A stretch of 64,000 nucleotides of DNA from Dendrobates tinctorius (taxonomy: Eukaryota): positions 12,090,001 to 12,154,000 of the forward strand of contig NW_027361803.1 in the NCBI RefSeq assembly GCF_039654945.1, read 5' to 3'. Under the pieces are notes generated by a model, which searched no databases, was not told the DNA's origin, and was given only the letters and a program-made list of their open reading frames with translations. Shown in pieces: positions 1 to 64,000 of the stretch; position 1 is the stretch's first letter; every line of letters starts with the position of its first letter. The translations under genes were made by a program, and so were the position numbers.

Positions 1-46
1 AGTCCAAGTTTACACCTATTAGATATTGCATGGTGTTGTATCTTAA

Positions 47-758
47 CCCCTTCCTGACATCCGCTGCAGGAGCTGCATTCCCGTATATCCCTGTATATAT
101 ACTGCGTGATCGAGCAGGCTCACGCTGTGTGCATTCGTGATCAAATGTGGATGTCAGCTGTATATGACAGCTGACACACTGCAGCAATCTCCATGATCAA
201 TAGTGACAGTGACATTGCGGGACCTCTGTGCTGCCATCGGTACGACACGGTTGCAGTGACCTCAGGCATGATTGCATGGTGACCTCGGGCCGAAAGATGG
301 CTGTGGAGTCACCCATGGACGATGGCCTGTCAGCTCCTGCTCAGAGCAGCACCTGCATGTGAGATGCTGATCTGATGCCCTACAATGCAGAAGCATTACA
401 GCGTACCAGGTGAGCAGTCAGTGGAAAATTGATGCTCAATACTGGGACAGGGTGAAAAAAAAAAAGTTAAAAAAAGTTAATAAACGCTGAAAAAATATTA
501 AAAAAGAAAAAATAAATACATTTATGCAAAAGTAAAAATAAACAAAAAATGTACATCTATTTGGTATTGTTGTGTCTCGAATGACCCACCCTATAAAACT
601 GTCCCAACACCATTAAAAAAATAAATAAAAAATGAGGTAACGAAAATGTTACCAATAGAAATGTCAACTCGTCCGGCAAAAAACCCTCACATGACTCATG
701 TTGGATGAAATATGGAAAAATTATAGCTATCTAAATATAGGGATGCAAAAAAAGTTGT
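47..758. mobile_element. Degraded, internally deleted non-autonomous piggyBac-like (TTAA) element fragment
   Basis: Starts TTAA|CCCCTTC at 43-53. Internal blocks at about 550-606 and 650-730 resemble 24450-24510 and 24975-25055 of the larger TTAA element. Right end not found. Confidence 0.55.
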
Positions 759-1314
759 CTCCACAGCAGGGCAAGTGGGAAGTGCCAGATTTGGCGAATG
801 TTATGGGTACGCCATTTTGGGGGCGGTTGAGAACTGATGTTTTTAGTCTGGGAGGGGGCGAATATTCATGGACTCTTCCTAGGCTATTAATATCAGCCCG
901 CAGCTGTCTGCATAGCCTTTGCTGGTTATTAATTATAGGGGAGCCCTGTGTCATTTTTTTTGGTGTCCCCCATTTTAATAACCAGTAAAGGCTAAGTATA
1001 CAGCTGTGAGCTGATATTAATAGCCTGGTAAGCTCCAAGGGTATTACCCCCTTCCCAGGCTATAAACACATGCCCTCAGCTGTCCGCTTTCCCTCTGCTG
1101 GTTAATAAAATTTCGGGGGAGCCCCACACCATTTTTAAAAAAAAAATAATGTATTTATTAAAAATCAGGATTGACTTCCGGTTCCGGCGCTGTGATGTGA
1201 GGACGCAGGAGACAGAGCTCCGTGCAATCCTCAGCTACAAAGACCGACACAGAACACCCCACGGCCGCGAGAGACAGTGGAAAGCGAGAGGCAGGGAGCA
1301 GGAGACACCGGTAT

Positions 1315-2469
1315 ATGGAGCGGTACCTTCTCCGGAGTGGCGGCAAGCACTTAAAGCAAGGAGCTGCAGAGGGAGACCACACAGCACGGGACCATAAAAT
1401 GGCGGCAGACGCGGGATACAGCGGTCTGCAGGAAGGTGAGCAGAGCCTGGTGGAGGAGGAAGGGGAGAGGCAGATCGAGGAGTCGGCAGCCCAGCAGCAC
1501 AGTCAGATAACAGGCATGCATATAGACTATGACCGTTTGGCTGGGGCAGTGGCAGCGCACCTGGCAGACAGGATAAAAGAGTCCCTGGAGGCCATGGTGG
1601 GGGCTGCGCTATCCCCCATTAAAGAACAGGTCACACAGCAGGGAACCAGGATGGCAGAGGCGGAACAAAGAATATATGCTACAGAGGACGAGGTGATAAC
1701 ATTAAAGGAGCAGTTGAAGGAGATGGCGGAGGGCTCCCAGGCTATTAAAGACAAACTGGAGGATCTAGAAAACCGATCCAGGAGAAGCAATTTAAGGCTG
1801 GTGGGGCTGCCGGAATCTATAAGCATGCGACAATTGGATAACATTTGTGAAATAGAACTCCCCAAGGTGCTGGGTCTGACACATAATTGCAGAGTGGAAA
1901 GAGCACACAGAGTGGGCCCTGTAAGAGAGAATCCAGGCACGTGGAGAACGAGCGGGAAGGAGGACAACGCGGGGGCGACTGGAACAGCCAGACCGCGCCA
2001 AGTCATAATAAAATACCTGGAATATAAGGACAAAGAAGAGTTGCTGCGAGCATTTAGAGGAAGGAGGACCCCATTGTTTTTACAAGGACATAAAGTATTG
2101 ATATTTGGAGACTATTCGGCAGAGGTCACCCGGAAAAGGAAGACCTTCAGCAAGATCTGCACTACACTGTACCGCAAAGGTATAAAGTTTCAGTTGCTCT
2201 ACCCTGCCCTACTGAGAGTGACAAGACAAGATGGATCCTTTTTTGTGACAAAGGACTTGAGAGAGGTGGAGAGATGGATGGAGGAGGCGGAGGACAGTGA
2301 CCAGACAAGAGAATCTTCGGGGAGGAGGAGTGGTCTATGCGGGGAAAGTGAGGGGGAGGTTCGGGAAGAGGGCCGGAACGAATGGAGGGAGAGGAGAGAG
2401 GAGGGGAACCCCAAGGAAAGAAGATCGCCGTCACGCAAATATAGAGACCGGGGCAGGGGAGCGCCTTGA
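1315..2469 (+). CDS. L1 ORF1p (coiled coil, RRM and CTD), open frame
   Basis: First in-frame ATG at 1315 (MERYLL). L1 ORF1 motifs LEDLENRSRRSNLRLVGLPE, VERAHR, PRQVIIK, IFGDYSAEVTRKRK, LLYPALLRV. Confidence 0.85.
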   Translation: MERYLLRSGGKHLKQGAAEGDHTARDHKMAADAGYSGLQEGEQSLVEEEGERQIEESAAQQHSQITGMHIDYDRLAGAVAAHLADRIKESLEAMVGAALSPIKEQVTQQGTRMAEAEQRIYATEDEVITLKEQLKEMAEGSQAIKDKLEDLENRSRRSNLRLVGLPESISMRQLDNICEIELPKVLGLTHNCRVERAHRVGPVRENPGTWRTSGKEDNAGATGTARPRQVIIKYLEYKDKEELLRAFRGRRTPLFLQGHKVLIFGDYSAEVTRKRKTFSKICTTLYRKGIKFQLLYPALLRVTRQDGSFFVTKDLREVERWMEEAEDSDQTRESSGRRSGLCGESEGEVREEGRNEWRERREEGNPKERRSPSRKYRDRGRGAP

Positions 2470-3156
2470 GAGAGACTCTAAGGAGAAGATATATCATTTT
2501 GGACCGAACTGGGGGACCTATGGGAGGGGGGAATGACGGAAAGTAGAGGTTGACATTTTTTTCCTTTTCTTACATCTTCTCTTTGATTCTCCCCTCCTCT
2601 TTGGTCTCTATGGATCCCGGGATCCTGCATACTCTGGGGGGTAGAGGAGCTTTGGCGTTCATGGGGGTCCGGGCTTCTCTCCCCTTTTTTTTTTTTGTTT
2701 TTTGTTTTTGTGCAATTATTGATAAATTTCTCTATTGGGTGCTGGGAGGACCATATCGTTGTGAAGGAGAGGGATATTGGGTTCAGAGGCACCAAACAAT
2801 AGGTATGGGAATGGAGGGAAGGGGTATTGTATGTTGACAAGATTATTGACCAAAAAGGCCTTGCCTTGATATGTTGGGTAACAGAATAATGGGGGATAGG
2901 CTATTTGTAATTATTAATCAGTGAGCTGAGAGGGAATTGCGGAGCCAGGAGCATCACAGAAAAAATGGAAAAGTGAAGAGACGATTGACTGTAAAGGGGG
3001 GGACAGTTGAGGGGTTGTTAGTTGATAATAGATTTAGGATGAGCAGATGGGTTCAGGGAAAGCAACGTTATAGGTGCACCGAAAGCTTGGAGGGGTCACA
3101 ACACCACACATATGAAAGACCACATGGCGACGTGAAATACTTGAGAAATTGGGACA

Positions 3157-6100
3157 ATGGTTAGAATAGTGACATGGAATGTGAAAGGACTGAAGTCACC
3201 ACATAAACGTATGATGATATTGAGGCAACTCAAAAGACTGAAAGTTAATATAGCATTACTACAGGAGACACACCTACCCCAGGGGGATTTCTTCCGTATG
3301 CAGAAATTATGGGTGGGAAAAGTAGTTGGGTCAGGCTCCCTGGGACGAAAGGCAGGGGTGATGATTCTAATTAACAAAAATTTGAATCACACGATAGTGT
3401 CTCAGATCAATGATGAAGAAGGGAGGTATATTCACATCAAGCTTATCAGTCCACAGGGAGAGTTTGGTATATATAACATATATACGAAACCCTAACAATG
3501 AGCAAACTTCATTTTTTAACTTCATCACTACTGAATTGGGAAAAGACACAGAACTCAAGCGGATAGTCGGAGGGGACTTTAATGCAGTGGTCTCAAGGGG
3601 GGAAGATAAGAGATATAGTAGAGACGATGGCAGACCGATTAGGGAGGTAAAAGGATTAATGGTCAAGCTTTTGGAGGACACAAATCTAAAAGATAGTTGG
3701 AGAATGCTTCACCCAAATGACCGGGAATATTCTCACTACTCGCATCCACACGAAGCGTGGTCCAGGATTGATTACATTTTGGTAGACCAATTTCTGATGC
3801 ATAGGGTAAGGGATGTGGTTATTGGGGATATGGTGATATCGGATCACAGCCCGGTGCTTCTAGAAATCACTGATACAATACAGAGGGGGACGGACTACTT
3901 GTGGAGGTTCCCGTCGTTTCTACTTAGAGACAAGGAATTTGCCAAAACACTGAACGAATGGTGGGAAGACTATAGCAGAACCAATAGTGAACATGAGGCG
4001 GATATAATGTTGTTCTGGGAAGCAGCAAAAACAGTATTAAGGGGAAGATTGATGGGACATGTAGCTAAACTTAAGGGGGTTTTACACTAAGCAATATCGC
4101 TAGCAATATCGCTAAAACGTCACTGGTTTTGTGACGTTATAGCGATATTGCTAGCGATATCGCTATGTGTGATACTTACCAACGACCGGCTCCCCCGCTG
4201 TCCATCGCTGATCGCGCGAGAATGTCCAGCTCCATTTCTCGTCGGGCGCTTCCTGCTGAGACTTCCTGCTGTGACGACGAGCGACGCTGGAGGCGGGCGG
4301 GAGGACGTCTTCATCGCTGTGTGTGAATGGTAAGTATCGTGCGCTGCGTCGCTGCTGCATCGCTGTGAGATCTTTCTGTATGAAAGCTCACTAGCGATCA
4401 TTTAGCGATGCACCAGCGATCCTGACCGGGTCGGATCGCTGGTTGGATCGCTGGTGCATCGCTAAATGTAAAAGGGCCTTTAGGAAACATACCCACAAAC
4501 AATACCAGGTTGCAAGTGAGGCCCTCAGAGAGAAGTACACATGGTATCTAGAAAACAAGACACAAGAGGCAAAGGAGGAGTGGAAAGCAGCAAGACAAGA
4601 ATTTCAATCTTGGGCGGGGAAAAGGGAGGATCTGATACGATCACATCAGGAAGTTGACTTACACAAATTTGGCAATAAGGCAGGGAGACTATTGGCCAAT
4701 CTGGCGAAAGGACGACGACCAATGACTTTGATAACTAACATGACTAGACCTGACGGGAGCAAATCCACAAGCCCACAGTAGATTACCGAGATTCTGGGGG
4801 ATTACTGTGCAAAATTATATAGTAAGGGGGAAGAGACGGTTGGCAGGGAAAATGACAGGTTGAAAAACATAAAACTCACGCAAATTAATATGGAAGAGCT
4901 GTCAGATTGAACGCAGAAATAACATTAGAAGAAGTACAGACGGTAATAGGGGATCTGAACGTACACAAGGCACCGGGACCTGACGGGTTTACTGGGGAAT
5001 TTTATAAAGTAATGAGAGAGCAGGTAGCGCCGATCCTGACTAGAATGTATAATAAAATAATGGGAGGAGGTGGAATTTCGGGACACCTTAACACTGCGTA
5101 CATAAAATTGATACCCAAGGGTGACAGAAATCTAGACAACCCAGCAAACTATAGGCCAATCTCATTAATAAACCAAGACCTCAAAATCTTGGCTAAATTG
5201 ATGGCCAATAGATTGGCGGAGATACTACCAAACTTAATATCACCTGCACAATCGGGGTTCGTTAAGGGGAGGGCAGCGGTGATGAATGTGCGGAGGGCTA
5301 TGCTGGTAATGGATGCCATCAGACATAGGGATCTTCGAAAGGAGGAGTGTCCAGCCATGGTCACACGATGCTGAAAAAGCGTTTGATAGCGTAGGGTGGA
5401 CATGGCTGGAGACGGTACTAGATAACATGGGGATAAGGGGAGCTTTTCGTACATTCATAGGGGTATTGTATGCGAATCCTCAGGCGATGGTGGCGACGCC
5501 CGGGTTCCTGTCGAGGTCTTTCCCATTGAGCAAGGGGACTAGACAGGGATGTCCACTGTCACCCCTCCTGTTTAATCTGGCCATTGAGCCACTGTCTAGA
5601 CTGTTAAATGAAGATTGTTTCGAAGGTATTAGTGTCGGGAAGGAACAATTGCGTTCAGTTCTATTTGCGGATGATATCATACTATTTATGAACAACCCTC
5701 AGAGGGATCTCCCAAAAGTGATAAAACAGATAGAGGAGTTTGGGGGCTTGTCAGGCTTTAAATTGAACAGAGCAAAGTGTGAAATTTTGTTTCTGTGTGA
5801 GCAAAAGATGCAATTAATGGTAGCCGATGGAACAAGGGATGGCATCTCTGGGATACCGATAGCACGGTCTCACCTTAAATATTTGGAAATACAGAGGGGA
5901 CGTACAACAGTGTCGATATACGAATTGAACTACAAACCTTTGATAAAGAAAATAGAAAGGGAACTAAAGATGTGGGAGGGGTTACCGCTATCATTGCTAG
6001 GTAGAAATCATCTTTTAAAAATGATGAGTTTTCCAAAGTTACTCTACCCAATGCAGACCATCCCCATGTTATTGAAGCATACAGACATAAATAGACTGAA

Positions 6101-7492
6101 TAAAGCATTCTCGACATTCCTGTGGTGGGGGAAAAGACCGAGAATCAAAACGGAAAAATTAATGCAATCTTTGGAAAAAGGAGGCATTAAAATGCCAAAT
6201 ATTAGAGGGTATAACTTGGCATGCCTGATGAGACATGCCATAGACTGGTTGAGGAAGACAAACGGGCACTCAGACATACGTTTAGAGTGAGTTCTGTAAA
6301 CCCTGGGATTTAGGGGCATTACTTCACACGTCATTGGCTAACATACCGAAGAAAACACTCACTGGTATGTAGAGATACGGTGATGGCCTGGAAAGCAGTG
6401 AGAAAAAAATTCGGTTTGTCCTGGAGAATCTCCAAACATCTCAATATATGGAAATTCCCAGATTTCCCAGCGGGAAGGGACAATAAATTATTTTCAGAAT
6501 GGAGGGATAAGGGGATAAATGGGGTGACGGATCTACTACATCAAACGGAGAATAGATGGCTGACATACCAGGAAGTCGTGACAAAATATGGGCTATCCAC
6601 ATTCCAAATCCTCCAATACAAACAGATAGAAAAAGGGTTAATGTCACAATTGAGGGATGTTAGAATGGAACAGGTGACAAATGACATGGACCGAATTATT
6701 ATGAAAGATCGACATGAGATCACCATTTCCGCATTATATAAAGCTATGAGGGAGGTTTTGATTCCAATATGCCCAGAACAAATCTGGAGAGCATGGGCAA
6801 GACAATTAGAGGACGTCGAAGTAGGGGACAAGATACTGCAGGGGTGGATGACGATGAGGAAGGAGGTGATTAATGAAGGGTGGAGGGATACACAATTTCG
6901 GCTGATGCATAGAGCAATCTATGGTTTTAACATCCCAAACACACAACAGATAAACAGAGTGATCCAATGTCCCAAATGTAAATGGTCAAAAACGGACTTG
7001 TTTCATGGGATCTGGCAATGCCCAGAGAGCCAGAAATTCTGGAACAGATTGCAAACATTTATACAAAAAGTGGGGAGTGTGGAAGTCGAACTGGATCCAT
7101 TGCTGTGGATCTTCCATTATAGGAACAAGGGGCAAATAATAGCAGGAGGGGGGGACCAGAGGCCCAAATTACCAAAATTGATCCATGGAGTGGCTATGAT
7201 AGGCAAAAGGGCTTTATTGTCCAAATGGCTTGAGGGAAGTGTGCCGTCAGAGGAAGAGGTGTTGAGGCAGATTAAATCATTACTCAGAATCGAACAGTTG
7301 GAGGCGGAAAGGAATAAGGAGGGCCTGACGGGTAAATTTTTCAAAAAATGGAGGAATTTCATAGTAAAACAATGCGGTGAAGAGGAAATAAGGAAAATAG
7401 TAACTCCCTTTAAGTATACAGAATGGTATATATTGGAAGATATCCATGGCAATTTGGGGAAATTGAAGGTGATTAATGAAGGTGAGGTGTAA
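3157..7492 (+). pseudogene. L1 ORF2 (endonuclease, RT, CCHC), disrupted
   Basis: EN motifs TWNVKG, LQETH, GGDFN, SRIDY, SDHSP. RT motifs KAPGPDGF, YRPISL, DAEKAFD, GTRQGCPLSP, FADD. C-terminal CPKC...H...C. Lesions: frameshifts near 3490, 4900 and 5365, stops at 4779 and 6288, MITE insertion at 4074-4479. Confidence 0.93.
4074..4479. mobile_element. PIF/Harbinger-type MITE inserted in L1 ORF2
   Basis: TTA TSD at 4071-4073 and 4480-4482. Imperfect TIRs AGGGGGTTTTACACTAAGC versus rc AGGCCCTTTTACATTTAGC. Removing it restores the ORF2 reading VAKL-RKHTHKQ. Confidence 0.85.
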
Positions 7493-9692
7493 GGTCCTGG
7501 TTGGGACGGGGGATAAAACACGTGGTGTTATATCACAGAGGTGGTGCTTATAATCTGTGTTTTCCAAGTGGTCTAGGCATAACGTGTGTGCGAAGTTGCT
7601 AGGGGGGTTACCGAAAATGTACGATGACTAGGGTTAGCTTAAGGGAGGGTTGGATGGGAGGAGGATAGGCTAAGTTATTGTCTGTTTATTGGAAATACGA
7701 TTTAATATATGAAACTATGCATTGTTTATGAAAATTTGAAATAAAGTTTAAAAAAAAAAATCAGGATTTGCTTGGAATTGGACGCTGCATACAGCTGCAG
7801 CGTTCAATCCGGAGCATCCTGATGTTACAGCATAGTGGAGAGGATTTTATGAAATCCCGTCTCCACTATGCATACAAAGACGCGGGTGATGCTCCGCCTC
7901 TGCAAGATAAATAGCCTAGTCTATGGATAGGATGCGGTGATTCCACATGTGTTCAATGAACACATGCGTTATCACCGCGCGCAAAAAAGGGGGCATCGCT
8001 TTGGACGAAGTGGGCTTTCCTCTGCGTCCAAAGTACTGCGCAGCGTAGAAACATAGCTACACAGGCAAAGCACTGATTATATATCTCAGTCACATAGATA
8101 AATATAAATATCTGTATCTATCTATCTAGAGAGAAATGTTTCCTTTGAAAACTGGAAATGACGGAGAATTACTCTATGTAAAAGCTCATGTTAAACTCGC
8201 ATTGCAATCGGATGTCAGTCGGATACTAGGTGATAAAAATCGCATAGTACTTGCGAAAAAATTGCATGACACTCGTCTCACTTTTTTGGACCGATATCAG
8301 ACCGTTTTTTTTTTTATGGCGATGGGTTTTATGAGCCTTTAGTGTTTTTTTTTTTTTGCTGTCGGTGTTTCACTTCCATGTGCAGGCCGTGTGACACGTA
8401 CCGACGCCTGTGAAGAAGCAGTACAGTTCATGCTGTTTCCAGGCGCCGGCTGCTGAAGGCAGCTCTCATCATTATCGCTTCCCTCCCTGAGATCAGTGCA
8501 ACCAGGAGAAAATGATGGAAGTTGTATTCCGCAGCAGCTGTGTCCCTCCTGTGTAAAATAAAGAATTAAATAAAAAAAAAAAATATATAACGTGGGATTC
8601 CCAGACTGTACCGCTTCTTCCCAGGTGCCGGTATGTGTCACCCTTGTGTCATCAGTGTTCAGAACGCATTTTGTCCATGCTGCTGATAAAAAACTGACAT
8701 GTCTGCACGGTTTTCAAAAATCTGACTTGTGGACACCACCATTGAATACAATGGGTGTGTGTATGTCCATATTTGCGGCCCTTAAAAAACAGCTACATAT
8801 GAACGCAAAAAAACGGATGTGTGAAGGGGGCCTTGCCATTATTTTCTTTCCTGGCAGGAGGAGTTGTCAGAGGGGTGCTGGCAGTGAGGGACATCAGAAT
8901 CCTGAGACTGCAGGGGGGTAGAGATGAGTGGATGGATTCACGGGACTCTGGTCCAGCGTCCAGGTCAGTGCTCCCTGACAGCTTGGCGGGAGGCTGCGAA
9001 TGTCTAACCTTCTGGCGTCCCTGGTGCAACGTCATCTGTGCCTCCGGCTCATCTCTAATTGGGACCTCTGGATGATTTTTTGTTTCTTCATTCACAGTCG
9101 GAGCAGCCAGAACTTTCTCATCCTTATGTAGTGTCACTATATGACATCCGGCTTTTTGGTGTCTGTAAGACCGTGTTCACACGTTGCATAGATACTGTGT
9201 GTAACGTACCCGCTTCTCAGCACTTGACTTGGGGTTGCGCCTGCAAGGGTTAATCTGTCTCCTCTCACTCAGTCCAGCATTCAACCTCTGTTCTATGCTA
9301 CAGTTGGAGCATAAATCACACCCCGACACAGACCACGCACCCTGCGGCATACACCACTCACCGAACACACGGGCGATGAGTCCCGGAAATATTACTACTA
9401 TGTGCCAATCACCAGGAGCTCACACTCTAAGGCTATGGATTCTTTTGAGCATACGAGGTTCAGACTTCTTAAAGTTTTAAGCTTTAATATAAAAGGTACA
9501 GTGCTTACAATAAAAAGGATATAAAAATGGAAATAAGAAATGACATACAAATATGCAAAAACAGTGATAAAATAAAAGGGAGAAAACTTACAGAAATATT
9601 GAACTTTGCAGTCTGGTACTCTGTCCCCGAGGGAGTGGGGAATATGAAATGGAGCACATCAGCTAGGCTGCCCCTTGCTGTGAACAGGTTTC

Positions 9693-10356
9693 TGTCAGGA
9701 ACACCGCACTGCACTTGCTCACTGAGCCAGTGCGAGTGTCCTGAGTACAAAGACAGTACTCAAAGATACCTGTGGAGCGGGGCAGCAGCAGTGACGATGC
9801 GTGCTTCAGAGTATCAGGACCTGAAGCACATGACTGCTGGGGGCGTGGCCTAAGCTCCACAGAGCCAGGAGCTGCAGGGAAACTCCTAGAAAGGTAACTA
9901 CGGGACAATGTTACCAAGGGGCATAGACAGAGACAGAAACCAGACGAAGCCAGGGTCAAAGCACCAGATAGCAATACAGTACCATGGGGTTAAGACAGAA
10001 AGGATAGTCAGGACGTAGCAATAGGTCAGAAAACCAGAACGGGCAATAGACGGTACAATAGGGACAAACTGTAACGGAGTAACGATAGCCAAGCCAGGAG
10101 GTCAGAACTGGAGAAGACAGTAGTACCAAAGCGAGAGACGGAGTACAGAGTGAGGGAACAGGCCGGGTCATACACGGGAAGCAAACAAGCAATGCAGAAT
10201 ACACGCACACCAGGGGTCAGACACACCAGAACAACAGTATAGCTGACAGAGAACCCTGGTAAAGAGTGAGTATAAATACCCCTCCCAGATCCAGAAAGAG
10301 GTCACGAACACTTAACCCTGTGAGTGCAGGGCAAGAACCCTGTTCAAACCATGACA
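9693..10356 (-). repeat. 3' LTR of element A
   Basis: TGTCAGG...CATGACA. By eye, about 8 substitutions and one 2-bp indel versus 17324-17985. Confidence 0.93.
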
Positions 10357-11235
10357 GTACCCCCCTCTTAATGGGGGGCCACTGGACCCCCAGGCTTGTC
10401 TGGGTATCTGGCGTGGAAAGCCCGCACCAGACGATCGGCATGCACCGAACTGGCCGGAACCCATGACTGATCCTCCAGAGAGTACCCCTTCCAGTGTATC
10501 AGATACTGGAGTCTCCGGCGCACCCACCGGGAGTCAACAATGCGCCCTACTTCATACTCCAGCTGCCCCTCTACCAGCACTGGCGGAGCATTTTGTCAGG
10601 AACACCGCACTGCACTTGCTCACTGAGCCAGGGCGTGTGTCCTGAGTACAAAGACTGTGCACAAAGATACCTGCGGAGCGAGCAGCAGTGGTGACAATGC
10701 ATGCTCCAGGACCTGAATCATGTGACTGCTGGGGGCGTGGCCTAAGCTCCACAGAGCTAGGAGCTGCAGGGAAACTCCTAGAAGGGTAACTACAGGACAA
10801 TGTTACCAAGGAGCATAGACAGAGACAGACACCAGATCAAGCCGGGTCAAAGCACGAGATAGCAGGACAGTACCAAAGGGATTAGACAGAAAGAATAGTC
10901 AGGACGTAGCAATAGATCAGAAAACCAGAACAGGTATTAGACGGTACAATAGGGGTAAACTGTAACGGAGTAACGATAGCCAAGCCAGGAGGTCAGAACC
11001 AGAAAAGACAATGGTACCAAAAACGAGAGACGGAGTACAGAGTGAAGGAACAAGCCCGGTCATACACGGGAAGCAAACAAACAATGCAGAGTACACACAC
11101 ACCAGGGGTCAGACACACCAGAACAACAGTATAACTGACAGAGAATGCCAGTATGGAGTGAGCATAAATACCCCTCCCAGATCCAAAGAGAGGCCGGCAA
11201 TGTTAACCCTGTCAGAACAGGACATTAACCATGTC

Positions 11236-14200
11236 CTAACCATGACAGTACCCCCCTCTTAATGGGGGGGCCACCGGACCCCCAGGTTTCTCAGGGTACC
11301 TGGCATGAAAAGCCCGCACCAGTCGATCAGCGTGCACCGAACTGGCCGGAACCCACGATCGATCCTCAACGGAATATCCCTTCCAATGGATAAGGTACTG
11401 AAGTCCCCGGCGCACCCACCGCGAATCAATGATGCGCCCTACCTCGTACTCCAGTTGACCCTCTACCAACACTGGTGGAGCCACGGATGAGGCATCTTCT
11501 CTAACTGTCCCCACAGGTTTTAATAGGGACCTGTGGAAGACGTTAGAGATTTTGAAGGAGGTGGGCAACTGTAATCTGTATGCCACCGGGTTGATCACCT
11601 CTACAATCTTGTATGGGCCAATAAATTTGGGGCCCAACTTCATAGAGGGTATTTTAAGTTTGATGTTACGAGTGGACAACCAGACTTTTTCCCCCACTGT
11701 CAACGCATGAACCACCCCCCTCCTCCTGTCTGCAAAATGTTTGAACTTCTTCTGGTCTTTGGAGATGTTCCCCTGTACCTCCTTCCAGAGGGTTTTTAAT
11801 TGTTGTACCATCCCCTCGGCACCAGGGCAATCCGAATCCATACGGGAAAATTTCCCAAACTGCGGAACAAACCCATAATTGACCAGAAAGGGAGGCTTTC
11901 CGGTAGACTGATTAACCCGACAGTTGAATGCAAATTCTGCCATGGGCAATACCTCACACCAGTCTTCCTGTCTGGAGGAGGCCAAGCATCTCAGAATCTG
12001 CTCCAATGACTGGTTGGTGCGTTCCGTTTGTCCGTTAGATTCCGGGTGATAGGCAGAGGAGAATGACAACGTGACCCCCAACTTCATACAAAACGCTCTC
12101 CAAAACCTGGCCACAAATTGCACACCCCTGTCCGACACCACGTTCACAGGCACTCCATGCAGTCGAACAATGTGCTGTATAAACAAACGAGCCAAGGTTT
12201 CAGCAGATGGTAACGCAGGTAATGGCACAAAGTGGGCTTGCTTAGAAAATCTATCAACCACTACCCATACCACTGAGTTGCCCTTGGAAGGTGGAAGGTT
12301 AGTGATAAAGTCCATGGACAGGTGTGTCCATGGTTTATCCGGAATTGGCAAAGGCACCAATTCCCCGGCCGGCCGGACCTGAGAGCTTTTAGAGCGCGCG
12401 CACACCCCACAAGTATTCACAAACCTTTTTATATCAGTACCCATAGAGGGCCACCAAAAACCCCTAGCTACTGCCCCCCCGGGTAGCTGCAATACCAGGG
12501 TGTGCACTTAACAGAGAGTCATGAAATTCTTGAAGGAGTGTGGGACGGAATTGTTCGGGTACAAACAATTTACCTGGGGGTTTATTCCTGGGAGCTTGTG
12601 CTTGTGCTTCCAGAATCTCTCTCTGTAACTCAGAGGAGATTTCGGCTACAACCACTCCCGGTTGAAGAATGGAGGAAGGAGGTTCTGGAGGGGACACAGA
12701 ATCAAAACTTCGGGATAAGGCATCTGCCTTTACATTTTTAGACCCTGGTCGGAACGTGATGGTAAATTGAAATCGAGAAAAAAAAAGTGCCCACCGAGCC
12801 TCTCTGGGGGTCAATCTCTTAGCAGACTCGATATAGGCCAGGTTTTTATGATCAGTGACGACCGTAATGGGATGAGCGGCCCCCTCCAAAAAATGCCTCC
12901 ATTCTTCAAAGGCCAATTTAACTGCTAACAGTTCCCTGTTACCGACATCATAGTTTCTCTCGGCCGACGAGAACTTCTTAGAGAAAAAGGCACAGGGTTT
13001 GAGGTTAGTCAGGGTAGAAGGGCCCTGTGACAATACTGCCCCCACCCCCGAAGCGTCGACCTCGACGATAAAAGGTCTTGACGAATCGGGTTGTACCAAC
13101 ACAGGGGCTGTAGTAAAACACTTCTTTAATGCCAGGAAGGAATTTTTTGCGGCCACAGACCAACTTTTTACATCTGCCCCTTTAAGAGTGAGGTCCGTCA
13201 AGGGTTTTACCACCTGCGAGAACCCTTTAATGAACTTCCTATAATAATTAGCGAAGCCCAGAAATCGCTGCAACCCCTTCAGGTCATGAGGCTGCACCCA
13301 ATCTGTAATGGCCTGAACCTTCCCTGGATCCATGCGGAATCCCTCCCCGGATACAATTACACCCAGAAAAGACAGTTCTTGCATAAAAAATGAGCACTTC
13401 TCCAGCTTAGCATACAAATGGTTCTCCCGGAGTCTCATAAGCACCGTACGCAGATGATGCAAGTGTGACTGACTGTCCTCAGAGTTAATCAAGATGTCAT
13501 CCAGGTAAATGACTACATAACGTCCAATCAAGTCAGAAAAAACAACATTAATAAAGTTCTGAAAAACCGCAGGAGCATTAGTGAGGCCGAAGGGCATAAC
13601 CAGGTTTTCAAACAGCCCCTCAGTTGTCAGGAACGCTGTTTTCCATTCGTCCCCCTCCCGGATCCTTATAAGGTTATAAGCCCCTCATAGATCGAGCTTA
13701 GAAAACCATTTGGCCCCCGTGAGTTGATTGCATAGATCAGGAATCAACGGGAGAGGGTACGTGTTCTTAACAGTAATTTTGTTCAGTTCTCGAAAGTCGA
13801 GGCACGGTCGCAACCCACCATCTTTTTTCTTTACAAATAAAAACCCCGCTGCCACGGGTGAGACCGAGGGCCGAATATGCCCCTTGCGAAGGCTTTCTTT
13901 AATGTACTCTTTCATAGCTTGGCGCTCAGGCCCGGACAAATTAAACAAACGAGCCTTGGGTAATTTGGCTCCAGGTACTAAATCGATAACACAATCATAT
14001 GGTCTATGTGGTGGGAGCGCCTCGGCCTCGCTTTCGGAAAACACATCTTTAAGGTCTCTCAGGTACTCCGGAATACCCTCCAGACCGACAGATGACACAG
14101 ATACAGATTTTATCGGATTGACAAAAGGAACCGGGTTACAACACAGACCATTATCATTACATCCCCAACGGGTGATCTCCCCCTTCACCCAATCAATAAG

Positions 14201-14600
14201 AGGATAGTGGCGTTGCAACCAGGGCATTCCCAATACCAGTCCTGCAGGCAGATTATTCATAATGAAACAACTTAAATTTTCCACATGAGTGGAACCCACT
14301 TTCATAGAAAAAAGTTCAGACATAAAACAAATTCCATCCCGGGTAAGAGGGGATGAATCCACAGCCACAATTTTAACAGGGTCTTTTAACCTGACTGTCC
14401 CTATCTTATTAAGAGTCACAACTTGGGCATCAATCAGATTAATGGAGGAACCACAGTCAACAAAGGCGGTGGTCATAACAGGACTGCCAGCAATTTCCAA
14501 TTCAACCTGGAGGACCATTTTTATACGTGAGAAAAAAAATGTACCTGGGAGTCTGGACAACCTCCTCGATTGTTGCCCAGACTCAGTCGTTTCTCTGAAG
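11236..14600 (-). pseudogene. Pol of element B (protease, RT, RNase H, integrase, chromodomain) with one premature stop and one frameshift
   Basis: Protease FVDCGS; [28 protein letters not shown]; RNase H VDAS, ELLAV, TDHKNL; integrase [18 protein letters not shown]; chromodomain YEVGRIIDSR...YLIHWKGY. In-frame TGA at 13685-13687 and a frameshift in the C-run near 12475. Confidence 0.92.
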
Positions 14601-15477
14601 GTTTCTCTGAAGAAGGGCAGGAGGGACAATTCCTTTTCCAATGTCCAGAGGCTCCACAGTAAAAACATAGTAGGTTGTCTCTGCGGTGCCTTCTCTCTTT
14701 CTCCTTAACCGAGACTGACCCAACGTTCATGGGCTCAGATACGGGTGAAGTGTCACACAATTTGGGGTACAAGGGAGACTCTTGTTGCATCATTCCTCTA
14801 GCACGGAGTCTCCGGTCCATACGGACCGCCTGCATCATGGCGTCCTCCAGGGTATCAGGAGGCGGATGTAATGCCAGAGCGTCCTGCAGACGGTCAGAAA
14901 GGCCCCTGCGAAACAACCCCCTCAGGGCGGCGTCATTCCAGGATACTTCGGCGATCCAACGTCTAAACTCTGAGCAGAACCATTCAGCAGAGTGCTTTCC
15001 CTGTGTCACACTCATCACCATATCCTCTGCCAGACGCACTCTATCAGGCTCATCATAAATGTGCCCCAGAGCCTCAAAGAACAAGTTCACTGACATACGT
15101 TCAGGAGCAGAGGAAGACAGAGAGAAAGCCCATGCTTGCGGAGCCCCCCGAAGTAGGGAAATAATGACCCCCACCCTCTGAAACTCATCCCCGGAGGAGC
15201 AGGGCCTTAGAGAAAAAAAAAGCTTGCATCCTTCTCTGAAAGACCTGAACTCCTTTTTATCCCCTGAGAAGGGATCGGGCAATTTGACTGGAGATTCGGG
15301 GGACGCTAATGACACATCCCTAACCCCAGAACTAGAAGCCCCTGCATCGACAGCCCCCTGCACAGTAACCACCAACTGTTGCTGGGTATGGGCCATCGTG
15401 CGCTGTTCCACATTGAGTTTATGGAACATTTGGGTCAGGTGCTTGACCTGATCAGCCAAGGCTTGTATGGGATCCAT
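14521..15477 (-). CDS. Gag of element B
   Basis: Starts [10 protein letters not shown]; capsid-like LPDPFSGD; zinc knuckle [14 protein letters not shown]. Confidence 0.85.
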
Positions 15478-17323
15478 GAGGATAACACACACTTTTTTTT
15501 TTTTTTTTCCTTCAGAGGAAAAAAAACTGAAACGGTCAGTTATAATGTCAGGAACACCGCACTGCACTTGCTCACTGAGCCAGGGCGTGTGTCCTGAGTA
15601 CAACGACTGTGCACAAAGATACCTGCGGAGCGAGCAGCAGTGGTGACAATGCATGCTCCAGGACCTGAATCACGTGACTGCTGGGGGCGTGGCCTAAGCT
15701 CCACAGAGCTAGGAGCTGCAGGGAAACTCCTAGAAGGGTAACTACAGGACAATGTTACCAAGGAGCATAGACAGAGACAGACACCAGATCAAGCCGGGTC
15801 AAAGCACGAGATAGCAGGACAGTACCAAAGGGATTAGACAGAAAGAATAGTCAGGACGTAGCAATAGATCAGAAAACCAGAACAGGTATTAGACGGTACA
15901 ATAGGGGTAAACTGTAACGGAGTAACGATAGCCAAGCCAGGAGCTCAGAACCAGAAAAGACAATGGTACCAAAAACGAGAGACGGAGTACAGAGTGAAGG
16001 AACAAGCCGGGTCATACACGGGAAGCAAACAAACAATGCAGAGTACACACACACCAGGGGTCAGACACACCAGAACAACAGTATAACTGACAGAGAATGC
16101 CAGTATGGAGTGAGCATAAATACCCCTCCCAGATCCAAAGAGAGGCCGGCAATGTTAACCCTGTCAGAACAGGACATTAACCATGTCCTAACCATGACAC
16201 ATTTGATGAGGGATCCTCTCTCACCGTCCCCACAGGCTTTAACAGGGACCTGTGGAAGACATTAGAAATTTTAAAGGAGGTGGGCACCTGCAGTCGGTAG
16301 GCTACTGGGTTAACAACCTCCACAACTTTGTATGGGCCAATAAACTTGGGGCCCAGCTTTACAGAAGGTATCTTAAGCTTGATATTGCGGGTGGATAGCC
16401 ACACCTTCTCCCCTACTGCAAATGCTGGACCTGGCCCCCTCCTCCTGTCAGCAAACTGCTTATAGTTTTCCTGGGCCTTGGAAATATTCCTCTGAACCTC
16501 CCTCCAAAGAATTCTAAGACGTAGTGTCACATCCTCAGCACCAGGACAACCTGAATCCATACTGGAAAACTCTCCAAAATGTGGGTTAAAGCCATAGTTG
16601 ACCTGAAAAGGAGACTTCCCAGTAGACTGACTCACACGACCGTTGAATGCAAACTCTGCCATGGGCAATACCTCACACCAGTCCTCCTGCCTGGAAGAGG
16701 CCAAGCATCTCAGAATCTGCTCCAACGACTGGTTTGTGCGCTCCGTCTGTCCATTAGACTCTGGGAGGGGTATTTATACTCACTCTTTACCATATCCTCT
16801 GCCAGACGCACTCTATCAGGCTCATCATAAATGTGCCCCAGAGCCTCAAAGAACAAATTCACAGACATGCGTTCAGGAGCAGAGGAAGAGAGAGAGAAAA
16901 CCCATGCCTGTGGAGCCCCCCCGAAGTAGGGAAATGACGACCCCCACCCTCTGGAACTCATCCCCGGAAGAGCGGGGCCTCAGAGAAAAAAACAGCTTGC
17001 ATCCTTCTCTGTAAGACCTGAACTCCTTTTTATCCCCTGAGAAAAGGTCTGGCAATTTGACCGGAGATTCTGGGAATGCCAATGACACATCTCTATCCCC
17101 AGCACAAGAATCCCCTGTAGCTGCAGCCCCCTGTACCGTATCCACCAACTGTTGCTGGGTCTGGGCCATCGTGCGCTGTTCCATATTAACTTTGTGGAAC
17201 ATTTGGGTCAGGTGCTTGACCTGACCAGCCAAAGCTTGTATGGGATCCATGAGGATAACACACTTTTTTTTTTTTTTTTCCCTCAGAGGGGGAAAAAAAA
17301 AAAACTGAAATGGTCAGCTATAA

Positions 17324-17985
17324 TGTCAGGAACACCGCACTGCACTTGCTCACTGAGCCAGTGCGGGTGTCCTGAGTACAAAGACAGTACTCAAAGATAC
17401 CTGTGGAGCAGGGCAGCAGAAGTGACGATGCGTGCTTCAGAGTATCAGGACCTGAAGCACATGACTGCTGGGGGCGTGGCCTAAGCTCCACAGATCTAGG
17501 AGCTGCAGGGAAACTCCTAGAAAGGTAACTACGGGACAATGTTACCAAGGGGCATAGACAGAGACAGAAACCAGACGAAGCCAGGGTCAAAGCACCAGAT
17601 AGCAATACAGTACCATGGGGTTAAGACAGAAAGGATAGTCAGGACGTAGCAATAGGTCAGAAAACCAGAACGGGCAATAGACGGTACAATAGGGACAAAC
17701 TAACGGAGTAACGATAGCCAAGCCAGGAGGTCAGAACTGGAGAAGACAGTAGTACCAAAGCGAGAGACGGAGTACAGAGTGAGGGAACAGGCCGGGTCAT
17801 ACACGGGAAGCAAACAAGCAACGCAGAATACACGCACACCAGGGGTCAGACACACCAGAACAACAGTATAGCTGACAGAGAACCCTTGTAAAGAGTGAGT
17901 ATAAATACCCCTCCCACATCCAGAAAGAGGTCACGAACACTTAACCCTGTGAGTGCAGGGCAAGAACCCTGTTCAAACCATGACA
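17324..17985 (-). repeat. 5' LTR of element A
   Basis: Direct repeat of 9693-10356. TATA-like TATTTATA on the minus strand at 17900-17907. Confidence 0.93.
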
Positions 17986-19137
17986 GTTTCTATGTGTAAA
18001 GGCCTAATTTATAGAGTAACCTGGAGATTAGATTTCTACATCAGCCTCTCATGTTAATTTTCTAATTCTTGGTTTGTGACTGTGACTGTTTTGAACAGCT
18101 GTCATGTACCCGCAATAAGCGCAGGTAGAATCGCGATCCACCTGCGCCTATTAACCCGTTAAACGCCACTGTCAAACGCTGACAGCAGCATTTAACCGGT
18201 GCTTCCGGCTGCCGGGACGGAAATGAGCGCATCGCCGACGCCGTCACGTGATCGGGGGGTCAGCGATGCGTTGGCATAACAACCAGAGGTCTCCTAGACC
18301 AAAGATGTACGGGAGCCAGAACTAGTGCCACAGCAGAACTAGGGCGTCTGCTCCGATGGCGGATGGATCGCGCGATCGGGCAATGAACCGAGGAACCTTG
18401 TCGTTTAGTCTTGAGGCCATGAGATCCACATCCGGAGTCCCCCAACAATGGCAAATCTGCTGAAAGACTTCGGGTGAAGAGACCACTCTCCTGAGGCAAG
18501 GCCCTGGCGACTGAGAAAATCTGCCGCCCAGGTCTCTACGCCCGGGATGTGGATCGCTGAGATGGGCGAATGGCTGGTCTCGGCCCAATGGAGGATGTGA
18601 CTCACTTCATGCATGGCCATCCTGCTCCGAGTACCCCACTGACGGTTGATATGCGCCACAGCCGTGGCATTGTCGGATTGGATCCTGATGGGGTGACCTG
18701 CGAGGAGATGGTGGAAATTCAGTAGGGCTAATCTGATCGCTCGTATCTCCAAGATGTTGATGGGGAGACGTGATTTCCGAGTTGACCAACGACCCTGTGC
18801 TGTGTGGTGATGAAAAACCGCACCCCATCCCAGAAGACTTGCGTCGGTGGTCACCACTGACCATCGTACTGGGAGAAAAGACTTTCCTTGACTCAGGGAG
18901 GATTTCGGTGTCCACCACTTGAGGGCTTGTCTGACCCGCAGAGACAGAAGGAACCAACGGTCCAGGGAGAATGGGTTTTTGTCCCAAGATAACAGCAACG
19001 CATGTTGTAAGGGACGGAGAAGGAACTGTGTGAATGGAACTGCTTCCATTGCTGCTACCATCTTTCCGGGAACTCTCATGCTGAAACGAACGGAGTGAGA
19101 AACCGGTCGCGAAAGAGTCCACGCTGCCTCTTGTAAG

Positions 19138-21280
19138 TGTGGCGCCCCTGAAGCTCAGTCGCCACAGAGGTACTCCACCTTCTCCTAAGGTGTAGTTCCC
19201 CACCAACTACGTAGGTTGGGAACTCCTTTCCACACTCCAACACCTGCACCCCACACACAGGATAGTTTAGCAGGACCAACATTGCGGCTTCATGCTTAGA
19301 GGGTAGCAGAGCACCTTTCGTGGTTCCTGGCTTCGTAACACGAGATGTGCTGGGAGGTGGGTGGAGTTGAGATATATAAAAGGTTGGGAAGGTTTAGAAT
19401 GACAGGTTCAGTCTGGCGGGAGGTCAGGCGAGAGGAGAAAGGACAGTCAGTCAGGAGAGTCTGAGGACGGGTCCGAAAGGGAAAGAGATCCCTAGAAGAG
19501 GGAGAGGAGTGCTGCAGCTGCCTCAGTGACCTGAGCCAGCTGGCACGGGAAAGGAACAGAAGGAGAAAGACGTAGAACTGCAACCTAAACTTCCATAAGA
19601 GAGAGAAGGAACAGCGTGGAACGAAGGAGTAGGAGAACAGAGAGGAGTTGTGGGTTGGAAAAGGAACCCTGCCTATAGGTTCTCATCGCAAGGCCAGGGC
19701 CCGGTCCCCGAGGTTGTATGGACACTTATGGTTCTGCAGCAGACACCGGTGGAGTAGTTGACTGTAAATGCACTACTCCCATCTAAGACTTGGGGCACAA
19801 CAGCAACTGAATAGAGAGCCAGGACTCCAGAGAAGGGAGTCCCCGAGAGAGGCTACAGCTGTCTGCCATACAAGTAGAGTTGTGTTATGATTGAGTCACC
19901 GTAGGAGGCAGACACAAAAATAGAAGCTACGTCCAGAAAACCAGAGAAGTTGGCAACTATCAGATTGCAGACCCCTGAACCTATCAACACAACTAGCAGT
20001 AGCCGTGGGGGGTTCCTACGATGCCCTAGACCCCTCGATCACAGCCGGAGCGCTAAATAGCCTAAAGATAGAAAAGGAAATCTAAACTGCCCCAGAGCAG
20101 ACCCCAAAGTAAAAGGCAGCCCCCAACATATAATGACGGTGAAGCAAGATGAAAAAACACTCACACAGATAGAAAGATAGGCTGAGCAAACGATGGGGCC
20201 CAAGCTAGCTAAACAGAACAGGAAAGGAAGGTTGCTGTCTGCAATCTGCCAAAACCCTATCAAAGACATAAGTCAACAAGCTGATATGAAAAAAACCCTG
20301 AAGCAGCTAGGCATCAAAAACTAAATCAGCACTCAGGTATTTTCAGAAGACAGAGCTAAAGGAATTCAGCACACCCCAGCAGGGAATGGCAGAAATCCAG
20401 AAAAACAAAGCAAAACAAAGTCTAAGCACAAATGCAAAAGGCCGAGCAGAAAACTTAGCTTTAGAGGAGCAGGAATTCAGACTGGTCTCCAAGGATCCCA
20501 CAGAGAAATCACCCGCAGGGCAGAAGGGCGTCGGCAGCCTTATATCCAGTCAGTAACTCCACTCAGCCAGTCATCATCATCAGACTCAGGTGTTTGATAA
20601 TCAGGCTCACTACCTTTCTTTACCAGAAGAGGGAGTTCCTCGGGCCTCAGTAGTGAAGGGGAAAATGAACTCACAACAGAGTTGTTAGAAACATCTGACA
20701 GGAGGAACTTCAGAGTACCACGGTACTGGAGCTCTTCACACTAAAAGGCGCAATAGAGGAGTCGTTCAGGAAAGGTACATGTTGGCGGAGTGTTGGAGAG
20801 GAGAATCCTGACTTGCCCGGGAGGTTGATTGAGTCTCTGCCCCGGAGGACACGGCACGGAGGCAGGCACCAGTGTGTATTACGAACTGTGAGTAAAGCTT
20901 TGGAACTACAAGCCCTGGTGTCTTCCATTCAATTGTGCGCCAACACCTCCAGCATTGCTACATCTTGGTACCAACATTCCTCACACCGCCTGCGCCTATT
21001 CTCATCTATTGCAACTACACTGCCCTGGGGTTACAGCTTCACCTGTGGGGAGCTACACCATCTATGCTGCAACACACCATCAGCCCCAGAGGATCTGCAC
21101 GCAGCGTTGGCTTATCATCTTGCTTGCCAGACACCACAGGTGGCGTCACAAACTATTCCATTCCATTAACTACAAACCACCATTGATTTGGGCGCCCAGG
21201 GCCATATCTCTGCTGCTGTGACACGTTCCCCTGACACCGGCCCGGTACCGAGTACCCCACGGCCCTGGGAGGGCGACCCA
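19138..21280. mobile_element. Solo LTR (about 1.34 kb net) inserted in the DIRS RT/RNase H region
   Basis: Termini TGTGGCGCCC...GGGCGACCCA, 4-bp TSD TAAG at 19134-19137 and 21281-21284. Removing it rejoins the DIRS reading PEKTRAL-QEAAWTL. Confidence 0.8.
19883..20678. mobile_element. Solo LTR (796 bp) nested inside the preceding solo LTR
   Basis: Termini TGTTATGA...TCACAACA; flanking duplication GAGTTG at 19877-19882 and 20679-20684. Confidence 0.75.
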
Positions 21281-23820
21281 TAAGGCTCGGGTCTTTTCTG
21301 GAGGGAGAATGACCAACCTGCGGGAAGTGTCCAAGATCATTCCCAAAAAGGAAATCCGGTGAGCCGGAGTTGGGGAAGACTTTTCGAAGTTTATCTTCCA
21401 ACCCAGGCGGGAAAGTGTATTTACTGTTATATCCACGGATTCCTCGCAGGCTGGAAGGGACGGACCCTTGATGAGCAGGTCGTCCAGATACATCAGTACC
21501 ACCACACCCCGAGCGTGGAGAATGGCCATGACAGCCGCCATGACCTTCGTAAAGACCTTGGGGGCTGTGGCGAGTCCGAAGGGCAAGGCTACGAACTGGA
21601 AGTGTTCCTCGCAAATTGCAAAACACATGAACTGCTGGTGGGACGGGCAGATTGGAATGTGAAGGTAAGCGTCTTTGATGTCGATGGATGCTAGGAACTC
21701 TCCTTTTTCCATGGAAGCGACAACTGATTGGAGTGATTCCATTCAGAATCGCCGTACCTTGACAAGCTGATTTAACAGTTTGAGATCCAGAATAGGTCGC
21801 ATTGTCCCGTCAATTTGACGATCAGAGGGGTTTCTGACTGAAGAGCCCTCTGAAACGGATAAGAGCGTTTTAGAAGCAAGGTGCGATACAGGAGGGTTCA
21901 CCGGAGGGGACTGTAACCAATCCTTCATTAGGTCTGGAGCAAAAGGGTATGTAGCATCAGTATACTTTTGCCCTGTGAACCGCTTATGTGGCTGATCCCT
22001 ATGTTTCTGGACAATTTCCTTAAACTCCGGATGGCTGGTAAATAACCTGCGCACACGTTTGATCCTCTTAAATGAGATAACGTGTTCTGGAGCGGGAATA
22101 TTTTCCTCATCCAACTCCAGAATCCTGTTGACTGATTCTATAAGAGAATCAAGCGGCTCCTGATCAGTTGGGGGATTCTGAGGGGCTGACGTGTCAGATT
22201 CGAATTCAGAGTCGTGCTCGCTGCGAACATTAGGAAAGGGAGAGCGAGAGTCAGAAATCGCCGGTGCTGAAGCGCAAGCGTGACTAGGGGACGCATCATG
22301 GGTCCGCTTTCTAGAGACCTGACCATCCCTTGAACGAGTACGGCCCCTGCTGGTGGATGGTTCCCGGCCGTCGCCAGAGCCCTCCTCGGGAGGTAAAGAC
22401 GTGTTCTGACTTAAAGAGGATTCCCGGAGGGAGTCTATAGCCTTGGTCAGTGACTCCACAGACCGTGACAGGAATGTAGCCCACTCAGGGGGACTAAACG
22501 CAGGGAGCACCGTTGCAGTGGCGGCGGATGGCGATTGAGCGCAGGCCGGGTCACAATCTGTGCATAACGGATTAGTCTGGGCAAGGCAGTCTTGCAAGTG
22601 GTACACACTGTAAAAAACACAGTGTGCTTCTTAGTAGCCCGTTTAGCTTCCTTAGATTGAGACATAGCGCCCTGAATGGGTTAAAGGCAGAGCCGGGGCT
22701 GCAGCTGCAGGGAGTGTGCAGAGAAGGGGTTAAGCTTTGTTCTGAGGGCAGATACAGCTTACCCACGGTCCTGTGCTGTGTCCCCGGGAGGAATAGCGGT
22801 GGCCCTGTAGTGTCACCAGGCATCCGTCGGAGTGTGCACCTGACAGTCGTCCCATAGCAGGCTGAGGTAAAAGACATGGCCCCCGAGACTAGCATTGCGC
22901 CTCTCGTACAGAGCGAGAGGCGCCAAGGACGTGGGCGGCGTCGCTAACGGAGGGGCGGCGCTATGCAAAGTGCGGCCTAGTAGGCCGAAAAAGCCGGGGA
23001 CTAAATTTTTGGCCTACCCACGGTAAGCTCCGGGAGCGGGGGGGGCCGCGACAGGGCGCCGGTGTACCGCTGCTGATACAAAGTCAGCGCTTCTCCCGGG
23101 GACCAGGACCCGACCCCATACCTCCAATCCAATGCTCAGGCAGACCGCGCTGTCCGGGGCCTTTCAGCTGCAGGTCTCTCATTCCTCCTGGGCTGATGTA
23201 GCAGAGCTGGAGGAGTTCTTAAAGGGGTATGCTCAATCGATCCACCCTATGGCAGGGGGATGGAGAGCTATGGGGCTGATTCAGGACATCCGAAAGCGCT
23301 GCTCAAGTCTTCTCCGTGCGCTCGCCCTCGTATCCGTGTGGGGTGCCGGGACCGTAAAGGAACCGTCGCCAGAAGAATCAGCCCCAGTCATCGCAGGAAA
23401 GTGTACGGGGAGGGTTACTCCGCGTGCTTGCCTGTTGTTGGTTTGGGGGAGAGCGGGTCGTAGAAAGGAACCGTCGCCCCTTCACTCCGTTAATTAAAAA
23501 AATTATTAATTTACAGAAAAATCAAAAATGAAATAAAACTGGTGGGGTCTGAAACCAGACCCAAGTGCCTCCTGCAGACACTAAGCAAGAACTGGAGAAA
23601 TCTCAGCCAGCGAGAGTGTGTATACTGCAGGGGAGGAGCTAACTTTTTTCTGTGTTACTTAGTGTCCTCCTAGTGGCCAGCAGCATAACACCCACGGTCC
23701 TGTGTCCCCCAATGAGGCGTAGGAGAAAAAGGATTAACACGATCACTAAACGGCATAGCGAGAAAAAAATTAAAAACACCAGAATTACGTTTTTTTTTGC
23801 TTGTTGCAACATTGCATTAA

Positions 23821-26800
23821 CCCCTTTCTGCCATCTGACGTACTATCCCGTCCATGGGACCCAGGCCCCTATGCCCATGGACAGGATAGTACGTCTAGCG
23901 CGATCAGCTGCACTCACGGGGGGAGCGCCGCTGATCGCGGCCGGGTGTCAGCTCATTATCACAGCTGACACCCGGCACTATGTGTCGGGGCGGTCACGGA
24001 CCGCCCCCGACACGTTAACCCCTGGCACACGGCAATCAAACACGATCGCAGTGTACCGGGGGTTTAGGGAAGCATCGGCAGGGAGACCCCCCGCAGCAGC
24101 GCGATGTGCAGCGCTGCTGCGGGGGCCTCCTTCCCTGCAGGTCCCCGGATCCAATATGGCGGCAGGGACCTTCGGGGGCCTGCAGGGAGGTGGCTTCCTC
24201 ACTGCCCGCAGAGCGCAGGCATGAGGAAGCCTTGTGCAGTGCCTGTGTGAGATCGCTGATCTGACACAGTGATCTGTGATGTGACAGATCAGCGATCTCA
24301 TCCATGACAGTGACGTCCCCCCTGGGACAATGTACTAAAGTTAAAAAGTGTAAAAATATTTTATAAAAAAAAAAACATCACTAAATAAATTTGAAAAAAA
24401 AAAAAAATCCCTAATAAATTCATTTTTTGGAATTAAAAAAACGAACAAAAGTACACATATTTGGTATCGCCGCGTCCGTAACGACCCGCCCTATAAAACT
24501 GTCCCATTAGATAACCCCTTTAGCGAACCCCTTAAAAATTAAAAATAAAAAAACAAAGCAAAAAATAATGCTTTATTATCATACCGCCGAACAAAAAGTG
24601 CAATAACGCGCGATCAAAAAGATGCATATAAATATCCATGGTACCGCTGAAAACGTCATCTTGTCCCGCAAAAAACGAGCCGCCACACAGTGTCATCAGC
24701 GAAAAAATAAAAAAGTTATAGCTCACAGAATAAAGCGATGCAAAAATAATTATTTTTTATATAAAATTGTTTTCATTGCATAAAACCGACCTAAATGAGG
24801 TATCACTGTAACCGTACTGACCCGAAGAATAAAACTGCTTTATCAATTTTACCGCACGCGGAACGGTGTAAACACACCCCCCCAAAAGAAATTCATGAAA
24901 CGCTGTTTTTTGTTCATTCTGCGTTCCAAAAATCGGAATAAAAAGTGATTAAAAAATGTCACGTGCCGAGAATGGTACCAATAAAAATGTCAACTCATCC
25001 CGCAAAGAATAAGACCTCACATGACTCGGTGGGTCAAAATACGGAAAAATTATAGCTCTCAATATGTGGTGATGCAAAAACTATTTTTAGAATAAAAAGC
25101 GTCTTTTAGCGTGCGACAGCCGCCAAACATAAAAACCGCCACAAATAGTAAATCAAACCCCCCGTTATCACCCCCTTAGTTAGGGAAAAATAATAAAATA
25201 AAAAAAATGTATTCATTTCCATTTTCCCATTAGGGCTAGGGTTAGGGCTGAGATTAGGGTTAGGGGTGTGTTGAGGTTAGGGTTGGAGTTATAATTGGGG
25301 GTTTCCACTGTTTGGGCACATCAGGGGCTCTCCAAATGCAACATGGCGTCTGATCTCAATTCCAGCCAATTCTGCAGTGAAAAAGTCAAATGGTGCTCCT
25401 TCCCTTCCAAGCTCTGCCATGTGCCCAAACAGTGTTTTACCCCCACATATAGGGTATCAGCATACTCAGGACAAATTGGACAACAACTTTTGGGGTCCAA
25501 TTTCTCCTGGTACCTTTGGGAAAATAAAAAAATTGGGGACTAAAAGATCACATTTGTGGAAAAAATATGATTTTATTTTCATGCCCGGGCGTTATAAACT
25601 TCTGTGAAGCCCTTGGGGGTTCAAAATGCTCACCACACATCTATATAAGTTCCTTGGGGGGTCTAGTTTCCAGAATGGTGTCATATGTGGGGGGTTTCCA
25701 CTCTTTTGGTACATCAGGGGCTTTCCAAACGCGGCATGGCGTCCAATCCCAATTCCAGGCAAAAAAAGTCAAATGGCGCTGCTTCCCTTCCGAGCTCTGC
25801 CATGCGCCCAAATAGTGGTTTACCCCCACATATGGGGTATCAGCGTACTCATGACAAATTGCACAATAAGTTTTAGGGTCCTTTTACCCTTGAAAAAATA
25901 AAAATTGAGGGTGAAAAGATCATTTTTTTGGAAAAAATATGAAAGTTTAATTGTACGACTGTACGTTATAAACTTCTGTGAAGCCCTTGTGGGTTCAAAT
26001 TTCTCACCACATATCTAGATAAGTTCTTTGGGGGGTCTAGTTTCCAAAATGGGGTCACTTGTAGGGGGTTTCCACTGTTTAGGTACATCAGGGGCTCTCC
26101 AAACGCGACATGGCGTCCGATCTGAATTCCAGCCAATTTTGTATTGAAAAAGTCAAATGGCGCTCCTTCCCTACTGAGGTCTGCCATGCGCCGAAACAGT
26201 GTTCCCCCCACATATCAGGTATCAGCGTACTCAGGACAAATTGCACAATAACTTTTGCAGTCCAATTTCCCCTGTTACCCTTGGTAAAATAAAAAAATTG
26301 GACTGAAAATTGGATCTGAAGTATTTTTTTTGTGAAAAAAAAGTTAAATGTTCATTTTTTTTTAAACATTCAAAAAAATCCTGTGAAGCATCTGAAGGGT
26401 TAATAAACTTCTTGAATGTGGTTTTGAGCACCTTGAGGGGTGCAGTTTTTAGAATGGTGTCACTTTTGGGTATTTTCTATCATATAGACCCCTCAAAGTG
26501 ACTTCAAATGTGATGTGGTCGTCAAAATAAAATGGTGTTGTAAAAATGAGAAATCGCTGGTCAACTTTTAACCCGTATAACTTCCTAACAAAAAAAAAAA
26601 TTTTGGTTCCCAAATTGTGCTGATGTAAAGTAAACATGTAGGAAATGTTACTCATTAAGTTTTTTGTGTGCTGTATCTCTGTGATTTAAGGGCATAAAAA
26701 TTCAAAGTTGGAAAATTGCGAAATTTTCAAAATTTTCGCTACATTTGTTTTTTTCCACAAATAAACGTAAGTTATTTGAATGAAATTTTACCACTAACAT

Positions 26801-26949
26801 GAAGTACAATATGTCACGAGAAAACAATGTCAGAATCACCGGGATCCATGGAAGCGTACCAGAGTTATGACCTCATAAAGGGACAGCGGTCAGAATTGTA
26901 AAAATTGGCCTGGTCATGAACGTGCAAACCACCTTTGGGGGTAAAGGGG
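23821..26949. mobile_element. Non-autonomous piggyBac-like DNA transposon with TTAA TSD
   Basis: TTAA at 23817-23820 and 26950-26953, terminal CCCCTTT / AAAGGGG. No transposase ORF. Internal ~385-bp tandem units and a TTAGGG-like tract. Confidence 0.8.
25295..26300. repeat. Internal tandem repeat of about 385 bp, roughly 2.6 copies
   Basis: GGGGTTTCCACT...CATCAGGGGCT...ATGGCGTC recurs near 25297, 25690 and 26064. Confidence 0.75.
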
Positions 26950-27659
26950 TTAAAATGCAATAACAGGCGATCAAAAGAACCTATCTGCATAAAATTGGTA
27001 TAATTAAAATGTCAGCTCGGCACGCAAAAAATAAGCCCTCACCCGACGCCAGATCACGAAAAGTGGAGATGCTATGGATCTCAGAAAATGGCGTTTTTTT
27101 TTTTTTTTTAACAAACTTTGGAATTTGATTTCACCACTTAGATAAAAAAGAACCTCGACATGTTTGGTGTCTGTGAACTCGTAATGACCGGGAGAATCAT
27201 AATAGCAGCTCAGATTTAGCATTTATAAACCTAAAACAATTCCGTGGCCATACGGATATACCTCTCAGGCCTCAACTACAACCAAAACAGAAAAAAAACC
27301 CCAATGCAAAGACCCAAAGGTCATGAGGCTATAAATAATTTCAGGCTATAATAGCTAGTGAAAAAGAGTCACCGCACAAAAAGAGAGGATTTATTCAAAA
27401 GTATCAAATTTTATTATATATACATATATTATAAAGACATATACAGTGCTAATGATGAGGTAGATGGAATTAAAGCAACTCACAGAATGGCTTAGTAAGT
27501 GGTTGACAAATATAATGCCAGACAGAAAAAACGTCTCCGGGCTACCCTCTGCACAAGATCTGTTATACCGGTAGTAATAATAAAATTTCTAGATATTATT
27601 TATAAATTTATATAGCTGCACTTATTAGTATACGTATAGCAAACAAAAGATCCAATCAT

Positions 27660-28247
27660 CTATCCCGATATATAGGAAATATATAGGCTGAATCGTATAG
27701 AAACGATTAATTGTAAATGAGAGGTATTATCTAAGCATGCTCAAGATGAAAAAATAACATGTGATGATGTACAAAAACTATTAGATAAAAAAAAATATAT
27801 ACTAGACATACTTGAGATGCATAAGGAGCCTGTGATAATGTCCAAAGCCGATATTATATCAATAGACTATAATCCTAAAAGATAATAACACTACAAACCA
27901 TTTCTTATATATTAGAAATACGAAGACAAATGCTTCAACTATAGAAATACCAGTAGACTAAATGGTAATCTCCATTAAATATTGATTAATGCCCATATAT
28001 CAGGCTTATAGTGGAGATGCCATCTAGTCTATGTATTAGAGCCTATGTAAGGGTAATAGAAATAGCTGGACATTATCACAGGCTCCTTATGCATCTCAAA
28101 TATGTCTAGTATTTATTTTTTTATCGAATAGTTTTTGTACATCATCACGTTATTTTTTCATCTTGAGCATGCTTAGATAATACCTCTCATTTACAATTAA
28201 TCGTTTCTATACGATTCAGCCTATATATTTCCTATATATCGGGATAG
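27660..28247. repeat. AT-rich long inverted repeat (arms about 185 bp, spacer about 220 bp)
   Basis: 27660-27844 is the near-exact reverse complement of 28067-28247. Confidence 0.85.
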
Positions 28248-28303
28248 GGAATGAATGAGGTTGAATGCAGTGTTGCCATAAGTGATGTTATGTGGCAGAT
28301 GCA

Positions 28304-31240
28304 GAAAATAGAATTAGACTTACCGGTAATTCAGTTTCTAGGAACCTTCCACGACAGTCACCTTGGAGGATGTCTCCCCGCCCTAATGGGGGACAGGAAA
28401 TACAAAAGAGCTTAGATAACCCTCCCCTTCCTGCTACCTCCAGTGTTTTTTTCTGGACACAGATAGCATGTACGTATAGTTACCACCAGAGCGTAGGAAT
28501 CATCCCGTAGGAACATCAGATAGTGAGAGAAATTAGTGGTGTCGTGGAAGGTTCCTAGAAACCGAATTACCGGTAAGTCTAATTCTATTTTCTCCAGTCA
28601 CCTTCCACGACAGTCACCTTGGAGTCATACCAACACTAAGGGAGGGATCACGGCTTGCAGAACTCATCTGCCAAATATTAGATCCCTATCGAAATTTAAT
28701 CTATAGTGTTTGGTGAAAGTATGAACAGAAGACCAGGTGGCGACTCTGCAGATCTGCTCAGATGATGCGCTCCCTCTTGCTGCCCATGATGTAGCGACTG
28801 ATCCTTTGCCAAATATGCCAAGCAAATGGCCTGTTTGATCCAGTTTGCAATAGTGTTTTTTTGCCGCTTTCATCCCTTTATTTTGTACGGAATAAAGAGA
28901 TTCTGGTCAATTCTCCAGTCTTTAGTTAGCTTGAGGTAATGGAGAACCACTCTGCGGACATCCAACGTGTGGAATTTATCTTCCTTCGGATTAGAAGGAT
29001 TCGGGCAAAATGAGGGCAGCACTATATCCTGACCCCTATGAAAGTCTGAGACGACTTTGGGCATAAAGGAGGGGTCCAAGCGCAGCACTATACTATCACA
29101 GTTCAGGGATAGGTAGGGTTCTTCTATGCGTTTAACTGTGGTAATTGCCACTAGAAACACTGTCTTAAGTCTTAGGGTTTTCAATGATATTGAAGGCAAG
29201 AGCTCAAACGGGGCCTGTGTTAGTCTATTGAAAACTAGATTCCCAGGGGGGAACTTTACTAGGAAGTGTAGGGCGTATTCTATTTGCCGAGGTCATAAAC
29301 CGTTTGATCCAACGGTGTTTGGCTAGATCTTGGTAAAAAAAGGGACTAAGCGCGGAGACCTGAACCTTTAGTGTGCTTGGGGTAAGTCCTAGCTCCAAGT
29401 CCCTTCTGGAGGAAGTCTAGGATCTGTGCGATGTTGGGATGGAATGTGTTCGGGATGTTAGGGAGGCACCAGGAAGAGAACTTCTTCCATACTTTGCCAT
29501 AGATGGCATTGGTTACCGGTTTCCTGCTTTTTTGGAGAGTTTGGATTACTTTGTCCGAAAGACCCCTGGCTTTCAGGATGGTGGCTTCAGTAACCAAGCC
29601 GCACGTTTCAGTCTGTTGAGGTTTGGGCACAGTAAGGGACCTTGATAGAAGAGGTCGTTCTTTTTTGGGGAAGGAGTAAGGGACCTTCCAGGGCCATGTC
29701 CCTGAAAGGGGATGGCACAAAGTTTAGCTTTAGAGGTGATATCACCCCTCAAAGATTTCAGCCAAAGGGCTCTCCTGGCCGAATTAGAGGACTAAAGATT
29801 TGGCCGCAACCCGAACAGATTCCCGAGGCATCGGCTAAGAAGCCTGTTGCCTTTTGGAGGAGTGGTAGGGAGTCCAGAATCTCCTCTCTGGAAGTTCCCT
29901 GCGAGAGGTGCTCTTCCAACGTGCGAAGCCAGAAAAAAAGGGCTCTGGCAACGCAGGTAGAGGCCACATTTGTTTTGAGCAAATTGGTGGAGGCCTCCCA
30001 GGATTTCTTCAGGTGGCTTTCTATTTTTCGATCCATGGGATCTTTTAACTGGGAAGTATCCTCAAGCGGGAGAGACGTCTTCTTGGTCACCTTGGAGACC
30101 TGGACGTCTATCTTAGGGATTTCCCAAGTAGAGTTGTCACCATCAAGGGAAAAGGTTTTGGACATTTTCATGAATGGGAAACCCTTTCCTACCTCTGGGT
30201 TTTAGCCCCCCAAACATCTCATCTTGGACCGAAAGCTTCACTTCCTCCTCAACCCCCATGGTGTTTCTCACCATGGAAACAAGCTCCTCTAAGTCTTCAG
30301 AGGAGAAATAGTGCTTTTTGCTTTCAGGTTTAGGGGTGGATGTGGAGCCCTCATCTTCCCAAATATCCTCCGACCCCGCGGTACAGACCTCACCCTAGTC
30401 TGAGTCAGATTCGGGAGGTGCCATTTTGCTCTTTTTAGGGAAAGTGTGGGATGTGGCGTCAGGGTTTGGGAAAAGGTCGCCATGGAGGTCTGCACCTCAT
30501 GTTTAGTGAGCGTTTTAATACTATCCAGGAGGGAGGGCTGCTCGGCACATAATATGTCATCTGTGCAAGGTTGGCAAAGCTTCTTTGTATAAGCAGAGGG
30601 AAGCCTGGAACCGCAAACACCACACTTGTGGCTGGGTTTATTCTTGCGGGTTTTCTCCCTAAAAGAGAGAGAAGGTATACTAAGTGACCCATAGCTATTA
30701 AATGGCTGGACAATAAGGAACCAACCCCGCTACTTACAGTAGAAGGGTTAATGCTGGGCTCTGCTGATGCAGTTACCGGAGATTTGTCGCCATCCATGGT
30801 CAGAACTGTCACCAGTCAGAGACACTGCGTCTTACCTGGAGGCTCCCGACCAGGATATGAAGGGATCGAGGTCCAGCGTCAATTGTGTGCCCCTCCTCCC
30901 GCTTGGTCCGTAGGGAGGAACCCGAGGAGCGACCCTATAGTGCTATAGTACCGGAGCCACCCCGGGCTGCAAAGCAGCGCGTGCGTTCCAGCCTGGAATG
31001 CATCAGGCCGCAAAACCGGAAGTGCGCACTGACGTCACTCCCGGTGAGCGCGGACTCCAGTACCCAGGGGAGGACGACGCCGGGGAGCTGCATGACCCCG
31101 GCCGCACGCTTCCGCCCCGCTTTACCCTCCCGAAGAAGCGCAGGAGGGGTGGAGAGAGGATTTCGAGTCACACTGTGCCGTGGAGACGGGAGCAGCCAGA
31201 TGGAGGAGAGGCGAACCTAAAAGTGCCTAGGGCAGCATAA
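28304..31240 (-). mobile_element. DIRS retrotransposon 2: tyrosine recombinase and gag remnants, RT/RNase H deleted, 3' ITR/ICR retained
   Basis: Inverted pair 28304-28356 / 28540-28592 and direct repeat 28344-28368 / 28600-28624. YR remnants LKTVFLVAIT, LDVRR, ICRVATWSSVHTFTKHYRL at 28664-29720. Gag remnants PKIDVQV, LKDPMDRKIE at 29758-30800. 5' boundary approximate. Confidence 0.82.
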
Positions 31241-32150
31241 ACTCTAAATATGGCTCTGGATAGGGGGCAGAGTTGGGTGAAGATCAGGTCTAATGTATAT
31301 CCATCTGTGTGCGTGGCTGCGGACCACTGTGTGAGGCCAAACGACGAGGCAAGTGACAGTAGTTTAGATGCTGAGTAGTGATGAGCGAGTATACCCATTG
31401 CTCGGAGATTTAGTTCTCGTTGTCTCAGCTGCATGATTTGCGACTGCTAGACAGCCTGAAAACATGTGTGCAATGCCTGTTTGTTAGGGATTTCCCACAT
31501 GTATTCAGCCTGTCTACAAGTCGCAAATCATGCAGCTGAGACTACGAAAACTAAATCTCTGAGCACGCCAAAATACTCGATCACCCGAGCAGCAATGCTA
31601 CTCGCCCATCACTAATGCTGAGGACTGCTGGGTGACAGTGGGGATATTGAGGTCACTCATATTGATGAAGGGTATGTCAGCAGAGAAAGTGCAGAAACCA
31701 GGCGGAGAATTGGTCAATAAAGACAATGGCTAGGCCCGGGGGGTATATGACGGCCACTTGGAGGTTGGAGGGAGAGTAGGGCTGGACAGAGTGGACTTCA
31801 AAGGATAGGATAAGGGAGGGTGCAGGTGGGATTGGGTTGAAGGTGCAGGTGTTAGAAAGACCCACTCCTCCACCATGTCTGTTGCCAGGGTGAGGTGTAG
31901 GTCACCGTAACAGAGGTCATGTTGGAGGGCATAAGCCATGTTTTGGTGAGGCCAAGGAAGGATTGGTTGCGTGGGATGAAGGGATCATGAAAAACATAGC
32001 TTATTACAGATGAAGTGAGTGTTCCAGGAAGAAGGCCCGGTGGAGAGGGGGAATAGGTTTTTTTTATATGTCAGAGACATCGGTAGTTTCTAGCAGGTGA
32101 GCAGTGATAGGAGGGAGAAACACTGGGGGGTGGGAGGTGGCCGTGTTTAT
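31240..32150 (-). mobile_element. Degraded CR1/L2-type LINE endonuclease fragment
   Basis: Translated pieces LQVAVIYPP, FIDQFSAW and THTDGYTLDLIFT resemble the APE domain of CR1/L2 ORF2. Confidence 0.6.
31376..31614. mobile_element. hAT-type MITE (239 bp)
   Basis: 8-bp TSD ATGCTGAG at 31368-31375 and 31615-31622; 16-bp TIR TAGTGATG(A/G)GCGAGTA; internal palindromic arms. Confidence 0.88.
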
Positions 32151-32982
32151 CAGCTGTGGAGGTCCGGGATTAGGAGAAACGTTATACTTGCGACTTACAA
32201 GTGTTGCGGTTTTTGTGTTTATTCTGCTTTACTAAAGTGCACTATAAGGTTTCCCAGTGACCCATTTCCAACAAATGCAGTATGTTACGTGCACATGTAA
32301 GCAGGCGCTGGGGTCGGAGTGAACTCTAATTTAACCCTCTAGATGCCACGGTCTCAGCATCTAAATTACCAGAGGGCAGAGCCTGCATGTGATTAAAGAG
32401 ACATAGCGAATCAGAAGAACTATACTACAATTCTAATTGACATTTGCTAATAATATTATTACAGCTACTACATATTGGGATAGGATTTGGAGATGGGAAT
32501 GCCTCCAAGTTGTCTATGGGGACTAACAAAAAAAAACAAAACAAAAAGAATGGGTTGTCATTTGCTATAAGCCTCGTCTACAGTCGACCGGATCCATCGG
32601 GCTACAGTGGCTGCTTGACCCCCACCTCATACTGGAAGAGTGAAAAGGGAGGCCAAAGCGCCGAAAGGGGGAGTAGATGTGAAAAGAGCAAAGTCCAAAA
32701 GCTGAAGGAGACTGGACGTGTAACCATTGACTTCTCTATGAGAACGCTGCCCCTGGTTAGTCCCAGTCTCAGTGGTGCAGCTGCAGTTTTAGGGGTCTTT
32801 AATGTACATTATTGGCGTCTTATCCTTTCCTCTGGTTGGTCCCCTTTCACACCCTGGTGTTTGGCGCAGTATAAACGTCAATTTGATTATAAATGCGAGT
32901 GAGGTAACAGACGAAGACTTTTCCTTTTATTTTATAAAACAGATCCTCGGGCCCCGACCTGGTAAGTGCACCCCGCCACAGT

Positions 32983-35900
32983 TCATACGCGTCCTTTTTG
33001 GCTCAGTCTTTGGCGTTTGAACTTTTTGTCTTTCCGTTTCTTGTTGGGTTTGAGGACCGGTGGCTGCGTCTCAATAACTTGAGGTTTCTTTTCAGCCTTG
33101 GTGGTGAACACGTCAGCCGTGGGGTCGTGAGGAACGACCACCACCCCTTCAGTCTTCTTCATTTTCTGCAGTTCTTTCACTTGTTGCTTCTCCCGAATCT
33201 TTGCCGCCGTTTCTAATCGGATAATGCGCCGATGCTGAAAGAGAAGTCGTCAGCAAATTGTGCAGGAAAGTCACATGAAAAAGATCAACGTAATGGACAA
33301 AGACCAGCATAGTCATGTCCATAAAAACTGCAGGGGGACGTACCATATTCGGGGACTGGTAGTAAGGGTTCTCGTACAGGGTCGGACCTCCAAAGCTGCC
33401 TTTGAAAATCTTGATGAGATTCAGCACAAATCGCGGTCCGATCTCCACCAGAGATGCGTCCTCCTCTATGATCTGCGGAAACAGGACGAGATGCAGAATT
33501 ACAAGACGAATCCAAAGCCAAGGATCGATCAATGGTCACACACTGTGTGCAGGCAACACTTCGGCACCGTCAGCTGCATGTCTACAGCGCTGGCGCATAA
33601 AGCGGTGCCAATCTGAACTGTGCACTAGGAGGAGCTGGAAAAACTGCACCGGCAGACAGCGAGGTGGTCTTTATGTCAGCTCGGTGAAGGACGCCAAGGT
33701 CGGCCAATCTTCATTTATTTCATCCCCCACTTTAAGCCATTTATTTAAGGGTTAAATATTTATAGATTTCGATAGATCAGACTAATTTCTGGGTGGCCTT
33801 CACAGGAGTACCATGTATGGTGGACTTCCGCAAACTCCCGGCTGCTGTGGCCTCCCGTGGTCGTGTTGCGAGGGGGAGGTTGGGTGATGTGCACCTGAAC
33901 AGACCTCCCGCTTATGTGCTGCAGCATTGAAATGGTTAAACCGCAGCGACTGGCACAAGCCTCTGATCACTGATTTTAGATATTTAGCACAGCTGGACCC
34001 TTCTTGTGTGCAGCGGGGGTCAGCTCCAGGATGCAGGAGGATTAGACGGCGAAACTCATTTGTGACTCGTCCTGCGAGTTTATGTCACCTATATGGAGGT
34101 GCAAGAATTTAAAGAGAAGAATAAGGACGGACCTGATAATTCCTGAACCAGATCCTCTTATCTGCTACGGAGAAGGTGAAGACGTGGTCCACGAACGGCT
34201 GACTCTTGGGGTGATATCTCGGGGTTCCAAAAATCTGCAATCGAGAGACCGAGATATTACGTGAAGAAATGGCGCCGAGAACCGAAACGCACGGACGCAG
34301 AAGTCGCCGTTACCTGAATGAAGAGCTCCTTCAGCAACGAGAGGTACGGATCCTGATCAAAAGCCTGCGGGGGGAGGAGAGGGGGTGTGTAAGCTGCAGC
34401 AAAGGATGCTGGGACTTGTAGTTCTATACCAAATACATTAGTTTTTTTTTTTTTTTAAATACGAACCGGATCAAAGGAGAGCAGCGGACGGGAGCCCTTC
34501 AGGCAGTTTCCAGTCATCTTCAGCTCTGCCAGCGTGTGAACTCGAAAAAGGGAAGAAGAGATTTTTTTTTTTTAAACCTGCATCGGATCCACAGAAAATG
34601 ACAGTATACAGCATAAAGCATTTTCATTGCTAGTCCTGGGCGCAATGTGAGGTCGGTGTGGACAGCAGACGACTACATACACGTGTGCACATCTGTCTGA
34701 TGTCATCAGATACGGACAGAGCTGCACGGTCCTGGCCACGTGGATTTGGCCTCAGAAAATTATAAAATGTGAAAAGTTTTTTTTGTTATTTTTTATGCAT
34801 TTACAATATTTTATCACTTTTATCACCCTCAAATTTGGGGGAAAATGGGGGTAAGTCTTATAATCTGAATGTAGCTTACCAGCTGCGGTGGAGCGGGGTC
34901 CCAGGGTCGCTGCTACAGGAAGCTTCTGGCGGCGGCAGGAGTGGGGTGATGCTATGGACCCCAGGCTGGTAGAAGGGGGTGTTCGGCGGTGCAAGGGCTC
35001 CGCCGACATTTTGTGAAAGCCCAGCACTCCTGTACTTCCCATAAATGCTTGCAGAGCCCCCGCACCGCTGAATTCCACCTCCTATCAGCATCGCCCCACT
35101 CCGACCAGCCTGGGACTTGCAGCATCTCCTACCACCGCCGCAAGTAGCGACCCTCCCACCTGGGACCCCGATCAACCGCCGCCCAGCTAAGCTACCATAA
35201 AAGCAACTAAGACGCACCATCATTTTAGCTTTTAAAAAAAAAAAAAAAGTTTTATTTTTCTCCCTGACATTTGGTGTGCGTTTTATAATTCAGTGCGCCT
35301 TATAATCCACAAAACATGGTATTTTAAAAAGATCTTTAAATATTGCATGAACATTAGAACATATGGTTATCTGATGCTTCCTGATTTCTGCAGCTTACGG
35401 AACTTTGCTGTATAGACTGGGACAGAATAAGCGGAGTCATTTCAATACAAGTAGAAGTTTCGCTTTTCGGTATAGACTGGGGACAGATGAACAGTCTTTA
35501 CATTACAATTGGTAGGTGCAGGGAATTAATAAAAATATCTTGAAATCCTGCATGTCTCGCTCAAAACTAAACACACAATTAGCTGATGCTTCTTGGTTTC
35601 TGCAGCTCACTTAGCTTTGCTGTATAGACTGGGACAGGATGGGGTCATTTCATTACAATTAGAAGGTGGAGGGAGTAAATGACAGCTCTACTGTGCTGCC
35701 TGTAGCATCAGATCTAATATATTGTGCCGCACATTCTGCAAGAAATAGTCCGCACTACGGCTACAAGAGACCCTCGCCCTATGACATCCACATGCTATAA
35801 TAGAGTGCTCAGAAAAGGGACCGATGTTTTAAGTTAAAAAAAATGAAATTAAAAGACAAGATATCAGACACTTTTGGATCAGGAGTAACTTTGTATCTAG

Positions 35901-38900
35901 GACCCGGTCAGGACCAATCATCCCTCCACTTCCCATCCTTCTCACTTATTTGTTACTTACTGTTCTGGACCAAGAATTTAGCCGATGGTCCCTCGGGGGC
36001 GTTTGATATCCTAAAATATAAAAAAAAAGTATTGAAGCCGTCACTAGAGGGATTATCTGAGGAGAGCAGCCGGGTAGTCAGCGAGGGGTCACTCACCACA
36101 TGTACAGATCCTGCTTCTTCTTCGCCTCGAAATAAATACATTTGTTGCAGTTTTTCATCTCACAAACCTGCGAGATGAGAAAACCGTTAGAGAGCGACGA
36201 GGTGACGGCGCCATTTATTCAGCGCCAGCACAAAACCAGCAACACCAACGGGGGTCGGAGAAGATTACACGGAGGCAACAGGCGCTCAGCTGCTCTTAAA
36301 AGGGGGAGCAGAAGCCGAGGAGGAAGCCTCGCTTATGGGTATGGTCACAAAATATCATCCACACGCTGCGTAAAAAAATCTGAGCAAAGACGTCGAGTTG
36401 CGCTGCAGGTTTTGATTTCACGCTTTGAGGGACACAGGAAAAAAAAATCCTAGAAAATCAGCATGAAACTCGTGCACTTTTTTCCCGCTGATTAGTAGCC
36501 GATTTTTTCAGCTCAGTTGCCATGCGACGTGGACGCACCCTCGAAGTGTCCACAGCGGCCGTCACATACCTCATTAATGACGAACAGTTTATCTTTCCGG
36601 TCCATTTTTGTATCTACAAATATAAAAAGTGAAAGAAGGTGAAAAAGAATGAGAATGATGAAAACTTTCACACGAGCCCTGTGACGAAGCCTCCACGTTC
36701 CCATCATAGTCTGTTCTGCATCGCTAGGAGCTGCCGTTACGTCCTGATTTTTGGGGATTAGATCTAAGGACCCCACAGACCACCACAACTTCCTGCAGTG
36801 GGGGGGCAGTAATGTAGGGTCCCTGCACCATCGTAGGGTATTGTTATGGTGTGTGACCAGATCTCTACTATTCCTATCCTTCCATTCCCAGTTGCCCCTT
36901 TATCTTCCGGTCCATCATAAAGCCTGGAGGAAGCGGCGCGTTACGAGGAGCGTCGCAGCGGCACTTACCGGCTTTGGCGTGCGGCATTAACGTTTTCAAG
37001 TCGTGCATTAAATGTCGTGTTCGGAAATTAATTCCACGGGAAGAAAATATCAGCACCCGCTCCTTGTTCATCCATTTGCCCTGCAACAACAAGATGGCGA
37101 CACATAAGATCCAGGACGTGTGCAGGTACCTGGCGCCATTAATGTAGGGGCACGGGACCACCTTCACCTGGAGGGCGCTATATCAGCCATCGCTCCAGGA
37201 CCTCTGCTTCCTGCTCCTCACCCCGAGGCTGATCAGTGGCCGGCGGTTTTGCTTCCTAATATCCCCCAGAATAATGACAGGAGTTTAGGGCGATCGTTCC
37301 CAGCAGATACATACCGGAGGCTGCGCGCTCCCCAGACCTCGTCCTCAGGGCAGAGGCGGCCATTTATTATTCTATTTGGACTTTTTCTTGTCTAGCTTTT
37401 GGATGTTTTTCACCTGCTTTTTAAATTTGCGCCTATTTAAAAGTAATTTCATATGTGTTTGCTCCAAAAATGATGAAACGGGCCTGGTATACACATGTAT
37501 GACCCTGTGCTGGAGTATACAGGCTGGGGAAAAGACGAGTATACAGGATATACATGGGATGATGCATAAACCACACTCCAGGGGTCGGCCCCGGAGCGCC
37601 AGGGTATAGGGCGGTATACGGGGTGCTCCAGTCTACCACCAGCTCTATTGGGGGCCGTGCACACGGCGCCTTTTTCTCGTGAGAATCTGGAGGTTTTGGA
37701 GAGGACGACGCTTCAGGAAATGCCGATTATTATTTCCCCTCCATAGCGGGGCCGGGGAGCTGGAGTCAGTATAAAACGTATCGACTCCTAAAATACGGAA
37801 TCCTGATGTCAATCCTCTAAGAACAGAGACTTAAAGGAATAGTTCTGTCTCCAGGATCCAATCCTGATCGGCATTACAGTCATGGCCAAAAGTTTTGAGA
37901 ATGACACAAATATTAATTTTTACAAAGTCTACTGCTTCATTTTTTCTAATGGCAATTTGCATATACTCCAGAATGTTATAAAGAGTGATCAGCTTAACAG
38001 CAAATACTTGCAAAGTCAATATTTGCCTAGAAAATGAACTTTATCCCCCAAAACACATTTCAACATCATTGCAGCCCTGCCTTAAAAGGACCAGCTAACA
38101 TCGTTTCAGTGATTGCTCCATTAACACAGGTGTGGGTGTTGATGAGGACAGGGCTGGAGATCAATCTGTCATGATTAAGTAAGAATGACACCACTGGACA
38201 CTTTAAAAGGAGGCTGGTGCTTGGCATCATTGTTTCTCTTCTGTTAACCATGGTTATCTCTAAAGAAACACGTGCAGTCATCATTGCACTGCACAAAAAC
38301 GGCCTAACAGGGAAGAGTATCGCAGCTACAAAGATTACGCCTCAGTCAACAATCTATCGCATCATCAAGAACTTCAAGGAGAGAGGTTCCCTTGTTGCCA
38401 AAAAGGCTCCAGGGCGCCCAAGAAAGACCAGCAAGCGCCAGGACCGTCTCTTAAAAGTGTTTCAGCTGCGGGATTGGGCTACCAGCAGTGCAGAGCTTGC
38501 TCAGGAATGGCAGCAGGCAGGTGTGAGTGCATCTGCACGCACTGTGAGGCGGAGACTCTTGGAGCAAGGCCTGGTCTCAAGGAGGGCAACAAAGAAGCCT
38601 CTTCTCTCCAGAAAAAACATCATGGACAGACTGATATTCTGCAAGAGGTACAGGGAGTGGACTGCTGAGGACTGGGGTAAAGTCAGTTTCACTGATGAAT
38701 CCCCTTTTCGATTGTTTGGGACATCTGGAAAATGGCTTATTCGGAGAAGACCAGGTGAGCGCTACCACCAGTCTTGTCTCATGCCAACTGTCAAGCATCC
38801 TGAAACCATTCATGTGTGGGGTGGCTTCTCAGCCAAGGGAATGGGCTCTCTCTCAGTCTTGCCTAAAAACACAGCCATGAATAAAGAATGGTACCAGAAT

Positions 38901-40313
38901 GTCCTCCAAGAGCAACTTCTCCCAACCGTCCAAGAGCAGTTTGGCGATCAACAATGCCTTTTTCAACATGATGGAGCACCTTGCCATAAAGCAAAGGTGA
39001 TAACTAAATGGCTCAGGGAACAAAACATAGAGACTTTGGGACCATGGCCTGGAAACTCCCCAGATCTTAATCCCATTGAGAACTTGTGGTCAATCATCAA
39101 GAGACGGGTGGACAAACAAAAACCTTCAAATTCAGACAAAATAAAAGCATTGATTTTGCAAGAATGGACTGCTATCAGTCAGGATTTCATCCAGAAGTTG
39201 ATTGAGAGCATGCCAGGGAGAATTGCTGAGGTCCTGAAGAAGAAGGGTCAACACTGCAAATATTGACTTGCTGCATTAACTCATTCTAACTGTCAATATA
39301 ACCTTTTGCTACTCATAATATGATTGAAATTATATTTCTGTATGTGATAAAAACATCTGACAAACACACATAAAAACCAGAGGCCAGCAGATCATGTGAA
39401 AATATAATATTTGTGTCATTCTCAAAACTTTTGGCCATGACTGTAGGTGTAATAATAATAATATTAGCAAATACGTCATATTAGAAATGTGGTCTAGTTC
39501 TTCTGATTCGCTACGTCTCTTCCCTCGTGTGCAGGGCATTAGGTATCTATGGTTATGGTCACTGATGATCTCTCTCGCACGCTGAATACGGCCGATTCAT
39601 GCAGATGGGAGCCGGCCATAGAGGAAGACCGGTCCGAGTGCGGTGCAAGGTGTTATCACACAGCACTCGTCCGTATTCCTCTCTAGTGTGACCCCGATCC
39701 AATACATACGACTCGTTATACTATTGCGGTAATGACCTTATAACATGGCGGCATCTTCTCCGGCGCTCCCGACACTATGGTGTCAATGGAGACGGCGTGA
39801 TCGGTGTAATCGAGGGCACGTCAGGCGGTAAATCAGAGTCACGGCGTCCGTGCGGCTCATCGTGAAGGGGGAAACGCACCGAGGAATAAGCCGGATACAA
39901 GAGGGACTGAAGACGCTGCTGCGATGACCCAGGAGCGGAGTACAGGGGCCGGCGTCACTCCAGCTGTGAGGCCGCACACACCGCTGCCACCGATCACCGG
40001 CTGCACGGTCTGCGCCCAGCTATGTGCGGCGCCTCCTCAGGGATCACATAAAGGCTCCAGTGCAGTAATGGTGACAGGAGGCCCCGGGACCTCCGGCTCT
40101 GACCGTGTGCAGGATTATCATCACGACCACAAGAGCCGGACCAATAACCGCACAATCTACACGCGCTCCTACCTCTGACACCGGCGCCGGGATGGTGAAC
40201 TCGTCCCCTGCTCCGGCCTCATCAGTCTCCGCTTCTTTCTGCTGTAATTTGGGCTTTTTGCTCCGGTTTTCAGACTCCACATTGGAGCCACGTTTTCTCC
40301 GGTACGCCGCCAT
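32983..40313 (-). CDS. BRIX1: Ribosome biogenesis protein BRX1 homolog (341 aa, 10 coding exons)
   Basis: Exons 40313-40173, 37080-36969, 36613-36570, 36167-36097, 36010-35961, 34540-34467, 34364-34314, 34234-34133, 33472-33344, 33234-32983. All GT-AG, 1026 nt in one frame. Brix motifs KERVLIFSSRGINFRTRHLM, GPSAKFLVQN, ELKMTGNCLKGSRP, LVEIGPRFVL. Confidence 0.97.
37877..39443 (+). mobile_element. Tc1/mariner transposon, DD35E type, full length (1567 bp), in BRIX1 intron 1
   Basis: TA TSD at 37875-37876 and 39444-39445; perfect 39-bp TIRs CAGTCATGGCCAAAAGTTTTGAGAATGACACAAATATTA. Confidence 0.96.
38250..39266 (+). CDS. Intact Tc1-family transposase (338 aa, DD35E)
   Basis: ATG at 38250; paired-like HTH, GRPRK, FTDES, FQHDGAP and SPDLNPIENLW; 35 residues between the second D and the E; no stops. 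Confidence 0.93.
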   Translation: MVISKETRAVIIALHKNGLTGKSIAATKITPQSTIYRIIKNFKERGSLVAKKAPGRPRKTSKRQDRLLKVFQLRDWATSSAELAQEWQQAGVSASARTVRRRLLEQGLVSRRATKKPLLSRKNIMDRLIFCKRYREWTAEDWGKVSFTDESPFRLFGTSGKWLIRRRPGERYHQSCLMPTVKHPETIHVWGGFSAKGMGSLSVLPKNTAMNKEWYQNVLQEQLLPTVQEQFGDQQCLFQHDGAPCHKAKVITKWLREQNIETLGPWPGNSPDLNPIENLWSIIKRRVDKQKPSNSDKIKALILQEWTAISQDFIQKLIESMPGRIAEVLKKKGQHCKY

Positions 40314-40340
40314 GTTGCTTGTCTACGCCGGAAGTGTTTG
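40314..40340 (-). promoter_or_regulatory. BRIX1 proximal promoter motifs
   Basis: ETS/GABPA CCGGAAGTG at 40328-40336; YY1-like AACATGGCGGC spanning the ATG; ZNF143-like ACTACAACTCCCAGCATGC further upstream at 41017-41035 (minus strand). Motif matches only. Confidence 0.5.
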
Positions 40341-40376
40341 TCTGTACAGCAGGAAGGAAAAGCTCTATGGTATGTG

Positions 40377-40905
40377 TGCTGCGGCGGAGCGCCCTCTGCT
40401 GGAGACTGCGGGGAGATGTGCGGCGGAGCGCCCTCTGCTGGAGACGTGCGGCGGAGCGCCCTCTGCTGGAGACTGCGGGGAGATGTGCGGCGGAGCGCCC
40501 TCTGCTGGAGACTGCGGGGAGATGTGCGGCGGAGCGCCCTCTGCTGGAGACTGCGGGGAGATGTGCGGCGGAGCGCCCTCTGCTGGAGACTGCGGGGAGA
40601 TGTGCGGCGGAGCGCCCTCTGCTGGAGATGTGCGGCGGAGCGCCCTCTGCTGGAGATGTGCGGCGGAGCGCCCTCTGCTGGAGACTGCGGGGAGACGTGC
40701 GGCGGAGCGCCCTCTGCTGGAGACTGCGGGGAGATGTGCGGCAGAGCGCCCTCTGCTGGAGACTGCGGGGAGATGTGCGGCGGAGAGCCCTCTGCTGGAG
40801 ATTGCGGGGAGATGTGCGGCGGAGCGCCCTCTGCTGGAGACTGCGGGGAGACGTGCGGCGGAGCGCCCTCTGCTGGAGACTGCGGGGAGATGTGCGGCAG
40901 AGACT
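40377..40905. repeat. 39-bp GC-rich minisatellite (with 28-bp variants) immediately upstream of BRIX1
   Basis: Unit TGTGCGGCGGAGCGCCCTCTGCTGGAGACTGCGGGGAGA; followed by (TA)n at 40938-40963. Confidence 0.95.
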
Positions 40906-41518
40906 CCGGCTGGTGATCGCCTCGGACTGGTCGTTTCTATATATATATATATATATATATATAGATAGAGTCATTTAAATGAGTTACAATAATTAGCTGT
41001 AATTACACTGAAGTTGGCATGCTGGGAGTTGTAGTGTCCCGTGGCGGTCGGATGCAGCCGCCGTCCGTCCTGTATTATTCGCTCACTGATGGGATCTAAT
41101 ATTTCATCACCTTAAAGTGAAAAAAAAAAATCCTTTCTGCCTCCAGATCAGACGATGAGAATAGATCCCGGGATCTCCAGTAATCGAGTCCTTGGAAAGT
41201 CATTAGATCGCCTTTCCACAGAGTAAATATCGATGGGGCTGTTCGGCACATATCACTTCAGTGGGGTCCAACACCCTGCAGCCCCACCGACCAGCCAAGC
41301 TGCAGTACCGAGAACAGTCACTACACAGTGTGGCGCTGCACTATTCGTGTCTATGCACCGTGCACATCCAGCCAGAGCCGGAATTAGGGGCAGGCAGCTG
41401 CCTAGGACGTCTGGTGACGCTCCCATCATTCCCCCTCTGCCTCAGCGTGTACCAGCAGGCGAGCTGAGACGCCCTGCAGAAGCCAGAGCAGGGGTGTAGG
41501 AGGAGGAGAGGTAAGCAT

Positions 41519-41840
41519 TGTGTGTGTGTCAGCTGCACTATACTGTGTGTGGGGCTGCATTATACTGTGTGTGTTTGTGGGGGGCTGCACTATACTGTGT
41601 GTGTGGGGCTGCACTATACTGTGTGTGTGTTTGTGGGGGGCTGCACTATACTGTGTGTGGGGGCTCCATTATACTACGAGGGTGTTACTTTATACTCGGG
41701 GGCTGCATTATACTGTGTTTGTGGGGGGTTTGAATTATACTGTGTGTGTAGGGGGGCTGCATTATACTCTGCGGGGGATACTTTCAACTCCTGAGAGGGC
41801 TGCATTATACTGTGTGGGTGTGGGGCTGCATTATACAGTA
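41519..41840. repeat. Degenerate 24-30-bp minisatellite
   Basis: GGGGCTGCA(C/T)TATACTGTGTGT repeated. Confidence 0.85.
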
Positions 41841-43351
41841 TCGAGGACTATCTGTCCCCATCATTCTTTCTCAGTTGGTGTAAAGAGGCCGGGAAACAAG
41901 TGAATGCCTTCAGTATTGGCGATCGCACTCGTTTAGCGTCCTGAACTCAGCGCACGTAAATACAACCGCAATGCTTCTGTGTGATGGTGCGATATGTCAG
42001 CATTTGGGGCCCCACCTTAACTTTAGCCCAGGGCCCTAATTTGGCTAAAATCGGCCCTGCATCCAGCCACAGCGGGAGCGGAAAACAGCTGATCAGTCCA
42101 TGCTGCCACCGATCTGACACTGATGACCAGTCTGTGATTGGCTGCAGCGGTCTGTCGGCGGGTTGATGGGTGACCTCCCAGAGTTTTCCATTCCCCGACA
42201 GGTGGCGCTGTGCTGTCACAGACTCATCTTTTGCGCAAGGCTATTTCCATTCTAGGTGATCCGTGACAATATACTTTCTGGGCCCCCAGGGACAATAGTC
42301 CCTTATTCTCAGGATTAGAGGGGTCATAGCGGTCAGACCGCGCCGAACATGAAGTGACGGCATATCCTAAAGTGATAAACGCGATGGCCTTAGAAAATGG
42401 CCATATCCCTTTAAAGCTCAGTAGTTTATAAACAGCAGCTAATGTGCCCAAGCATTGCTGCAGGGTAAAGCATGGGGGACAGAGACAGCAATACGTACAA
42501 TGTAATTGTGAAGCGGGAGCAAAACATAAAAATACCTTACTACAGGTATCAAAGATTCATTCATAAATATATATTGACAGAAAAACACATTGAAAAATAT
42601 TACTTTTTATAATATACAAAAATATATATACTAGCGCAGAAAGGGAGGTTGTCATATACGGCAGCCACAGATCTGGGGCGCCCTAATAGCCCTGCAGCAT
42701 CGATCAGATCGTGGGGGTCCGACACCCATCAGCTGTTTCCAGCCCCCAAACTACACAATGTCCTGAGCTGAGACATCAAAGCGCCATACTCCGTCTAGTG
42801 GCCATAATCAGTACTGCAGCTCGGATCACATTCAGGTCAATAGTTGCTGAGCTGCAGTACCAACAATGGCACCACAAAGTGGATGGCGCTGTGCTGTTTT
42901 GGCTCCATACACTGTGCTGCAATCAGTTGATGATGGGGGACTGTTGGGCATCAGACCTCCTTTTCTAACATTAGGTCATCAATATCTTGGTCTTGGACGT
43001 CCCCTTTAAAACAACGGCTCAGTCATCCTTTACACCAGGTAGTAAATTGGTCCTGAAACCAGCAGAGCTGAAAGCGCACAGAAAACTCTCCATACGGGAT
43101 GCAATTGGAACAAAACCTAAACTGTAAGAACAGAGAGAGAATGTTCCACACAAGCAGACGCAAGACCGCCAACCTGTGCAACACATTATTGGATGTTTTA
43201 GGATGACCAGACTGTGATTGGCTGCAGCGGTCTGTCAGCTGTTTGATGGGTGACGTCTCAGATCACAGAGCCGGCAGGCAAGTACCACATAATTTGCTAT
43301 TTCTTACAGATCCCAGTCTCCGGCCGACCCCTTTAGAGAGTCGGCGTGCCG

Positions 43352-45159
43352 TTAGGAGTCTCCTTCCTGAAGATCCTCATCTGGAGAGCAGTAATACTCC
43401 ACGAAGCAGATCTGGCCGTCCTCGTTCCTGACCATGTACTGCAGAGACAGGAAGCCTCGGCTGTCGGTGCGGATGGACACCTTGCAGGACAGGGCCAGCG
43501 CCTTGGTGGACGGCTTCAGCAGAGAGATCTTATACCTGCGGCAGAAGAGAGAAAACACAACATGTCTGTTTTGGTGGCAGTGGATGTCCTGCGCTGCCGG
43601 TTCTGTCACTGTATAGTGGCCGCTCCCGGTACTGCAGCTCGGCTCTTGTGAATGTGACCTGAGATGCAGTACCGAGAATGGCCACTAGGCAGGCAGCGAA
43701 GGACAAACATCGGCATCAGCTGCGGATTCTTTTGCATGTGCCGCAGGTGAGGAGCGGTGACCGCCGGTGATCCTCGCTCCGCCATCTCACCTGTTGGTCT
43801 GTGTCTGGCTGCAGTGAAACGCTTCTATCAGGTCGGAGTCCTTGGGATAATCCAGGTGGGCGCTGCCGGCGTTCCCGAACGTGGAGAGTCTGCGAGGAGA
43901 ATAACGGATCAGGATCTAATACGGGGGAGGCAGGAAAAACACTTTTTTTTTTTTTTGCAGCATTTTTTAAGGGTCTGACTTTTGCTAGATGGTCCCAGGA
44001 TATCTACATACACCAATGAGCTGAGGGGTTGTTACAATTGCATCCAGTGCAGACAATCCTCTGGGATCACCTCAGGTAGGGCTTGTCCGGAGACATGGTG
44101 ATCTGCAGGAAGTCGCTGCTCATGTCCAGCTCGGAGAACGCCTCTCTCAGCCCCTCCGACTGCAGGATGATCTTATTCACCACGTTGGTGCTGCAGAAAT
44201 CGAAGTCCAGCGTCTCCTCGGGCTCCTGGGTGTGAATCTTACACACCGTCACCACCCCGCCTTCCTCCAGGAATAAGGTCAGGGGGTGGCCGTAGCCCCG
44301 GTAGCCCATCTTCAGGGCAGTGCAGGTGGCTGGAATAAGACAGAGGACATATAGGAAATGCAGCAGATCAGAAGAACCAGGAGGATCAGGATGAACAGCA
44401 CCGAACGTGTCTGACACACCGGAATATAGAGGGGTCTCCGCGTCCCCTCTCTCTACCCTGAGTATAATCACCTGGTACAGCACCGGCCCCAAAAATTGTC
44501 AAGCAGTCGAGGAGGACGGTGAGATTGATGCGAAACACGACAGAATCCTCCCGGACGTTGAATTCCTGGAATATCCCGGCCTGGTGGATAAAGGAGGAAA
44601 AGTCAGTGACACCACGGACAAGACCGCCGGGCGCCGTGTGGCTGCTGCCGGGTGTTGTAAGTCTGCTGGTGGGCGCCAGCCGATGTGTCGTGTGCCTGGA
44701 GTTGGGCGTCATAAGTCTGCCGCCGGGTGTCGTGTGGCTGCCGCCGGGTGTTGTGTGGCTGCCGCCTGCGCTTCTCAAATTCCTCAATGTCTATAAAACC
44801 TCATCTTGCTGTCAGTGAATCAAACACAACTTTCCATTAAGGGACAGAAATCTGAATAGTATCCAGTGTTGCCCGTGCACTGATCTCGCTGCTGGTTTGT
44901 CACAGTGTATCAGTCGTTTTGCTCACTGTCTGGATACAGTAGAGAATAACGCGGCGGCTCCCACCTGTATGAAGGCGTTGGCCTGCAGGCATTTAGCATT
45001 TTCCACCGTGACTTTGAGGCCGTTGCTGGTGGCGAAGCAGGACGCGTGGTCCTTGAAGTGAACGGCCTTCAGGATGTTGGAGAGGTTGCGGACGTTGTCC
45101 AGGCTGCAGGCGAACACGTACTCGTCCTCATCCACCTCCGACTGAGAGAAGAACGACAT
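43352..45159 (-). CDS. RAD1: Cell cycle checkpoint protein RAD1 (9-1-1 clamp subunit; 281 aa, 5 coding exons)
   Basis: Exons 45159-44965, 44580-44472, 44329-44071, 43889-43791, 43535-43352. GT-AG, 846 nt in one frame. Motifs SLDNVRNLSNILKAVHFKD, VENAKCLQANAFIQ, YKISLLKPSTKALALSCKVSIRTD. An acceptor at 45170-45171 implies an upstream non-coding exon. Confidence 0.97.
44626..44766. repeat. Short ~21-bp tandem repeat in a RAD1 intron
   Basis: GCCGCCGGGTGT(C/T)GTGTGGCT-like units. Confidence 0.65.
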
Positions 45160-45213
45160 GGCCGGAGACCTGGACCGAAAGAAGAGAGAAAGTAGTGAAT
45201 ACAGGAGGCGGCG

Positions 45214-47581
45214 CGACACGGGAACCCACCGACCGCAGGCACGGGAACCCACCGACCGCAGGCACGGGCTCCCACCGACCGCAGGCACGGGCTCCCACCG
45301 ACCGCAGGCACGGGCTCCCACCGACCGCAGGCACGGGCTCCCACCGACACGGGAACCCACCGACCGCAGGCACGGGCTCCCACCGACCGCAGGCACGGGC
45401 TCCCACCGACACGGGAACCCACCGACCGCAGGCACGGGCTCCCACCGACCGCAGGCACGGGCTCCCACCGACCGCAGGCACGGGCTCCCACCGACACGGG
45501 AACCCACCGACCGCAGGCACGGGCTCCCACCGACCGCAGGCACGGGCTCCCACCGACCGCAGGCACGGGCTCCCACCGACCGCAGGCACGGGCTCCCACC
45601 GACACGGGCTCCCACCGACCGCAGGCACGGGCTCCCACCGACACGGGAACCCACCGACCGCAGGCACGGGCTCCCACCGACCGCAGGCACGGGCTCCCAC
45701 CGACCGCAGGCACGGGCTCCCACCGACCGCAGGCACGGGCTCCCACCGACCGCAGGCACGGGCTCCCACCGACACGGGAACCCACCGACCGCAGGCACGG
45801 GCTCCCACCGACCGCAGGCACGGGCTCCCACCGACCGCAGGCACGGGCTCCCACCGACACGGGCTCCCACCGACCGCAGGCACGGGCTCCCACCGACACG
45901 GGAACCCACCGACCGCAGGCACGGGCTCCCACCGACCGCAGGCACGGGAACCCACCGACTGCAGGCACGGGCTCCCACCGACCGCAGGCACGGGCTCCCA
46001 CCGACCGCAGGCACGGGAACCCACCGACTGCAGGCACGGGCTCCCACCGACACGGGAACCCACCGACCGCAGGCACGGGCTCCCACCGACTGCAGGCACG
46101 GGCTCCCACCGACACGGGAACCCACCGACCGCAGGCACGGGCTCCCACCGACACGGGCTCCCACCGACCGCAGGCACGGGCTCCCACCGACCGCAGGCTC
46201 CCACCGACACGGGAACCCACCGACCGCAGGCTCCCACCGACACGGGCTCCCACCGACCGCAGGCACGGGCTCCCACCGACCGCAGGCACGGGCTCCCACC
46301 GACCGCAGGCACGGGCTCCCACCGACACGGGCTCCCACCGACCGCAGGCACGGGCTCCCACCGACACGGGAACCCACCGACCGCAGGCACGGGCTCCCAC
46401 CGACCGCAGGCACGGGCTCCCACCGACACGGGCTCCCACCAACCGCAGGCACGGGCTCCCACCGACACGGGAACCCACCGACCGCAGGCACGGGCTCCCA
46501 CCGACCGCAGGCACGGGCTCCCACCGACACGGGAACCCACCGACCGCAGGCACGGGCTCCCACCGACCGCAGGCACGGGCTCCCACCGACCGCAGGCACG
46601 GGCTCCCACCGACACGGGCTCCCACCGACCGCAGGCACGGGCTCCCACCGACACGGGCACCCACCGACCGCAGGCACGGGCTCCCACCGACCGCAGGCAC
46701 GGGCTCCCACCGACCGCAGGCACGGGCTCCCACCGACCGCAGGCACGGGCTCCCACCGACCGCAGGCACGGGAACCCACCGACCGCAGGCACGGGAACCC
46801 ACCGACCGCAGGCACGGGAACCCACCGACCGCAGGCACGGGAACCCACCGACCGCAGGCACGGGCTCCCACCGACTGCAGGCACGGGCTCCCACCGACAC
46901 GGGAACCCACCGACCGCAGGCACGGGCTCCCACCGACACGGGAACCCACCGACCGCAGGCACGGGCTCCCACCGACCGCAGGCACGGGAACCCACCGACC
47001 GCAGGCACGGGAACCCACCGACCGCAGGCACGGGAACCCACCGACACGGGAACCCACCGACCGCAGGCTCCCACCGACACGGGAACCCACCGACCGCAGG
47101 CTCCCACCGACACGGGAACCCACCGACCGCAGGCTCCCACCGACACGGGAACCCACCGACCGCAGGCTCCCACCGACACGGGAACCCACCGACCGCAGGC
47201 TCCCACCGACACGGGAACCCACCGACCGCAGGCTCCCACCGACACGGGAACCCACCGACCGCAGGCTCCCACCGACACGGGAACCCACCGACCGCAGGCT
47301 CCCACCGACACGGGAACCCACCGACCGCAGGCTCCCACCGACACGGGAACCCACCGACCGCAGGCTCCCACCGACACGGGAACCCACCGACCGCAGGCTC
47401 CCACCGACACGGGAACCCACCGACCGCAGGCTCCCACCGACACGGGAACCCACCGACCGCAGGCTCCCACCGACACGGGAACCCACCGACCGCAGGCTCC
47501 CACCGACACGGGAACCCACCGACCGCAGGCTCCCACCGACCGCAGGCTCCCACCGACCGCAGGCACGGGCTCCCACCGACC
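45214..47581. repeat. 2.4-kb C-rich minisatellite (23/16-bp modules, with a homogeneous 33-bp block at about 47045-47520) upstream of the RAD1 coding exons
   Basis: Units CCACCGACCGCAGGCACGGGCTC and CCACCGACACGGGAAC. Confidence 0.97.
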
Positions 47582-47819
47582 GTCCCCTGACAATCCGCGG
47601 CTCCGTTCCCCCCCGGCTCCGCTCACTGACAGCGCTGACACCAGAGCCGCCGATCAATAATGGAAAAGAAAAATAACAGAACTCCCTGCACACAGGTCGC
47701 CACTTTCTCCTCTGGTGCAATCTTTTGCGACACTTTGGCCAATCCGTTTCTCGCTTTACGGCTCCACATCGGCGCCCCCTAGACCCCAGTAACAATGTGC
47801 AATAAGTATAAAAGCCAGC

Positions 47820-48250
47820 AGTACTACAAGTCCCAGCAGTGCGCTCTCACTTCACGCAGAGCAGTAACGCAGGCGGCACGCACCTCTCACCGTCTCCTCC
47901 ACTTAGAGGGCGGTTTTCATCAGCCCCAGAGCTCCACAACACGATGTCAGCACGACTAGTCGGTGTCAGCCATGTTTAAGAAGACGCAGTCGCTGCAGAG
48001 AACCTGCATCAGACGCAGCAAACATGGCGCCTGCAATGATGACACCAATGAACTGAGGTTTTTCCCCTAGCAAGGTTCGAGAAAGTGATGTAACTGCGCA
48101 GGCGCAGAGAAGGACTCAGTGAGGTGAATTCTGGGAGAATACTGAAACGGTTACCCAGGTGATAGGCAGAGGGCGGAGCTGTGGCTTTCCACTTCCGGGT
48201 TAGGGCCCACGTGTGCTCGCTGCGGGGTCAGCCGGCGAGTTGTGCGAGCG
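47820..48250. promoter_or_regulatory. Putative bidirectional RAD1/DNAJC21 promoter
   Basis: Lies between divergent genes. ZNF143-like ACTACAAGTCCCAGCA from 47823, YY1-like AACATGGCG near 48021, NRF1-like TGCGCAGGCGCA at 48095-48106, GC box at 48171, ETS ACTTCCGG at 48191-48198, E-box CACGTG at 48208-48213. Confidence 0.7.
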
Positions 48251-51200
48251 ATGCGGTGTCACTACGAGGTGCTCGGGGTCCGCAGGGACTGCACGGACGA
48301 TGACCTGAAGAGGGCGTACAGGAAGCTGGCGCTGCGGTGGCATCCGGGTGAGGCGGGCTTAAAGGGACATCTCTTAAAGGGGCAGTGCACTGCTCAGGCT
48401 GCGCCGGTGTAATTACATGGAAGGTTTATTTCCCCTGATAATTAATTACATTCTCCCAGAAGCCCAGCTCCTGCTGCCGGCCATGGTGGTGTCATGTGAC
48501 GCGTCCAGCGCTCCTCTGAGGTTATTGGTGGCCTTTGTGTCAATCAACGCAGCAGGGGAGGAGCTTACTATAGAGGGAGACACTTGGCTACGCCCACTGA
48601 ATACATGAGGCTTCATTTGCATACAGCAAATGACAGTTGCCCCGGGGTTAGTCCTGCTGACAGGCTCCCTTTCCTTAATTCCTTTGTGCACCTCTGCTGC
48701 CAGTTCAGCAACGCGAGTCGCTCCCGACGCTTCCCGTAGATGTCGACGCGAGTCGCTCCCGACGCTTCCCGTAGATGTCGACGCGAGTCGCTCCCGACGC
48801 TTCCCGTAGATGTCGACGCGAGTCGCTCCCGACGCTTCCCGTAGATGTCGACGCGAGTCGCTCCCGACGCTTCCCGTAGATGTCGACGCGAGTCGCTCCC
48901 GACGCTTCCGGTAGATGTCGACGCGAGTCGCTCCCGACGCTTCCGGTAGATGTCGACGCGAGTCGCTCCCGACGCTTCCCGTAGATGTCGACGCGAGTCG
49001 CTCCCGACGCTTCCCGTAGATGTCGACGCGAGTCGCTCCCGACGCTTCCCGTAGATGTCGACGCGAGTCGCTCCCGACGCTTCCCGTAGATGTCGACGCG
49101 AGTCGCTCCCGACGCTTCCCGTAGATGTCGACGCGAGTCGCTCCCGACGCTTCCCGTAGATGTCGACGCGAGTCGCTCCCGACGCTTCCCGTAGATGTCG
49201 ACGCGAGTCGCTCCCGACGCTTCCCGTAGATGTCGACGCGAGTCGCTCCCGACGCTTCCCGTAGATGTCGACGCGAGTCGCTCCCGACGCTTCCCGTAGA
49301 TGTCGACGCGAGTCGCTCCCGACGCTTCCCGTAGATGTCGACGCGAGTCGCTCCCGACGCTTCCCGTAGATGTCGACGCGAGTCGCTCCCGACGCTTCCC
49401 GTAGATGTCGACGCGAGTCGCTCCCGACGCTTCCCGTAGATGTCGACGCGAGTCGCTCCCGACGCTTCCCGTAGATGTCGACGCGAGACGCTCCCGACGC
49501 TTTCCGTAGATCTCGACGCGAGTCGCTCCCGACGCTTCCCGTAGATCCCGACACTTCCCATAGATCTTGACGCGAGTCGCTCCCGACGCTTCCCGTAGAT
49601 CCCTACACTTCCCATAGATCTTGAGTCGAGTCGCTCCCGACGCTTCCCGTAGATCCCGACGCAAGACGCTCCCGACGCTTCCCGTAGATCCCGACACTTC
49701 CCATAGATCTCGACGCGAGTCGCTCCCGACGCTTCCCATAGATCTCGACGCAAGTCGCTCCCGACGCTTCCCGTAGATCCCGACACTTCCCGTAGATCTC
49801 GACGAGTCGCTCCCGTCGCAAGATGCTCCAGACACTTCCCATAGATCTCGACGCGAGTCACTCCCGACGCTTCCTGTAGATCTCGACGCGAGTCGATCCC
49901 GACACTTCCCGTAGATCTCGACGAGTAGCTCCAGACGCTTCCCGTAGATCCCGACGCTTCCCGTAGATGTCGACGCGAGACGCTCCCGACGCTTCCCGTA
50001 GATGTCGACGCGAGACGCTCCCGACGCTTCCCGTAGATGTCGACGCGAGACGCTCCCGACGCTTCCCGTAGATGTCGACGCGAGACGCTCCCGACGCTTC
50101 CCGTAGATGTCGACGCGAGACGCTCCCGACGCTTCCCGTAGATGTCGACGCGAGACGCTCCCGACGCTTCCCGTAGATGTCGACGCGAGACGCTCCCGAC
50201 GCTTCCCGTAGATGTCGACGCGAGACGCTCCCGACGCTTCCCGTAGATGTCGACGCGAGACGCTCCCGACGCTTCCCGTAGATGTCGACGCGAGACGCTC
50301 CCGACGCTTCCCGTAGATGTCGACGCGAGACGCTCCCGACGCTTCCCGTAGATGTCGACGCGAGACGCTCCCGACGCTTCCCGTAGATGTCGACGCGAGA
50401 CGCTCCCGACGCTTCCCGTAGATGTCGACGCGAGACGCTTCCCGTAGATGTCGACGCGAGACGCTCCCGACGCTTCCCGTAGATGTCGACGCGAGACGCT
50501 CCCGACGCTTCCCGTAGATGTCGACGCGAGACGCTCCCGACGCTTCCCGTAGATGTCGACGCGAGACGCTCCCGACGCTTCCCGTAGATGTCGACGCGAG
50601 ACGCTCCCGACGCTTCCCGTAGATGTCGATGCGAGACGCTCCCAACACTTCCCGTAGATGTCGACGCGAGACGCTCCCGACGCTTCCCGTAGATGTCGAC
50701 GCGAGACGCTCCCGACGCTTCCCGTAGATGTCGACGCGAGACGCTCCCGACGCTTCCCGTAGATGTCGACGCGAGACGCTCCCGACGCTTCCCGTAGATG
50801 TCGACGCGAGACGCTCCCGACGCTTCCCGTAGATGTCGACGCGAGACGCTCCCGACGCTTCCCGTAGATGTCGACGCGAGACGCTCCCGACGCTTCCCGT
50901 AGATGTCGACGCGAGACGCTTCCCGTAGATGTCGACGCGAGACGCTCCCGACGCTTCCCGTAGATGTCGACGCGAGACGCTCCCGACGCTTCCCGTAGAT
51001 GTCGACGCGAGACGCTCCCGACGCTTCCCGTAGATGTCGATGCGAGACGCTCCCAACACTTCCCGTAGATGTCGACGCGAGACGCTCCCGACGCTTCCCG
51101 TAGATGTCGACGCGAGACGCTCCCGACGCTTCCCGTAGATGTCGACGCGAGACGCTCCCGACGCTTCCCGTAGATGTCGACGCGAGACGCTCCCGACGCT

Positions 51201-54200
51201 TCCCGTAGATGTCGACGCGAGACGCTCCCGACGCTTCCCGTAGATGTCGACGCGAGACGCTCCCGACGCTTCCCGTAGATGTCGACGCGAGACGCTCCCG
51301 ACGCTTCCCGTAGATGTCGACGCGAGACGCTTCCCGTAGATGTCGACGCGAGACGCTCCCGACGCTTCCCGTAGATGTCGACGCGAGACGCTCCCGACGC
51401 TTCCCGTAGATGTCGACGCGAGACGCTCCCGACGCTTCCCGTAGGTCCCGTCACTTCCCCTAGATCTCGACGCAAGCTGCAGCAAGCGACATCTGCAGTT
51501 TGGCTGTTGTACTTAATGCAAAATTTATCAGTAAAATCAGAGCTGTAAAATAGTCGCACGGGGTCAGTGGGGCGTTTGCGGAGGATCCCCTCTTGGGTCA
51601 GTGGCACGTTTGCGGGGGATCCCCTCTTGGGTCAATGGGGCGTTTGCGGAGGATCCCCTCTGGGGTCAGTGGGGCGTTTGCGGGGGATCCCCTCTGGGGT
51701 CAGTGGGGCGTTTGCGGGGGATCCCCTCTTGGGTCAGTGGGGCGTTTGCGGGGGATCCCCTCTTGGGTCAGTGGGGCGTTTGCGGGGGATCCCCTCTTGG
51801 GTCAGTGGGGTGTTTGCGGGGGATCCCCTCTTGGGTCAGTGGGGTGGTGTGGGGGATCCCCTCTTGGGTCAGTGGGGTGTTTGCGGGGGATCCCCTCTTG
51901 GGTCAGTGGGGTGGTGTGGGGGATCCCCTCTTGGGTCAGTGGGGTGGTGTGGGGATCCCCTCTTGGGCCAGTGGGGTGGTGTGGGGGATCCCCTCTTGGG
52001 TCAGTGGGGTGGTGTGGGGGATCCCCTCTTGGGTCAGTGGGGTGGTGTGGGGGATCCCCTCTTGGGTCGCTGGAGTGGTGTGGGGGATCCCCTCTTGGGC
52101 CAGTGGGGTGGTGCGGGGGATCCCCTCTTGGGTCAGTGGGGCGTTTGCGGGGGATCCCCTCTTGGGTCGCTGGGGTGGTGTGGGGGATCCCCTCTTGGGT
52201 CGCTGGGGTGGTGCGGGGGATCCCCTCTTGGGCCAGTGGGGTGGTGCGGGGGATCCCCTCTTGGGCCAGTGGGGTGGTGCGGGGGATCCCCTCTTGGGTC
52301 GCTGGGTTGGTGCGGGGGATCCCCTCTTGGGTCGCTGGGTTGGTGCGGGGGATCCCCTCTTGGGTCAGTGGGGTGGTGTGGGGGACCCCCTCTGGGGTCG
52401 GTGGGCCTTGTCACCATGTTGCTCAAGATTAAAAGTGAAGTTTTGTATCGCTTTCGTGTTGTGATTCCGGAGAGTTTGATGTTGTAAAACGACGCTGTAA
52501 CACGATTGTCTGTACGGACGCTGTAGGGCCTCCCTCCCTGGCTCAATCTTACGGTGGGACGTTAATTTGACCCCCAGTATTTTCTCTAATCTTCTCATTT
52601 CCTTGTTGACTTTTGTTTCCTTTTAAAGAGGATTTTCATTGTTCTCTCCCCATTATGTGGAGATGACACCGCGGTGATGTATCAGGTCGTGCGTGGTGTG
52701 TGTGTGATGTGTGTCTATCTATGATCATTCTGAGCTCGGTCTCCGTCTCTTTACAGATAAAAATTTGGATAACCCGGAGGAAGCAGCAGAACAGTTTAAG
52801 TTGATCCAGGCGGCCTACGACGTGATCAGTGACCCCCAGGAGCGCGCCTGGTACGTGATGTGTGGGATCCGGGGTACAGGAGCCGCACACCCACATACAT
52901 GAAGACGTCCGTCCACTTCTGGCATTTATTCTAGTCTGGTAAAGTAGGAAAACTTCTATTAAAGGGGCTGTCCAGGACTCGCATATTGATGAGATCCCCT
53001 AAAGAGGTGCGGGCATCGGACCCCCTCCACCGATCACTTGTGTGCCCCTCTCCCGGGATCAGCACGGTTCCTCAGCTCCCGGTCCCTTCATTCCCTCTAT
53101 GTCTCATCTTCTTCCCCAGGTACGACAACCACAGAGATGCGCTGTTAAAAGGCGGCGTGGACGGCGACTACCAGGACGACAGCTTAGACCTGGTCCAGTA
53201 TTTCACAGTCACCTGTTACTCCGGTTATGGAGATGACGAGAAGGTAACGGCCGGGGATTTGGGGAAGATGGAAGCGACTCTTTAATGAATCCCAGGTTGC
53301 AGCTCAATGATGGAGGCGTAAAACACCCTTTCATTTTGGGTTAAAAAAAAAATCTTTTTTTGGGGGGAGAATTCTGGTTTATTAAACATTTTGCACCGTT
53401 TGTGGCTTTTTCACTTCCCTGCCCATAACTGGCCGCAGAGTTGACTGAGAATCCATCAGTGAGCTCATAAAAGCCAAACGATGCAACATTTTTAATGAAA
53501 ACTAATAGAAAAGGGTTTTTTTTTAGCCCAAAATAGAAGCATTTAAGTAAATTTTGAAAAAAAAATGCATCAAAGGGCGCTACATTACTGCTGCACATTT
53601 CCTGCAGACTGCATATAGCAATGTAGCCTTCACCCACAGTGACTCCTTTGTAATTCTGTGTATTATCAGCCTACGGCCACATGTGGCGTTTTTGCAGTGT
53701 TTTTCCTGTGTGAGATGCTGGATGTGAGACTCCATTTCTCCTTATTGTTTTACGCTCTTCTGTTTTAGGGCTTCTACGCCGTCTACAGACACATCTTTGA
53801 CCTGATAGTGAAGGAAGAAATAGAAAGTAAGATAAACGATGAAGGAGAGGAATACCCGAGGTTTGGAGACTCTCAGAGTGACTATGACACGGTACGTTAC
53901 ACTGCGGTCCATCTGCCTCCCATGATGTGGCCCTCTGTCGGGGCCTCTTGAGGGGGAAGGTGGCGACCCGTCGGGGGCCTCTTGAGGGGGAAGGTGGCGC
54001 CCCGTCGGGGGCCTCTTGGGGGGGATTGTGGCGCCCTGTCGGGGCCTCTTGGGGGGGGGGGGGATTGTGGCGCCCTGTCGGGGCCTCTTTGGGGGGGATT
54101 GTGGCGCCCTGTCGGGGCCTCTTGGGGGGGGGGATTGTGGCGCCCTGTCGGGGCCTCTTTGGGGGGGATTGTGGCGCCCTGTCGGGGCCTCTTGGGGGGG

Positions 54201-57200
54201 GGGGGGATTGTGGCGCCCTGTCGGGGCCTCTTGGGGGGGGGGGGGGGATTGTGGCGCCCTGTCGGGGCCTCTTGGGGGGGATTGTGGCGCCCTGTCGGGG
54301 CCTCTTGGGGGGGGGGGATTGTGGGACCTCATCGGGGCCTCTTGGGGGGGGGGGGGATTGTGGCACCCCGTCGGGGCCTCTTGGGGGGATTGTGGCACCC
54401 CGTCGGGGCCTCTTGGGGCACTACGACCCGTTACGTTATACGCCATACACTGTGGTCTGTCTGGCTCCCATGACTTGGAGCCAAAAGTCACCTGGTAAAG
54501 TAAACATAACCTCGACAGTTATAGACACAAATGTGAGCCCATATGTTTCCTGTCATGTAGTCTGGTAATAGATTGATTGACCTTTCCTAAAGATGGGTCA
54601 TCAATGTCATATTGGTGGGGGGCTGACAGCCGGCATCCCTGACGATCAGCTTGTACCCTCACCGATAAGCTTGTGCTATGGCCACCGTATATAAATGGTG
54701 CACTGGTATTCCTCCTCTGTACGCTGCGTCTTTCTGGCCAACATGGTCTCAGCTGATCTGTGAGGGTGCCGGCCAATATTTTTTTATTCTTTTCTGTCTG
54801 CCCTCCTGTATTGTTGGGTTATTACACTCACTACTTTCGGTTTTGCTCCTTGTCGGTGAGCGCAGGTGGTGCACCCGTTCTACGCCTACTGGCAGAGCTT
54901 CTGTACGGCGAAGAACTTTGCCTGGAAAGAAGAGTACGACACCAGGCAGGCCTCCAACCGCTGGGAGAAGAGAGCCATGGAGAAGGAGAACAAGAAGACG
55001 CGGGACAAGGCGCGACGAGAGCGCAACGAGCTAGTCCGGGAACTGGTGGCCTTCGTCAGGAAGAGGGACAAGAGAGTCCATGCCCACAGGAAACTGGTGG
55101 AAGAGCAGAACGCAGAGAAGGCCAAGAAGGTGGAAGAGATGCGAAGGCAGCAGAAGATACAGAACGCAAAGTAAGTCGGGTGAGAAGGGGGTAATGGAGG
55201 CGAGCGTCTCCTCCGCCTGCTCTTTGCGTTATACCCAGTACTTGTAGTCACCTCCGTTGTGCAGCTGAAGGTTATTGCCATCATGGCCACCACTTTATCA
55301 TTGGTGGAGTCCAAACTAAGGGAGTCCTGTAAATGAAGGGACACACAAGTCATGCTTTTCTGGTGCAATGTTTAGTCCTGTCCCACTCCTCATGGATTTA
55401 TCACACAGGTCTATTTCTGAAACTGTACTGGGACATGAGTTTACTCTAGCGGTAAAGTGTCATGTGATGGCAGGATACATATTTACAATTGTCTAATGGT
55501 ACTGCCGATCGGGCACCTGTTACATGATTGCGGGGCGTTGATGGGTTATCATGACAGCCAGAAGACCCCCGTGCCTGTCATCATGAATCTTCTATGAGTG
55601 CCGACTCGTGGCTGGTCTTCTTAGGAGATCTTGATTTCGGTTACACATATCAGGGCTGAAGCATCACTATATGCAGCCCAAGTGGTCAGATGATCGCAGC
55701 TTCAAGGTCCTATACAGTTATGAGGATGGAAAATTAAAAAAGTTTTGGCTCTGGGAAAAAGCGGAGTGTAAAAACTAGAGCGCAAAAATGGAAAATCGCA
55801 AAGTGGTGAAGGGGTTAAGCGTTGGGTTTCAGGCATTAATATGAGCGCTCGGTATTACAGGCTGGCCGGACAGTACAAGGAGCAGAGCTGGGTGGCCACG
55901 TCCGAGCTGGAGAAGGCGCTGCAGCAGATGGAGGCTCAGTATGACAAGGAGTTCGGTGACGGCTCAGAGGATGACGAGGAGGAGATGGAAGAACAGCAGA
56001 ACGGTAAGAATCACTGCGGGACAGCTAAAGGGTCCCTCAAAAGACATAAGGGGGAGATTAATCCAGACCAGCGGCCCTCCGGAGAAGGCAGGAGTATTTG
56101 GAGAGTGCACCCGCATTGGGACCTTTACCGACCAAGAGCCCCCATTTATTCCATTCTGTTCCCTCCTGCAGGTCGGGGCAGCGATGAGGACGATAAAGAA
56201 GAGTTACTGTACGACGATCTGTACTGTCCGGCGTGTGACAAAGTGTGCCAGTCCGAAAAAGCGTGAGTATATCCCCAACGCGCGCCCTCACTGTTAGTCA
56301 CAAAGGGGTGAATCCTTTCTCCTTGCCGCCCTCCTCCATGAAATACAATATGACAATTAGTTTACCATTTTAATAAATTCTCCAGAACTTTCTATCGGGC
56401 TGTGAATGGTGACCGCAGTAGCACCTGTGGCACAGCCCAATAGTCGTGCACCGCAGACCTGGCGCCATATCTAGGCCCCTCGCTCCTATGGTTTCTTGTT
56501 GGCCCCCCTGACCGTGTGTGATGCTAATGGAGTTGCCAAGGCAGACCTCTTGTAATTTACAGCCGACGGCTGCCGATGATGGCTCAGACACAACTGACTT
56601 TAGTACGAATCCTGCAAATCTTTTCCCTGTTTTAGGAGAAAAGGATTTATATAAAATATTGGGGGTGAGAAATGTTATATATAGCAGCCGTAGAATATCA
56701 ATAGGTTAATGGCTCCCCTGTGTACTCGTGCTTTTCCCCTGTATTTTTCGCTTCAGTGTGTGTGGTCATGCTTTGCCCCCATGTGTGGCGCCCCCGTGTG
56801 TGGTCGTGCTTTGCCACTGTGTGTGGTGCCCCGTGTGTGGCCGTGCTTTGCCCCCGTGTGGCGCGCCCCTGTGTGTGGTCGTGCTTTGCCCCCGTGTGTG
56901 GCGCCCCTGTGTGTGGTCGTGCTTTCCCCCCGTGTGTGGCGCCCCTGTGTGTGGTTGTGCTTTGCCACTGTGTGTGGTCGTGCTTTCCCCCCATGTGTGG
57001 CGCCCCTGTGTGTGGCGCCCCTGTGTGTGGTTGTGCTTTCCCCCCGTGTGTGGCGCCCCTGTGTGTGGTCGTGCTTTCCCCCCCATGTGTGGCGCCCCTG
57101 TGTGTGGTCGTGCTTTGCCACTGTGTGTGGCGCCCCTGTGTGTGGTCGTGCTTTCCCCCCGTGTGTGGCGCCCCTGTGTGTGGTCGTGCTTTCCCCCCAT

Positions 57201-60200
57201 GTGTGGCGCCCTGTGTGTGGTCGTGCTTTGCCACTGTGTGTGGCGCCCCTGTGTGTGGTCGTGCTTTCCCCCCATGTGTGGCGCCCCTGTGTGTGGTCGT
57301 GCTTTGCCACTGTGTGTGGCGCCCCTGTGTGTGGTCGTGCTTTGCCACTGTGTGTGGCGCCCTTGTGTGTGGTCGTGCTTTGCCACTGTGTGTGGCGCCC
57401 CTGTGTGTGGCGCCCCTGTGTGTGGTCGAGCTTTGACCCTCTTTGGTTTTCCTGTTTTTCAATCCATTAATTTTTTTGCTTTCAATGAACCAGGATGAGA
57501 AATCATGAGAAGTCTAAGAAGCACAGGGAGATGGTCGCCCTCCTCCGGCAGCAGCTAGAGGCAGAGGAGGAAGAGTTCAGCACGTCCGTAGGAGAGGAGG
57601 GCAGTGTGGTGGACGGGGAAGACACAATTCTCTCTGAAGAAGAGGAGGAGAAAGCAGAGGAAACCCCCAAACCCAAGTAACTACACACATTGCACATGGT
57701 GGTGGAGGCAGCTGACTTTTATGCTGGAAATGGGTCCTTAAGTCTGTGCCCTGGTAATATCAGAGCATCACTTATACATCACATGGATGACGATCGTTTG
57801 ATCGGCGGTGATCTCATAGTAGGACCCCTCACAGTCCTCGTAGTTATCGCGTATCCAGATTGGGGTCCCACATCCTTTATTCTGATAGCGTTGAGGTCAC
57901 ACGTTGTCACTGCCGCTCCATTCACAGTCAGTGGGGCTGAGGAGTAATGTCACGTACACCGCTCTACCACCGCTCCTTATCAGTAATCCATGGGGGCGTC
58001 CTGGTCACACCCTGACTGCTCTTGTAGTTCTCACCTAGTCAGTAACTGTAGATCACCAGAACGCACCTTTTTTGGGGCTAAAACAAACCCCACATTTTTT
58101 GCAGTTGGTTTCCATTAGAAATGTTGCACTATTTCAGTACAGTCTACAGGAGGCAAAAGGTGCAACATTTGTAATGAATCCCAACTAGAAAAAATGTTTC
58201 CTTGTTTTTTTTTTTTTTTAGCCCAAAACAGATGCGTTTACGAAAAGAGAAATCGCCTGAAGAGTGAACTGTAGCAGAATAATACATGTGTCATCCGCTC
58301 CTCTGGTGATTGTCAGCAGCGGCTGCTGGCGATGTCTCCCCTGTGCTCGCCTGGTGGTCAGCAGTCGCTTTCTTACAGCCGTAATCACTGCAATTTGTCC
58401 AGCTCTGGAGGCCGCGATGCTGCACCGATCGGATGCTTTCATTTCTGGGTATCACTATATTAATATTTGCCTTTCTCTCTATAGGCTTAGTAAAAAGGAA
58501 AAGAAGAAGCAAAAATCATCCAAGGTATTTATCGTCCTTCCGGAATAGAGCAATGTTTTATGTAATCCCCCGATCACATGTGAAAGTGATGAGAGTAGTA
58601 TTTCTTACAAGGAACTTGTCAGCGGATTCTTGCTGTCTAAACCGTGGACATGATCAATCAGATCCCAGCAGCCTCGATCAGATCCTGACATCATTAATCA
58701 GATCCTGGCAGCTTCATCACAGCCAAGCACATTTTTCTCTGAAATGCGTCGTAGTTACAGAAAAAAGAAAAGTTGACGATCCGGTCATGGACCACAGCTG
58801 GAGACGAGACAAGTCCAATACTGCCCCGACCGGTGTCTCTCCACATAATCTATGTTACGTTTCCTTTTTGATGTATAAACAGAGTAGGGACCCAGCAATC
58901 GCCTGAAGCAGCGCTGAGAGTAGTCGGCCTGATTAGTCTTGTCTCTGGCTGTAGTCCCCGATCAGATCTTCAACTTTTCTCTGAAGCATGAAAGTTTTTC
59001 AAAGCCAATCATAGATGTCCACAATAGATGTCCACAGCCGTGCAGCCGGGACCCCTGACTCATGCTGCCCACGGTGTGAATCACCTGACCGGCTCCTTCT
59101 AACTTTTCTCCAGTTTTTGGCCTGACTGACGGAGAATTTGACCCCGGACCTCTCCTCTTGTATAATTACTGGTGATTTGCATTTTCTCACACGTCTCGCT
59201 CTCCTATGAGTGACAAACTGTGATTGCAGCCATTATGTTATCATGTAGAGATGGTCAACACCCCCACGGCAAATCTGCATCGCTCGCCTCCGTGTAACCC
59301 TGCCTGGCTTGCCTCCGTGTAACCCTGCCTGGCTTGCCTCCGTGTAACCCTGCCTGGCTTGCCTCCGTGTAACCCTGCCTCGCTCGCCTCCGTGTAACCC
59401 TGCCTCACTCGTCGTAGTCTGAGGCATGGGGGCGTGTGTCGTCGTAGTCTGGCCGCCGGGGGCATGTGTCGTCATAGTCTGAGCGCCGGGGGCGTGTGTC
59501 GTCGTAGTCTGAGCGCCGGGGGCGTGTGTCGTCGTAGTCTGAGGCATGGGGGCGAGTGTCGTTGTAGTCTGAGCGCTGGGGGCGCGTGTCGTCGTAGTCT
59601 GAGGCATGGGGGCGTGTGTCGTCGTAGTTTGGCCGCCGGGGGCGTGTGTCGTCGTAGTCTGAACGCCGGGGGCGCGTGTCGTCGTAGTCTGAGCGCCGGG
59701 GGCGCGTGTCGTCGTAGTCTGAGGCATGGGGGCGAGTCGTCGTAGTCTGAGCGCCGGGGGCGCGTGTCGTCGTAGTCTGAGGCATGGGGGCGCGTGTCGT
59801 CGTAGTCTGGGCGCCGGGGGCGCGTGTCGTCGTAGTCTGAGGCATGGGGGCGCGTGTCGTCGTAGTCTGGGCGCCGGGGGCGCGTGTCGTCGTAGTCTGA
59901 GGCATGGGGGCGTGTGTCGTTGTAGTCTGGCCGCCGGGGGCGTGTGTCGTCGTAGTCTGAGGCATGGGGGCGTGTGTCGTCGTAGTCTGGCCGCCGGGGG
60001 CGCGTGTCTTCGTAGTCTGAGCGCCGGGGGCGCGTGTCGTCGTAGTCTGAGGCATGGGGGCGTGTGTCGTCGTAGTCTGGGCGCCGGGGGCGCGTGCCGT
60101 CGTAGTCTGAGCGCCGGGGGCGCGTGCCGTCGTAGTCTGAGCGCCGGGGGCGTGTGTCGTCGTAGTCTGAGCGCCGGGGGCGCGTGTCGTCGTAGTCTGA

Positions 60201-63008
60201 GGCATGGGGGCGAGTGTCGTCGTAGTCTGAGCGCCGGGGGCGCGTGTCGTCGTAGTCTGAGGCATGGGGGCGAGTGTCGTCGTAGTCTGAGCGCCGGGGG
60301 CGCGTGTCGTCGTAGTCTGAGGCATGGGGGCGTGTGTCGTCGTAGTCTGGGCGCCGGGGGCGCGTGCCGTCGTAGTCTGAGCGCCGGGAGCGTATGTCGT
60401 CGTAGTCTGAGCGCCGGGGGCGCGTGTCGTCGTAGTCTGAGGCATGGGGGCGAGTGTCGTCGTAGTCTGAGCGCCGGGGGCGAGTGTCGTCGTAGTCTGA
60501 GCGCCGGGGGCGCGTGTCGTCGTAGTCTGAGGCATGGGGGCGCGTGTCGTCGTAGTCTGAGGCATGGGGGCGCGTGTCGTCGTAGTCTGGGCGCCGGGGG
60601 CGCGTGTCGTCGTAGTCTGGGCGCCGGGGGCGCGTGTCGTCGTAGTCTGAGGCATGGGGGCGTGTGTCGTCGTAGTCTGGCCGCCGGGGGCGCGTGTCTT
60701 CGTAGTCTGAGCGCCGGGGGCGCGTGTCGTCGTAGTCTGAGGCATGGAAGCGAGTGTCGTCGTAGTCTGAGCGCTGGGGGCGCGTGTCGTCGTAGTCTGA
60801 GGCATGGAAACGAGTGTCGTCGTAGTCTGAGCGCCGGGGGCGCGTGTCGTCGTAGTCTGAGGCATGGGGGCGTGTGTCGTCGTAGTCTGGGCGCCGGGGG
60901 CGCGTGCCGTCATAGTCTGAGTGCATTCACGCTCCCACCAGTCGCACTCATATGGACATCACAGACAGCCCACACAGACCTAATGCTTGGGTGCGTCTTG
61001 CAATTGGGTCCAGTCTTGACTCTATCTAGGAACACTCATTATTCAGCTGTCTGAACAGGGTGCCAAATCGTCGTCCTCGGCAGCACATCATCACGTGTCA
61101 ATGGGACGTGCTGCCAAGAACAATGACAGCATACACGCACAGAACGATCATATTAGCGATCGTTCTGTGAGCTTAGAAATTGAAGTCAGCCGGTCTAAGC
61201 TGGCTATTGATGACTGCCGGCAGATGTGGCTGACAGTCATATAGTGGCCACGATCCACCAATGGTAAATGCAGCCTAATGTTCTGTGCACACGTTAAGTA
61301 TCTGCAGTAATTTCTGTACCATTTCTTGGCAGAAAAAACCGCTGAGTGAAATTGGCTCATCTTTACCTTGTTTTTGATGCATTTTTGGTGCAGATTTTTC
61401 CCCACTCATTATTATGGGTGAAATCTACAGCACAATCGCTGGAAGAATTGACATCTTGCAGAAATAAATCTGTAAGGAAAAAATAAGCACGGTGTGCAGG
61501 AGACCTCAGGATTCTCATTCACTCTGCTGGCATCAGGAAACCCTTCAGGTTTTGTGGTAGAAAAAAAAGTCCACAACAAATTTGGAATGTGTGCACAAGC
61601 CCTAGAAATAAGCCTCCTGGACTCCCGACTGACACGCTGTAACAGACTATCAGGACTGAGCAGTGAGCTGTGCTGCTGACGTTCTCCGCTCCGAGGATTG
61701 TCCGGACTACGTACAACTGTAACAAATCCTCAGCTGTGAAAAATACAAAACACAGGGTATTGAAACACTGAAGAAAAAGCCGGATATCCCATTTAATTAG
61801 TTGTAATGTTTGTTTTTTTTGCTAGCAGCCATCGGATGACAGTGTTACAGTGGAGGGTGTTAAAGAAGCGACTCCAGCAACTGAAGCCAAAATGGACGAA
61901 GCAGAGCTGAACGGCGCGACAGAGCAGCAAGAACACCCCGTACCAGACACTGACAGTGCAGGAGCAATCGACACACCAGCTGATGAGGGGAAACCGTAAG
62001 TCTCCCCTCCCTCTTTGTGTAGCTGGATGATGAAAGTGGGTTGTTATCTGCTGAGACTCCGCAATAACCTGTGATTTGTGCAAGATCCCAGCAGTAAGTG
62101 TTTAACTGCATGTGGGCTATCCATCCGGTACTCTGCACTGACATTCTAAGGCCGGTCCACACGTTACTCTGCACTGACATTCTAAGGCCGCTCCACACAT
62201 TACCCTGCACTGACATTCTAAGGCTGGTCCACACATTACTCTGCAGTGACAATGTAAGGCTGCTCCACACATTACTCTGCACTGACATTATAAAACATTA
62301 GTACAGTGTAAACAGCTTGCACGAGATCTTACAGCCACAGAAGATAAATATATATGGTTTATTATCACCTTTACCACATACAAGATGGGACCAGCACTTG
62401 TGTATGTACTGTAGATTGGGAGGCAATGACAATGCCTTATCCACAGGACTATTCGGTCATGTAATCACCGGGTGTAAGGAGGGAGCATGTAACTGGGGCT
62501 AATATACCAGGATTAGTTACAGGGGAAATCTGCAATATGAAAAATGTATTAATATGTGGAAATTACCCCAAAGGTCTTTTAAGACCTTATAGGGGACACA
62601 GTGTGTAAAATATATATATATACAACTATATCACCTGGTCAGGAATAGGGGGGAAAAGTGGCTCGGTCGTGAAGTGGTTAATTTCCCTGCAGCGCTCCCA
62701 TAGGATAAATGAAGTATTACACAATCTCATTTATATCGGTGGGTTGTGCGTGTAATACAGGACTGAGTGGGGGAGGCTTGCTGCTCTGGATATTGTACCC
62801 ATGTCAATAATTGGGTATATGAACATCGTCTTCGAAACCAGAGACCCCCATTAGTCCGGTCGGCATTGCCAGCATCTTTTAGTTGCTCCTGTACAATATA
62901 TATATATTTTTTTTTATTTCTTATAGAACAACAAAACTGAAGGGAAAGAAGGCAAAAGACTTTAAAAAAGCCGCCAAGGTGGCCGCCGCACAGGAAATCC
63001 CAGAGCAG
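48251..63008 (+). CDS. DNAJC21: DnaJ homolog subfamily C member 21 (partial; final exon(s) lie beyond the window)
   Basis: Exons 48251-48347, 52757-52850, 53120-53243, 53769-53891, 54866-55170, 55861-56003, 56172-56262, 57494-57676, 58485-58524, 61826(or 61829)-61995, 62927-63008, with consistent phases. J-domain [10 protein letters not shown]...[20 protein letters not shown]2H2 finger CPACDK...HEKSKKH. Confidence 0.96.
48712..51470. repeat. 2.75-kb, 35-bp CpG-dense minisatellite in DNAJC21 intron 1
   Basis: Unit ACGCGAG(T/A)CGCTCCCGACGCTTCCCGTAGATGTCG, 7 CpG per unit. Confidence 0.97.
51560..52400. repeat. 34-bp G-rich minisatellite in DNAJC21 intron 1
   Basis: Unit GGGTCAGTGGGG(CGTTTGC/TGGTGT)GGGGGATCCCCTCTT. 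Confidence 0.95.
53930..54420. repeat. Poly-G-containing ~33-40-bp minisatellite in DNAJC21 intron 4
   Basis: Unit ATTGTGGCGCCCTGTCGGGGCCTCTT(G)n with a variable G-run. Confidence 0.93.
56757..57430. repeat. ~40-bp TG-rich minisatellite in DNAJC21 intron 7
   Basis: TGTGTGGCGCCCCTGTGTGTGGTCGTGCTTT(GCCAC/CCCCC) repeats. Confidence 0.93.
59282..59405. repeat. 25-bp tandem repeat, about 5 copies
   Basis: GCCTCCGTGTAACCCTGCCTGGCTT. Confidence 0.9.
59410..60925. repeat. 30-bp CpG-rich minisatellite (two alternating variants) in DNAJC21 intron 9
   Basis: CGCGTGTCGTCGTAGTCTGA(GGCAT/GCGCC)GGGGG, about 50 copies. Confidence 0.97.
62125..62292. repeat. 36-bp tandem repeat, about 4.5 copies
   Basis: CCACACATTACTCTGCACTGACATTCTAAGGC-like units. 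Confidence 0.8.
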
Positions 63009-63076
63009 GTAACTGGGGGTCTTATGGATGAACTGCGGCACTGGAGCCGTGTAATAAGCTCGTATATGGCAGATAT

Positions 63077-64000
63077 GCTACATGGGGGGTAATCACAGCG
63101 GTGGGAGTTCAGGGCCATGTTCACACTGCGTGGACTTGCTACATGGGGGGTAATCACAGCGGTGGGAGTTCAGGGCCATGTTCACACTGCGTGGACTTGC
63201 TACATGGGGGTAATCACAGAGGTGGGAGTTCAGGGCCATGTTCACACTGCGTGGACTTGCTACATGGGAGGTAATCACAGCGGTGGGAGTTCAGGGCCAT
63301 GTTCACACTGCGTGGACTTGCTACTTGGGGGGTAATCACAGCGGTGGGAGTTCAGGGCCATGTTCACACTGCGTGGGCTTGCTACATGGGGGGTAATCAC
63401 AGCGGTGGGAGTTCAGGGCCATGTTCACACTGCGTGGACTTGCTACATGGGGGGTAATCACAGAGGTGGGAGTTCAGGGCCATGTTCACACTGCGTGGAC
63501 TTGCTACATGGGGGGTAATCACAGCGGTGGGAGTTCAGGGCCATGTTCACACTGCGTGGACTTGCTACATGGGGGGTAATCACAGCGGTGGGAGTTCAGG
63601 GCCATGTTCACACTGCGTGGGCTTGCTACATGGGGGGTAATCACAGAGGTGGGAGTTCAGGGCCATGTTCACACTGCGTGGACTTGCTACATGGGGGGTA
63701 ATCACAGCGGTGGGAGTTCAGGGCCATGTTCACACTGCGTGGGCTTGCTACATGGGGGGTAATCACAGCGGTGGGAGTTCAGGGCCATGTTCACACTGCG
63801 TGGACTTGCTACATGGGGGGTAATCACAGAGGTGGGAGTTCAGGGCCATGTTCACACTGCGTGGGCTTGCTACATGGGGGGTAATCACAGCGGTGGGAGT
63901 TCAGGGCCATGTTCACACTGCGTGGACTTGCTACATGGGGGGTAATCACAGCGGTGGGAGTTCAGGGCCATGTTCACACTGCGTGGACTTGCTACATGGG
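63077..64000. repeat. ~61-bp minisatellite in DNAJC21 intron 11, continuing past the window end
   Basis: GCTACATGGGGGGTAATCACAGCGGTGGGAGTTCAGGGCCATGTTCACACTGCGTGGACTT, about 15 copies. Confidence 0.96.

Follow-up and report, generated by a model that had tools for sequence, protein, structure and literature searches.

Members of the Tf1/sushi group, in yeasts as well as in vertebrates, have been described as priming their own reverse transcription (PMC6317226; PMC4600332; both citing Butler et al., 2001), and the mechanism used by Tf1 has been published (PMC7175516). For Tf2, competence of the RNA for any reverse transcription depends on use of the correct start site in the LTR (PMC5341516). 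Self-priming has also been predicted from sequence for the Tcn1-clade chromoviruses of fungi and non-seed plants, which group with Tf1/sushi (PMC6317226; PMC7175516). Here we describe a pair of elements from the frog Dendrobates tinctorius whose sequences bear this signature, found in a stretch of 64,000 nucleotides (the window).

Read on the minus strand, positions 9688-17990 of the window form two LTR retrotransposons, with element B nested inside element A at the site of A's integrase remnant. Two related Gypsy elements had been predicted here; both were confirmed as chromodomain Ty3/Gypsy elements, and the nesting can now be added. The parts of the two elements are listed below.

17324..17985, minus strand: element A 5' LTR, 662 nt, TGTCA...TGACA, 98.8% identical to its 3' copy (alignment)
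9693..10356, minus strand: element A 3' LTR, holding a copy of the putative self-primer at 10238-10247
17986-17990 and 9688-9692: element A target duplication GAAAC, 5 bp
16205..17312, minus strand: element A internal remnant (blastn against the internal region of B; Pfam SH3_Tf2-1 on 16177-16725)
10357..10593, minus strand: final 237 internal nt of element A, resuming beyond the B insertion, 85% identical to the corresponding end of B's internal region (blastn)
10360-10369, minus strand: element A polypurine tract (pattern search)
15546..16199, minus strand: element B 5' LTR, 654 nt, 99.4% identical to its 3' copy
10594..11247, minus strand: element B 3' LTR, holding a copy of the putative self-primer at 11130-11139
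16200-16204 and 10589-10593: element B target duplication AAATG, 5 bp
11248..15534, minus strand: element B internal region, with gag at 14521-15477, then protease, RT, RNase H, integrase and chromodomain (ORF list, Pfam)
11251..11260, minus strand: element B polypurine tract AAGAGGGGGG, three bases ahead of the 3' LTR (pattern search)

We placed the LTR end of element A at 17324, where many contigs diverge exactly. The polypurine tract AAGAGGGGGG precedes the 3' LTR by three bases in A as well as in B. LTRs of the two elements are 88.5% identical to each other, indicating two subfamilies of one family, and the nesting order, with B as the younger, full-length insertion, fits B's higher LTR-pair identity (99.4% vs 98.8%). 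Both copies in the window are defective. The remnant of A joins the leader and the N-terminal part of gag (its first ~540 nt, down to about 16781) to the C-terminal part of the integrase (16765-16205); the 15 nt in between (16766-16780) match neither of the two and fall within a 29-nt inverted LTR copy. In element B, an in-frame stop at 13685-13687 interrupts the RT, and a frameshift near 12464-12507 disrupts the zinc domain of the integrase (frames from ORF coordinates).

The inverted LTR copy, exact over its 29 nt (16762-16790), forms the junction of A's internal deletion. It corresponds to LTR positions 70-98 counted from the true start at 17985 (68-96 of the trimmed LTR), overlaps the gag homology by ~10 nt and the integrase homology by ~4 nt, and includes the TATA-like box, seen as a pattern match on the plus strand at 16767-16783. 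This arrangement looks like the product of template switching during reverse transcription with microhomology. Between primer site and gag ATG, both elements carry a T-run, a short C-rich loop and an A-run (17264-17308 and 15480-15517) that can form a long U:A hairpin; an Rfam match to mir-3613 at this hairpin (E 0.7) was dismissed as chance, and no significant Rfam family was found at the locus. Elsewhere in the window, long tandem arrays occupy 40300-41000, 45100-52500, 56700-57500 and 59300-64000, with periods of 23/16, 30, 33, 35, 38, 39 and 61 nt, and G+C climbs to 0.71 around 46-48 kb.

Pfam matches along element B follow the order gag, zinc knuckle, aspartic protease, RT, RNase H, integrase, SH3_Tf2-1 and C-terminal chromodomain, the last being a PF00385 match (E 6.7e-12) that spans residues 354-403 of the integrase piece. 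The closest solved relative of B's RT-RNase H piece is yeast Ty3 Gag-Pol (E 7e-50). Direct LTRs with TG...CA ends, target duplications of 5 bp, a polypurine tract and the domain order gag-protease-RT-RNase H-integrase place the elements in Ty3/Gypsy (Metaviridae), and the chromodomain at the integrase C-terminus places them among the chromoviruses. Judged by these sequence features, A and B are one family of frog chromoviruses. The nearest relatives of gag and integrase come from anurans (Engystomops, Ranitomeya, Xenopus, Leptobrachium and Ascaphus), with fish next, and the nearest named integrase relatives are annotated as 'Transposon Tf2-6 polyprotein' or 'Gypsy retrotransposon integrase-like'. 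These names and the SH3_Tf2-1 match are the sole indications from protein that would group the family with Tf1/sushi. The family is very abundant among the contigs of a DNA run.

A primer site for the 3' end of a tRNA must start with TGG. No TGG was present in the first 20 nt after the 5' LTR of either element when the sequence was read, so a tRNA 3' end cannot pair there. Each element instead carries, one base (T) beyond the LTR end ...TGACA, a site with an exact complement in its own LTR.

17313..17322, minus strand: element A primer-binding site TATAGCTGAC, separated from the LTR end by one base
17867..17876, minus strand: element A putative self-primer GTCAGCTATA in the 5' LTR, exactly complementary to the primer site and predicted to form the first 10 nt of the transcript
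17900..17907, minus strand: element A TATA-like box TATTTATA, starting 31 nt upstream of the first paired base
15535..15544, minus strand: element B primer-binding site TATAACTGAC (read directly; pattern search)
16082..16091, minus strand: element B putative self-primer GTCAGTTATA in the 5' LTR, with a T in place of the C found in A, in agreement with the altered base of B's primer site
16115..16122, minus strand: element B TATA-like box TATTTATG, starting 31 nt upstream of the first paired base

The partner in the 3' LTR reads the same as that in the 5' LTR, GTCAGCTATA at 10238-10247 (minus strand) in element A and GTCAGTTATA at 11130-11139 in element B. The duplex is exactly 10 bp in both elements, with flanking bases unpaired, and its first paired G lies 31 nt downstream of the start of the TATA-like box (17907 in A, 16122 in B). 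In element A the putative self-primer begins at a pyrimidine-purine step (T|G). A single compensatory change, G:C in A against A:U in B, distinguishes the two, and each element carries its form in its two LTRs as well as at its primer site. The original prediction had given the primer-site and 5' LTR positions, the spacing and the missing TGG-type tRNA primer site for both elements, and the shared change with its preserved 10-bp duplex for B, and all of it was upheld. Both elements show two features of the Tf1/sushi group, namely the lack of a primer site for a tRNA 3' end and an LTR-adjacent site complementary to an LTR stretch downstream of the promoter.

The pattern TATARCTGAC had six matches in the window, where 0.12 were expected by chance; two of them are the primer sites and the other four are the copies in the LTRs. 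Out of 5000 dinucleotide shuffles of the LTR per element, 12 for A and 7 for B contained, at any position, a complement to the primer site of at least 10 nt (P about 0.002 per element).

A host molecule could nevertheless act as primer, be it a tRNA, a tRNA half or another small RNA, with the LTR match being incidental, since priming by tRNA halves exists in some Copia elements (PMC6317226). Against this stand the absence of the TGG start that a tRNA 3' end requires and the finding, described below, that the primer site differs between related families and its LTR partner changes along with it each time. A tRNA scan found no tRNA genes in the window or in six related loci. An internal tRNA fragment is excluded only indirectly by these data, and overall we consider a host-derived primer very improbable.

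For comparison, loci around relatives of gag and integrase were fetched and LTRs were located in them. The LTR site and the primer site of each element are given below.

Ranitomeya imitator (L002): LTR site GTCAGCTATA, primer site TATAGCTGAC, the form found in A
Engystomops pustulosus (L001): LTR site GCTGGCTATT, primer site AATAGCCAGC
Hemibagrus guttatus, a catfish (L003): LTR site GCGAAGTATC, primer site GATACTTCGC
Assembly GCA_977066275.1 (L008): LTR site GTCCGGTCT, primer site AGACCGGAC, 9 bp paired, then one mismatch
Environmental eukaryote (L005 and L009, two copies out of one sample): LTR site ACTCTCGTCAA, primer site TTGACGAGAGT, 11 bp paired, 2-nt spacer

Five further lineages have kept the pairing with differing sequences. 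Among the six elements from vertebrates, 59 of the 60 cells form standard pairs and 7 of the 10 columns have changed on both sides. The primer site stands one base after ...ACA in 6/6 of these elements, and in every element compared the LTR site starts 28-32 nt downstream of a TATA-like box. RNA polymerase II usually starts on a purine that follows a pyrimidine; the first base of the LTR site is such a purine in every element, and it is G in all six from vertebrates. Such covariation across families is expected of a self-primer and not of a shared host primer. The Ranitomeya relative, with a gag about 57% identical and an LTR otherwise very different, carries the form found in A, so that G:C is probably the older state. 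Three other loci (L004, L006 and L007) showed no LTR pair and hence had no definable primer site; for further copies in the same genome, the window's gag protein had no entry in the assembly index, and the positions that vary between A and B were not among the contig differences listed for four runs (contigs only).

These comparisons bear directly on whether the match could be a chance inverted repeat. A 10-bp match taken alone leaves some room for this, with a shuffle P of only about 0.002 for A and B and of 0.0004-0.003 per element across the compared set. Its recurrence in five further lineages, where the sequences differ and the spacing from a TATA-like box and the offset from the LTR end are kept, effectively refutes chance as an explanation.

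Several features of the compared loci were observed in passing. In Ranitomeya imitator, the 5' LTR (L002:30800-31180 vs 35466-35975) has lost the TATA-like box and the self-primer stretch, while the 3' LTR retains both. The element of Engystomops pustulosus contains a 3-kb tandem duplication (L001:8614-14671), each unit of which opens with the last ~115 nt of the LTR, followed by the primer site and gag. In the catfish element (L003:8640-8760), the likely start of gag (ATGGACCCGG...) falls within the LTR, ~40 nt ahead of its end, and the gag frame is open across the primer site, which would therefore be coding; the 3' LTR copy is without this ATG. A clear AATAAA lies ~50 nt before the LTR end at L008:3380-3400. 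This signal has been reported for 'Sushi' LTRs (PMC3601003), and none was seen on reading the LTRs of A and B.

Taken together, these results suggest that the A/B family most likely starts reverse transcription as Tf1 does, and we regard it as a good candidate for self-priming. Transcription would start ~31 nt past the TATA-like box in the 5' LTR, yielding an RNA that begins with GUCAGCUAUA in element A and GUCAGUUAUA in element B. The spacing from the TATA-like box and the pyrimidine-purine step indirectly support the partner stretch as the 5' end of the transcript. No run recorded as RNA was found to contain the stretch. The LTR is covered by contigs from possible RNA runs, which is no proof of transcription, and one of them stops ~2 nt short of 17876, contig ends being no evidence of a start site. 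The RNA is predicted to fold back over ~550 nt of R-U5, bringing its first 10 bases into a duplex with the primer site, which lies a single base past the LTR. By analogy with Tf1, the element's RNase H would then cut behind the duplex, probably after base 10, and the freed 3' end would prime minus-strand DNA. In the standard scheme, the plus strand would later copy the primer and rebuild the primer site, and a change in the primer would thereby be carried into the primer site.

Copying of the primer into the primer site would account for the simultaneous change of both sides between A and B. The original prediction had taken the covariation as a sign of selection on the pairing. The covariation itself was borne out, within the window and beyond it, in that primer sequences differ among the six vertebrate elements and pairing is kept (59/60 cells paired, 7/10 columns changed on both sides); selection need not be its sole cause, since primer copying could also produce it. 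The covariation may thus reflect this copying and not only selection on two independent mutations, and a coupling of primer to primer site would support self-priming as much as selection does. We tentatively suggest, giving it slightly less than even weight, that the difference between A and B is a naturally occurring trace of primer-site rewriting templated by the primer, whereby a changed LTR self-primer would have primed across one mismatch and then been copied into the primer site during plus-strand synthesis. If this is true, primer and primer site would drift together without two independent mutations. Elements that prime themselves would then be free to alter the primer sequence, and this would account for the separate 10-mer of each related family.

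Folding of the R-U5-primer site region, proposed with the original prediction as a check, gave a divided answer. The folded RNA began at the first paired base and stopped shortly beyond the primer site, and at this length (~570 nt) predictions are weak evidence either way. The probability of the duplex between primer and primer site was 0.99 for element A, 0.88 for the Engystomops element (L001), 0.96 for the catfish element (L003) and 0.91 for one environmental copy (L005), but 0.001 for element B. In element A, the duplex was present in the minimum-energy and centroid structures, and the predicted fold contained a further 4-bp extension, UGUU with GACA of the LTR end. In element B, an alternative fold was predicted to be 4.7 kcal/mol better than the enforced duplex, probably because GUCAG can also pair with CUGAC at the LTR end and the A:U pair weakens the duplex.

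The fold of B is of interest for a further explanation, in which the complementarity is functional and serves to circularise the leader for packaging, dimerisation or strand transfer, with another molecule acting as primer. Long-range pairings with U5 occur in retroviral leaders, the span of 550 nt is long, and the fold predicted for B disfavours the duplex, all of which would suit such a role. However, the paired site lies exactly where minus-strand synthesis must begin for the observed LTR end in 6/6 vertebrate elements, and no alternative TGG... primer site follows the LTR. Moreover, the related Tf1 primes by the same pairing (PMC7175516). We therefore regard a purely architectural role as unlikely, though less so than a host-derived primer. 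Self-priming as in Tf1, which the original prediction had put forward for this family, gains support from the position of the primer site, from a partner placed where a transcript driven by the TATA-like box would be expected to begin, and from the pairing kept in the five further lineages.

The locus provides a clean natural example, with covariation within one genome as well as across frogs and fish, of vertebrate chromoviruses keeping a self-primer signature of the Tf1 type. The elements share a fixed geometry: ~30 nt separate the TATA-like box from a primer whose first base is a purine, and a single base separates the LTR from the primer site. This geometry should be useful for annotating LTR elements without a tRNA primer site, and the family is a possible starting point for the study of self-priming in a vertebrate.

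Tf1 and Tf2 of Schizosaccharomyces pombe and Tj1 of S. japonicus are, like A and B, Ty3/Gypsy elements with a chromodomain integrase and no tRNA primer site, and the start of their transcript is complementary to a primer site just after the 5' LTR (PMC7175516; PMC4600332; PMC5341516). Elements A and B show the same complementarity, with a predicted transcript start. Unlike the three yeast elements, they pair over 10 bases, have a span of ~550 nt between primer and primer site, reside in a frog and are described here from their sequence. With the Tcn1 clade they have in common a self-priming predicted from sequence, whereas hosts and sequences differ; the two environmental copies (L005 and L009) may be closer to Tcn1-clade chromoviruses than to the frog family. 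The vertebrate Tf1/sushi elements, sushi-ichi and its relatives, are chromoviruses for which self-priming was proposed from the same kind of complementarity as in A and B (PMC4600332; PMC6317226). Since self-priming of the Tf1/sushi group, vertebrates included, has already been published, A and B represent a new example and not a new mechanism, and they leave the known mechanism unchanged.
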